From: Epiperipatus broadwayi
Taxonomy: Eukaryota; Animalia; Onychophora
DNA: 64,000 bases
Reading direction: 5' to 3'
NCBI GenBank assembly: GCA_028023455.1
Contig: JAQFVV010000008.1
Location: forward strand, 16,678,001 to 16,742,000
The notes under the pieces were generated by a model. That model was not told the DNA's origin. It searched no databases and worked only from the letters and a program-made list of their open reading frames with translations. Within the stretch, counting starts at the first letter, position 1; every line of letters begins with the position of its first letter. This document shows, one piece after another, positions 1-64,000 of this stretch. The translations under genes and the position numbers were made by a program.

Positions 1-532
1 TCATGCTGCATTGAATACATTGATATATCACATAGATTGACGTTGGTTTGACTGCGAACTTTTGGCCTAAGGTTAAATCCAGGGATAGAATGTTTTCTTT
101 TCAAATGCAATCTATGTAGTCTATTCATACTTGACACTCAAATAAAATATTAATAAATTCATCTGTATGAACTTCTAAAATAAAAGTTAAAATGTCAATT
201 AAATTCTAAAGTAAAGTTATACTAAAATAATTCTAAAATTTATATATGTTTAATAAATGTTTGTGTGTGTTATTACTGGCAGTGACTTCTTTTTTTTTTT
301 TTTTTATTGAAATGTCTTTATTAAAATATATTTTAAGTATTTATATTATAAATTATCTTGGCTGTTCCCTGAGCTAGTGGCATGGGCAGACAGTCAGAAT
401 AAAATAATATGTAAAATTTGAATCTTAACAGTACCCATCTGCCTACTATATAAATTTTCTAGATTCAAATAGCCTGGTGGTGCCCTGTATGGCAGATACG
501 GTGAGATCTCTACTATCACCCTGACTGTTATA
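1..532. mobile_element. Right terminus of a diverged relative of the 3914-9901 element, truncated by the window start
   Basis: 1-150 aligns with about 8995-9140, and 150-500 with about 9470-9870 (shared ttactggcagtg, gagctagtg.catggg, tctgcctact.tataaatttt, tggtgccctgta). It ends in TGTTATA at 532, followed by ATAC. Confidence 0.75.
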
Positions 533-551
533 ATACATACTAAGTATTTAG

Positions 552-681
552 GAAGACTGAAAAGCATTAAATTGGCTGAAGATATGAACAGAAAGAGCAT
601 TCTGCTTAGCAATAACATTATTTCAAAAAGTGTTGAGTTTATACAAGATTTTTACAAAGAATGTCGAGTCATTTATTGGAA
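552..681 (+). CDS. Possible isolated coding exon, product unknown
   Basis: tttag acceptor and gtaagg donor enclose 130 nt with one open frame (RLKSIKLAEDMNRKSILLSNNIISKSVEFIQDFYKECRVIYW). No recognisable domain. Confidence 0.3.
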
Positions 682-1679
682 GTAAGGGATGTTTACATAT
701 ATTCAGAAATCAATAATTTAAAAACATCAAAATGCATTCAATGTCTATTCACGAAATATAATTGCTGTACATATAAATACAAATTTTCTCAGGTTTTTAC
801 TTCATTCTTTTTTCATATCTGCATTTTTTATTATTATTGATTATTTATTTGATGTTTTGATATATATATAATTTTTAAGTGAAATTGTATTCTAAGTATG
901 CACATATAGAAGTTTCAAATCCTATATGTTGTGAACATCTACTCGTCAGTACTTCTATACTGTGCACATGCCTTTAACATGAAAAGCATGTTACATAACC
1001 GAGCAAAGTTCTATTATAATTAATTAGGCGTTAATATTCATAAATTGATGAAATATATCCAAAAAGAATAATTATTGGTGTGTACATACCTTTGAAAGGT
1101 TTTTTGAACTTTAACCTTTGCGTGATTGCTCTCTCCCCAGAAGGATATGACAATGACAATTTTTTTAAAAGATTGATGCCTTTTTTTATAATTAGAAAGA
1201 TAAAAAAAAAAGTTGCCCTAACAAATCCCATGCTAGCTTAGACCACTCTTTATCTCGGGTAAGTGGTTTGATTGCCGGGTTAATACAGGAGGTTGCTCAT
1301 CTCAATTATTTGGAACAGAGAAATTATGGTTAAAAATACAGCACAACACTATACTTTTAAAATGGAAATTCTATATTTATTAATTCCTCTATTATATTTC
1401 TTATATTACATTTAGAAATATTGAATCTAACTCAAAACGTAAAATTTTGAAAGTATTAAATCAATCAATAAATGGGATGGAATGGTCTGAGTCTTTCTTT
1501 CCCCTACACACCTTAACTCTCATATTGAATGAGTTGATAAATATAATTGCTGGCCATGGAGTATACGTGTTTAGTAAATAACTTTCTTTTTAAATGATGA
1601 TGGTTAAGATATTCTAATCCTAACTGATTTTCATAATATAATCACAAGTTACAAAAGTTTCAACATTAATAGTTTATAA

Positions 1680-2070
1680 ATGTATCCTGCATGTAGCAGA
1701 TAATAACAGAAGATAAAACTATTTTAAAGCATTATAGCATAATCCACATTGATAGTTAATAAATATATCCTGCATGTAACGGATATGAAAATATATAACT
1801 ATCACTAATCATTATAAATAAAAATAAGCCTGCACATGGCGAATAGAATGAAATTATATGTGGAAAGGACAAAATAGCAGTAACTTGCAATTTAAAGAAT
1901 CCTGCTTATAGCGGATTAAGCAATATAGAAGAAAGTCATATAAAAATGACACATATATCCGATGGCTAATTATTATCTTGGTCAGTAGGCTTGATTACTT
2001 TTCTACTAAATAAACAATCTATATTTAAATGATGATAAATCTTATATCCTGCACATGGCGAATAGGTTAT
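1680..2070. repeat. Array of 5-6 short semi-palindromic repeats (consensus about tATCCTGC-N5-GCGGATa) with unique AT-rich spacers
   Basis: Copies near 1683, 1765, 1826, 1898, 2044 and a degenerate copy near 1955. Spacing is about 57-90 bp. Confidence 0.6.
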
Positions 2071-2339
2071 TAATAAATAAATAAAAAACCAAACGAATAA
2101 GCTGATGCCTATCGATTAATAGAATTCTAAGAATAGTAAGCCTAACTCCCATAAATAGAATTGTAATTGGTTTTTATTGGATTATTAAATACTTAATCTA
2201 CATATACCATTGAATAAATAATTAAAATTTATTAAATGAAATAGATATAAAAAAAGTTATATAGTTGATTAGTTAATTTAAAAAGAAACAAATAAAATAA
2301 ATAATAAAATATAAATGTTAAATAACTATACTTCCCGAA

Positions 2340-2760
2340 GGCTTCTTCTCCGGGCTATGGTTATTGAAGGAGACATATAAATGGCTGAGCAGGTGATTTC
2401 AGTCCTGATCCCCATGCGTATTGGCAAGATTGTTCTAGGCAGCTATATTTCACTGGGACTAGTATCTACATCTTCGGCTACATTGGGTTGAGCAGTTCGA
2501 GTGCACCGAATTGGTTTTCTACTTCATTTTCACGAAACAATAATTTTGGTTCCATACTATCATGTGGTTTGGTAATATATGCACTCAGATTAAACCTAAA
2601 TTTAATTTGTTGTTTCCTTCTCTTAAATATTAGAATGCTCTCCATAGAATTATTACAAAATTCAGTTTTTGGTCTTCTTACACTCCGACTCCCCGATTTC
2701 ATGCTAGATAATATTTTTCAAAGCTAAGATTGATCTACTTTGAGTTGGAAGACATTTTAT
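2340..2760 (-). pseudogene. Possible highly degenerate Gypsy-type integrase C-terminal relic
   Basis: GC-richer stretch. The minus-strand translation, with stops (LALKNII*HEIGESECKKTKN...FYGEHSNI*EKETTN*I*V), loosely resembles the GPY/F region of Gypsy integrases. Confidence 0.2.
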
Positions 2761-3913
2761 AACAGAAAGAAAATTAAAAAAAAAAACGAGCTTGACTCCA
2801 ACATTGGGAAGCACAGCTAATTTCTTTTTCTTTACTCTCTATCGCTTTCTCCTTTCTTTCGTCTATCACTTTCTGTCAATAATGACTCTCCATCTCTTAT
2901 ACTTCCATTTCTGCTATAAATCTTCATCTAGATTTATTCTTATAATTTTTCAATCACTACGATTTCTATACCACGTTTGCCAACAAGACAGTCTAAGAAA
3001 ATTTTTTTATCTCACCTGATCAACGCTTATATACCCCCTCATTACATGGTGAATATTGAGGTCCTACCTCCAGACTATTGGTTTTACATTTTTAAGTAAT
3101 TGCTATTAACATTCCTTGCTAAGTGCTCATGTGTTTAAACAATACACATAGCTGAATTTATTTTTCATATCTTTTTTCCATTCATTTTAATCACAAAAAA
3201 AGTATTTTGTCTTAACGAAGACTTTTATCTTTGAATCTATTTAAGATTTCTCAAACCATTAATACATTTTAAATTCCAATCCCATATTTTTTTTAATTAC
3301 CGTCCCTCAGGTGTCAAGCCGAATGACCACCAATGCATTTGTACATTTTTTTTCTCTAAAACATAATACAATAAAAATAAAAAAGTCATTGACTTACCTG
3401 CAATAATTCAAACCAAACTTTAACAATATATAAAAATTAAAATGTATACGTGTTGAAAACTTCAAAATTATTTTTAAGTTTTCAAAAAAAAAAATATTCA
3501 ACATGCAAACAAACAAAAAAATACAACTTTGACAATTTAAATTAAAACACATGTTTACCTGTTGGATAAATTAAAATTACTTTTAAGTTTCGTAGTATAA
3601 ATTTATACCCCACCATATTTACATGTTTTAAAAATAACAATTTCTGACAAACAAAATTATAAAAAATCAAAAGTATATGCGAATGTACATTTATATAACA
3701 CGTATTATTATTATTTACACTTTTTAAAAAAATATATTTTGTGTGTAAGCGAAAGAGAAAATATATCTACACAGACCAATCCTTTTATTACAAGTTATGT
3801 ATATTTTTGTTTAGGCTGTAACTATGCTTGCAGCTTTGACTGTCATTTAAGACTTACTGGCACAATATTTATATATAAGATTTGCTATTATCCACAATTT
3901 TCAGCATACATAT

Positions 3914-6112
3914 TGTAACGATCCGGAGAAGGCGACTTACGTAAACTGCACTACAGGGCGCCATCTAGGCATTTGAACCTAGAAAAATTTATAAAGTAGG
4001 CAGATACGTAAGTCAAAAAAAAAAAAATTTTTTTTTTTTTTAAAATTTTGATTCCGGTCATTAGCCCATGTCACTAGCTCAGTGGAATGGCAGAGATTAA
4101 ATAATATCATATCTTATCTAATTAGATTTCAACATTAAAAAATAAATAAAATAAGCCACTGCCAGTAATTAGCATACAAACATTTTATTTATGCACATAT
4201 ATATAAGATTTAAAATTATTTTAGTATTAGTTTACATTTTACTATTTAACATTATTTTTTATTTTACCTTAGATTTTAATTTACATTTTATTACTATTAC
4301 ATTCTAATTTTACATTTTAATTAAGTTCGCACAGATAAATTTATGAAAGCTTGTTTATAATGTTGAATATAGATCGGTTACATAGATTTCATGGCCAAAA
4401 ACATTTCAAAGTAAACATAAACGATCAAAATACAAAATTATTGATTACTGACAATTGCGGAGGGAAATTTATACGTAACCCAATAGTATTCACCATAAGA
4501 TACTTGCATTGTCACCAATAACTTAAAAGACATCCGAATAAATACATTTTAGATACTCACCGTAAGGTATCATTATTTATCGAATGTCTATATATTTTGA
4601 TCAAATATGGAAACGCAAAACATAGTTAACCAATAAACAATCCATGCAAGCGTCTATAAACAACTTAAATTTAATGCATTTTTATTTAGGATCGAGTATG
4701 AATAGACCACATAAATTTGCTTTTGAAAATAAACATTCTATCCCTATTTAACCTTAGGCTAAAATTCGTAGTCAAACTGACATCAATTCATCTGATATAT
4801 CGATGTATTCAATGTAATAAAATACGGCAGCACAAAAGGTTAAGAGAAGAAATTGCCTCATATGAGATAGGAATATTACATCTATCTGCAAAGAAGAGCA
4901 ATAAAACAAAAAACTCCATAGAAAGGAACTGCGGTATCCGACTTATAATTCCTTCCATAGGCAAACGGAAGTGTGCGGCGTATGAAGCGATTCTGCCCGG
5001 AGCGAATCAATATTACATCTACTAATCACACCAATATATCCAATCCATTGACCCAATTTAACCACGAAACAAATAACCTAAGATTACCCTCCCCTAATAT
5101 AACTTTACAAATCTATACAGCCATTCACGCCCGACTTAAGTTGAACATTGATATATTTTAATTCATCGGAAAACAGAAATCATAAATAAACTTAAAGAAC
5201 AAAGTTAAATAAATGGAAATGATTTTAAATAAATAAATAACAAATACATCAAATAACATTATTAATGAAGAATTTAGTTTGGTCAGATAGGATTCTATTG
5301 CATTATTTACTAAAAAGTTTTAAAATTTAGAGTTCTTATTGTTTCAAGTGAATATAAAGTTCTTACAATTTTTAAAACGTCCAACTTTATCCGTTGCTTG
5401 CCATGAACGTAAATTCCCACGCCGTCCTAAAGAGGTTAATATTCTGAAGGCCGATTTATTTATCCATCCGGAGATTTTTGCTTTAACTAGTCCTCAATGT
5501 AGAAAACAATAGTTCATTTCTCCTTTCTTTAACAGCTGACAGAATTGACAGTGCGTCTGTCAATTCCATCACCTCCAACACTGTACTACTACATATAGTC
5601 ACATCGTAATAATCAATAATCAATCACTCCCTAATAATTTTCAACCATGTCCTTTTATATTCATTTGAAGGATTGCATTTACATTACGTCATTGATGCGA
5701 TGATCCTTTTCGTTGAGGTCCGATTTCCCAATGGATTTATTTCATTTGCTAAAAGTTTCTATTGTTTTCCTCTCTGACCGATGTTTTTACATTTAAATGC
5801 CCAAGGCTGGTTTACATTTAACTAATTAACAATCATTTCCATTTCTGATTAATTAACCTGTTTTCCAAATCAAAGATATATTTTTATCTCTAAATCTTTT
5901 TAAGTTTTTGTTTAATTTTACTTTTTCTTTAATAAAGTTTTATTTTAATAATTTTTCATTATCTGTGCGATTTAACATATACGAGTTTAAGATGATATTT
6001 AATTTCAATTTTTAATTCTTAAAGAAAATTTTTTAAATGCGAACTTTTTAATTTACTTTCATGTTTAATAAAATAAAAAAAAACAATGTAACGAACGTCT
6101 GTGCTCGTTACA
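3914..6112 (+). repeat. Left arm of element A, itself bounded by TGTAACGA...TCGTTACA (LTR-like unit)
   Basis: Perfect 8-bp inverted termini at 3914 and 6105-6112. Confidence 0.8.
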
Positions 6113-6863
6113 TATCAGTAAAGTTGCTTAAAAAAAAAAATGATCAAAAAAAAAAATATTTTACTTAGGGTTAGTAATTACGGTATACGATTAACAAAAT
6201 TTACAAAACATTTGGTTAGTATAAAGACTATATACAAAAAGAAAAGGAAAATGTTGACTATCGCCTACCTAAGGACCATTTACGTTTACACCCCTCCCCA
6301 CAAGAGTTCTATTTTATTTTATACATTTTATTTTTACACACGGCATGACAAGCAAATTTTATAAATTATTTATTTAAATAAGGTTGCATTGAGATAAATA
6401 TGTTTTAAGAAATAATGGGTTTAAACGTGTATATTTGCAGCACAATTATAAACACCACCAACTTATTTATGACTGATTAAAATGCTTAAATAGGATTACA
6501 CTGAAGTAAATTCCCAACAGTACTCATCGTAAGGTACCACATTTCGATCATAAACTTACGTGGCTGTGCGCGCCTATACACGTTAAAGCATAATATATAT
6601 CAACAAAAAAAAAAACATATTTATTGCAACCTTTTGACTTTTTTTTTTTTTTTTTTAACAAAAATTAGTTTTTAAAATTTTTTCACTTTCTTGTGTTTAA
6701 TATATATGCGCAATTTCTTTTACTGGCAGAGCTTTTATAAGATTTAAAGTATACGACTTATGTAAACAGATAAAATATTTCATTTTGACAAAATTTGCTC
6801 AGGGTATTTGTGGTTTATTAAAGATCGGCCCCAGATTGGGAAAGCCAGTTGTAATATGTTGCT

Positions 6864-7640
6864 ATAGATCGGTTACATAGATTTCAACGGTTAAACACAT
6901 TTCAAAGTAAACATAAACGATCAAAATACAAACTTATTGATTACTGACAATTGCGGAGGAAAATTTATACGTAACCCAATAGTATTCACCATAAGATACT
7001 TGCATTGTCACCAATAACTTAAAAGACATCCGAATAAATACATTTTTGATACTCACCGTAAGGTATCATTATTTATCGAATGTCTAATATATTTTGATCA
7101 AATATGGAAACGCAAAACATAGTTAACCAATAAACAATCCATGCAAGCGTCTATAAACAACTTAAATTTAATGCATTTCTATTTAGGGTCGAGTATGAAT
7201 AGACCACATAAATTTGCTTTTGAAAATAAACATTCTATCCCTATTTAACCTTAGGTTAAAATTCGTAGTCAAACTGGCATCAATTCATCTGATATATCGA
7301 TGTATTCAATGTAATAAAATACGGCAGCACAAAAAGTTAAGAGAAGAAATTGCTTCTCATGAGATAGGAATATTACATCTATCTGCAAAGAAGAGCAATA
7401 AAACAAAAAACTCCATAGAAAGGAACTGCGGTATCCGACTTATAATTCCTTCCATAGGCAAACGGAAGTGTGCGGCATATGAAGCGATTCTGCCCGTAGC
7501 GAATCAATATTACATCTACTAATCACACCAATATATCCAATCCATTGACCCAATTTAACCACGAAACAAATAACCTAAGATTACCCTCCCCTAATATAAC
7601 TTTACAAATCTATACAGCCATTCACGCCCGACTTAAGTTT
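6864..7640 (+). repeat. Third, partial direct copy of the A arm inside the central spacer
   Basis: Near-identical to about 4367-5145. It accounts for the duplicated 102-aa ORFs at 4717 and 7214. Confidence 0.9.
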
Positions 7641-7703
7641 AACATTTATATAATTATTTTAACGAAAAACAAAAATCATGTTTGTATGTTAAAAAAAAAA
7701 AAA

Positions 7704-9901
7704 AAAACGAGCACAGACGTTCGTTACATTGTTTTTTTTTATTTTATTAAACATGAAAGTAAATTAAAAAGTTCACATTTAAAAAATTTTCTTTAAGAAT
7801 TAAAAATTGAAATTAAATATCATCTTAAACTCGTATATGTTAAATCGCACAGATAATGAAAAATTATTAAAATAAAACTTTATTAAAGAAAAAGTAAAAT
7901 TAAACAAAAACTTAAAAAGATTTAGAGATAAAAATATATCTTTGATTTGGAAAACAGGTTAATTAATCAGAAATGGAAATGATTGTTAATTAGTTAAATG
8001 TAAACCAGCCTTGGGCATTTAAATGTAAAAACATCGGTCAGAGAGGAAAACAATAGAAACTTTTAGCAAATGAAATAAATCCATTGGGAAATCGGACCTC
8101 AACAAAAAGGATCATCGCATCGATGACGTAATGTAAATGCAATCCTTCAAATGAATATAAAAGGACATGGTTGAAAATTATTAGGGAGTGATTGATTATT
8201 GATTATTACGATGTGACTATATGTAGTAGTACGGAGTTGGAGGTGATGGAATTGACAGACGCACTGTCAATTCTGTCAGCTGTTAAAGAAAGGAGAAATG
8301 AACTATCGTTTTCTACATTGAGGACTAGTTAAAGCAAAAATCTCCGGATGGATAAATAAATCGGCCTTCAGAATATTAACCTCTTTAGGACGGCGTGGGA
8401 ATTTACGTTCATGGCAAGCAACGGATAAAGTTGGACGTTTTAAAAATCGTAAGAACTTTATATTCACTTGAAACAATAAGAACTCTAAATTTTAAAACTT
8501 TTTAGTAAATAATGCAATAGAATCCTATCTGACCAAACTAAATTCTTCATTAATAATGTTATTTGATGTATTTGTTATTTATTTATTTAAAATCATTTCC
8601 ATTTATTTAACTTTGTTCTTTAAGTTTATTTATGATTTCTGTTTTCCGATGAATTAAAATATATCAATGTTAAACTTAAGTCGGGCGTGAATGGCTGTAT
8701 AGATTTGTAAAGTTATATTAGGGGAGGGTAATCTTAGGTTATTTGTTTCGTGGTTAAATTGGGTCAATGGATTGGATATATTGGTGTGATTAGTAGATGT
8801 AATATTGATTCGCTACGGGCAGAATCGCTTCATACGCCGCACACTTCCGTTTGCCTATGGAAGGAATTATAAGTCGGATACCGCAGTTCCTTTCTATGGA
8901 GTTTTTTGTTTTATTGCTCTTCTTTGCAGATAGATGTAATATTCCTATCTCATAAGAGGCAATTTCTTCTCTTAACCTTTTGTGCTGCCGTATTTTATTA
9001 CATTGAATACATCGATATATCAGATGAATTGATGCCAGTTTGACGCTCTTCCGATCTGCCTAAGGTTAAATAGGGATAGAATGTTTATTTTCAAAAGCAA
9101 ATTTATGTGGTCTATTCATACTCGACCCTAAATAAAAATGCATTAAATTTAAGTTGTTTATAGACGCTTGCATGGATTGTTTATTGGTTAACTATGTTTT
9201 GCGTTTCCATATTTGATCAAAATATATAGACATTCGATAAATAATGATACCTTACGGTGAGTATCTAAAATGTATTTATTCGGATGTCTTTTAAGTTATT
9301 GGTGACAATGCAAGTATCTTATGGTGAATACTATTGGGTTACGTATAAATTTCCCTCCGCAATTGTCAGTAATCAATAATTTTGTATTTTGATCGTTTAT
9401 GTTTACTTTGAAATGTTTTTGACCGTGAAATCTATGTAACCGATCTATATTCAACATTATAAACAAGCTTTCATAAATTTATCTGTGCGAACTTAATTAA
9501 AATGTAAAATTAGAATATAATAGTAATTAAATGTAAATTAAAATCTAAGGTAAAATAAAAAATAATGTTAAATAGTAAAATGTAAACTAATACTAAAATA
9601 ATTTTAAATCTTATATATATGTGCATAAATAAAATGTTTGTATGCTAATTACTGGCAGTGGCTTATTTTATTTATTTTTTTAATGTTGAAATCTAATTAG
9701 ATAAGATATGATATTATTTAATCTCTGCTATTCCACTGAGCTAGTGACATGGGCTAATGACCGGAATCAAAATTTAAAAAAAAAAATTTTTTTTTTTTTT
9801 GACTTATGTATCTGCCTACTTTATAAATTTTTCTAGGTTCAAATGCCTAGATGGCGCCCTGTAGTGCAGTTTACGTAAGTCGCCTTCTCCGGATCATTAC
9901 A
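7704..9901 (-). repeat. Right (inverted) arm of element A
   Basis: Reverse complement of 3914-6110. Its inner TGTAAC end is interrupted by a poly-A run at about 7690-7707. Confidence 0.9.
9042..9057 (+). other. Illumina TruSeq adapter remnant (assembly or polishing artifact)
   Basis: GACGCTCTTCCGATCT equals the 3' end of the TruSeq universal adapter. It replaces TACGAATTTTA, the sequence expected from the left arm. Confidence 0.85.
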
Positions 9902-10540
9902 ATATTAAACCAATTCAATGTGAACATGTCTTAACTTGAAATTTGTGCTCATATAACTTTTGGATGTGATTAGATGTGATCAGATTAAAAAGATAGACTT
10001 GATATAGAAGGTGAGTAAGGTAGATTAAGTGTGGGTTGGAAAATACATAAGTTATGAAGATGAATATCTAACCTTCAAATATGACAATGATTATACTAGT
10101 ATGATGATAATATTTGGTTTATCCTATTCCCAATTGAATGCCATTAATTTCATGCAGAATTTAGAAGATGACATCAAATATTTTAAATATATTTTGTTGT
10201 GATTGGTTATATAACATTCATAACAAATTACCATTTTTAACTATGTTATAAATTAGAAATGTACTTCTTTTTTGGTTTCCTAACTCTCTATTCATATACT
10301 CTTGGTTTTTTTAAGCAGGAATCTTCTATCTGCTATCATACTAAAGGCACAATATATGTATACTGTCCAAATCGTCAGATCGAAAAAACTCTTTCTATTA
10401 CTTTTATCTATGATTTTTATTTAGAAAAATATGAAAGAAAAATATAAATAAATCAATAAGCTTTAATATATAATAAGTTAATCATGAATTTATTATATGA
10501 TTTCCAAACATATTTCAATAACAGGCTATTGTAATTAATT

Positions 10541-10868
10541 CAGTGGTCCCCAACCCTATGCCCGCGGGCACCGTGGTGCCCACACAGACCATTTTATGTG
10601 TGCCGCCGCTATCCTAACACGATAAAAAAATATTTATCTGATACAAATAAATTTAATTTTTAAATTTTTTTATAAATGATTGTATTATATTGTAATCAAA
10701 TTGTAGGGCATACTATATTTTTACAGCGTAAATAAATATTTTTTTGTACATTATGTGTATTATTAACAATATCCAACTATAAATTTACATTGAAAAAATA
10801 AATGGTGCCCGCCACATGCCCGGTATTATAGAATGTGCTCTTAAGTGCAAAAAGGTTGGGGACCCCTG
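10541..10868. mobile_element. hAT (Charlie/Buster-type) MITE
   Basis: TIRs CAGTGGTCCCCAACC / GGTTGGGGACCCCTG and a perfect 8-bp TSD AATTAATT. Confidence 0.95.
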
Positions 10869-13800
10869 AATTAATTGATTGTTTCATTTTGTATTTACAT
10901 TTTGGATCTAAATATTTTAAATTGTTCTTTTAATTATTTACTGCTAATGTGTTAAAATTTTATATTTATGATTAACTTTACTTTTTAGATTATTATTATT
11001 TAACTCACATAAAAAGGTTTAGTTTGATATTAATTTAAATCAAATGTAATTTATGCAATATATATATATGGTATCATGTATAAAGCATAGATACACCAAC
11101 AAGTATGTAAGCAAACACATGCATTACACAACAGATAATATATAATTGGTTAATGCACACACAAAAAATAAATGAATTAGTTTATAGGTAAATATAAGAA
11201 TATCTTGGAAATAGTGAATTGCATAAAAGTATTAAAATAATTTTTCCACTTAATTTACAATAAAATAACCAAAATCCTTAAATTGTGCATGTTGTGCTAG
11301 ATTCAAATATTGTTTTTTTCTGTCATCTTATCTAAGATGTTACAATGGTAAATGAAAAATTGTTTTTGAAATGAAATAAATACAATTGCATTAACAAAAA
11401 CAATACCATCTCAAGGTTACAATCACATAATATATAAATCAATAAAAATATAGACTTCTTTTTCTAATAAAAAACTATCCTCTTGAAAATATTTTCTTTG
11501 ACGTAGGCTCATGGCATGGGCCTTCATTAACTACATACAGTAAAAACTAATAATATCTTTATAACAAGGTTCATCAGATATAGCAAGGCTATGTTATCTA
11601 CTTCATGTGGAGAATTATAAAATTTAAATGATTTCAACATTTATTTTTATCTTATATATGCTTCACAAAACTCTATCTTGTTTGTGGGCTGACTTTCAGA
11701 AAATATAATTATAAAACTTCAAACCTAGGAAGATAGTGCTATAAGAATATTTTCTCCTCAAATAAAACACAAATTTACAGTTAATAATAAATCATCTATA
11801 TAGTTCTCATTAAGTTATAATGTGAAAGCAATTCACCATAACACAGCTATCAAATAGCACATTACAATTATAGCTTGGTCACTTTTTAAAATAATAATTT
11901 AAAAATATTAATATCTTTAACTCATTTGAATTGCTTGATAAAATCATATATGCAATCATGAGATTAATAATATATAAACATTTTTGATATCTAGATCCAT
12001 TACAACATTATGCTGTAATAGATTTAATTTCTTCATAAAATGTATTTCTAATTTTAATTTATTATACTAATAAAGTCTTATTTTAAGATTTTTAATTTTT
12101 TAATAAGTTAGTTTATCACTTATATATTTTTTATGAAGGAATATATTTGTAATTACATTTTAGAAAACATTGTTAAAACTTTTAATTAGGCGAAAATATA
12201 ATGCCATGACAATTATTAGCATGTGATTAACTAGAGTCGACTTCAAAGCCATAAATTTTACTTGGTATTTATGTATTAGTCTGGACACCAAGATTGATTA
12301 CGGTAATTTCAATTATTTTAAATGCATCTGTATAAAGTGTATTACGATAAGAATTGTTTTGTTTTCTTTAATTTTTATAAAAATACCCAAATTATATATT
12401 GTAAAAAAATAAAATCGCATGATTAACTGAACCTAGTGTTGATCTTTAAAATATTTCAATTATCTTGTCAATTACTCCAAAGATCAGGTGACATTCGAAA
12501 ATCAAACAGCAAATAAACAGAACAGTTCTGAACAATTGACAAAACTGAGTTGTTTATTTGATCAATTTTATGTTTAGTACTTATTATTTTTTTAAAATAA
12601 TGTAAACAAAACAATTCTTATCATAATAGCCTTTATACACATGCATTTAAAATAATCGAAATTACCATAATCAATTTTGGTGTTGAGACTTACTTAAGCA
12701 TTTTTTAGTTTAACTAAAACCATTCTCTTAAATAAGTGGAATTATAAAGTAGACAATATTTAATACCTTCTTTGTTGTTATTGTTTTTTCATTTTAACTT
12801 AGTTCACTCATAGTCTGCTTCCATTATGCCTATAAATTTTCTGATTAAAGTTTGGTAATTTTAAATTCTTAAATCACACAACAAATTTATTAATTTTGTT
12901 ATCAGTGTAAGTGATTTAAGAATTTAAAATGCAGTTAACATTTAAAACAGATCTACTTTTCCTTTATGTTTCATTACAATAAATCTTATTAGTTTGCCAA
13001 ATTAATAAATTATATACAAATTTAAATAAAACATTAAAAGTATATTTATAATACACATATTATAAAAATTTAATTCTAAGAAGAAAAAAAAACTTGAGAA
13101 TTTATGATATGCAGAATATTCTTTAATAATGAATTCACTTAGCTTATTTCCATGTTGTTGTTTTTTTTTTTGGTAAACATATATATGATTGAAATGTAAT
13201 TTTATATATTGCTAAAATTCTTTAAATTTCATAGGATATGATAAAAGTATTGACACCCTTATATATTATCCATGAGATTATAGATTTTTTAATAATTTGA
13301 TATGAATTATTGGTTTACAAGCAAAAGTATAGAGAGCTTATATTTTCAGAATCATAGATGAGATAGATTCAAATAGGTAGCTTTCATCTGAAGGAAATGT
13401 CTTTGGAATGTTTAATGAAAATGAACCAATATATAATATTTTATTGTTCATTAAACTCAAGTAATTTCATTATTACTGCATTGATTGCCTGTTGAATGAA
13501 GCAAATAGCTATGTAAGGAAAATTTTGTATTATTTATTCAGTCATTAAAGAAATAGAAACAAATGTTCTTAATTAAACTGTGATTGCCAATCTATGCTGC
13601 AATCCCCAACCTTCCAAGCAAAAAAATATATATATATATTTTTTTTATATAGAGTGTTTCAGAAATTTATAATTAAAATTTAATTATCAAAATTTAAGTT
13701 TTAATCTTTAATGAAAAATGAAAACATTTAAACAAAGAAGCTAAAAATGGTCAAAATAGTATTTTAACATACTCCTCCAGCCTTCTCATTACCATTTTAA

Positions 13801-14409
13801 TTAATATTTCTTTGTTTTAAGATATTTATCTAATGAAAGAAGATCAGCTCTTTTGTTTACTATTACTGATTGATTTATACAAATTTTTTAATTATTAAAA
13901 CAAAAGATTTTAAAAATTAAAAAAATATAAATGTTAATTGTATTGTATATAATAGCTTTATTTAAAACAAATTTATTTAAATTAAAACAACTTACTTAAT
14001 ACATATGAATACAAATTTTAAATTTCATATTCACAAATATATATATATATCCAAATGTATGCTAACACTTTAATATAATGACTGTGTGTAAATTCATTGC
14101 ATAATTATTAAAATATTTAAATTTTTTTTTCCTCAATGACTTCGACTAACTCCAACTATCTACAATCACTTTATCTTTGCTCACTTGCTATTATGAAGTG
14201 ACTTCTTTAATGTGCTTATGTCAGTGACAGGAACTTAATATTAACAAATTTTATGAATGGGAATTCAAAAATAAATTAACTAACATAAAAAAAAAAAAAC
14301 TAATATGATTTATTGTAATGGAATGGTATGGTATTGGTTCATGACTACTAACATCTATTGAATCCCACATTAAGGGTAACCATTTATGTAATGGATAGTA
14401 GCTCTAAAC

Positions 14410-15491
14410 CAGGAGTAGGGAATCTTTTTGTTGCCAAGGGCCATTTGGATATTTATAATATTTGTGGGCCATACAAAATTATTAATTTTGATCAAAAATT
14501 TAATTAATTTACCTCTAACCATTAAAGGTGAACAACCTTTTCAAATGGCAGACCAATTTCAACTTTTCATTTTTAAATAAGTGCCATAATTTTTTTGTGA
14601 ATTAAAAATAAAGGAAAATCATTATTATTAATGACTGTTCCATAGTTAAGGACAATTTTTCTGTTTCATCTTGTACCTATCTTTGTGACATTTATATTCT
14701 CAAATTTCTTTTTATATTTTGGATAAATTCAACAGCAGTTAGGATGTAATGTAGGCTTTTATAAACTCTTCTTCAGAATGATTTTGAATTTTCTGCTTTT
14801 TTTAAAAAAAAAGTATCTTGCTTTCACAGAATTTTCTGACTTGTTTGTACTTTTTATAAAATATGCCAGCTACTTGATGAAGCTCCTTTTTAAATTCTCT
14901 ATTTTAATATTTCTTTTTCCCACAATAATATTGATATAATCACAATGTTTTGATAAATAGTGTCTCTAAATAATGTATTTTTTATTAACTAAAATATTTT
15001 CCAGATGTATCAGGCACATTGATTTACTATTTCCCTAAAAAAAATATATATTGATCCATTTCTTTTGAAATGTTGCAATTTTTTGTGTCAATTTTTCTTA
15101 TCTTATTCAGTATAGCCTTCATAATAAAAAAAATTAAATACGAAATAATAAAGTAAACCTCCTGTTTCATTTTTGCTAGTTTTATATTTATCTGCGAAAA
15201 TTACTATAAAATTAAACAAAATGCTTTCAGTATTATAGATTAAACTGTTGTGATAATTTGTTGGAATATTGTATCTCTGATAGAATATAGAATGAAGTAA
15301 AAATATTATAAAAGTTGGAAAGAGAAAAAGATATAGTAGAGAAAATAAACATTTTATTTTACTCTTAATTAATATTTGTACTACATGCATGTTGAAATAG
15401 ATGTTTTATACAGGTCCATTTTATACATGTTTTTGAAAATGTCTGGGGGCCATATCGATAGGTTTTGAGAACTGGAAGTTCTCCACCTCTG
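14410..15491 (-). mobile_element. Internally deleted hAT (SPIN/Charlie-like) element with a degenerate transposase fragment
   Basis: CAGGAGTAGGGAATC / GTTCTCCACCTCTG termini and a perfect 8-bp TSD CTCTAAAC. A minus-strand relic near 14720-14800 (SEEEFIKAY) resembles the GEFIKEC motif of this group. Confidence 0.9.
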
Positions 15492-17493
15492 CTCTAAACA
15501 TTAGTGAAATTAATTAAGTATAACTATTAACCCCTCATTCACCATCTCTTAAGATTATATCATGATCATTCCTATATTTATTCCTTCTATAAATACTTGA
15601 AACACAGGTTATATTTTCTGATCATCATCACTTTTGGAACAATAATCCTTAAGATCACAGTACACTGGTAGTTTTACATTGAGAGCCCTGGCAATGACTA
15701 GAGTTTCAGAATGGCATCTTTGTTTACAGAAAAACTATCAATGCACACAATCAAATAAGAACTGACTTCAATTTTATAATCTCTTATTTCACCTTCAATA
15801 TTCCAAGCAGTATCTCAGTTCAGAGAATAGACTTGTACTCGGTTCAAATGATGGACTGGTAAAATGAATAATAATATATATATATTTGATTAATTTAAAT
15901 AATATTAATCAAAAATTAAATTGAAGATAGTTTATATTTTTTTAAAATTCAATGAGTAAAAATTAAAAAGTCTAAGGCCCAGAGTCTTTCCAGAAGCTCC
16001 TCATAAAGAAACAATAAAAAAGAGAGTTTGAATAATTTTCTTTTCCTTTAGCTAAAATAGCTAGTTATACATATACTGACTACTATTTGGTAGTTAGTTG
16101 GATGGATACCTGAAAGAAAAATCTTATACTTGATTGTAATCTAAAAAAATTTACTTGGTCCAAATTTAAATTGAAGTTGTAGACATGGTCTGTGTGTGCA
16201 CTATAAATCTGTACCATGAGGCCGATTTAAAGACTAAAAAAGTGTTATAAGTTATTGTTTTTTTATGACAAATAAAAAATAAATAATTCTCTGTTATTGT
16301 CATACTAAAATTATTTTTTTTTTTTTTTTAAAGATGCAGCCAATGTTCTCCAACGTGAGCACTGCTATAAAAAACATTTACTTTCTCTTCAATTTGTTTC
16401 TAATAAAGTAAGCATTTTTTTTAATCTTTTCTTTTTTATTTAATAAATTGCAAAATATAAGTTATAGTATATGTATATTCAAACAACAGTTTGCAATTTA
16501 CAAAATGTATAAATATATTTGATGGGCTCAAATTATGGTCCGAATTTCTTCTAATTTTGTATAAATGTAAAATAAATCATGTCCCTCAAACATATATCTA
16601 AAGACAAAGAACACAAATTTAATGATGAGTTTTACAGTAACTATAATATAAACCAATCCATTATCTATAAATACATCACATTCTGGTTATTTCAAATTTT
16701 GTGCTGCATCTGCATTTTTTAATTTTGTTTTTAACAATTTTTTTTTTTTCTGGAAGATTTTAACCTCATGTAGCTATCCAATTTGTCAATTATATTCTCT
16801 TTCAGAACTGTGTCAATATTGTATTTCATTACATTGCATTTCACATCATTTTTACAATGTAAACAAAATTATTGCATTCACGAATACCATATTTAAGTTT
16901 ACCATAAAATATTTTTTATTGAAAGTCTGTTATGATTCATTCAATTCACATGCTCATTCTAAAGAAGATACTCTTACAATGTAAATATACTTTTATAACA
17001 ATAGATTCATCATGACATTTGATTTCTCTTGCTTTTTTAATTGTTAAAATTTATTTTAATACCTGAATTATGTAATTTGATTAAAATGATAAATGAAAAG
17101 TGCATTTAGAAGAATGATGAAGTGTGACTCAAGAACTATATTAAAACAATTTCTAGTTCAGGTAAATAAAAATAAATCTCAGATTTATTGAATTGATCCC
17201 TTAGGCTCAATTTATTATTCTGGTACTTGGAACATCATATGATTGCCCAAAAATACTCACCATATGATTATATTAATTCTGTTTTATTATCATTTTACAT
17301 TTTTTATCTGTTCTTTGCTTAATTCTTCCAATGATTTTTGATGATAAATGTGTCAAGCTGTGGCCATTCAATTTTTTATTAAAGAAAATAATATACTCTC
17401 CATTAGATATTTTTAGATCACTGCATACAGCTGTATTATTAATTTTTCTGTTTTTCGAATCAAGTCATTTTTCACATTTTATTTATTATCTTT

Positions 17494-17729
17494 TTCATAT
17501 CTGCTTTTTCAAACCAAATTGTGCAAACGCTTTTTGCGAGTGTTAAATAATAAATGAATACCCTCTGACCCATACAAGATATAGAATTTATGCAGCAATA
17601 AAAGGATTAAAAGGATTCCTTTTATTGCCGCATAAATTCTATATCTTGTATGGGTCAGAGGGTATTCATTTATTATTTAACACTCGCAAAAAGCGTTTGC
17701 ACAATTTGGTTTGAAAAAGCCGATATGAA
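17494..17729. repeat. Near-perfect 236-bp palindrome (hairpin MITE-like)
   Basis: Arms of about 113 bp with about 2 mismatches around a loop of about 10 nt (TTAAAAGGAT). No clear TSD. Confidence 0.95.
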
Positions 17730-20336
17730 TGTGATTACAATTGTATACAGACCCTATAAAAAATAAATGCTGATTTATTATCTTTTTATAAACAATGATA
17801 AAATGTAAATAAATCATTGTTATTTTCCCATTAAGCAACCACAGAACTGTCAATCTCCCTACTTCCAACAAAGTAATAAATAATTTGTTTCAGAAGCTTT
17901 TTATTTGCATAAATTATTATAAAACCAAATAGTATTAAAAGAAAATATTTGGTTTAAAAACTATTTGTTGATTGATGATTGAAATGTAGTAAATTCTCCT
18001 AAATAATCATCATCTGCAGTTGCAAAGTGCATCTGAATCAAGTGCAAAAAGAAATTATAACACTGCAAAAAGAGCTTTCTCAGTATACATCATTCTATGT
18101 CATATCATCAGTTGAAATCTTGAGAAAATTATTAATTATGAACTTTCCAAGTCAATGGAATAACACTTACATTATTATAATTTAAAGACTTCTGTTTCAA
18201 GTAACAATATTGAGTAGATTTTTACCTTTCTTTCACCTTGAACATAGTTGACAATCTAAAGATAGTGTGAGAAACAAAAAACTACTCATCAAAAAAGATA
18301 AAAGGTCCATTAACTAGAATCCTATTACTCCAGCACATAGTTCCAATTTCAATGGAAGAACTCATTATTGTATAGGAGAATAATCTTATTGTTTTTTTTT
18401 TTTTTTTTACAAATTAAAAAAACAATATGTTAGGCTTTAAATATCAAATAGGCAACAAAATTATATACCACATATATAATGGAGCTATTAAATGAGTGTC
18501 TGGTAATATAACAGATAAACAAGTTAAAGAGACTTTCATTATCCAAATCATTGAAGGGTTTTTACCTTCTCAGCACAGATATCAACTGATACTTGATCAT
18601 GGAAGTAAAGTTAACCTAGAAGTTTTTAGTCTAGTCATCACTGAAGAAACAAGTCAAGCCATCATCAAGGGAAATAGCAATAAATATTTATAAAATCAGA
18701 AGGCATCACAACTTTTAGTATTTTTATTAAGGGAAAGGAATACTGCAACCTTTGTGTAATTACTTTTAGCCAATCACAGAGCCTAAATTAAAGATTTGAA
18801 ACTAATATTTTTAACAATCATGTTATCAACTAAAATTACAGCATAGTAATATATATTTCTTGCTATAATCTATGCTTTTCATTTAAATAAAATGCCAAAC
18901 TTAGACTACTCACTACCATTACATATAATCATTCTAAGTGGGCATTGTTGCAAATGATCATAACTTGACTAGATGATGGTAAGCTATCATCTTAAAATCG
19001 GTTACATTCTGGCAACTAATATTGTCTATAGAGCTACTGACATTGTAACAGGCTCTTCTGAAACACTATATTTACTATCATTAATTGAATATAAATGATA
19101 ATCATTCACTAGTTTAACTTGGTTATCTCTCAAGTAACCCAAACATCACTGTATAAATAAGAATTGAATTGTACTTGCATTATTAACTTTTGTTTCAAAT
19201 AAACATTGGTTGGTTATAAAATAATTCATATGTATGAGCATACATTATTTGATTTAAATAAAATATAAATTCTCAGAAATGTGCAATCATAAATGAACAA
19301 ATCTAAGTCTGAAGCTAGAAATTCAGACTTTAAATCTGCTTCATCACTTTTTAAAGTGCTAAAATTAAATATTGTTAATAATCAGATACACACCTTTTCA
19401 ATGAAATCAGTAGGCAGAGTGACAGCCTTTAGAGCTCTAGTCTTTGAATCACAGCTCAAGTTGTTTGTTTCTAATGCTTGAATTTTATATGAACTCCAAA
19501 GTAACAAATCATTCAATTATCAATATTATTAGTATTTATTTTTATTTTGAGATGATAATTGAGCCACTATATTTACAAGAAGGTATTATTGATTTTTGTA
19601 AAATTTAGATCACTAAAAAAAAGTTTACTTCAAAAGCTATAATTTAATTATTATTAGTTATATAGTAGCATTTCATTCACCATATATGTTGTGCATTTTT
19701 TGATGTGAGTAAATTAATATGCAATTTTTCAAAAATATATTATTATAATTAAAATTTAATCATTATAAAATTATTCTTGCTATTTAGCAGGCTAATATTT
19801 AAAATGGTATTCTATTTTCTCTTCTCTAATCTTTCAAATGTATAGTTTTTATCTTCACACATAGCAATTACTTAATTACACCTAAATATCTACGCATTAT
19901 TTAATAAACTTGTAAATGTACTGAATGATTCTATTATGTGGAGTCAGTTAATTTATATAATTTTCTGTTATCTGCATTATATGTAAAGAATATAATTTGT
20001 AGCAAGTGAATTTAAAAAATATTATTTACCAAAGTCCTCAATACAAGAAAAGGGAAAGGAAAAGTGATTTGCAAACCCCAGGATTAAGTGAATAGCTTAT
20101 ACCAAAGACTCTGGACCATGTTAAAAAAGTTAAAAAGTCAAATATAAACTTGTCTGATTCCAATGCACGCGATACATCAAATGAGCCAGTTAATATAATA
20201 GAGGTAAGTCATGTCCCAATATAATTGTTTATGATAAATCTCTAGAATTGTCACATGAGAGCCTAATATCTCTAGATAGAATTATATAAATAAATATATT
20301 TCTTGTATTATTTATATTTATACACTAAATAAGACA

Positions 20337-23300
20337 ATGTTATTAAAAATAGTCTATCAATGTCAGAGGATTAAACTCTGTAGAAAAAAAATTATCAACT
20401 TAAAAAATGGCTTTATATTATTCAGCCACATGTAATTCATTTGCTGGAAACCAAGATATACAACAAATCACAAACAGATCCATCAAAATTTTATGATAAT
20501 CAAGGATATTCATTATTTTCCAGAGCAGCATTCTCATCTTCAGCTGGAACAGGAATTATCCATTCAGCTTATTTAAAATATATATATTGATGCATACATG
20601 CTAATTTTTACATTATACCATAAAAAAATAATACTGAACATAGCATACATGTACATTCCTCCAGGAAAAACAGTAATTAATTGACTTGTACATAAAACTC
20701 CAAATTTGCATCTTCGATATATCCTATAATTCTAATAGGAGACTTCAACATGTCTTACAATAAATTTGTTAAAAAATGGTTACATGTCTGGCATTCCCTC
20801 TCATGTCTGGAGAAGGATTTCTTCCACAGAACTCTCCTTTCAACAATGGCAGATACTCGTCTTTAATTGATCTTTTTTTATTCTCAACATTGCATCATAT
20901 GATCAGCATATCATTCAAAAACTTAACTTTTTCAGATCATTCTGCTGTGATGGTCTGTCTTAAAAATGATTAGATCTATGATCACAACAGGTAAAACTAT
21001 TAGAATACTGCTTCCAGGGTGGACTAAAGAATATCTCTTTTCAGAAATATACATATCATTATTCAAAATTCGTGACTTGGAAATGGATCCTGTTCAAACA
21101 TGGATTGCATTTGTGAACATAATCTCAATACATTATAACAAGAAACCAACCATCCCCCTCAAAGGTTTTAGCACTTGCAGATGAATTGCACAAATTAATA
21201 CTACCACAGCAGAGGGCTGTACAAATGTAATAGCCCCGAGGCAAGCATAATTGATTGTCTTGTGGCTCACTCAAAGAGTACCTGGTGATAAAGAAGAGAA
21301 AAATATACCTAAATCAAACCCACATGTGGTCTTGGCAATACATTTATTGGGCACTGGGGGCAAGCTCCACTAAACCACATTCTGACAGCAAAAAATAAAA
21401 GAACAAATCATTGCAGGTGACAACATGCTAGAGCCACTTTATTCATATTACAAAATTAAGTTGACAAAAAGAGCAAAAATTAAACCTTTCACAAAACTTT
21501 CTGGGACTACCAGAAGACAATATAACTTTTGTACCAAGACAGTTTGAAGAAAAACTTGCTTCAGTGCCAAACTCATGTCATCCAGGGATACATGGAATAC
21601 CTTGTTTTGTATACAGACATTTAAGTCAATTCACAGCAAAATATCTGACAAATTTATCTAACTTTCTAACAAAGAGAATCTATCACATACATGGGCTTTA
21701 TCCCATCTCACTGGTTCCATTTGTTAAGAAGAAGGAAAATATAACCACATTCCAAAACCTCAGACCCATATCAATGAGTCCACTTGGGATTAAGATCCTG
21801 GAATCAGTGATCAAAGATAGAATTGAACTTTATATTTTGCCATTGCTGTCAAAAAACTAGTTTGCAAAGAAAGACTCATCAACTGGGCAGGCAGCATTTT
21901 TATATAAGTCTGTAATCGATACAGTCAGAAACAACAAAAAATATGGACCAGTTGTAGTTCAGCTGGACATTAAATCAGCATTTTATATGATACCAATTGA
22001 TATTTTAATTAATGTATTAGCAGATACATCAATACCCAGGGTAATACTTTACTTGATTATCAATTTTCTTCTAAGTTGGAGAAATTCAGATAACTCTTAG
22101 TGGGAAGTACTCACCATCATTCATTCCATTTAACTCGATCTCACAAGGTTCACCATTAAGTGCTCTTTTTATTCACTTTTTATATTGATCCTCTCCTTAA
22201 AGCAATTGAAAATGAGATGACTGGAATATATATACCTGGAATGAAGGCAAATATTTCATGCATGCATACATGGATGATCCAAAAATCTTTCTGCCAACTA
22301 AAAAACAGATACCAAAACTAATAAAAATTCTATATAATTATCAGACAAATGTAAACTGGAGTTCAGTTTAAAAAAATACAGTGCATGGTCTTTGTACTCA
22401 GGATGCCAATATCAGCAATACTTCAAAGAAAGCCTAGGCTCATTTGTGAGATTTCCTTATTATTTGAGTAACTCTGAAATGCAATTGCAGACACAGGGAA
22501 AACTAATGCATAAAGTTAAGACTATAATTCTCTTTTCAAGTTATATTTATCACTTTATTCCAAAGTGGCCCTTTTCAATCTCCTAATAATGACATGGGCC
22601 ACATACTATACACTATACACCTATAATAATATACACAAAAGCTTTTATATCTAAAACTTAATATGTAGGAAATTGTTGTGGGGAAAGAAAATGGCATCAA
22701 TATCCCTAAATGAGATTCTGCAACCTCTATCTCAAAATGGATTGGGTTTACATTCTATAAGAATTTTCCAAATTCAAAAACACTTAATCTTATGTCATCA
22801 TGGGCAAGAATATTTCCATATCTTGAAATAGTTTTTAAAATTACACCCACAGTCACCTGCCACCCATATGCAATTACTAAAATAAATTAATGTCTCCTTT
22901 ATTGTGTGTTCCCAATTTAATATATTGCTCTCCCAATAATAAAATTAAATACTGGGATATATATTCAATCTGTGCTTTCCCATTCAATGATACAAACCCC
23001 TCTAATACATAATCAATAAGCAGTTGATTAAAAAATTCCAATATTGGTCATTAGAATCAAAATACTGTGATTTTCTCCTAAAACTAAATCTTGAAGCACT
23101 TCCCATCCTTTATTTCTACAGATATAAAAGGAATTGCACTAACATTGAAGACATATGCAAACTATGTCAGAGAGAATCAGAAACACAAATCACATTTTCT
23201 ATTCATATGCCCCATGTTTAATAATATCTGGTGGGATATCTCCAACATACTTACACTTCTCAATATATTTTTAAAAAGTATTTATGCACACATTCGAGCC

Positions 23301-23465
23301 AGCACATTTATACTATTCTCATTATGGAATACCAGATGTACATTTATGTATAGTTCAAATACTGACACCCTAAATACATTTAGGAACAAAATGGATATTA
23401 TATGTATAAGGGATGAAAAAAATTCACCAACTAACATTTACTCAGACACATGGTCACTAATGTAA
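20337..23465 (+). mobile_element. Degenerate L1/Tx1-clade LINE ORF2 (APE endonuclease, RT, C-terminal CCHC)
   Basis: APE motifs: INVRGLN, LLET, ILIGDFN, SLIDLFL, FSDH. RT motifs: PGIHGIP, NLRPISM, LDIKSAF, GSPLSALF, AYMDD. C-terminal CKLC...HFLFICP. Many frameshifts and stops. Confidence 0.9.
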
Positions 23466-26400
23466 CTTCGCTCCAATTTATGACATGACTCACTATTATA
23501 AAATGGTAACTAGATAATTAAAAGCAAAACAGACATTCATGCAATGATGTACATAGAAATATGTAGATCCTATGCAGCAGTCAGAAAATGCTATGCTGCT
23601 TATCAAGATTGTATTTTTTTTGTTACACAGATTTCTAATTTTTCTCATCTCTAATATGGGATGAAAACATAGTATATAATGTAAATCACATATTTTCATT
23701 TGTTTAAAATCTCATAGTCTTTTTTTACTCTATCCTATGTATGTGGTACTAAGTACTGTTTTGTAAACTCATAGTTCAATAAATCCTTTTGAAACTAAAT
23801 ACAATTAACTTTTCAGGATTTAAAATAGATTAATAGTTTGTTTTTTTTCATAAAAATAATTTATTATGTATCTTCTCGTAACTAACTTCAACCCAGAAAA
23901 TGTAAATTCAAATCACAGATAATCTGCAATGCACAAGTCTAGTTGAGTTATTAAATTTCTTTTTTTTTAATGCAGTATATTCTAATGGCAAATGTAAATT
24001 GTTCATGGATGATTACTATTTGCTACTAATCTTATTATACACTTCACTATTCTTTTTGTAATTAATAGAATTAACTTTAAAAATATAGAAATTGTAAACA
24101 AAACAACAACAAAAAAAGAGATTAATTCACTAGATAATACATGAAAAGTAGTTTCTTTACAAGTTGAGAAAAAAAAAAACATTCTAAAGCAATTATGAAT
24201 TTCCTTATTGGAAAAAATCTAATTATCACATTTAATTTTAATTATTTTTTATTTAAATTAAACATATTATTTACACAGTCTGTAATTTTTAAAAAAAAAT
24301 TAAACATTGTGGAAATTGTTAATTTCAAAAGTAACAAATAAAAGATTGTTATAATTAGAGTAGTAAATCCATCATTTGTAATAAATACTTTTCATTGAAA
24401 TATTTTTATTAGATAAATAATTAATGGTTGTTTGAGAAGTAAAGTGATATTGAGCACTAACAATGACAGGTTTGAGTTTGAAACCAGAACATTTAACTCT
24501 CAAATCCATTACTTTGTCATTGCACATATTTATAGTGAGGCTTCAATATCTGTTATGTTTGTTTCAAATTTCCTTTTCTCCTTTCGCATGCATACATCGT
24601 ATATCATATTTACTAATTGTGTTTATTGATAAGCTTTGATTTACTGGCCACAACTGGGGGGGGAGGGATACAGGTCACTTTGGCTATGAATAGTGCATCA
24701 GAAAAGTGAAATGTAAAAGAAAAGCAAAAGAAAATTTAATGAAGTTATTTGGTTAAAATTAAGATAAAGATATTTGTTATGGATAAAAGAATTTGCATTA
24801 CTGCTCTTTTGCTTTTTGAATGAATTGAAATTCATTGAAAATTACCTCTGTTCAAGAATGTCTGTTGATCAATTAAATGCACATTAGTATAAAGAAAGAT
24901 ATTGTTAATGATTGTGATTTTTCTAGTATTATTAATGATATGATTAAAAAAAAGTCACATATGTAAAAATGTTGAGCAAATATTAATTATTGAATATGAT
25001 TTATTTATTTATAATTACAATATGTTCTCTACAATTATTTTTGATATCAGTATTTAGGACCACCATGTGGATAAAAGGCACCTTTGTGCAAGTTAAATCT
25101 CAATCCTCTCTCCCAATCTCATGAAATAATATTTGTAAATTAAAATAAATTCTATAAAGTTTTAATTTAACAAAAGATACAGAAACAGTAGAACACAGAA
25201 TAATTATAATTGTTTATACTTTTACTTTTTATTCACATATTAACTCTTCTAGCTTTGGTGGTCACAAAATAACTTCTAGAATTTTTCTCGCCATGTTAAT
25301 GATAATATGATTCTAAAAACTTGCAATCAGATTTGTTTTTAGAAAAATATTAACTACCCGAATAATAAAATTTTTTTAATAATATTTACTTTTATAATTT
25401 TTAGCCAAGTGCTTTGCTTGATAACATTAAAATTTAATGTAAAATCAGAAGTTTCAAATTTTTCATTCTCTGAATTACCATTTTCTTCAACTTCTTTTTT
25501 CTGTTTTGAACTCCAGATAACTTATTTGATATTTTCTTTCTTATTGTGTCCTCATTTGAGGAGTCAGAACAAAACAATATAATTATTTGATAAATAAAAT
25601 TAAAATACACACAAGACACAATGAATCAATAACAAGAGAAATAATTTAACATCAGTTTAATGCAAACAATTAATGATATATGCAACGGAATTAATATAAA
25701 GATTTGATATTGAATATATACATATAGGATATGTTACAAATCTGGGAAATCTAATATATCTATATAACTTTAGGATAAGTAACTTTTAATTTATTACCTT
25801 TATAATCTATGTGGCCCTGTTGGGATTATCTATAATACTCATTATCTACATTTCGGAGCTAATTCTCTGGGATACGACATCCAATTCTGTTTTTAAGACA
25901 AGTCTGTTTCCTTTATTTCTTACAAGTCAACTTGTTTCCATTATATTTTCTGGATTACAATAGTTATAACAAGATTAACAGTAGATATTAAATCAGCTTT
26001 AACCAGCATGTGAGTTAATTTATTAAAAATAACTATTGTTTGTTTCAAAACCCATTAATTGCTAAAAAAATTTAATTCAGAATCTCTCTTGCATAAATTG
26101 TTCACATTTTCTACTAACTAATTTTAATAATAAAATATTTCCACTATTATTTCATTTTTTATGTGTTGGTTAGTCCACTGTTAATATTTTATTATATTGT
26201 ACAGTTATTATTTTTTTATTATATACATATTATACAATCTGACATTTAAAATTTTTATACTTACATTGTTTATTTGATAAATTTTTAGAAACCATCAGCA
26301 TACATTTGCACTTTATTTAATCAAACACATGGTTTTTTTTCCACTAGATAACAAATGTTTTAGTCATTTTCCCAATAATGCAGCCATATAGAAAAGTTTT

Positions 26401-26682
26401 CAAATGATAATATAATTGTTACATTCTTCAGACTGGTATTAAATAAAAAAGATATTCATTCATTATAATGAAATTTGTTAAGAATTAAATATTTTGGTTC
26501 ATATCTTTGTTTTCCTTGAATTTGAGCCGTCTGGTGCAATCAAAAACAATAATTTTCCAATAATAAATTCTACAATGGTCCAAATCCAAGGAAAAGAAGA
26601 TTATTAAAAAGAAAAAAAATATCGGTATTAAAAAAAAAAGAAGATATAAAAAAAAGATAGTAATAAAAATTTATTTATCTTT

Positions 26683-26750
26683 GGGATGGCACTGGAATTG
26701 TTCCCAGGATCCAAAACCGCGGAGATTGACACTATACCACTGTGCTATAC
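26683..26750 (-). repeat. Degenerate tRNA-derived SINE-like head
   Basis: The minus strand has A-box-like TAGCACAGTGGT and a degenerate B-box GGGAACAATTCC at tRNA-like spacing. Confidence 0.3.
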
Positions 26751-26909
26751 CAAAAATGAATGATGGTATTTATAAAATATGACAAATGCAATTATCTCCT
26801 ATACAACTGTTGTCCAATATACTGCAGAATTACTATAATTATTATGAGGCAATATTTTTTAAATAAGTTTATTTTTGAAGAAAATGTGTCATTTAATTAA
26901 ACGTTGTTT

Positions 26910-27390
26910 GGAAAATCTAAATATTTTCAATTACATATTTTGTTAATTATTGTGGTATCAGTTTGTTTGATTTTGAGCTATGGTAAAGTATATAATTGGC
27001 ATATGTTTCAAACAATTGTCACAAGACTAAGTAAAAAAGTAATCCTCTCATATTTAAATAAAAAATATTTACAATCAAAACCTATTCCATCAATGGAATG
27101 AATCAAAAATCTAAACATGTTCAGTTACATATAAATTTTATTAATTATCATAGGTGACATGGTGTACGTCTATTTGATTTAGAACAATGGTAGAGTATAT
27201 AATATGTACTATAGTATATGTTGTGTAATTGTCACAAGATTAAGTAAATAAAGTAATTCTTTTATATTTAAATAATAAATGTTTACAATAAAGAATGTGT
27301 TTTTAACAATGGAATGATTTGGAAATCTAATCATTTTCATTTACATATAAGTTTTATTAATTATTGTGGTGACATGGTATTCCCTTTGAT
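26910..27390. repeat. Diverged tandem repeat, about 200-215 bp period, about 2.3 copies
   Basis: aaatcta...ttacatat...ttaattat recurs at about 26910, 27105 and 27322. aattgtcacaaga.taagtaaa recurs at about 27012 and 27228. Confidence 0.7.
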
Positions 27391-29577
27391 GGAGTGCCTT
27401 TGTAGTCCGCATAATCTACACATCCACATGTAGTGATTCTGTCAGTATATGCCTATATTTTTTGTCATGTATTGCTATTAAAATTGTAAAAAAAAAAAAA
27501 AAATAGGATCAAGTTTATATTTAATAGTGGTCTTTATGTATTATGTTTCTTAACAAATTATTGGACGAAGATAAATGAAAATTGAGTCTTTTTGAATACA
27601 ATTTTTTTGTTTATTTATGTTCTTTGTGTTATTAAATTTCTTAAAGTTCAAATTATTTGCACTTGGGCCTTTCTCAAGGAGAAGATAAGTTGTTTGTTAA
27701 TAAATTGTTAGTGAAAGTGTTACAAAATAGGGGCCTCACAATACTAATAGCATCCAAACCCTGAATGGGGGAAGGTTGGCTCTGAGAATACATATTGTTT
27801 ATTAAATTGCAAATGTACAATAATTTTTAACATGCACATTTATATATATATAACACAGATGCTTTTTTAAATGTATAACATGTGTATATATATATATAAA
27901 TTAAGATTATGGTATAATCAGATTTAGAAAATTAATAATAAATTGAGAGGGCCCTTATATATATATTTACTATCATTCACATTCTCTCAAAACTGTGTAG
28001 TGTATTTTTATTATTAAAAATAAAATAAATAGCAAATTGTCACTTTCTTTTTTTTTAAATAACTTATTTTCCTATAGAAATGTAAGAACAATCTTGTTAT
28101 TAGCAGAGTACAATACCTCTAATTGTTTTGATATTTTAAAATTCACATTGACTTCAGAATCTATATAGTTATCCTTATTAGCCATTGATCATTTCAGATT
28201 CTTGGTAAACTTTTCAAACTTTAAGTCTGACAAAATACAAAAAAATATCAATTGTTTTTCCTGTTATTGATAATTTGATAACTACAAATTTTCTTAAATT
28301 TTGTAAAATTTTAGTATTACACTTAGAAAACATTATATTATGTGAAGTACTATATATCAAATTTAGAAAGAATAATCAAGTGAGTATAAAATGCATATGC
28401 TTTCAAGTTAAAGTGATAAAACTTTATTAATGAACATAATCACATAGGACACGCCAAGATGGAAAAATGGCTACTACCATATCATAAAAATTATTAATGA
28501 TACAACATATATTGTACTTCAACTGTATTCTTACTTTTGCTATGATATCTGGAAAAGTTACAAGTTATTCTTAAAATATTAAAATTAATGTAATTAACAA
28601 ATTAACATCTGAAAAATATATAAGCATTTTAAAATAGACATACACTGAATACAATAGTAATTATTTTGCAATGACTTAATTAGCATTGATATATTTATAG
28701 CTTTTACATATGAAATTTAGAAATATTGTAGTTTATATTTATAATAATGGGTTTTTTAATACATGTTTTAGAAAAATAAAAAAAAAAGATTTTTAATTGT
28801 TCTATGGTTAATAATCCTTATAATGGCAGTTTCAAAATCAATAGGCAGGAGATAATTCACTACCAATTATTATATTATTGCATTTAGCCAATAAATTCTT
28901 GTCTTAATTATAATGCAATAAATATTATTTGATATGCATTTGCTTTTTTACTTTACACAATTTTTTTTTTTTAAAGTCAAGGTTGAGATATATGACATAA
29001 TTACCACTGGTCACTTTGATACATAAATTCCAATATTTAAAGCTACCTCATATTTTAATACAACATTAATTATTGAGATGTATAGTGAATTATTAAATAC
29101 AACATTAATTAAAACTATGAAATATTAATTAACTGTAAAAGATAGAATGATTTTATTTAAAATACAATTGCATTATTATTTTTGGTTTAATAAATATATA
29201 ACCTTAGCTCGATTATTGAATCAATGCATTTCTTCTGTGATTGATTTGGGCAGTCATTATCTGAAGAATCATGTTCTAACATATTTTGAGATAAGTGCAC
29301 GTTTATAGATTAGTTATCTGGTCTAAAGGGTATACATCAGATTTGTTCTTCTCTCTAGGGATATATCTATGATTAAAATACCACTTTAACCTTTGCTATT
29401 TACATATGCATGCATATATCTAATGCTTCTTTGATGTCACTGTAATTGATATGGTGTAAAAAAAAATTGATAATATATGATTATCATAGTCACTTCAATT
29501 TTGTTTTAAAATTATATTTTGATGCACCAACATGATTATCTACATATATCTACACTTACTATGATACTAAGTATCAC

Positions 29578-31249
29578 TTGGAGAAAAAGACATGGATAGC
29601 AAGTGAGATTGCAGATAAGAATGGAAGGATGTTAACTGATAGTAATGATATATTAAAAAGATGGGAAGAATATCTTCAATGTCTGTTTAGTAGAGGAAAT
29701 CATGTAATTAATTATGAATTTGAAAATGAAGATGTTGAAATAGATGATAGAGGTATGGACATATTGCTGGATGAACAATCGCACAAGTGAAGAATAGTAA
29801 AGCTGTTGGATTTGATGCAAATACCTATAGAATTTTTGAGAGAAATGGGAGAATTTACTATGAAGGAAATAGTTGGACTTTGCAATTTGATATATAATAG
29901 TGGAGTTTGGCCTGAAGATTTTTTAAGAACTAGAATGATTCCAATTGCTAAAAAGAATAAAGCTGCTAAATGTGAAGAGTATAGAACAATAAGTTTGTTG
30001 TCTCATACTTCTAAAGTTTTATTGAGGATTTTAACTCAAAGGATTTATGGGAAGGTAGATTATTATATTGGTGAAGAACAGTTTGGTTTTTGGAAAGGGA
30101 AAAGCACAAGAGATGCTATTGGTATTGTTAGGACAATTGTGAAAAGATATATGGAAAGAGATAAAGGAATTGGTATATGTTCTGTGGATTTAGAAAAGGC
30201 ATTTGATAGAGTAGTCTGGAATAAAATGATGTTCATCTTAAAAGATAAAGGAGTATTTTGGAAAGAAAAATGATTGATTTGGATTATGTATAATGGTCAA
30301 AGGATAAGAATTAGATTTGTGAATAATGTGACTGATGAAGTGAATATAGAAAGTGGAGTTAGGCAAGGGTGTAGTGTGTCGCCTGTTCTGTTTAATATTT
30401 ATTTAGAAGATATGCTAAATAATTATTTGGGACTGTAGAGGAGCAGATGTTGGAGGGAGAGTAATAAAGTATTTAAGATTTGCAGATGACATGGCTCTTA
30501 TTGCTGAAGAGGAAAAGGGTCTTTAGAATATGTTGAATAAATTGGAAGGATGTATGGCATATGGAATGAAGATTAATATTGAAAAGACTATGTGTTTATG
30601 GATAGGGAGAGATGCAAAAAGACTGCAAATTGGAATCTGTGATGACATGGTTCAACAGATGAAGGGATTTAGATATTTGAGTAGTTGTTTGAGTGAGGGT
30701 GGAAGAAGTCAAGATGAAGTTAAAAGAATAGCATTGGCAAAGGAGACATTTGTAAAGAGAAAGAATATAATTTGTGGACCTTTGGAAAGCGGAATGAAGA
30801 AATTAATTATATGTTATGTGTGGAGTATATTAATGTATGGTTGTGAGACATGGACATTGAGTAATAGAGTTAAGAAACAATTGGAAGCTTTTGAGATGTG
30901 GACATGAAGGAAAATGGAAAAAATCAGTTGGATGAGTAAAATAACAAATGAAGAAGTTTTGAAAAGAGTAAATGAGGAAAGAAGAATATCAGAGAGAGAA
31001 AGAGAAACTGTATTGGATATATATTGAGAAAAGATTATAGTTTAATGAAAGATATTTTGGAGGGAATGGTGAGTGGAAATAAAAAGGATGGAAGAGATTG
31101 ACATTATTGGATGATATAAGAGATGGGAAGACTTATGTGGAATTGAAGAAATGGGCAAGGAAGTGAATAGAATGGAAGAATGGATGAATTGATGTTGTGA
31201 CTAATCTCTGGACCTGTCTATTGGACAGAATACTATTGATTGATTGACT
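29578..31249 (+). mobile_element. 5'-truncated RTE-clade LINE (RT to 3' tail), pseudogenised
   Basis: CEEYRTISLLSHTSKVL, QFGF.KGKSTRDAI, VDLEKAFDRV, GVRQGCSVSPVLFNIY, FADD and YGCETWTL are present. It ends with a 3' stem-loop CTGTC-TATTG-GACAG and an (ATTG)n tail. Confidence 0.95.
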
Positions 31250-31716
31250 ATGATGGACATACTTATTAAATTGCCATGTTTTATATCATTATAATATATA
31301 ATTATTAGAAGATTTTCATAAACTTTAAAGATGTAGATATTAAACTTATAATGAGAATTTCTAATTATTTATCTAAAAATATTTTTTCTATGATGTAACC
31401 AAGCAAAGAAACAATTAAAAATTGGCATTGCAAAAGCTGAGATCATATTATCTAGTAATATTTTCTGCCTGTCTTGAATTTTTGGTTTGGAAAGAAAATA
31501 CTATTATTATATAAATGTGATTTCAGTTTGCAATTTTAGTTTTTGATTGCTTATTTGTCTGGATATATCATATTGAAAAATATCTAGATAAATATTTAGA
31601 AATTTCCATTATAATTTCAATATTTACAACTTTATATTTAATTGTATACTAAATTTGCTACATAATTACAATATATCTTATTCATACACTAAATAAAATA
31701 CTTTTTTTTTTTGTAG

Positions 31717-32599
31717 GTTGAGTTAGAAGACAAAATAACAATTAGTAATGAAGATGGACAAAAGCTAGCTGTAGCTAATGAGATGTCATTTGATTCTTGC
31801 TCTATAGAAATTATGAATAGTTCTGATGTTAATCAAATTATTACTGACAACTATGATAGTATACCTATTGACAAATATTACTGGAATTTCTTAATTAATA
31901 AAAATTCTAATGCTCTGATTCAGTTGTTTATTGAAATGTGTTTACAAATTGATAATGCAAGTGATAATGTATTACAACTTAAGTTTAAAAATGTAAGTGA
32001 TCGGCAGATGAAAGACAAATTTGAAACTTTTTTTACTCAGAATGCTTCCAAGTTTTTTGAAATAAATGAATCCAAAATTGAAAATGATAATTACTCAGAA
32101 ACACAGATTTCTAATAATCACATATATAATACTACTTATGACAAATTAGAGAATGATTCACACATTGTTTCTAATACTTCACAAAATATTAATTCTTCTA
32201 AAACAGTATTTACGTATTACGAAGATATCAAAGTAACTATTTATCAAGGAAATATTACCAAAGAAGTTGTTGACATCATTGTTAATGCAGCTAATACTAT
32301 GCTGGATAATTGCTGTGGAGTAGCTAAAGCTATTTTACATGCAAGTCAAGATGACAGTATTCAAATAAATTGTGATAAATACATTATAAAAAATGGAAAG
32401 AAAGGATTAAATGTTGGTTCTATTTATTCTTCAGTATCTGGTAAACTTAACTGCAAAAATATTTATCATGCTGTGATTCCAAGATGGAATCTATATGGGG
32501 TTCAGAGTATCAATATATTAGGAGATCTACTGTACAATTGTTTTTTGAAGGCAGATAAATCTAACATGAATTCCATTGCTTTACCTCTTATAAGTTCAG
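31717..32599 (+). CDS. Internal exon encoding a macro domain (PARP14/PARP9/PARP15-like protein)
   Basis: Polypyrimidine-tag acceptor in frame with the 31783 ORF. Macro motifs: VTIYQGNIT, DIIVNAAN, GVAKAI, IYHAV, SIALPLISSG. GT donor after the SSG glycine at 32600. Flanking exons were not identified. Confidence 0.9.
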
Positions 32600-32659
32600 G
32601 TATTATTAAATTTATTATTAAATATATTAAATTTATTAAGTGCCAGCAGATAATATAAT

Positions 32660-33011
32660 AATAACATGAAAGGCTGAAACTTTTGACCGTTGCACTTTAA
32701 AAATGCTTATGTGACAGCCAATCAGATGTAATAATGACTACACGAGGAACTCTCAATTCAAGAACACCAGCCAAAAATATGAGAATTAAATGTGGTATTT
32801 TAAGCTTCATGCTTTTTGTTCAGAATGCTTGAGTCTGGCTTATTTATATGTAAATTTAAGTAGAGAAGAATGTGGGTTCCATCTTTTTTTCATATTTCTG
32901 GCTTGTGTTTTTGAATTGAGAGTTCCTCGTGTAGTCATTATTACATCTGATTGGCTGTTACATAAGCATTTTTAAGGTGCAGCAGTCAAATGTTTCAACC
33001 TTTCACATTAT
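32660..33011. mobile_element. MITE with about 120-bp TIRs just downstream of the macro exon
   Basis: GAAAGGCTGAAAC...CAGCCAATCAGATGTAATAATGACTACACGAGGAACTCTCAATTCA has a matching reverse complement at about 32890-33008. A TA TSD is possible. Confidence 0.85.
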
Positions 33012-34028
33012 TAAATTTATTATTATAATTATTTTTATTATATTTTAAATTGATATGCAGTGATAACTTTAATTCAATAATAATATTTTTTTAGTTAATT
33101 TTTTTTTTTTTAAAAAAAAAGATACTTGTTTCCAATGACACATTTTGCAAATATGGGTGTATAAGAATTTCTGCTATTCTAAGCCTTTTTTTTTATCTAA
33201 AACTATACCAATTTGGGCATCAATTGGAATTTTGGTAAATTTTGACATAAGATTGTAACAATTATAAAAAAATAAATATAATGATAACTTACCTAGATAA
33301 AGGAATAATAAATCATGTCTCTATATATACTTATTTATATATTTCTAAAATCCATTAATGGCCACAAAGATAATAGTTTATTGCAAAATCTTTTAATACT
33401 TTACCATCAAACAAAGTACCATGACTTTCTAGCTTTCTTTCTTCGTTGGCATTATGAATAATTATTTATTCTATTCCAGAGCCATTTTAGAGTATTTTTC
33501 TTAATGTGGCTGATATATAAAGTAAGCTATGGTAAGAAAGTCTTATAATATTTTGGCATGAATTATTCTGTGACGGAATAATCAAAATTATGTACAGATA
33601 GCATGTAACTAATGTCTTTAAGATATGTAATTGCTAACATAGTATCAGACTTATATAGTTATTTAACTTAACTGATATGTGTTTAAAACTATATAGTATT
33701 TGAATTTCAAGTCATTAGCTTGAATAATATAAATAAATAAAAGGGCTGCTGTATATGCAGGTACAAATCTAGTGCTGCTTATTGATGAAAGCCAATAAAC
33801 CAGAAAATAATTCGGAGATAAGGATGTAGACTATCATTTGGCATCCATTTCTTAAATTTATATACATGGCTTTGGAGCAGCAAATAGAATAAATTACTAT
33901 TTCAAATATTTTACTACATAAATATCTATACACTTTCTAAGAAAAGATTACATTTTATTTGACAATTTAATAAATAATTTGTTGAGTAATGTGTTTGACC
34001 CAGAGTCATAATCATAGCATCAAACTCA

Positions 34029-34490
34029 TTGGCTAAACTGGTCTTATTATGTGGAGGAAATATGACATTGATATTCGATGGTTGGTTAGGACAAGGTGAT
34101 TCAAGTGTCTTTTTTGTTTATTGTGTGGATGTTATTAACGATAAACCATGCTTCTTTTACAAAAAATTCTTATCATTGTACTCAGCACATACTATTTTGA
34201 TATTCCATGGATTGAAATCATGGCCAGATTCAAAACACCAATTTAGCCTATAAATTTGAGTGCTATGATTATGACCTCTCAGGTCAAAAGCACTGTTCAG
34301 CGAAATATTTGTTAAATTGTCAAATAAAATTTAATCCTTTCTTGGAAAGCGTATTAATGTTACTTATATTATTACATAGCCAAAAAAAAGCAAAATTCAA
34401 TAGCATTACACATATCTGTTGTGAATTTTTCCAGACTGATCCAGAAGAACATATCAGTGTCAATACAAATGTTCATTTATTTTGCGGTAT
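34029..34490 (+). pseudogene. Possible hAT-like (DUF659-type) transposase relic
   Basis: TLIFDGW...SSV...FF...S..SAHT resembles the first catalytic Asp region of this group. Interrupted by stops. Confidence 0.25.
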
Positions 34491-35061
34491 CTAATCAAGA
34501 ATTGCATTAGTCCATCAATTTATCTTTTCTTTTTACTATATGCCAAAGCATTTTTGTTTAACTTTTAAAATATCATAGTAGTATCATTAATGATAATTTA
34601 AGTTCACATCCTTTTGCTTCTCTTTTTTGTTACTTCCAGTGCTCTTTTGTGTTAATTAGTTTCTGCTTTAGTTTTAAATACAAATTCTATATTTTTTAAC
34701 TATAAATTAAACTGCAAAGTATGTTGATTATATCTTTTTAAAAATCAAGGTAGGATTCTGAAAAAAATAATTCTTAGTTTTCAAAATGCAATAAAAAACT
34801 TTTTTGATTTCTTTTATTTCTGTTCTTTTTATGAATGGTTTTCTTATAAAAAGGCTTTGCTTTTTTTTTTGTTTTAACATTAAAGACAATCAAGCTTATA
34901 ACTTGTAGTTATATGTTGGTTTATTTTCATTATCTAGAATTAATTGTTAATTCTCTTTACAAAATTCAACTAGTAATAATAACACACAGGTTAGTATATC
35001 TAGTATAACATTTAAAATGGTATAATTCTTTTTTCTTCTTCAAGTGTTCCTGGCAAGTGAC

Positions 35062-35130
35062 AATACTAGAATGAGAATCAAATCTGGGACCTTCATATTC
35101 ATGAAATTTAAGATTATACTCTAACAAACT
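35062..35130 (-). repeat. Degenerate tRNA-derived SINE-like head
   Basis: The plus strand gagaatcaaatctgggacctt...actctaacaaactgaactat is the reverse complement of a B-box...A-box arrangement. Confidence 0.3.
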
Positions 35131-35949
35131 GAACTATTCTGTCTAAAGCAACTTTCAATAGAAATGTAATATACTTAACTATGATGTTTTCTCTTGATTT
35201 CTCCATTTTTTCTTAAAGATAAAATTGATAAGTAGTTTTCAATCGTGAATTGTCACATTAGGTTTACTTATGATATCAAGAAAATTTAAAGAAGCTGTTC
35301 ACATGATAATGATAAAGTGTGATAATTTATTGGTCATTTTTTTATTTTAAGAAAAAAAGGAAAAATCAGGATTCTCACAAATAAATATATAAAATTTTTA
35401 ATTACTATTGTTTTTGACAGAATAGCCTTATTGGCAAGTGTATCACCTTAAATTCAACATTCACAAATCTAAAGTTCCCAGGTTTAATTTGCATGCTAGT
35501 ATTATCACTGGTCAGGCTAGCAATATCTGAAGAAGAGAATAATATTATTCGAAATGTTGTGTTACACACTAACCTGTAAGTTATTACTATTACAAGAATG
35601 TATTTGAAGAGCTTAAATAATGTTTGAATTTTTTTTAAATATTTATTTTATAATTAATTTGGTACTTACTTTAGTTCTGTAACATAGAGGAGATGGTTTG
35701 CCTTTTCACATCCATGATAAATGTGTAACCTTGCAATCATATCAAATAAACCCTCTTCCAATAATGTGTTGTTTTTTTTTTTTTTGTGATATTTTTACAC
35801 TCAATTATTGTCCAGATTTTGTTTTGACAAGATCTTTAGTGCTCTCAATTGCATTTTTTAACTATTTTTTACTTCATTTGTATTCATAGTTTTGATTCAA
35901 CGATTTTTACTCGCTACTGAAATGAATACTGTTTTATATTATCAAGAAA

Positions 35950-36330
35950 ATGTAAAATTGGAGGCCCTAACAAAATTGCCGAGAGCCTTTTCAAAACCAA
36001 GCTGGCGAATTATTCCTGAACATTTTGGAGGAAAAAATTATATTTTCAAGAAAACACAAAATTGGAGACCCTAACAAAATCATCGAAATTGATGAGAGCC
36101 TTTTCAAAACCAAACTGAACGAATTCTTTCCGAACAGTGAATGTTTGGTTACTTGTGCAGACAGACTGACAAGTGTTTTATCATGACAATTAATGATAGA
36201 ACAGCAGAAACTCTTATGGAAGCCATCAAATAAAATACGGAAGGAGGGATTGATTTATTCTGACAGTTTGAATTATAAAGTACCATTATGATCATTTTCG
36301 TGTGAAACACAAATACAAGCATGTATTAAA
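35950..36330 (+). mobile_element. Merlin / ISXO2 (IS1595-like) transposase relic
   Basis: KIGDPNKIIEIDESLF, (W)MFG..CRQTDKCF, DRTAETLMEAI, IYSD and HFRVKH match the family pattern KIGGPG.IVEIDES...WVFG..R...LV.V.DR...TL...I.SD. Confidence 0.75.
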
Positions 36331-37369
36331 TAAATGTGCATTTTGGGAAAAATAAAAATTTTACTTTTAGTCTCCATTTTGGGAAAAAAAATATCCACTT
36401 AAAATAAAATAGAACCAACAAATTGATCATTTGATTGCGACAATTCCTGTTATATATTACACAGTAAGTACCGTATGTGTATATTTTATAGTTTTTTCAT
36501 AATATTTTAGGGTATTTTGTAATTTAGTGATTGTTTTGTCCATATTTAAACTTATATTTAGGAATTGCATAATGGCATATCATATTAGTCTGTATTTAAA
36601 GTAAAATTTGGAAATTGCATAATGGTGTGTCATATTTTACATTTTTATGTCAAATCAAAAGTTTTTAAGATTGATTTTTGGTTGAAATTCATATTTTTAG
36701 TATTGTTAGAAATTAATATTCCATGACATTTTATATTTTTTGTGTGAAATTCATATTTTTAGTATTGTTAGAAATTAATATTTTTAGTATTGCTAGATTT
36801 AATCTGATGCAATTTCTGTCATGTATTAAAACTGCTACGCCTTTTCACATACGTATTCAGACTACTGATAACTTTGTAAATATTGCGAAAATATTATGTA
36901 CACATCCGTTTTGATGAATTTATCATCTTAAGGTTGTACAAGATCCAAGTGTACACGTTATTTAGTCAGATCACAAGATTAGAATTTTATCAGCAGATTG
37001 ATTTGAATATGAAAAGGCATAGTAGATCTAATACGTGTTGCAGTACTAATATGTAAATACCATTAATTCTATATTATGGAAATAGTTCTGCATTTTCTTA
37101 TCTGCTTAATTTTATTGTATAGTTTGTCTGATTTGTGTTATCTTTTTGAAATGTAATTCAGTGATTATATTTCAAAAATTACATTTCACTCTCCTTTATT
37201 TGATTTTCTTTTTTGTTGTTGCCTAACTTAGTTCTCGGTATTCTCCAATAAAAAAACAATCTATTTTCCACATTTCATGATTCTGTTTGAGATAATCTTT
37301 ATATTGTAAATGAAAATATTGCTCTTAATTTTATTATAAATTATCTTTTCAGAAAACAATTACTATTTA

Positions 37370-38100
37370 TTTATTTTATATATCAGGTTCAATGAAAATT
37401 CATTACTATTTTTATTAGTTTGAAAAACATACTGAGTTTCTTTAAATATGCTCCATATATGGATACAATGAATATAATAACATAATTCAGAATTAAAAAT
37501 TCTCGAATCAATTTGGGAAACTAAAAAAAAAAAAATCATGATTTGATTTAATTGAACATTATTATGCTCAGCGACTTCCTTCAAACATTATATAAGCTTT
37601 TAAGCTATTCACTTTTTTTCTTTACCTTTTGTACAAAATCTTAAATGAATATTTATAATGTTTACTTTCTTATTTTATATATATATAATCACAATATTTT
37701 TCTCTTTAAACTTTTTACAAGTTTTAAATTTTAACATTTTTATTCCATGTTTAAATTATTTAAAGTTCCTGTTGTAATTCATTAAATTTTAATGGTAATT
37801 AAACTGTTAATAATCGTAATCTCTAATTTTGGATAAGCTTGAATATAAAATTAATTTTTGACAAAATTAATGAGATCACATTGTTTTTCTGCATACAAGT
37901 CCAAAATCTGGTCAAGAGCCACACTTTTCAAAAGAAAATTACTGTTTTTGATAAAATTTATGTTGAAAAAGTTATTGACATTCTGAGATTGGGATTTTAA
38001 AAAGTGCCTTTTCTGTTACTTTTGTCAAAATAGCTTTTTATTTTTGTTGAACAGTGTCTTTTATAGATGATATTTCTGGTTGTCAATCAACATATATCGA
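37370..38100 (-). pseudogene. Faint hAT transposase relic
   Basis: Minus-strand fragments FLKSQSQN, SVALDQILD and YYIHCIH occur in the order expected for hAT (..SQNE, SxxxDExxD, HCxxH). Confidence 0.25.
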
Positions 38101-39097
38101 TATTTTCAGTTTCTTGCAATAAATATGTTTATCTTTGATTTTATAACTATTAATATTTTTAATTATTACAACTGACACATCACTCATATTTTAAATCTTA
38201 CTGTTGAAGATATTTAAAAAAATATGATAATGGCTTCTAAGATATACTTTAACTTAATCAGGTATCTTCACTTAGACTAAGATGCACATAGCTCTTTGAA
38301 TAAAATATCATTATTTTGTATTTATTGATGTACATAATACAAATTTTGTTTAATTTCTATCCTTAAAAAATTGATTAATAACTATTTATTTATTAAATGA
38401 TATACATGCATTCTTTTGCAGTGTTTACAAGTTTAATCTATTTATTTATATATACTGTAACAGAATTTAAGTTGAAATGAATGAAGCAGTTTCAGTGTGT
38501 GTTATGTACTATAAATAGCTACACATTAGTGCATCAAAATTGTACTAAAATTTTGATATTCTCAATTGATTTCTATATATTTAATATGTAACTTCACATT
38601 GATTTGCCAAAAATATAATGGAATGAATGTTTTATTGATAGATAATTTTAATAATCATGACTTAACTTGAAACAGCAAACATGCTTATCATAAAAATGGA
38701 AATGGACTTAGGTATGCACGTGCATATATATATAGTAAAACAACCAAAATATTTTAATTACACACATTTCTAGAGGGAAGAAGCATTTATATCCATCTAT
38801 CATCTAGTCATATAAACTAATCCATATATATTTTTTACAATCAGATTACAGAAATCATTATAAGTAATTAATTATTTTAGTTTATGAAAATAGAAATTTG
38901 AAAGGTTAATTAATTACAGCACAAATATAGAGAATGAATATTAAATCAAGAATAAAAAAATAAAATATTTTGAATAACAAAAATATTTAATTAATATTTA
39001 TTTAATAGACAAATTCACAATATGTATGTAATTACATATACAAGGTATGACAATTTAATTCCCAGAGTGGCTGTGTGGTGTCACCCATTAACTAATT

Positions 39098-39591
39098 CAG
39101 GGTGGTCAAATAGTAGCCCGAGGGCCACATGTGGCCTGCTAAGAGTTTTTATGAGGCCCCCCAAGACAATCAGAAAAATTTGCCTTGAACTGAGATTTTC
39201 TTCTTGTGCATGACCGAAGATTCATCTCATATTTTCCACTAGGATGGCCACGTCAATACACATGCGCAATGTAGATACAATGTGCAGTGCTTTTCTAGTT
39301 GATCTGGTTGATTTCAATTGTGTCTTTACATTAGCAAATATATACATTTCCAACTTTAGTGAAACCATGAACCCTCCAAAAAAATGTAAAATCGGTGATG
39401 AATGTCATGTGCTTAATAAAGAATGGACAAACAAATATTTCTTTGGTAATACAAGGAATAAAGCAGTGTGTTTATTGTGTCATGGAAAAAAGATGCGGCC
39501 ATCCGCTAACCTTCGATTCCACAAGGTGGCCCCTGATCCGGCCCTCAACCAACCTCTGCAGCCCCCGAGCCAAAAGAATTGCCCACCCCTG
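39098..39591 (+). mobile_element. SPIN/GTF2IRD2-like hAT deletion derivative
   Basis: CAGGGTGGTCAAAT / ATTGCCCACCCCTG termini, with TSD AACTAATT/ATCTAATT (1 mismatch). It encodes the N-terminal fragment KCKIGDECHVLNKEWTNKYFF..NKAVCLLC. Confidence 0.9.
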
Positions 39592-39699
39592 ATCTAATTG
39601 TATCAAAATCATATAAGTTCATGTTTTAACATGTTTAAGCTAATGTGTATAAGTTTTAAACTGATAGAGCTAGTTATTAGTTAGCAATTAAATGTCCAT

Positions 39700-40415
39700 G
39701 CATACGCTTTGGCATAAAAATGGGTGATCAAAATTTTGGCAACATTAATATCAAATTTTGTGTGAAAATCTGCAGATGTGCTACTGAAACATTATAATTG
39801 TTGCAAGTGGCATATTGTGAAGATGCTATGAAGAAATCAAATATGTTTGAGTGAATAAGAGGTTCAAAGATGGATGAGATATGACGGATGATCCCAGAAG
39901 CAGATAGACAAAAATAACAATGGCTGATGCTAATATTAACAAAGTAGAAGATGTAATATGGTTTAATTGTGAGATTAATGATTGAAGAATTTCAGATTAA
40001 TCAAGAAACAGGCTCATTTTAAATAAAGAGTTGGATATGAGAATGATTTCTGTGAAGTTTGTGCCTCAGATCTTGATGGAAGAACAGACTTTTTGGCCAT
40101 AAAATCAATTACACAACTAGACCATCTTGTCTATTCCCCTGATTTAACTCCCTGTGATTTTTGATATTTCCAAAATTAAAAACTATGCTGAAAGGACAAA
40201 GATTTTCTACTATAAATGATATCCAAAAGAATGTGAGACAGTTGCTCAATAGTATTCCTGAAAATGAGTTCCGGGTGTGCTTCCAGAAACTGGCATACTG
40301 TTTTAATCAATGTATAGATGCACAAGGGGATTATTTTGAAGATGACGGTAGCCACTAATGTAATCTTCCATATATATATATATTTTACAAAAATGCATTC
40401 TGGGAATTAAATTGG
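39700..40415 (+). mobile_element. Internally deleted mariner transposon relic
   Basis: N-terminal INIKFCVK...ATET..LLQVAY.EDAMKKS..FEW..RFKDG, and C-terminal YSPDL.PCDF..FPKLK.MLKG.RF...QCIDAQGDYFE. Confidence 0.9.
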
Positions 40416-41303
40416 CATACATTGTGCATATTAATATATTTTTATTGGCCAAATTAATCAGAATTCAAAATATTTTATAAAATGTATATCTATGTATATC
40501 AAAAATAATTAATATGGCTGATTTAATATTCAAAAAGATTAAATGAAATTAAGCAGACATTTTTAAAAGAATAAAAAGAAATACATTAAAGTGCTGCTTA
40601 CCTTTTTCTTATTCTAGCTTCTTCTCAGTATATATTTAATAAAGAAATTTCTTGCTCGTTAAAATACTCTGAAGATTTTTTTACAGTTTGTTGGTTGCCT
40701 TTATTTATCTTAATGCTTTCCTGTTCTCTTCATATAAAATGGTAAGTGAATGCTTTGGATTTTGTAATTATTAATTACAAAGCAGTTTTTTCTATCCTTG
40801 ACATGTAGAATCCATTCTGCAGCAGTTTTTCCTTAAATAGTAACTTGAAGTGAAAATGAGGCTATTTTGATGGTTTCTCTACATCACTTGACATTGTAAC
40901 GATCAGATTCGTGTGCTTCGTTAACATAGTGCAAAATTCGACCACCACACTGAAAAGCAGCACCATAGGTAGAGAAGCTACCATCAGTACTGAGTTCAAA
41001 CATGGTTTATCGGTTCCACAATACATACTATGAAACAACGCATCTAATGCTACATTAGTAAACATTTTCTTAGGCACGGGTATCATGGAGATGCGAGAGT
41101 CTCAAGACTTTATTTTCGAGTTAGCTATATATAATATTAATATTAAACATTTATATTTTAAATAATTGAGAAGATAATATATTGAATGGGTGTTGAATAA
41201 ATAAATATATGACAGCAGACGTATGGTTTGAAATTATTTAATAAGAATATTTTATACTAAATCATTTAATTAAAACATTTGGTTATATTGGAATCGGGGG
41301 GGG

Positions 41304-41336
<33 letters not shown>

Positions 41337-43403
41337 TACAATTATTTGGCTGACGTAATCTAGTTACCTGAATTCTTGAGCAAGTATTTCAGAATCATGC
41401 CTTTTGGGAATTTATAGCTTTGCAATTCATGAGTCTAAATTAGGATTGATAATAGCAGCTGCGGACATATATTTTATTTAATTAAATAAGATTTTATAAG
41501 TGATTTTGGACAGACATTTATTTGAGTGAATTTATGTCACTAATGCAGAAATGGAGTCATGTATTGAATAATAAAATTAATAAGAAATGTGTGGTATGTC
41601 TAGAAATGCGATGAGAGTGTGACAGTACATTAAATCTGCGAAGCCATGGATGAGTTCAAAACAACGGGCTGGCATTTGCCATAGGCCCAAAGGTAAGATG
41701 TCACATAAGCATAATCAGGTGCAAGGGGTTTGTGCCATGCTTACTCCCTGACTGCATGACTGGTGTCAAGCCCTACGGGAACATTTATTATGTCCACTTG
41801 TATAGGACGACTGGGATTAAGTGAATTTTGTAGGATCCGGAATATCCAAGGCTCATAATGAGTTCTCGCAATTCTAAATTGTAACACGTGTGTATTTATA
41901 ACTCACCCCTACATCATCAACATTTAATAAACAACATAGTTGTTTCTCAAAGAAATGCACTTAATGGATTTATTACTTAAAATTTAATAAAAGGGTGAAA
42001 GCAATAGGTAAGTTGGGTGGGTATTAAGAACTAATATGTCAGCCACTTGCTAAGTAGTAGACCCCTGCATTTACAATAAATGAAGCACTGAACGCATGTA
42101 GACTTATATGAAAATAACAATAATTTATAGAAGTAAATATTAATTATATAATTTACAGGTCACGCATCCACTGTTTCAGGCAATCATGTATTTGGATTTA
42201 GAGAATTATGGAGGTTTTCAAGCTGACCAGCCAACATGAGTAAATAAAAGAATTATATTAGTAGGTCGCTGAATACGATGGCAACCATTTTGATTAAGAT
42301 TTATATTTAAATTTGGCGAGGTCCAGTCGGAAATCTTATAGGCATGCTATCATTAGATAATAAAAAAAATGTAAAATTAGAAATACGTATCCAAGAAAGA
42401 CAGAGTTAGGTAAGCTAGATTATTAAAGAATTTTTACATAATAGATTAATAAGTAAATTAGTAATTATACAATTTTTATAGAGTGAGCTATAGCTTGACT
42501 AATATTTAGAGTACTCTAGATGGCCATGGGTACAGGATAAGAAACTTTCAGATTTCATGGTCAGTAGCAGATTGTTCATGAGTTCAAACAGTAGCAGTTC
42601 TTTCCAGCACTCCGGTTATTTATTCATTTCAATAGCAGCAGCAGCTTTCCAATTGTTTGGGCAGCAGATCATCTTGGTTTATTTGGTGAAGGGCACATGT
42701 GGAGGTTTGGCATACTATTGACCATCTGCGGGGGGGGGGAATAGTCTGGGCGCTTTCTACTCTAACATACTGTAGTGGGTAAATTAATTTAAGATTTGGA
42801 TTCTCTCAACCGAGCAAGAGCACAGCCAAAGTCTAACTAAAAGTTCTTAGAAATCCAAGATGTCCTCTTTTCTTTATCTTATCTTTTTCACTTTTATTCT
42901 ATTTTATTTTTAGCTCCATTCATTTGCCCCGAGAATAATCAATGCATTTTTATAAGTTTAATTAATTCAGAAAGCTGCTATTCTATTGTTTAGGTTTTTT
43001 ACCTTTTACATTTTTGTAATTAAAGCTTTTAGAGAATTTTTCTGTTTAATTAATCTATTCTCTCTCACCGACCATTACTTGCAAAATTCCAAGTACAAAA
43101 GGGAATATACAATTATTTTTATTTAAATTACAATCGAATTTCCAAAATTATTATTAAAATACGAAATTTAAAATAGAAACAAACTAACGAACTTTACAAC
43201 TTAAAATAAATAATTGATTTTTTAAGAAAAGCAATAAACTAACGAACATTTATAATTTAAATAAATAGTTAAAGTTATAAAATTATATAACTAAAAGAGA
43301 AAGTTAAATCATATCAATTATTTTTATTTATTGCTCTAAATTTGTCATCGAAATGTGCGTACGTTTATGGTGAATTTTACAGATATTGATATATTTTTAA
43401 TAT

Positions 43404-46400
43404 TGTTACACACACAATTCGATACCAAAAAGTTTAAATTTGGGTAGGATAGAGTGGTGGGTGAGAGATGATAGAAAAAGGTGAAACTTAAGATTTGAAT
43501 GCGAATCTTACTGTTTCAACATATAAGATGGCAAATAATTTATAAATTATCACTATTATTGAAGTGCAAATAGTAACTCACTAGCATTTTAAAAACTGCC
43601 TTATTTACTATAATTCCAATCTTTAAAATTTTCTTGGAAAAAAGTAATTCAAAAAATAAATATATACATGTCATACTAAGAAAAGCTTGTGTAATACTTT
43701 AACAATATAGTATGCTGAACATGCTTTTGACTAACTGGTAGTCATATTCATCGCTTTCTTGGATAACTATGGCTATGAATATGTCTACTAGTCAGTTGAA
43801 AGCATGCTCAGCATACTATATTGTTAAAGTATTAAAGAAGCTTTTTTTTAGAAAATGTGTTGTATGTATTTATTTTTTGAATTACTAGTTAAATACAAAC
43901 TCTAAAAACTTTATAGAAGTTTTTTAAAATATTGAGAAATAAGCTTAAAACTTAATTTTTCCACCTTATAATTGCCTTATCAACAAAAAGAAACAATTGA
44001 CATCAGCGTGAAAATTTGATAGACAATTAATTAACTGTAACATATCTTTAAAAATACATTTAGCAGGGGGTTAATTATAATTGAAGAAAGTATTAATATC
44101 TGTCTTTAAATTTTTAATGGATTTTTTTTACATAATAATATCAGTATACTAAAAAATAAGATAGTTTAGTATTTTTCTTGCTCTGACGTATTATGCTTAA
44201 CATGTTTTTTGCCGGTAAGATTTCAACGAAGATTAGGTAAACGATATCATGGCAACAAAGACATTGGCAACACTAATCCATGGGAATACTGATTTTTTGA
44301 TCATGGTGTCCTACGAGATTTAAAAAGTCGAGAGACCTATGGGAAATTTTGTCATTTCTCTGTCTTTTACGGTTTTGATATTGGCGTGAGCACAGTGATA
44401 TTTTTGATCATATTGAGAATATTTTCATATCTAAAATGGACATTATATTACTTTATAGAGAAAATTTTTAACTGTTCATTGAATTCTTTTTTACATTCAT
44501 TTAAATAAATAAACATATTAAATTTTATCTCTCCTAAAAGAATTTAGTTCATTTTACAAAAGAGATTTTTAAAAATTTGCATTGTCTGGTATCACCTAAT
44601 ATATTGAACATGATTGAAATCCGATTAAGTTTTAATCTTCACTAAACTTAATTTTTGTTAAAACGTTTAATGTTTAAATTTTATTATTATTTAAAAAAGA
44701 ATATGTGTATCAAAATACACAAGTGTTTATATGTAAAACGCTTCATTCAGTGTTTATCGATTTATTTTAAAATAGTTTTCATATACCACTTATTTTTACT
44801 TTAAATCAATTAATTAAAAACAAGCAACCTTGCTAATTACTTTCCTGTAGCTTTTATTTAATTATTGTTGATTAATTCTAAAAGCGGAGATTTGATTTCT
44901 ATGTAGTTGTTTTTGTTTCAATAATCCCTGGGTAGAATTCTTAGATAGATTGAGTGGGAGATTAATATTTGCCCTGCCTAAGGTGTAGAAATTGGACAAC
45001 AAGGAAAGTGTTTCGCGGGAAATAGAGCAACGTATAAATAGCCCTGAAAATTTGGAGTGTTAGTTAATTCATTATTCGTAACTAGACAAGCTGTTCCTCA
45101 AGTGAAAGTTTATCTCAACAGGCATTTAAATTCTTAAAGGAAATTCGCTGTTATTTAAATCCTTTTGCTTGCAACAAGATGAAAAATTCTATACGTGTTA
45201 TCACCACCCGAATGGCTTGCTAACTCAACAAAAGACTGATCCCTAACTTCCAAATTGGCTCCAGTAATGCCTTAAACATCTACAAGAAGCCGGAACCTCT
45301 TTACATCTACCTTGCCGCTGTCTAAAGACCTGAAAATGAACAAAAATAATAGTGCGCACTCTACGTGAACTTTGTTTTACCGAAAGGTAATTATTTTATT
45401 TTTCCCGGGGTAAATTAATTCTCATTAAATCTCCGCTCAGTCTAATCATAAAAATCTGTATTCGTAAACTTAAGTAATATTTATATTCACATTTAATCTT
45501 TATTGTGTTTTCTTGTATTTTTGTAATGGGTTTTGGAATCTTAGTTTTAAGATTCCCAATTTGCTTTCAGTTTTGTTTATTGGAGAGACAAGTGAGTTTA
45601 TATTTTTATGCCTAAAACTTTTTATAAATGCTTTAGCAGTCGTGCATTTTAAATGCTTACCTGTAATTATGTTATTATTCAATAATTAATTTTAAACTCT
45701 ATGTTTGCCCTATTGCTAAACCTCCAAAAATCTTTTGGCTGGCGACTTTATTGTCTAATTTTCCGGTGGAGATTTCGTTTCTTATATCTCTAAAAGTGGA
45801 AATTAGAATTGTTTTTTCATTGTAATTTTATAAGTCGTTAGCAGGAAGATAAAATTTATCCATTTTTAAATTACAGGTGAGCAATACTTTCGTTCTTCTA
45901 GAGTATTTAAACTTTTAATATTTTCGTACTCATGTGCACTCTCCGATAGATTTCTTTTTGTATTTATTATGTGTGCTTTAAATTTATCAGAGTGTGTACT
46001 CAGAATTTGTTTGTAAGTTTATTTTCTTTAAATGCTGGGGCAGACGTAACTGTTTTTCTAATTATTTACTTGTCCCTTATTGAGACCTTTAATTATTAAT
46101 TTTAAAGTAATTTTCGCCAATTGTTTGGCTGGGATTCACCGTTTTTAATTGTTTTACTTCATTTCAATCTTATTTTTTGGTTGTTCTTGAGGTGGATCAA
46201 TCACCGTTATTTTAAACATAGTAATAGGTGCAGTTCATATCGACATAAGGACATTCAGATCTGACCATTTTTGGATCTTGAAAAGCTCGTCGGCACTGGT
46301 TTCTTTGATCTATTTTAAGGGCGTATTGCTTAAATATCTGAAAGTGAAAACCAATGTTTGGATGAATCCTCTGCTGAATAAAATTTACTTCCTCCCTTTA

Positions 46401-46761
46401 TAATTCGTTTATTAGAAGACCAGTCGGTCTGTCATAGCTTTGCCTTAGTATTTCTGGTACACGCCTGAGTTAACCCCCATTTATTGTGTCATAAACTTAT
46501 ACTTAATAATTTATTTTCTCATAATAAAATTTATGAAATATGTTTAAACTTAATTTGGCTGATGTTTGTCTTTGTGCTTTTTGTCTCGATTGTCTAAACA
46601 ATTTAAGATCTCTTGTTTCTCCCTGAGTCTAGTCGGCGCAAACCATCATCATCATCTATTCTGATCACAGTAAACAAATTTTCCAGATACGTAGTGATCT
46701 GGTGGCGCCCTCTGTATCAGAATAGATTGATAGACGAAAGTTAAAAGCTTTTGTCGGCACA
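43404..46761 (-). mobile_element. Candidate solo-LTR-like element D (left boundary uncertain: 43404 or 42771)
   Basis: It ends TGTCGGCACA followed by ATAT, with a subterminal TGGCGCCCT motif as in element A. Candidate left junctions are ATAT|TGT at 43404 and ATAC|TGT at 42771. The interior is CpG-richer and non-coding. Confidence 0.35.
43644..43885. repeat. About 240-bp hairpin (foldback MITE-like)
   Basis: Arms GTAATTCAAAAAATAAAT...TAGTATGCTGAACATGCTTT...CATATTCAT match the reverse complement at about 43775-43885, around a loop of about 25 nt. Confidence 0.9.
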
Positions 46762-48125
46762 ATATATATGTCAATCTGTTATTTTTTATAAAAAAAAAAA
46801 ACGAATTTAAGTTTGTTAATATTATTAAGTGATATTACGAATGGTGATTGTTTAACAAAGAATACAAAAGATTTTTAATCATTTTATCAACAAATAAATA
46901 TAAAAACTAGATTGTTTTTTTTTATATTTAAATTGAGAAATAATTTTTTAGCAAAATAAAATTTTAGTTTGGTATTCATGGCAAAATAACTTTTTTCAAA
47001 AAATAATTATTTTACAGCTGTAAATGGGAAACAGTTTAATTACAATTATTGCACTAAAGGAGCATTTGAAATGACTAAAATTTAATTTCTATATTATTTA
47101 AGAGATGGGGGGGGGTATATAAAATAGCTTTTTATTAATATTTCAAAATATCATATCTTTTTTATTCTTTATGCATTGATTGTATGTGTACATATGTAAT
47201 ATTTTAAAAAAATACACCTTTTATGATCACTTTTTACATACATTAATTTTTATTTATTTATTGTCATTTTTTAACAGTTTTGATCAGAGGTATAATATTC
47301 AAATATATATGAGTACATAATTAATATATTTTATATTTTAATGGACAAGATTGTAACGGTCATATTTGTACATTCACACAACAAAATCTAGAATCCTAGC
47401 AAATTATACCAAGGCTGATTTAGAGGAGGGGTTGAGACCTCGAATCAGATCGCACCTCAGCTCCTCCACCAACACTCCATGACTTACTACCCTATGAATG
47501 ACATATATGAGGCTACACTCTGAGTTTCTTAATTCACGTGCCAGTAGTAGCAAAGGATGGAACAAGAGACTCAGGAAAATTAACTAACATTTTAAATCAA
47601 CACACACCTATATGGCTGGCTAGACAATGCATACATCAATAGTTAATGCTAGTATTAAGAAATTTAACTAAGATTTGGGATGGATTACGAATGACATGCA
47701 ACACTGATTATAATTTAATATATTTTAATTAATAAATATAGATTAAGTAAATATGAGTGCACTGAATGACACACGCAGGTGTAACAATGATGAGCAAGTT
47801 TGAGAACAGAATCTCATCTAATGCACTATAGTTCAAAACAGTTTATTACAATTTTAATAATCTACGGTCTATTTATGCCTTAATTTTACCATGCCCTATC
47901 TATTATGTTTGCGACGGTTAAGTTGGTGCAAGAAGGATGATTTATCACCATAACATTTAATAAATGGTCATTTAATAACAATGAGCTGCAATAGGCGCTC
48001 TATGCAGATTATATACGTACCAAACCAAATTACATATTCAGATCAATGCTGAAATATTATGTTACATTATGGAGGGTTGAACTGGAGCTTTGTAGTATGA
48101 CTTCAGATATTATGACATTATATAT

Positions 48126-49771
48126 TGTAACCGTTTATTCCGGCGCAAACACATATATATGTGATACACGTTTATTATGTATTTTAAACTTAAGTTTTGC
48201 TTTTTTATTTAACAGAAATTTATAATATGAACACATATATGTGTGGTTGGTTTTGCGATGCCCTCTAATTACTCGCCCAGCATATTTATGAGCATCAATA
48301 ATGACCTCGCGCCAATCTTACCTACGAATAAATAAGAATTATGCTGGGAGAGGATGAGTATCTATTTCTGGTGGTTAGAGCTTGTATCTCTGGCTAGCTC
48401 ACTCAGGGGTAGTAGTCGGTGACCGTGGGAAAGAGGTGGAGGGAACATATAAAAATGCACATGTAGCGCATGAACTATTCATTTGCTTTCCTACTTTTTG
48501 CTTTTTAATATTATTTTAAGAAATTAACACTAACACACACAATTAAATTTATAATACTAATTAATATTTATTAATATAAAACAAATAAAACAAAACCCAT
48601 AAAATCCCAGAATTGGATATTGGTTTGTGCCCGAACAATTAAATAACCTCCATGTAAATACACTCGCACAAGTTTATAAATGCCATTCACAAAAATACAG
48701 ATCATAGCTTGAAAACAATTTCAATCAGGCATTGTCTATTAAGGCGTATACAGGGTATTATTTCAACATTTTCTTCATTTACTTTAACCCTTTTACGCAT
48801 TATTTAATAGGACGTGCTTTCATTCAAAATAGTTATTATCACTTACGAAAATGTTTGGTTTATCTCACCCAGGTGTAGATTATTAGCTGTACGATTAAAA
48901 TATTTCTTTCTTTGGTCAAATTCCATAAGGCAATCAATGGCATCCAGTGAATGCTGTTCTTTTCATGGTTTTAAGAAGGGCTTCGCTCCTACATTTACAG
49001 TGATGGTAGTCTCTCCACAGGATGGATGGCATAGCCTGGCCCGTTCTGCTCTTCTACCCCAACCTGTTCATGATTTTTCGATTATAAACTTTTTTTCTTT
49101 TTACCAACTTTTTCTTACGATCCTGCTCATGGCAGTCACAACTAATATAAGTCCTTCTCAATTCAGCTTTCTCGAATCTCCTTAATCATGCTATTGTTCT
49201 GCTTTAATTGAACCACGTGGTTTGCAAAACAAAAATCTTTTCAATACTTTTCTTTTCTTTGTTTCTCTTATCTAAGCTTAGGAATTTCCAATTTACCTTG
49301 CAATCTACACTCGACCGTTCATTGTCTATTACTTTTAACATTTTATTTTATTAATTAAAATGTCTTTGTCTCAAGATAGTGATCTGCAACTGTTCGGGTC
49401 CTTTCTTTGCAATTAATTAATTTTTTTTATAATTTGTGACATTCTTCCTTTAATCGACCATCTTGGAATATTTCTTTTTAAATTAAAATAACTTTTATTC
49501 CTTTTTACGAAATTATTACATTTACTCACTCATGCAGCAATATAAACACGCGTATAAATAAATATCAGAGCACAAACCATATAATCCCCCATCCCTCTTA
49601 TATTTCAACCTGTTTTTATTTAATTACTTAAATATATATGTATGGGCTCGCATACAAGGTCACAATGAAAAAGAACAATTTACTTAATATTATATTTGAT
49701 TTAATTAGCTACGTATGCTCGGTAGTATTACCCTCTGACTTAGAACAGGGTTTGAACTCAGGCCTGTTATA
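48126..49771. mobile_element. Solo-LTR-like element C nested in the left arm of B
   Basis: TGTAACC...TGTTATA termini with ATAT on both sides. Removing it restores colinearity with the right arm of B (cattat-atgt-attact). A TATA-like CATATAAAAA lies near 48450. Confidence 0.75.
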
Positions 49772-50172
49772 ATATATTACTAGAGAGGTGTACGTCTCAA
49801 ATTTGTAGTTACTCAGGAAATTCAGTACCAAGTACTCGGTTCAAGTGGACCATATGACTTGCTGTGAATAAATTGAACATATAGTTCGGTGATCAGAGCA
49901 CTATCTGGACCCTCCTGTTCCAGTTCTAAAGAAGAGCTGTCTGAACTAAGTAGATGGATGGCCATTAAAACTAGAAGCTCATTCATTTAAGAAACATACA
50001 GCAAAGCGTAAATGCACATATGTGCTTCCCAAAAATATATTCGCTTGCTAAATATAATATTAATTAATAACTTAAGATACGCAAAATTCTATAGTTTTCT
50101 GCAAAACTACCGCATGCCAGTTCATAATTAGCATTCTTAAAACATGCTAAAGGGATACTTTAAGTAATCTTA

Positions 50173-50364
50173 TTTATTAACCAATCTTCACAGTTTATAA
50201 TATAACTCAAAAGAGGGCTAAAGCATATCTGAGATGTAAGCAATACATATAATATGCTTTCTAACTCATTTATTAACCAATCTTCACAGTTTATAATATA
50301 ACTCAAAAGAGGGCTAAAGCATATCTGAGATGTAAGCAATACATATAATATGCTTTCTAACTCA
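50173..50364. repeat. Exact 96-bp tandem duplication in the left arm of B
   Basis: 50173-50268 equals 50269-50364. The right arm has a single copy. Confidence 0.95.
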
Positions 50365-53300
50365 TTCTTGCACTTATTAACTAATTACTTTATTAATTGG
50401 AAAACCTAATTCTAGTGACAATAATAATAATAAGCTAAACATAATAGCTTAACCAATATATTTAGGTTTTCAGAGTGGAGATTTATGTGTGTGTGTGTTA
50501 AAGAGCAAAATTACTGAATTATGAGAGAGCCTCTACTCATCTCCCCCTCAAATTTTATTCATAGAATCAATCTCTGTTCTGAATTGGGCATAGCATAAAT
50601 TATAAAATTAACATATATAAAACAAATAAGAAGGCATGACCGCAGATTAGCAAGTAACAGAATAATAACTGAATAAGTTATTATTAACAAGCATTTAGAG
50701 TTTTAGATTTTAATTTAATAGATAGGCAAGTTTACAGATATTATTTTAGCAGAATTTTAAATTATAATTTACAGATGTAAACCAGTTTTAATTATTAGAA
50801 TATATTACAGTTTAGAATTTTATGCACATTATAGATTAGTAGCTAGCTTAGCTTTTAGATAAATTTTTAGAATTATTTTTTTAAAGAGCTCTGCAGGAAA
50901 AATTTGTTACCGTATCTTTGCTGAGGCTTTTCTGTAGCTGATCACCATCATTCTTGGCTGGGCTGATCCATTCCTGATGTCTTCTTAGCAGATTAACTCT
51001 TCTCCCCATTCTTCCACCTCTATAGACCGATCTGTTGAAAGGAGAGCCTGCAAACGATATGGCCTTAGCTGCCAAACTCCATTTTCCAATCAGTCATAGT
51101 GACTGACAGCAATTACTATATCAAATTCTAAATAAGTGAACCCTTATTTCTTAAATTCTAAAACTCTAAATGCTTGTTAATAATAACTTATTCAGTTATT
51201 ATTTTGTTACTTGCTAATCCATGGTCATGCCTTCTTATTTGTTTTATGTTTATTTTATAATTTATGCTATGCCCAATTCAGAGCGGAGATTGATTCTATG
51301 AATAAAGTTTGAGGGGAAGATAATTAGAAGCTCTCTCATAATTCAGTAATTTCGCTCTTTAACACACACATATAAATCTCCGCTCGAAAACCCATAATAT
51401 ATTGGTTAATCTATTATGTTTAGCTTATTATTATTATTGTCATTAGAATTAGGTTTGCAAGTCAAAGTAATTAGTTAATAAATGCAAGAATGAGTTAGAA
51501 AGCATATTATACGTATTGCATAAGTCCCAGATATGCTTTAGCCCTCTTTTGAGTTATATTATAAACTGTGCATATTGGTTAATAAATTAGATTACTTAAA
51601 GTATCCCTTGAGCATGTTTTAAGAATGCTAATTATGAACTAGTATATGGTAGTTTCATGAAATGAAACTATCGAATTTTGCATATCTTAGGTTATTAGTT
51701 AATATTATATTTAATGTGGTGAATGTGTCTTTAGGAAGCACATACATGCATTTACGCCTTGCTTTATGTTTCTTATGGGAATGGGATTCTAGTTTTAATG
51801 TCCATCCCATCTACTTAGTCCGGACAGCTATTTAGAACTGGAACACGAGGGTCCAGATGGTTTATAAGCTGCTCTGATCACTGAACTATATGTTCAATTT
51901 ATTCACAGCAAGTCAAATGGTTCACGGGAACTGAGACTTGGTACTAAATCCCCTGAGATGCACACCTCTTTAGTAATACATATAATGCCGTAGTATCTGA
52001 AGTCATACTACAGAGCTCCAGTTCATCCCTCCATAATGCAATATAATATTTCAGCATTGATTTGAATATGTAATCTGGTTTGGTACGTATATAATCTGCA
52101 TAGAGAGCTTATTGCAGCTCATTAAGTGTGTATTAAATGATCTTTAATTAAATGTTATGGTGATAAATCATCATTCTTGCACTGATTTAACCATCGCAAA
52201 CCTAATAGGTAGGGCATGATAAAATTAAGGCGTAAATAGACCATAGATTATTAAAATTGTAATAAACTCTTTTGAACTATAGTGCATTAGATGAGATTCT
52301 ATTTTTAAACTTGCTCATCATTGTTACACCTGTGTGTGTCATTCAATGCACCTATATTTATTTAATCTATATTTATTAATTAAAATATATTAAATTATAA
52401 TCACTGTTGCGTATCATTCGTAATCCATCCCAAATCTTAGTTAAGTTTCTTAATACTAGTGTTAACTATTGATGTATGCATTGTCTAGCCAGCTATAGAG
52501 ATGTGTGTTCATTTAAAGTATTAGTAATTTAGTTAAATTTCCTGAGTCTCTTGCTCCATCCTTTGCTACTGCTGGCATGTGAACTAAAACTCTGAGTATA
52601 GACTCATATATGTCATTCATAGGGTAGTAAATCTTGGAGCATTGGTGAAGGAGCTGAGGTGTGATCAGATTCAAGGTCTCAATCCCTCATCTAGATCAGC
52701 CTTGGTATAATTTGCCAAAACTCTGTATTTTGTTGTGTGAATGTACATATATGACTATTACAAGATTGTATAATCGGGGTTACCCCCATGCTCTTAGTTT
52801 AAATCCCTACCTAGGCTTCCTAGTCTCAACCACCTAATTAACATCCTTGATATCACCCAGATTCCTTTTTTTCACAGCATGATCTAGTTCAGGGCACAAA
52901 CAAACTCAGGGTTCTTTCAACAACTTGGTTCAGTGCACCTTAGCCCTTCCTTTATACAGATTGGTATTACATTATAACTTGTAATTCTGCTCAAACATAC
53001 TATCAAATCAATTTTATTACTAGACTGACAGATTACATAGGATTTTCACTAGCCTGGGTTTAAAGCTCAGACTTCTCAAAGCAATATTCAACAAATACTT
53101 AAGTCTAGATTATTAGCTTACGGTTCTATGGTTTTAGAAATATACATTTAATTATTCATGATCATAATAGTTTATTATAATATTTAATGGAATGAATAGA
53201 TGGCATACAAGTTAATTTATAAATTAACGATTTCACTGGCCCTTACATTATTATGGATTGAAGTACTGGCAGTTTATGTATTGATATGTGCCTAAATTAC

Positions 53301-53563
53301 AATAATTAATTGAATAAGTAACAATGATCAATCTTAATAAACAACTTTCAGTCATTATTGCTTTTGAAATACTAATCTTTTAAAAGGGATTATGATAAAG
53401 CCATTGTGCACAGGTTCGATTCTACCATCATCCGGGAAGACATATGCATGGGCGAAGGTCAAAACAAAGGAGTGATTTAAATATTGCAGTTCTGCTCTCT
53501 TTATAATCACCATTCATTGTCACACTATAGGTAAATGAGATTTGAGGTCTGCTGGGCAATCAA

Positions 53564-53789
53564 GTGGTATAATTTACTATTGGAAAAATGGATGTCCATG
53601 GCTGGCGAGGTGCATCTGCTTCTGACCATGGGCACCTTCCTATGGAGAGAGTGAAAATGTGCTAAATCTAGGATTTGGTGGTATAATTTACTATTGAAAA
53701 ATGGATGTCCATGGCTGGTGAGGGCATCTGCTTCTGACCATGGGCACCTTCCTATGGAGAGAGTGAAAATGTGCTAAATCTAGGATTTG
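53564..53789. repeat. About 113-bp tandem duplication in a GC-richer, probably retroelement-derived segment
   Basis: GTGGTATAATTTACTATTG...CTAAATCTAGGATTTG occurs twice with a few substitutions or indels. Confidence 0.9.
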
Positions 53790-56009
53790 GGGTGGGGTCG
53801 CAGGAGTCTCCGGTTCCTGCAGGACCTAGACCGGTGCTAATCTATGGATTAGGAGCCCAGGCACATGGCATCTGGTCTGCTCATGTGCAATTTGACCATA
53901 TGACGCATGAATCATACAAGTTATACATGAAAATAAAGTAGTAATATGATATTGAACTGTGAAAGCAAAACTATAGAGTAGGACTGCAAACATGGTCTAT
54001 ATAATAATAATAATTACGTAAACCTTCCACCCACCCACATATATTATTAATTCATTTCAATATTCTAAAGTTTCCCTTGACAAGTATAGAGAACTTGAAT
54101 GAAAATTAAAACCCGCTCACAATAATATAATCAATAATTTTAACTTAACAATCTTTAATATTATAATAGATATTACACAGGGTATTAATCTTTCATAATC
54201 CCGCAGATAGTTTGACAACTTCTGTTCACTTTATCAATGCACGACAATGTTTCATTTACAGACATAGAGTATACAGGTAAAGCTATGCAGACATTTGTAT
54301 AATGATGTGATATTACCTCCGCGTGATAGACACTGGATATAACAATACTGGGGGGGTTATTAATTTTATTTTATTCACAATACAAACAGAATATGAATTG
54401 GATTATTGCTATCCTACCACATGAACTAAGGTTTTGGCATAAATACGTTTACATATATATATTCTTAAACATATAAATTTAAATATACTGATCTTTATTT
54501 TAGATTAATTATTTACATTTATATTTTTTTAAACATTTGGATATAAACGAATTTTTAGATTAATCATTTACATATAGATATTTTTGAAACATATAAATTT
54601 GAATATAAACTGATCTTTAACTTAATCGTAATAGACACATAAGGTTTCTAAATTGTACATAATATTTAACATTCAACTATGTGTTAGTTTAAATATCTGT
54701 AAAATCTATATAATTAATATATTTAATGAAATTCTAATTGACATGATGGGAGGTGGGGGGGGGATACAAAAAAAATCTGTTAATAGTTTTATTTTAATGG
54801 TTTTAAAGTTGTAAGGCTAGGCGATTTCCAATTGAATTGTCCCAGAGGAACGCTAAGAGTTGGGAGCGTCAACAATTCTATCTTTTAATTTAGTCCCTCC
54901 ATCATTCAAAGTGACATAATAAAAATAAAAACAAATTAACTATTGTTGTATCAAATATTTAGGCCAGTAAAACCTCGACATATAAAATCTTAATAAGAGT
55001 TAATAAGTTAAAACTGTGTAAAGATAAGTGCTATATAATTAATTAGAGTTACATGACTTTAAAGAATGGATTAAATACATATTACCAGCTAGCTAATGGA
55101 CATCTTCATGTTAGCAGACTTGTGAACAACTTCTTGGATGTAAAGACTGGTAAGGTTATAATGGACAGCGGCTGGATCTTGGTACTGGGATGGAACTACT
55201 TCTTGGATGCCTGCTTCCCCAGGTGATTGCAGAGAAGTTAATGCCCATCTACTCGTACATGATTCTAGGGATAGTATGCATTTTTCTTTCTTCAAACACT
55301 TTTATGACTGTTATTTATTTTATGTTATATTTTATATCTATTCTTTTTTTTTTAACAATGCCCCATTCTCTCCTTATATACTCTTATCTTTCTGGGGCTG
55401 TATTTCGTGAGTTTTCTTAATGACTTTCAATCTAATTTCTCTAATTGCTGTTCCATCTTAAATTTGCTTCTGCAGTCCTTCATGCCGCTGCATAGGTTTC
55501 CTGATCTTTTGTTTCTGTTTCTTATTTTAAACCTTAAAATGTGTAGTCATTCAAATGTGCCAAAATGTAACTCTTTCGGCTGATTATTATGCTAGATTAG
55601 GAAATAAGGCACTTACATAACTTTAGTAATGGTTTGCTTTCATTACCTGGCCTATCTCCCATTGTATGAAATACATTTCACTCCTATTATTTAATTGATC
55701 ACGCTCTTTTCTTTAATAAAATATTTTCTTCTTAAACTTAAAATGTGGCGTGATTTAAATACCTTTTAACTTTAAAGATTTCTGAATTGTACACACATGC
55801 ACAGGTACTAGTATGTCCGAATATGTATATAAATATATGACATACGCTGGGAAATAGTTTTAGATTTGAACAAACATGAAGCATGCATATCTGCTTGCAG
55901 GTATGCACCACTTCAATATATGTACAGTTATATTTAAATTAATACAATACATTGTATATAATGTTTATATATTTACATATTAAGTTTTCACAGATTACAC
56001 TTAAATTTT

Positions 56010-57270
56010 AATGAGCCTAATGCATATATATCTTTATGTATTTTTTAAAAATCACTTTTATATGTATTGATCTCTTCGCTGATTATTTGAAGCTTTTGTA
56101 TAAATTAATTTTTACATTTCTAATATATATGTATATTTTTTTATAACTTTTATTATCATTTTTCTTATTAAACTGATTTATTTTCAACACTTTAACTATT
56201 TCTATTCTAATTTTATTCATGCATTACCTATTTTTAATGTAATTGTGCATTTTTACTTTTTTTAAGTTTTCCTCTAATTTAAACTATGTTCCGCTATCTT
56301 TCAAATCTTTTGACTTAATATTTTATTTTAATTTTTTATTTTTTACTTTGTATACTAACTCCTTCCAACCATTAGTTCTATTTTTTAATCAATATATTTA
56401 TTTAAATTTGGCCTATCCCAAGTTAAATAACAACTTGGGTTTAAAAACACTACTTTTATAAAAGTTAATTAAAATAAATGTATAGATTAAAAAATAGAAC
56501 TAATAGTTATGAAAAATACTAATAGAGGAAGTTAGTATACAGAGCAGAAGATAAATAGTTTTGAAATTTTATTTAGTTAAAAGGGTACTTAGGTATTAGT
56601 CCAGCAGTGAAATTTTAGTCTTCATTAAAATCATTATGATTATCTACGATTGCCCAATATTTGATGTTTTATTTCATTAATTAAGTAAATTTAATTTTCA
56701 AAGATAAGTTGAAGATCTCTAGAGTATTTTTATACATACTACATATTCTTTATTAACTTCTAGCTACCACTGATCTACTTATTCTTTAAAAATAGCCATC
56801 TTTTGCCATGTAAATAAATTGACATTAATACAGAAAGTAGAATTATTATTTACGAACTTTGTTAAAATGATTCTTTAAATCTTTGAAAGTTAAATTTATT
56901 TAATTAAATAAATAAAACATACTATCAAATATTTAACAATCATAAATAATGAAGACTAAAACTTCACTGCCGGACAAATACCTAAGTACCATTAAAAGAT
57001 TTAGAAGGTAAATTTAAATTTAAAAAAAAAAAAATTTTCAAAAAGTAGAAATACGTAATTATATTTAAAATAGATTAAAATTACAATAGAATAGTTAAAA
57101 TTATGAAAATAAACCAATTTAATATAAAAATTTGTATTAAAAGTTATAAGTATATAATTATATGTATAAAAATGTAAAAAATAATTTATACAAAATATTC
57201 AAATAATAATAGAGAAGAGGTTAATATTTATAAAATTGATTTTTTAAAAATATATAAAGATATATATGTA
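56010..57270. repeat. Old AT-rich foldback (about 400-bp arms) interrupted by a nested MITE
   Basis: 56010-56410 pairs with 56465-56582 plus 56992-57270, for example catatatatctttatgta/tatataaagatatatatg and attagttctatttttt/aaaaaatagaactaat. Confidence 0.7.
56583..56991. mobile_element. MITE with about 45-bp TIRs, flanked by TTAAAA direct repeats
   Basis: GGGTACTTAGGTATTAGTCCAGCAGTGAAATTTTAGTCTTCATTA pairs with TAATGAAGACTAAAACTTCACTGCCGGACAAATACCTAAGTACCA. TTAAAA lies at 56577-82 and 56992-97. Confidence 0.85.
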
Positions 57271-57353
57271 AAAATCTAATATATAAATTTATAAAGTATT
57301 AAAAATAACATGTTACATTAATTTAAGTATATCTTTATATGTATAAAATTACT

Positions 57354-57917
57354 AAACATCACATGATTACCAGGGTGGCACTATTGTATAGAGAGTTTTG
57401 CCTGTTTAATGTATAAAATTATTAATTATGTGTTTATATATATTTGAATATTATAGCTCTGATGAAAATTGCTTATCAATCAGAACTATTAGGAAATATT
57501 TTCAATAAATAAATAAAAATTAATACATTGTAAAAAAATAAAGGGTATTAAATAGTATTTATATATATACCACTTGTATTGTTATGGGAAGGCAGTCTCT
57601 GCAAGGGCATAATGGCAAAAATCAACATTTAAAGTAAATATTATGTCCAAATATGATGGTAGTTAGCAGTCATATATAATCTTATAGTAACTAATTTTCA
57701 ACCTTTTACTATTGATCACACCAAGCACTATCTAATCTTTGTGATTAATAAAAAATATAATCTAAAGATAGCTTTTCAATTATACTTAATGTTAATAAAG
57801 GTAATGAATGATACTGGAAACCATCTACAAAATGAAAGGCTATCCTGTGAATTTGATCCTAACTTTTTTGTATCTATTATTAACTCTTTTAAACCATCAA
57901 ACATCACATGATTACCA
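57354..57917 (+). repeat. 526-bp segment flanked by exact 19-bp direct repeats (possible retroposed insert with TSD)
   Basis: AAACATCACATGATTACCA occurs at 57354-57372 and 57899-57917. Confidence 0.6.
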
Positions 57918-58062
57918 TTCTTTATGCTTATATGTGCTATATTAACTCTTTTCTGTTATCTCTTCTAGATTCTAGCTAACATAATGTATAAACTTTGAGA
58001 ATGATGATTGCACAATTTGCTACTCTTAACTTTTTGGACATGGATATAAAACATAGATATAT

Positions 58063-58541
58063 TAAAGAAGAGAGTGGAACCGCTCTTTTCTTATTAAAAT
58101 TCTCTGTTCCAGTGCTTAAGATTTGATTGGCTGGTTGTAGTCATAATTGTTTGAGAGATTTGCACTCTCTCATTTATTTCAATATCGACTGCGCTTTATA
58201 AAAATATTATTATTTACATATATTGCTGCAAATTTATAACATCGAAAAACTACGGTGTAGTAAATTGAAAGATTTCACGCTCTATGTTTATAATTTGATT
58301 TCAGATAATTAAGTGTGATGATATTTAAGATTCACGCTTTCAAATATAAGTACTTTGGACTGGCTTGGATATATATTAAGACAAGTAAAGAAGAGAGTGG
58401 AACCGCTCTTTTCTTATTAAAATTCTCTGTCCCAGTGCTTAAGATTTGATTGGCTGGTTGTAGTCATAAGCGCTTGAGAGATTTGAACTCTCTCATTTAT
58501 TTCAATATCGACTGCACTTTATAAAAATATTATTATTTACA
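58063..58541. repeat. Pair of 156-bp direct repeats, each starting with a 13-bp-stem hairpin
   Basis: 58063-58218 and 58386-58541 are about 96% identical. Hairpin AAGAAGAGAGTGG-AA-CCGCTCTTTTCTT. Both copies end in TTATTTACA. Confidence 0.9.
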
Positions 58542-58849
58542 AGAAAGATAATAAAATGAGAATATAATGAGTTAACAAATTAACATATTTTAAATTAAAA
58601 TAAATAGAAATACAATAATTATACCATGGTTTATGTGTGTATATCAAGTGGTTTGAATGCATTTGTCAGATATATATTATTCTTCTAGTCAAATATTAAT
58701 TTTATTATTATCCACTAATATTTATGGAATACTATCATTAAATTATGGATTTAATAATATAATTAATACTTAACAACATGAAAGAATGGAAAAAAATATT
58801 ACTAAATTTTATTTTCACAAAATCATTTATTCTTGCAAAGGCAAGAATA

Positions 58850-59700
58850 CCATCTCAAAAAGGGGAAAAAAATCCATTTATATAAGAATAAATCTCCATA
58901 AGATATGCATTGTCTATGCATTTCAAATTCAGATCTTTTTAAATTGGAAATAATTAAATTTCTAATAGTAATTTTTTTGTTTTCAGAGGTAGTCTGTTTA
59001 CATATTTTTAGGTCCATTGTACATACATTAAATGTTAATCAAAAAGAATTATTAATTTAAGAGTTGGTTTAACTTTCTTAGCATATTATTCACTAAATCC
59101 ATGTGTAGATTATCCACTGATGTCACTGCTAATTGAGTTTACTAATTTGTTGTTTCTTCATTTAGTATACAACTAATACCTTTTCGCCTTTAGCCAATCA
59201 TTTAAGAATGTAAAAGTGTAAAAATTACTTATCTTTGTTACATGGGAATGAATATATGAAAAAAATATTATTTCATTGTAGTAACTTAGTTTCCTTATGC
59301 AGACTTAAAGATAAGGTCTTTTCTATTGATGGATTTATGATTTATTGTCATATAAACATTGTTGATATATTTTTTATTCACCTAGTTTCACTATTGCAGC
59401 AAATATTGATTGCTAAAACTGTTTTGACTGAATTACCTTTGAAGTATGAAATTGTTAAAAATATTCTTTTCAATGTCTTTTATAAGCTTTTTCTGTCATT
59501 TTCCACCTACCTATCAAAACACATTTCTCACAGTTCAGGAGCTAATTTCTTCATCACGGAGTTTTGGAAAACATCTCTGATTTTTGTACTGTTTTCCAAA
59601 TCCTTAACTATTTTTGGCTTCCATGAACGACTGGTCATTTTTCAAATTGTAGCTTTTATTATTTTTAATTTTATGCAAATTAATTTTATAATTTGAAGTT
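58850..59700 (-). pseudogene. Faint hAT transposase relic
   Basis: Minus-strand SCILNEETTN**TQLAV resembles SxxxDESTDxxxxxQLA. WK...KRH lies upstream and a possible HCxxH-like region downstream. Confidence 0.3.
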
Positions 59701-62499
59701 GTTTTTTTTAATATTACAGTTTGTTAAGCTGAATTCTTTACAATAAATTGGAGACTAGATTATTATTCTCATTATCAGATAAATTCATTTAAATATATAT
59801 CTTTGGCAATTATATTTTTTAACTGATTATACTTAACTCTATAAAAGCAGACAATATATATTTGCGAAAACAACCTTACCCTCCACTACAGCAAAAGGTG
59901 GAATTTTAGCTAAATGGTCTTGGCAAGCACGCATTATAAATTGTAAAATTTGTGATACTTGTACCAATATTAAAAATTGAAATTATTTATATTCTAACCT
60001 AGGATAATTCAAAAGTTGCTTAAACAATCTTCTTTTCAATGTTTCTTTCAAAATCAAATTGTTCCAAATATTTAAATAAACAATAGATATTATTAGATAA
60101 TGCAAATTTGTCTGTAACATATATATATATGGTATATATATCTTTCCATATAATAAATTAATATTCATTTATTTATATTTCATTCAGCCTTTCATAATCA
60201 TAATACCATTACATCAAAATCTTTACTTTCATTACTTTTCTAATTTAAATCTCTGCATTCTTTTATATTATTTTAATTTAAATTTATATCAATGTTGTGA
60301 TGATTCACAATCATCACAATATATGCATAATTTTTTTGGTTGAATTTTTGGAGAAACATTATAATTGCTTTTATTGTATTTAGAAACATTTTATCAAGAA
60401 TGTAAATGTTGAGGATTTCAAATTCATTTAGAATTCATACAAAAAAGTAAAAACAAAAAAAAAAAGAGAAGCATTAGTTGTAAACAATAATGAATCTTGA
60501 TAATGTTAACATTTTATCATATTATTATCAAGACAAGACTTATTAATCTATGTATATTCTTTTCTTTATTGAAACAATCATACAGCTTATTCATTTACAG
60601 GAGATCCTTAATGTAAAATTACTTAAACTTTTATAATTTAAATAATTATTAAAGGCTAATTTTCTAAATTCTTTACATTTCCTATGTATTGCTGTAAATA
60701 TAAATATTGTAATTTGTTTGTTTATTGTAGCATTATGTAATTCAATTAAATTCCAAATTTTAGAAACATAGAGAGTAGATCATAGTAGGAATATAACAAT
60801 TTTTATATAAAGATAAAATTCCTTTTATTTTAATATACATCCAGTTAGCTTATAACCTTTTCTTTTCATCTCAACATAATAATGTAAAATAAACAAATTA
60901 AATCAATAAGTTTTATTAATTTTAGTTTCTTTAACTTTTATTTTTTTCATTTATTTCATTTAATCCTTTTTCTTCAACCATTATCGTCCTCTGTATCAAC
61001 ATCTTCAATTATTTTGCACAAAAATTTTCTTTTTTGATCCTTTATCAATCCAAATTAATTCTAAACTATGGTCATCTTTCTTATTCACAAGCATATAATT
61101 TTTTTTACTTTGTAAAATTACTACTACCAGCTTTTGTTTATTTCCTATCTTTTATTGCTATGAATAAATTTTTCATTAGCATTATCAAATTTATTTATCA
61201 TTAGTATTAATGCCAACATAGAATAACTACTTTTTTTTTTTTATCTTTTCCTTCTTAATAATCATATGATTAGTAAAAAGATGTTTACTTATATTCTTAA
61301 GTCATTTCTTATAGGGATAATCATTATCATCATCATTGATCTTATATATGTATTTTTAAAATTAAGATCATATTTAATATATTTTGTTGATTACCTTTAA
61401 ATTATTTTTAATCAACAATTTTATTATTATTTTCATAAAATTTCTCCATATTTTAAAATCAATACTCTCATTTTTAATATCTTCCAAAAAAAAGTAAGTA
61501 TGGTTTCTAAATTAAGTAATACTTTCTGAGTTTTTTATTTTATCTATAATTTAGATTTATGTCTATTCCTTCTATCATTAATTCTATATATTAAACTAAA
61601 TAAATATCTAAAAAATTCTAAAAGTTTAAGTAAATAAATATCTATTAAAAATGTCATTTGTTTTATCATTACAATTATCGTTTATAATTCTTCTCATAAA
61701 TAATAACCTGTATCTTTTGCTATTTTACTACCATTTTGATTTTGCTTACTTATCATCCTTGCTAAATCCCATTCCAATATAAATCATATTCATATATCAA
61801 ACTTCCAATAATTTTTTGTAATAAATAATCATAATGATTTTCATAATCTTTTATTTCCTTTGAATTCATTTTTAGGATAATAAGTGTGTATAAAATTTTT
61901 CATTTCTATTTTGATGTTTGTAGAGCTTGAAAATTCCAGTTTCACTTTCCATATAATACAATTTTTCACATTTATAAAAGGAAATAGATTATTATAAATT
62001 AATTTAGATATCATTATATTTTTAAAATTATTCATTTCTCCTAATCCAAATCAAAAACAATCTTATTAAATGGATTTTTATTTTTATTAGTATTTTGTCT
62101 ATAACACAGTAAATATAGTAGATTATTCTAATTTTATCTGTATTACAAATCTCAGAAAACTTTGCACTTTCAAAATTCTTAAATATTTTATTTTTAGAAT
62201 TATCATTATCCAAGTTCAACTGTTATAGATTTTTATCAATAGCTTCACTACAGTTACGACTTTTATTAAGTCATGTTTTCTCTTTCAAAATTCTCAAGTA
62301 TTTTAATATTTGAATTATTATCATTGAAATTATTACAGATTATATAATTAAATAATTACTATTTAGTATTTTATAATCATTATCTTTTAACAATAAACAG
62401 TTTAAATGATTAATAGCATTGCAATTATAATATTTTAAATATCTATGGTAGTTCAGAATTAATTGATTACAAGTATTACATAAAAAGTAATCCACTGTT

Positions 62500-64000
62500 G
62501 TTTCATTCTATATAAAAATAATTGAACTTCATTAAACTGATTCTCATATTGTAACTTGAACTCTATTTTTATATCCTTTACATTATCATTTAGACAACAG
62601 AACAAAAAACACCTTTGTCAGCATTTAAAAATATATTCTTATCATTTCAATTTTCAAGATTTTAAGGCAATTATAGCAATGTGAGTCCCCTTATATTTTT
62701 ATAACAATCACAAAATTAAATTATTGATCAAATATACAAAGACTGTTTTTAGTATTAGCTCCATAGTATCTCCAGAATATATTAATCCATTGTAATTTAA
62801 AATTTTTGATCAATTCAAATACAACTTCCACATAGTATATATGTCCAGTAATAGTTTAGGTGCTTTGTTTTATTCCTGCTATGATGTATTACTCTGCTGA
62901 CATTTGTGTCTGGTAATATTTATTCAAAGTTTCCATTTACGATGTCATAGCAAACAAGAATCCTGGCATGACTATTCTACATCAAATAAACTGACCCTTT
63001 CCATTTTAGAAGATATTAAACAGTTCAGTCCGCCACAGTGACTTTTTTACCCCCCCCCCCCCCAATATAATATATCTCTCACATCATTTGTAAGTAATAC
63101 AATTTTATAGTTAAAAATATACATTTACAGCTAAAACTTTATATATTTGTGGGGGGGGGGGGTCTAAAATTTTATATATGTTTTTTTTTTAAAAATAAAT
63201 AAATTAAAATATAACATTAAACTTACAACTAAAACTTTGTTACAGCTCACCATTTTAAAAATGCTTCAGGGTTCTTTTTCATATTTCTTCTTTTTCCATA
63301 ATAAATATATATCTCCACCATTGGAAAGTTTTTTTTTTTTTAATTTGAAGTTTGGTATGACACATGTTGGGTACTTATGATAGCACAAAGTACTGCTTTA
63401 TGCCAGGAGGGGGGAGAATGGCTTTACATGAAGTGTCATAATAAAAATTCACAAAAAGTACCATATTAAAAAGTCACTACTACTTGTTTTTATTTAGTAT
63501 TGTAATGTGTTTTTTTCTTTTTTTTATACTGAAGATATCTATTTTCTTTTTTTTTTAAATTTGAATTTTCATACTACATTTATGACATATTACTCCTGGT
63601 GACGTATAAGTTCGCGATATCTTTAAAATAATGCCTCCATGGGATCTGCAGACACATTTGATCAATTAAGTTTGTCCACACATTCCTTGGAGGTGTTATT
63701 TTAAACATATCCCCAACTTAGAATAATACATCACCGGAGTAATACGTTATAACAGGAATAATATCAAAGTACCATATTTTAATTTTATATTTCCAATTTG
63801 CTTAGGTTTATTACAAAATAAACTCTATTTAGGAGTATATATTTCTTTGAGAAGAACAAATATACATAAAGTAGATGTGTCAGCCATATTTTGAATTAAA
63901 AATTCAATATAGGATTTATGTTTAAACAATTCCAAGATGTTCAAGTAGCTGATCATGTAATAGATCTTATACATTGATCAAAATTGATTTGTTTACTCTT
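62500..64000 (-). pseudogene. Highly degenerate non-LTR retrotransposon, possibly R4/Dong/NeSL (RLE) clade, interrupted at about 63034-63580
   Basis: Minus-strand RT-like fragments near 63880-63980 (HDQLLEHL / NINPILNF..IW.THL) and faint RLE-region similarity at 62550-62900. Confidence 0.3.

Follow-up and report, generated by a model that had tools for sequence, protein, structure and literature searches.

The 6-kb foldback at positions 3914-9901 of the window, i.e., the 64,000-nt stretch of the Epiperipatus broadwayi genome analyzed here, is a singleton, nonmobile composite made of three long terminal repeat (LTR) copies and the internal region of one abundant retrotransposon. Each of its three internal junctions occurs once in the 5.6-Gb genome. 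Every feature that the first-pass annotation had listed for this locus was confirmed, including the 2.2-kb inverted arms, the TGT..ACA termini, the flanking ATAT, the lack of coding capacity and the LTR-like limits of the left arm (TGTAACGA...TCGTTACA). The outer ends read ATAT followed by TGTAACGATCC... on the left and ...GGATCATTACA followed by ATAT on the right. A repeat search placed the inverted arms at 3910-6109 and at 7706-9905 and matched them in four segments (1339, 623, 134 and 130 nt; 93-99% identity), and BLAST of the arm aligned 3914-6112 with 9901-7706 at 98.46% identity. The foldback holds no open reading frame (ORF) of more than 102 amino acids, and the longest ORF had no Pfam match.

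Table 1. Features of the foldback and of its edges (positions in the window)
Feature	Position	Strand	Remark
ATAT, left edge	3910..3913	.	half of a target-site duplication, or merely the family's preferred target
LEFT arm, full LTR, 2199 nt	3914..6112	-	U5 end at 3914, U3 start at 6112; position fits the 3' LTR of an element in minus sense
Canonical noncoding internal region, 737 bp	6113..6849	-	same region in 3555 genome-wide first-look candidates
Degenerate tRNA-Lys-type primer-binding site	6826-6849	-	end of the internal region; homology read from primer-site junctions
THIRD, partial LTR, oriented as LEFT	6850..7680	-	position fits a remnant of the 5' LTR of the element that includes LEFT
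13-nt LTR fragment, oriented as RIGHT	7678..7690	+	R end, directly ahead of the poly(A) site; inversion junction
A-run, 17 A including 2 common to the LTR start	7691..7705	+	abuts the U3 start of RIGHT
RIGHT arm, LTR, 2196 nt	7706..9901	+	U3 start at 7706, U5 end at 9901
Illumina adapter core AGATCGGAAGAGC, 13 nt	9045..9057	-	within RIGHT, in place of 11 family nt
Predicted poly(A) signal AATAAA	9628..9633	+	predicted from A-runs at the homologous position at 4 loci
ATAT, right edge	9902..9905	.	seen in the sequence

Between the arms, in the 1.6 kb previously taken for a spacer, lie the family's 737-bp internal region, a partial LTR (the third copy), a 13-nt piece of LTR and the A17 run. The internal region and this third LTR had been overlooked, as had the Illumina adapter and the loss of 3 nt at the inner end of the right arm, where the U3 start lacks its first TGT. 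THIRD carries a private deletion from LTR position 7 to about position 410 (in the numbering first used) and breaks off at CATG. It shares a microhomology of 3 nt (ATG) with the 13-nt fragment, and this inversion junction is just 13 nt away from the A-run, which we interpret as a poly(A) tail derived from a family transcript. In RIGHT, the cleavage site is predicted near 9646, which would leave the last 255 nt as U5.

The arms belong to a retrotransposon family for which a first look at the 5.6-Gb genome gave 7155 LTR candidates and 3555 internal-region candidates. Its members consist of a 2.2-kb LTR, the 737-bp noncoding internal region and a second 2.2-kb LTR, and 25 of 29 other internal-region loci that we fetched had LTRs in direct orientation on both sides. 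Perfect 4-bp duplications flanked 17 of 18 solo LTRs (ATAT in 14 cases, plus ACCC, CTAT and ATAC). The arm is indeed the LTR of an abundant family that makes 4-bp duplications; as a target, the family strongly prefers ATAT, inside (AT)n. An intact primer site was found at locus L033 (U5 end, A, then TGGTGCCCAACGTGGGGC). There and in 19 junctions, the tRNA-Lys1,2 primer site, whose sequence identity was confirmed from the literature (PMC8775094), adjoins the ...GGATCGTTACA end. A-runs follow AATAAA-N13 at 4 loci genome-wide. Together, the primer site and the poly(A) site place the true sense on the strand opposite to the obvious one, and thus both outer ends of the foldback are U5 ends. As to a polypurine tract, the sequence ...TTTACTGATA, conserved ahead of the U3 start, is not purine rich; RIGHT is preceded by the A-run. 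Judged only from its ends, duplication length and primer site, the family is probably Ty3/Gypsy-like and nonautonomous. It resembles LARD- and TRIM-like nonautonomous Ty3/Gypsy-type elements in its direct LTRs, short noncoding internal region, TGT..ACA ends, 4-bp duplications, relic of a tRNA-Lys primer site, many solo LTRs and copy number in the thousands. In the foldback, unlike in such elements, the sister LTRs are inverted and both turn their U5 end towards the host. The only reverse-transcriptase fragment in the window (29806-30273) has no link to the foldback LTR.

We then compared the three LTR copies. LEFT and RIGHT are 99.1% identical outside the 13-nt adapter and differ by 19 substitutions in 2196 nt, evenly spread. 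Among 30 copies, at least 12 derived states were restricted to the two arms, and one 36-nt signature occurs genome-wide only in LEFT and RIGHT. The LTR pairs within 21 intact elements were 98.2-100% alike, with one at 96.6%, and the LEFT-RIGHT pair lies inside this range. On these sequence comparisons, LEFT and RIGHT are sister copies, as similar as the two LTRs of one retrotransposition. THIRD is 96.4% identical to LEFT, 96.0% to RIGHT and 98.3% to another copy of the family; by the same comparisons it is of another subtype than the arms and not a sister. Private substitutions were unevenly distributed (15 in LEFT versus 4 in RIGHT; binomial P of about 0.02). Such an imbalance fits a pair of the same age poorly, unless short-read polishing drew RIGHT towards the family consensus, as the adapter within RIGHT hints.

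The junctions themselves were searched genome-wide. The inversion-junction word was unique in the 5.6 Gb with up to 2 mismatches allowed, and the deletion junction of THIRD and the whole 421-nt center were likewise found at a single place. The A-run together with the end of R before an LTR start was found at only 3 other places (C329, C7985 and C6837). Since every internal junction is unique genome-wide, the foldback has never been copied as a unit. A search for further full foldback copies yielded none with the same junctions, whereas direct-LTR elements and solo LTRs were found.

These results bear on the earlier proposal that the foldback is a nonautonomous foldback transposon with one and the same LTR end on both sides, moved as DNA in trans by a Gypsy- or Ginger-type integrase and intermediate between LTR elements and Ginger. 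Consistent with this proposal, the outer ends are identical, of integrase type and flanked by ATAT, and the terminal 8 nt of the LTR form a perfect inverted repeat, so that either LTR end should be a substrate; moreover, the genome holds other inverted LTR pairs. Ginger TIRs have been proposed to come from two LTRs in opposite orientation (Bao et al., PMC2836005), Ginger1 and Ginger2/Tdd share TGTNR-type termini and a 4-bp duplication with the foldback, and Ginger2 resembles it in preferring AT-rich RTATAY targets (PMC2836005). However, Ginger elements have an integrase-like transposase and occur as families, whereas the foldback has no ORF for a transposase, exists as one copy and has arms (2196-2199 nt) 8-50 times longer than Ginger TIRs, which measure about 40-270 bp (Bao, Kapitonov and Jurka 2010, PMC2836005). 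The single occurrence of the central junction, of the THIRD deletion junction and of the 421-nt center also speaks against a mobile unit, as do the direct LTRs of the amplified, canonical form of the family, the different build of the other inverted pairs and an interior that is a patchwork of LTR pieces with junctions of the repair or template-switch type. A foldback element family and a Ginger link thus found no backing, and for this unit the transposon reading is highly improbable and close to refuted.

As the most likely origin we tentatively propose, at somewhat less than even confidence, one faulty reverse-transcription and integration event that joined two partial cDNAs head to head. 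In the true sense of the family, the left half is a minus-sense copy comprising the 3' LTR (LEFT), the internal region, the degenerate primer site and the truncated, 5' LTR-like THIRD, and the right half, facing it, is a plus-sense LTR (RIGHT) behind a poly(A) run and 13 nt of R. From this anatomy, the family, the sister arms and the junction uniqueness, we infer each of the following steps. Inside one particle, nascent minus-strand DNA would have continued beyond the primer site in the direction of the 5' end of the RNA that it was copying, and a second strand would have copied the strong-stop LTR to the U3 start, switched to a poly(A) tail and stopped after 13 nt. The two 3' ends would then have paired via ATG/CAT and primed each other, and the resulting duplex, with a U5 end on each side, would have been inserted once at ATAT by integrase. 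We count in its favor, as a reverse-transcriptase signature, that junctions between poly(A) and a U3 start are very rare, with 4 loci genome-wide, and that the inversion junction, with its microhomology, is so close to the poly(A) run. At C6837, such a junction and a primer-site palindrome bound one LTR, which together with the primer site is a plus-strand strong-stop unit U3-R-U5-PBS; at L011, a poly(A)-U3 junction links nonsister LTRs that are 94.9% identical. Since LEFT and THIRD are not sister copies, a one-event origin requires either two different copackaged RNAs or a 5' end or break of the RNA at the THIRD breakpoint, hypothetical needs that we count against it, as we do the uneven private substitutions of the arms.

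The earlier claim of insertion as one unit fares only partly well. The sister arms fit a single event but do not prove it, and ATAT is present on both sides but is weak proof of a target-site duplication, since 14 of 18 solo LTRs have it, and the matching flanks give a likelihood ratio as low as about 1.5. A single target site is unproven, given that no empty site turned up. The inner flanks indeed lack ATAT, the left arm being followed by TATCAG... and the right arm preceded by the A17 run, but the reason is that these flanks are family sequence (internal region on one side, poly(A) and LTR fragment on the other), and not that the unit was assembled as a foldback.

The foldback could instead stem from two or more separate insertions, in opposite orientations, into one AT-rich target, by a normal minus-sense element and a plus-sense copy of the rare poly(A)-LTR variant, followed by a deletion leaving the ATG microhomology and by arm-to-arm gene conversion. 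We observed 9 loci where U3 starts face each other across (AT)n or bare TATA, which is the same topology in intact form, and head-to-tail pairs across (AT)n are present as well, in keeping with the family's preference for ATAT. For Rover, an inverted pair joined at ATATAT was published as a double insertion (PMC5932611), and the inverted TE tandems of McGurk and Barbash 2018 (PMC5932611) resemble the foldback as inverted LTR-element pairs at a palindromic AT target; their counterpart in this genome is the 9 intact (AT)n/TATA pairs. The foldback, however, has no target sequence at its center but a poly(A) junction, a 13-nt fragment and an LTR piece of a foreign subtype, and its arms are sister copies. 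Separate insertions would account naturally for the difference between THIRD and LEFT, at the price of about five events. The right partner would have to be a variant that, among thousands of copies, is known from just 3 other loci, the deletion endpoint would have to fall 13 nt from the poly(A) run of this variant, and conversion would have to span the full 2.2 kb, with evenly spread differences and no unconverted patch, while leaving THIRD untouched. We consider this history rather unlikely.

That all or part of the inversion is a chimeric join or patch made by the assembler within a highly repeated LTR appears more improbable still. The 13-nt adapter match in RIGHT, of which 0.02 are expected by chance, displaces 11 nt of family sequence that 28 of 28 other copies retain, as do LEFT and THIRD. 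It points to an artifact of polishing or patching with short reads, indicating that short reads altered this stretch, and the locus thereby flags adapter contamination within an assembled repeat. The LTR exists in thousands of copies, and the central junction, at the A17 homopolymer, is without read support. In contrast, contigs of runs X1 and X2 (one sample) crossed the junction between the right arm and its unique host flank (9876-10400) with 0 differences and no branch; read support covers this junction. Moreover, the 19 evenly spread differences and the common private states indicate that the arms are two real copies, the inversion junction offers an assembler no overlap homology to misjoin on, and foldback chimeric reads yield a simple palindrome, from which the structure seen here differs.

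Other systems were also considered. L1 twin priming and Penelope-type insertions resemble the foldback in having two 5'-truncated copies head to head, with intact 3' ends outward and a microhomology junction, but they arise by target-primed reverse transcription, whereas the foldback goes with integrase-type 4-bp duplications. No hammerhead ribozyme and no tRNA-like gene was found in this stretch, where no Rfam match reached any gathering score and the sole match was a chance-level mir-192 (E value of 0.47). A Penelope-like element or retrozyme was rejected given the lack of a hammerhead and the fixed 4-bp, rather than variable-length, duplications. Classical Foldback (FB) elements have arms of tandem subrepeats, and DIRS elements have inverted repeats with an internal complementary region and make no duplication. 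Both were rejected, since the arms are a unique-sequence LTR without an internal tandem array and the duplications made by the family are 4 bp long.

Aberrant inverted LTR dimers are common in this genome. We found 23 U5-to-U5 junctions genome-wide, 19 of which run through the primer-site palindrome, and a 40-nt arm signature had 10 genomic copies, 6 of them in 3 inverted pairs. The best reading of the primer-site-joined dimers is that faulty reverse transcription produced them as by-products, which were then integrated. Like the foldback, they are inverted pairs with the same termini; they differ in being joined U5 to U5 via the near-palindromic tRNA-Lys site, with U3 outward, whereas the foldback has U3 inward, U5 outward and a complex center. 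The foldback may be a dimeric cDNA from one virus-like particle, inserted via its two U5 ends, and one case of a recurrent pathway leading from strong-stop or partial cDNA to inverted LTRs; we regard this as possible, though doubtful. Further cases of that pathway would be the dimers joined by the primer-site palindrome, the junctions of poly(A) with U3 and, at C147 and C6547, sister pairs in inverted orientation.

The locus is a dead, rearranged repeat, now inert as a transposon and of little importance in itself. Its value is that of a clean specimen, with inverted sister LTRs, a poly(A)-U3 fusion, a microhomology inversion junction, two U5 ends and matching flanks. Together with the primer-site-joined dimers, it suggests that the family often integrates malformed inverted cDNA products. 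If this is confirmed, a natural genome would document how an integrase can insert DNA bearing one and the same LTR end on both sides, and the resulting long hairpin-forming loci could feed small-RNA silencing of the family. Should the reading as a recurrent pathway be true, its products, with their integrase-competent inverted ends, would be natural raw material for the evolution of Ginger-like TIR transposons, even though this foldback never moved again. Transcription across the locus, if it occurs, would yield a 2.2-kb hairpin RNA.

The first-pass annotation had described 3914-9901 as a foldback element with long inverted arms, and these were borne out. A repeat search paired 3910-6109 with 7706-9905 in complementary blocks of 1339, 623, 134 and 130 nt (93-99%), and comparison of the left arm (LEFT, 3914-6112) with the window by BLAST returned the right arm (RIGHT) as a match over 9901-7706 at 98.46%. 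The inverted arms are real, and chance is excluded. We also confirmed the TGT...ACA outer termini between ATAT flanks (ATAT and TGTAACGATCC... on the left, ...GGATCATTACA and ATAT on the right), as well as the absence of coding capacity, the longest ORF being at most 102 aa and without a Pfam match. The 1.6 kb between the arms, missed in that annotation, is identifiable sequence of the same LTR family, comprising an internal block and a third, partial LTR copy (THIRD). U5 lies at the outer ends of the unit on both sides, and the upstream context of a terminal LTR is present at LEFT and at RIGHT. One difference between the arms is a CpG-to-TpG change at the extreme terminus (TGTAACGA to TGTAATGA). 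The window holds a second, unrelated long inverted repeat at 47345-52769, with arms of about 1.6 kb (84-93% complementarity) and a 437-nt centre; an interruption of about 1.7 kb (48124-49834) splits its left arm, and a 96-nt tandem duplication lies at 50169-50360.

Coordinates of the foldback unit, of LTR junctions across the genome (C-numbers are contigs of the source genome) and of other coding fragments in the window
Feature	Position	Orientation	Remarks
LEFT, 3' LTR	3914-6112	minus sense	U5 end at 3914
Internal region, 737 bp	6113-6849		ends in degenerate primer site; block adjoining the same LTR elsewhere in the genome
THIRD, partial LTR at the matching 5' LTR position	6850-7680	as LEFT	private internal deletion; broken at CATG
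13 nt of R	7678-7690	plus sense	ATG overlap with THIRD
Poly(A)	7691-7705		A17 run in full, 7691-7707
RIGHT, LTR minus its first TGT	7706-9901	plus sense	U5 end at 9901
Junction of R end, A-run and U3 start	window 7678-7718; C329:3477-3519; C7985:11515-11556; C6837:88920-88959
Inverted pairs of the same LTR	C147:2103435-2107739; C6547:about 370281-374805		40-nt signature in both arms of each
U5-to-U5 primer-site palindromes	C272:342831, C463:139229, C496:24616, C1234:18528, C6227:4841214, C6246:2951974, C6267:2840325, C6320:9727, C6646:244189, C6837:91124, C11795:1851, C12393:6811187, C12416:7325784, C12468:1910566, C13060:237024
U5-to-U5 primer-site palindromes, shorter	C37:1743130, C6289:3065000, C12419:7461264, C12432:5337631
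ORF fragment with reverse-transcriptase domain RVT_1	window 29806-30273		E 6.6e-12; without link to the LTR family
291-aa ORF with Macro domain	window 31783-32658		E 4.3e-17; without link to the LTR family

In the 5.6-Gb assembly, the arm gave 7155 first-look candidates, the 40 scored being full-length at 93-97% identity, and the 737-bp internal block gave 3555. The block was flanked on both sides by the LTR in direct orientation in 25 of 29 other fetched loci. Thus, the canonical element is LTR, 737 bp, LTR; it measures about 5.1 kb and is non-coding. Family arrays with a period of 2.95 kb exist too. Solo LTRs carried 4-bp duplications of their own, which were ATAT in 14 of 18 cases, mostly within (AT)n, and otherwise ACCC, CTAT or ATAC. 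Since ATAT is the usual duplication of the family, the flanks of the foldback are near the default and carry little weight for one versus two insertions. The family is an ordinary non-autonomous LTR retrotransposon, which its termini, 4-bp duplication and tRNA-Lys site place as Gypsy-like. The CpG observed/expected ratio was 1.19 in the LTR at 3914-6112 versus 0.46 in the whole window, and, judged against CpG decay in the Epiperipatus broadwayi genome, the family looks young. An old diverged family fragment lies at window 9-495 (minus strand; 70-84% identity to LTR 33-385 and 767-901).

The true sense strand was read from LTR junctions. A genome-wide pattern of two LTR ends at most 30 nt apart matched 41 loci, versus 1 for a control pattern, and these comprised 23 U5-to-U5, 9 U3-to-U3 and 9 head-to-tail junctions. 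At all 23, two ...GGATCGTTACA ends face one another, and at 19 the spacer is A followed by TGGCGCCCAACGTGGGG..., continuing into its own reverse complement. The word TGGCGCCCAACGTGGGG is the primer-binding site for tRNA-Lys1,2 (PMC8775094), so that each of the 19 loci carries a 10-27-nt near-palindrome of this site and its reverse complement (about 45 nt seen per locus). At the family locus L033, the same LTR end precedes A, TGGTGCCCAACGTGGGGC, about 600 bp of internal sequence, ...TTTACTGATA and the LTR start. Since the primer site adjoins ...CTCCGGATCGTTACA, CTCCGGATCGTTACA is the U5 end, and the sense strand of the family is opposite to the one first assumed. The A17 run of the unit supports the reversed sense independently: it comes after ...ATGTTTGTATGTT, a word 13 nt downstream of AATAAA in full LTRs, and we read the position after ATGTTTGTATGTT as a putative poly(A) site, which would make U5 the last 255 nt of the LTR. 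GGGAAAG ahead of the LTR, taken for a polypurine tract in the first orientation, was a wrong call, as the primer site and the poly(A) run showed. L033 also contains a miniature U5-end foldback at 2232-2380 (30 nt of LTR end and, in inverted orientation, about 100 nt of that end again), followed by an intact primer site for tRNA-Lys and by about 600 bp of a different internal region; it is a related non-autonomous subfamily.

The junction of R end, A-run and U3 start was found at only three places besides the window (C329, C7985 and C6837), with A-runs of 12-17 nt abutting a full LTR, and C329 and C7985 represent a single locus in duplicate. The junction looks as if reverse transcriptase had jumped from the end of an LTR template to another RNA's poly(A) tail. 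The LTRs joined by the poly(A) junction at the family locus L011 are non-sister copies (94.9% alike), as would follow from a jump onto the tail of a foreign RNA. At C6837, one LTR has the poly(A) junction on its U3 side and a primer-site palindrome on its U5 side; this LTR and its primer site are exactly the plus-strand strong-stop unit, U3-R-U5-PBS. Head-to-tail junctions at C98:72557 and 74774, C6259:3812751, C12395:7186519 and C12606:406738 have only ATTTA, ACTTA or ACTGTA between U5 end and U3 start. These five junctions look as if the whole internal region had been lost between ACTG (primer-site start) and ACTGATA (internal-region end).

LEFT and RIGHT differ by 19 evenly spread substitutions, the remainder being an adapter, homopolymer length and 3 terminal nt. 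They have in common at least 12 derived states absent from 28 other copies, and one 36-nt signature is confined to them genome-wide. The LTR pairs of 21 intact elements were 98.2-100% alike over about 800 nt (one at 96.6%), a range that includes LEFT-RIGHT and leaves LEFT-THIRD (96.4%) and RIGHT-THIRD (96.0%) outside. Thus, the arms behave like a pair from one event, and THIRD does not. At LTR 1245-1292 (first-used numbering), THIRD belongs to another subtype, and intact elements in which both LTRs span this stretch had the same subtype in both in every case. A copy elsewhere in the genome is 98.3% identical to THIRD. The inversion junction word occurred once genome-wide with up to 2 mismatches permitted, as did the deletion junction of THIRD, and the 421-nt centre had no other full-length match in the 5.6-Gb genome; the unit was therefore never copied. 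Ten loci matching 7480-7703, considered as sharers of the junction, were ordinary LTR copies whose A-rich continuation had aligned by chance.

We would give close to an even chance to an origin of the foldback in one faulty reverse-transcription event, every step of which we infer. A minus strand would be extended beyond the primer site, heading for the 5' end of a different RNA packaged in the same particle, and would yield LEFT, the internal region and THIRD. The second strand would copy a strong-stop LTR (a copy of LEFT's template) as far as the U3 start, jump onto a poly(A) tail and stall 13 nt later. Both 3' ends would pair via ATG/CAT, each extending on the other, and the resulting duplex, with U5 at both ends, would be inserted by integrase at ATAT. 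Such an event would explain that the arms are sisters and THIRD is foreign, that a rare poly(A) junction is present and lies close to the inversion junction, and that the flanks match. By outcome, L1 twin priming is a close analogue of the unit. Two insertions with later deletion and gene conversion have direct precedent in this genome: the nine U3-to-U3 loci, all with (AT)n or bare TATA in between, show an intact version of the unit's topology, which double insertion into a single AT tract would be expected to produce. Inverted double insertions, with precedent in the literature (PMC5932611), are the closest analogues of the unit, and they easily explain THIRD. This history appears rather unlikely. 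It would take about five events; the partner would be of a very rare kind, the deletion would have to end 13 nt from that partner's poly(A), and conversion would have to run over the full length yet spare THIRD. In-place inversion of one LTR via its 8-nt terminal inverted repeat was rejected because the rare junction of A-run and R end has the same orientation as RIGHT itself, which is also the arrangement at C329, C7985 and C6837. Replication fold-back copying of LEFT was rejected on two grounds: outside ATAT, the two flanks are not reverse complements of each other, and the inner neighbours of RIGHT and LEFT differ.

An assembly artefact seems to us distinctly improbable. On its minus strand at 9045-9057, RIGHT contains the Illumina adapter core AGATCGGAAGAGC as an exact match (chance expectation 0.02; 16 nt when GTC common with the LTR is counted), where 11 conserved nt belong that are present in LEFT, THIRD and 28/28 other copies. 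Short reads have thus altered this stretch, the adapter being likely contamination from short-read polishing or patching of the assembly. Private changes were uneven between LEFT and RIGHT (15 versus 4; p ~0.02), which may come from consensus-ward polishing of RIGHT. A 695-nt contig from two runs of one sample spanned 9876-10400 with zero differences and no branch, which establishes the RIGHT/host junction as real, and the contigs of that sample contained no empty allele at it. Short contigs of public runs do not bridge the A17 centre, and read support is for the right junction only. The left flank (3414-3868) is itself repetitive (661 candidates), the repeat ending about 45 bp before the insertion, and the right flank is unique in the genome; a search with both flanks for the proposed empty site gave none among paralogues. 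A truly mobile foldback or the Ginger-type intermediate of the first-pass annotation is very improbable: the unit does not match Ginger transposons, as its arms are too long, 8-50 times longer than Ginger TIRs (PMC2836005), and it has no transposase and is present in one copy in the genome. A Penelope-type or retrozyme foldback was rejected because no hammerhead and no tRNA-like gene was found. The remaining probability goes to something else.

The 40-nt arm signature occurs at 10 places genome-wide, 6 of which lie in three inverted pairs (the window unit, C147 and C6547), so that inverted pairs of like LTRs recur. At the centre of C6547, a pattern with a 91-151-nt spacer between two U3 starts gave no match. 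The 19 loci with primer-site palindromes look like inverted LTR dimers, which would have formed from two plus-strand strong-stop DNAs pairing at the self-complementary primer site.

Follow-up and report, generated by a model that had tools for sequence, protein, structure and literature searches.

A foldback of two truncated copies of an abundant LTR-like repeat within one 4-bp target duplication in Epiperipatus broadwayi

In the stretch of the Epiperipatus broadwayi genome analysed here (the window, 64,000 nucleotides), positions 47352-52762 hold a 5.4-kb foldback, element B, with TGTAAC at both ends and the duplication AGAT on either side. Is such a structure one copy of a family of mobile elements with long terminal inverted repeats (TIRs), or an accident that befell a more ordinary repeat? 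The sequence-only reading of this DNA had chosen the former: together with another foldback in the window, element A, element B was taken to reflect a recurrent mechanism, that is, a class of long-TIR elements mobilised by an integrase. The results presented below lead to the conclusion that element B is probably an accident built from an ordinary repeat and no new kind of mobile element.

Anatomy of element B

The outer ends of element B read TGTAACGG from 47352 and ...CTATTACA up to 52762. The inverted arms of about 1.6 kb in the sequence-only reading are real: the right arm forms one piece, the left arm comes in two parts, and their ungapped blocks are 84-94% complementary, with 161 substitutions in 1,583 aligned bases (p = 0.102). 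Its TGTAAC-type ends and flanking AGAT copies can likewise be read directly (Table 1). The chance of a second AGAT matching, calculated from the base composition, is ~0.7%, and the inverted repeat does not extend into the flanks outside the arms, beyond a 5/7 match.

The spacer of about 440 bp also has the reported length, but it is not foreign DNA. Most of it (~430 bp) is the left copy continuing, and it is collinear with the left arm in 29 of 29 other loci. The left copy stops at position ~2050 of the underlying repeat unit, a point beyond which family copies extend, and is followed by seven bases that differ from the next stretch of the left copy and have no clean match in the next stretch of the right arm. 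In short, element B consists of unit 1-2050, a 7-base filler and inverted unit 1-1612/1636, the latter limit depending on the choice of reference copy. The rest of the unit, its 3' third (~750 bp), is absent across the whole 64-kb window.

Each arm also has features of its own. The first part of the left copy aligns to unit 1-784 of a natural copy (locus L032, 801-3592) at 87%, and the 96-bp tandem duplication of the left arm is lacking in the right arm and in the family. In addition, the right copy carries a 16-bp deletion compared with the family. A nested solo LTR, whose relatives match it end to end at 91-95%, interrupts the left arm; once this insertion and one ATAT are taken out, the site reads as it does in the family. 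The nested solo LTR is younger than element B, and its family differs from that of the arms.

Overall, element B seems to be a dead, non-coding insertion. It contains only two open reading frames of at least 60 aa (123 and 64 aa), of which the longer sits inside the nested LTR and gave no match in a Pfam scan. Within B, ARAGORN found no tRNA, Rfam gave no match at E <= 1, ribozymes included, and no primer-site copy was found between the arms.

Table 1. Features of element B and its insertion site (positions in the window)
Feature	Position	Strand	Basis or remark
Left target-site duplication AGAT (4 bp)	47348..47351	.	read directly; same as 52763-52766
Left arm, part 1: left copy, unit 1 to ~780, begins TGTAACGG	47352..48125	+	aligned to natural copy L032 and right arm
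Nested solo LTR (1,646 bp), unrelated 1.65-kb family, TGTAACC start, TGTTATA end	48126..49771	+	excision test, relatives
ATAT duplication of nested solo LTR	48122-48125 and 49772-49775
Left arm, part 2: left copy, unit ~780 to 1612	49776..50713	+	alignment to right arm, other loci, L032
96-bp tandem duplication in left copy	50169-50264 and 50265-50360		99% alike
Stretch between the arms	50714-51150		437 bp
So-called spacer: left copy running on, unit ~1613 to 2050, final ...GAACCC	50714..51143	+
Joint filler TTATTTC, 7 bases, untemplated or ambiguous	51144..51150	.
Right arm: right copy, inverted, unit 1 to 1612-1636	51151..52762	-	1,612 bp
Right target-site duplication AGAT (4 bp)	52763..52766	.	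read directly

The repeat family behind the arms and its neighbours

Both arms come from a 2.8-kb non-coding repeat (the unit) that is abundant in this AT-rich genome of 5.6 Gb. The 25-base 5' end of the unit has at least 4,234 intact occurrences genome-wide (reversed control, 0), and 16 extended copies have common sharp limits, from TGTAAC to ...TTTCA, with only a short and imperfect inverted match between the ends. Neither terminal direct repeats nor long inverted repeats occur inside the unit; a TRIM/LARD-type element with small LTRs inside it was rejected for want of terminal direct repeats. Among the 19 copies with both ends, the 4-bp target duplication is perfect in 13 and matches at three or more of four bases in 17, and its sequence is ATAT seven times and CCGG never. 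The TG...CA termini, TGTAA start, 4-bp duplication, lack of coding sequence, uniform length, thousands of dispersed copies and star-like tree are all shared with solo LTRs of the Gypsy/BEL type. We infer from these sequences that the unit is probably an LTR, now present as thousands of solo copies.

On the other hand, the unit differs from Gypsy/BEL-type LTRs in that searches gave no paired copy, interior, polypurine tract or primer site for it. Each of the 45 other copies examined is a lone 2.8-kb unit, and the flanks of these copies contain neither a second copy nor a common internal region. A 10-purine run precedes only 2 of ~4,000 intact 5' ends, which is the chance level, and no primer-binding-site-like sequence was seen 3' of the unit end in the 3' flanks listed. 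Consequently, a paired-LTR parent element is not seen. Two same-strand pairs of the unit, 10.3 kb apart on C3 (1133361/1143671) and 12.4 kb apart on C4 (7743330/7755689) and known by coordinates only, are within chance expectation. The recurrent A-rich context in the 3' flanks of unit copies is a satellite-like host repeat, and the open reading frames downstream of one copy (L042) belong to an unrelated LINE (zf-RVT).

Element A (3914-9901, with an ATAT duplication) lies 43 kb from element B. The two show no BLAST similarity at E <= 1e-3, in agreement with the earlier statement that they are unrelated in sequence. Direct pairs of family A are spaced 2.9-3.0 kb start to start, and the family nested in B has seven direct pairs, four of them near 4.07 kb start to start. 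Because of these direct pairs at regular spacing, the two families, both TGTAAC-ended, are recognised as true LTRs.

A single foldback with sister arms

Among the scored matches, a probe across the joint of element B spans the joint only at the B locus, and at least 37 other copies hold both halves in the normal order. This search of the genome took in the best 40 matches per query, so rare sister foldbacks could escape it; among the best 40 arm matches, no opposite-orientation pairing appears besides that at the B locus. In the ~160 Mb listed, four close pairs of the unit in mixed orientations were found against ~1 expected, one of them convergent (on C1, 7.4 kb span). A foldback or long-TIR family, which would require several sites with the same joint, was rejected, and as far as the sequences go the foldback architecture of element B is a single case and no family trait. 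The proposed class of mobile long-TIR elements was therefore not upheld: the arms of element B come from an LTR-like family whose other examined copies are single, the joint is confined to one locus among the scored matches, and B is without coding capacity. The recurrence of such structures in this genome is supported, element A being in the same window.

In the tree, the left and right arms are sisters (support 100/99), with a common stem of 0.018 and tips of 0.055 and 0.064, compared to a family median tip of 0.075. Each arm has its nearest relative in the other arm, ahead of every other genome copy compared (best 40 matches and tree). The arm differences (~10%) are evenly spread, with no identical run longer than 48 bases, which argues against recent gene conversion; gene conversion as the source of the kinship was rejected.

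Origin of element B

The best explanation, to which we give about an even chance of being right, is that a retrovirus-type integrase once inserted a faulty retrotransposon copy with an LTR start at either end, and that the result, element B, has been dead ever since. The source would be an LTR retrotransposon whose 2.8-kb LTR persists as thousands of solo copies. During reverse transcription, DNA from the normal LTR start TGTAAC would have been extended for ~2,050 bases and then joined to inverted LTR positions ~1,620 back to 1, either by a strand switch or snap-back or by end-to-end union of two unfinished DNA copies, and the seven odd bases would mark the joint. The product would carry the same LTR start at either end. 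The integrase of the element may have accepted this pair as termini. Concerted integration of the ~3.7-kb piece at AGAT, in a single step, would then have given the 4-bp duplication. Later, the arms would have diverged by 10%, a solo LTR of a younger family would have entered the left arm, and 96 bp would have been duplicated there. Since element B is without genes, primer site and a normal right end, it would never have copied itself again.

The exact 4-bp duplication outside identical TGTAAC ends, of the kind seen in the repeat family, points to a one-step insertion by a retroviral-type integrase, and this part of the sequence-only reading is retained. Retroviral integrase in vitro carries out concerted insertion of identical-end pairs with the right duplication size (PMC2615609). 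Judging from the sequence, the joint may well have been made during reverse transcription, and integrase may have done the inserting. A simple snap-back hairpin has one open end, and thus a further step would be needed to give a two-ended duplex; nothing in element B shows a trace of this step. Strong-stop DNA is known to prime its own extension in a side reaction of reverse transcription, which nucleocapsid protein suppresses. In such fold-back products, as in B, the strand doubles back to form an inverted repeat and a loop; however, they have been described in vitro as non-integrating dead ends, whereas B is integrated with a proper target duplication.

An alternative is that two copies from the same source inserted in opposite orientations at the same AGAT site, forming a long palindrome whose unstable centre was then lost, from unit 2050 in the left copy to unit 1620 in the right copy. 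In Drosophila, LTR retrotransposons in inverted tandem, formed by double insertion at a palindromic ATATAT motif, have been reported (McGurk and Barbash 2018, PMC5932611); this was the only paper that literature searches for inverted LTR pairs flanked by target duplications brought up. The 2.8-kb family similarly favours ATAT-like palindromic targets. Re-use of the site would also account for the AGAT beyond either end, the two limits of the deletion roughly mirror each other, and the 7-base filler fits end joining. Nevertheless, this account is unlikely. It requires two rare events and one large deletion, AGAT is not the preferred target of the family, and the closeness of the two arms to each other is matched by no other genome copy. 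Moreover, a genome-wide pattern test of low sensitivity gave no instance of two undeleted copies meeting at one site across 4 bases, whether tail to tail or head to head, so that the undeleted intermediate was not found. Element B resembles the Drosophila tandems in its inverted copies and AT-rich palindromic kind of target, but both of its copies are cut inside the LTR with seven odd bases between them, and one 4-bp duplication brackets the whole. A single ordinary copy altered later by a replication or repair template switch is very unlikely. Replication template switching typically yields inverted duplications with short fillers, as seen here, and the arms parted somewhat later (tips ~0.06) than the burst of the family (~0.075). 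The AGAT match would then be coincidental (~0.7%), the inverted copy would stop exactly at unit base 1 before AGAT recurs, the original 3' end of the unit must have vanished without trace, and the flanks stand outside the inverted repeat beyond the 5/7 match. The sequence-only reading had named, as what would overturn it, a lack of other duplication-flanked foldback copies together with arms from a conventional LTR family that underwent a local inversion. Much of this applies, since the scored matches gave no second foldback and the arms do come from an LTR-like family, but no conventional paired-LTR form of that family was seen beside the 45 copies examined; a local inversion was rejected as a poor fit, because the duplication abuts both outer ends exactly and the window contains none of the 750 bp missing from the 3' side of the unit.

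The explanation nearest to the original idea is that the unit is a non-autonomous cut-and-paste DNA transposon of the Ginger2 type, mobilised by an integrase-like transposase, and that element B is a foldback with two left ends, produced by faulty gap repair and then moved. Ginger1 and Ginger2 have terminal inverted repeats of ~40-270 bp with TGTNR at both ends and 4-bp duplications at CCGG/CCGT (Ginger1) or AT-rich RTATAY (Ginger2) targets (PMC2836005). The autonomous partners of such elements encode an integrase-like transposase and no reverse transcriptase. The unit shares the TGTNR-type start, the 4-bp duplication, the AT-rich target and, presumably, the integrase-type insertion chemistry of Ginger2. 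Its duplications, mostly ATAT and never CCGG, exclude Ginger1 and fit Ginger2 and LTR elements equally. An imperfect terminal inverted match of ~15/23 bases (manual count) also favours this origin, as does the failure to find a paired-LTR copy, polypurine tract or primer site (45 copies; ~4,000 5' ends). However, the unit family has no transposase gene, no inverted repeat links the unit ends in the 50-180-bp range of Ginger2, and the 3' end read inward is TGAAA rather than TGTNR. The copies are uniform in length like solo LTRs, two sister families with TGTAAC starts, also in the window, have been proven to be LTRs, and no second foldback copy appears among the scored matches. Taken together, a Ginger2-type origin is quite unlikely.

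Compared with solo LTRs, element B differs in being two truncated copies tail to tail with one duplication in common. Two other classes were rejected. DIRS-like elements have no target-site duplication and carry tyrosine recombinase and reverse transcriptase genes, whereas B has a 4-bp duplication and no genes. Polinton/Maverick elements have 6-bp duplications, long terminal inverted repeats, a length of 15-20 kb and polymerase and integrase genes, whereas B has a 4-bp duplication and is 5.4 kb long and non-coding.

Implications

Long inverted repeats of this size can make a site prone to breakage or give rise to hairpin RNA. Mu killer of maize is a natural inverted partial duplication of a DNA transposon that could yield a long hairpin RNA. 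Element B is likewise an inverted duplication of a mobile-element end, potentially transcribable into a hairpin; it differs in that Mu killer derives from a DNA transposon. If transcribed, the 1.6-kb hairpin might conceivably have served to set off silencing of the LTR family from which it came.

The inverted repeats of Ginger elements have been speculated to derive from two LTRs in opposite orientation, a route from LTR elements to Ginger-type transposons (Bao, Kapitonov and Jurka 2010, PMC2836005), and B shows that opposite-LTR layout. If such structures were confirmed to recur in this genome, they would bear on the origin of inverted-repeat, integrase-mobilised DNA transposons from LTR elements. 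It is a long shot that foldbacks like B form a thinly spread and unrecognised class that supplies the starting material when an LTR retrotransposon turns into an integrase-driven cut-and-paste element; if true, DNA with inverted LTR starts at its ends would be inserted by integrase and also mobilised by it again. On the favoured reading, element B offers a clean in vivo case of retroviral-type integrase insertion of two identical LTR starts with a normal 4-bp duplication. With their recurrence confirmed, the genome would be a natural record of reverse-transcription accidents, which would show the positions of strand switches and how often their products integrate.

Anatomy of element B

Re-reading of the window bore out every feature that the sequence-only reading had described for element B, the foldback at 47352-52762 (arms, ends, AGAT duplication and spacer); what it overlooked is a nested insertion and a 96-bp tandem duplication, both in the left arm. 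In the repeat search of the window, the inverted repeat consists of two collinear pairs of blocks that are 84-94% complementary. The arms are 437 bp apart, and the right one measures 1,612 bp. Once the nested insertion and one ATAT are taken out, the sequence at the site is exactly that of the family. The tandem duplication is missing from the right arm and from B's family, and it is recent, since its copies are nearly identical.

Features of the window, with the halves of element B in coordinates of its 2.8-kb repeat unit
Feature	Window position	Description
B left end	47352	TGTAACGG
B right end	52762	...CTATTACA
B target duplication	47348-47351 and 52763-52766	AGAT, directly outside both ends, read from the sequence
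B inverted blocks	47345-48123 vs 51980-52769; 49835-50713 vs 51151-51935	repeat search of window
B left half	ends at 51143	unit 1 to about 2050, ending ...GAACCC; comparison with family copies
B joint filler	seven bases after 51143	TTATTTC
B right half		inverted; unit 1612-1636 back to 1, varying with the reference copy
Nested insertion splitting B left arm	48126-49771	solo LTR, 1,646 bp, TGTAACC...TGTTATA; own ATAT duplication
Tandem duplication, B left arm	50169-50360	96 bp; copies 99% identical
Element A	3914-9901	ends TGTAACGATCC and TGTAATGATCC; ATAT duplication
Family-A LTR 3' end	6087-6113	small palindrome, TGTAACGAACG to CGTTACA, just ahead of interior
Reverse transcriptase-domain ORF	29806-30273	inside region 29806-32658
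Macro-domain ORF	31783-32658	291 aa
High GC skew	30001-32000	0.505, unusually high
Short hairpin-like inverted repeats	17483-17740; 32659-33013; 12278-12690	arms 104-134 bp, spacers 10-205 bp

The window, G000:C8:16678001-16742000, has a GC content of about 27%, and reverse transcriptase and Macro domains were found among its ORFs; the source genome is that of an animal, large, AT-rich and unlike human (own-genome searches covered an assembly of 5.6 Gb in 18,588 contigs). The short hairpins look like MITE-type or SINE-dimer elements.

The repeat unit behind the arms

The right arm yielded 7,283 first-look candidates in the whole genome, the best 40 of which match it at 77-85% identity, mostly over its full length. 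In 29 of 29 fetched loci, the sequence of the B "spacer" continues collinearly after the arm. In 16 copies that were extended to 10 kb, the repeat has the same two sharp boundaries, TGTAAC at the start and ...TTTCA at the end, some 2.8 kb from each other. Where both ends could be read (19 copies), the 4-bp duplication is perfect in 13, matches at three or more bases in 17 and is ATAT in 7. The 25-base 5' end of the unit occurs 4,234 times genome-wide (reversed control, 0). Neither internal terminal direct repeats nor long inverted ends were found in the unit, none of the 16 extended copies is accompanied by another, in either orientation, within 6.4 kb, and the flanks of 45 copies showed no interior in common. 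The arms are thus members of a non-coding, high-copy unit whose insertion makes a 4-bp duplication and which resembles a solo LTR.

About 7 of roughly 45 readable copies, including loci L030 and L042 (G000:C12401:11675597-11685596), share an A-rich context inside an approximately 85-bp satellite-like repeat; the AGCR duplication there has a poly-A stretch on one side and, on the other, GGAACC leading into poly-A. The context represents a hot spot for insertion or else a composite amplified at a later time.

A maximum-likelihood tree that includes both arms and 23 copies of the family groups the arms as sisters (support 100/99) with a common stem of 0.018 and tips of 0.055 and 0.064, against a family median tip of 0.075; the foldback formed in the later part of its family's activity. 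Between the arms, 161 of 1,583 sites differ (K2P 0.111). These differences are distributed evenly, with no identical run longer than 48 bases, so the kinship of the arms comes from a common origin and not from recent gene conversion. The nested LTR, 91-95% identical to its relatives, is therefore younger.

Comparison with the other TGTAAC-ended families

The pair test identifies two other TGTAAC-ended families in the window as LTRs: in family A, direct pairs have a start-to-start distance of 2.9-3.0 kb, and the nested-insert family gave seven direct pairs among its best 40 matches, with a distance near 4.07 kb in four. The test is therefore able to detect pairs where they exist, and for B's family it found none among the best 40 of 7,283 candidates. 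Elsewhere in the genome, copies of the nested LTR, 91-95% alike, form direct pairs, most of them with the spacing of about 4.07 kb, which implies that the LTR element is small and non-autonomous, with about 2.4 kb of interior. A run of 10 purines immediately before the unit 5' end occurs twice genome-wide, at chance level, and no primer-site-like sequence was seen in the listed 3' flanks. The unit has LTR-type termini and duplication, and we call it solo-LTR-like, a likely but unproven identity by analogy and from its features. As the chief alternative, it could be a non-autonomous DNA transposon of Ginger2-like type; Ginger2 has in common with it a TGTNR start, a 4-bp duplication and an AT-rich target (PMC2836005). 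The unit lacks the terminal inverted repeats of 50-180 bp by which Ginger2 is defined.

BLAST gave no similarity between elements A and B, in agreement with their earlier description as sequence-unrelated, and B comes from a different and older family. An inverted family-A LTR pair on another contig (G000:C147:2103435-2107739), known from coordinates only, has its TGTAAC ends facing 4 bp apart, which mirrors the arrangement of A and B.

Origin of element B

Family copies extend beyond both break points of B, and the absent 3' 750 bp of the unit was not found elsewhere in the 64-kb window; when inserted, B would have been about 3.7 kb. Among the best 40 candidates scored, a 401-bp probe across the joint matches through it only at the B locus, and a joint-spanning copy should rank near the top of these. 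In at least 37 other copies, the two probe halves follow the ordinary order of the unit; they lie about 240 bp from each other and match opposite strands of the probe. Similarly, the right-arm search (best 40 of 7,283) gave no opposite-strand match pair on one contig besides that of B. Among 100 copies listed, a single further locus is a candidate for the arrangement seen in B, a pair of convergent 5' ends 7.4 kb apart (G000:C1:21301645-21309088), known from coordinates only.

An exact duplication flanks two identical unit starts, which means that the inverted pair, or its precursor, entered by the insertion chemistry of its own family. An in-place inverted duplication is improbable, as it takes the AGAT match to be coincidental, and the calculated chance of a second AGAT at the local base composition is about 0.7%. 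The account we prefer, to which we give about an even chance, is that B is mis-made retrotransposon DNA with an LTR start at both ends, inserted by integrase. A strand switch or snap-back would have occurred once synthesis had run about 2 kb from the LTR start, or two unfinished copies may have been end-joined, and integrase would then have inserted the two-start product in one concerted step. In vitro, retroviral integrase inserts pairs of identical ends with a duplication of the correct size (PMC2615609); the snap-back route, however, needs a further step to gain the second open end, and its mechanism is hypothetical. It is unlikely that two copies went into one site in opposite orientations and the centre of the palindrome was then deleted: for Drosophila, inverted tandems of LTRs at the motif ATATAT are on record (PMC5932611), but a genome search of low sensitivity for undeleted same-site junction patterns found none. 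Slightly more doubtful still is that B derives, as a foldback, from a Ginger2-like DNA transposon, given the terminal repeats missing from the unit.

From the foldbacks A and B, a class of long-TIR integrase-mobilised elements had been proposed. With the joint present only at B among the best 40 candidates, the evidence does not support a new class of mobile elements with long TIRs, although the recurrent integrase-mediated process contained in that proposal is reasonable; B itself is a single, decayed, non-coding composite of an ordinary LTR-like repeat.
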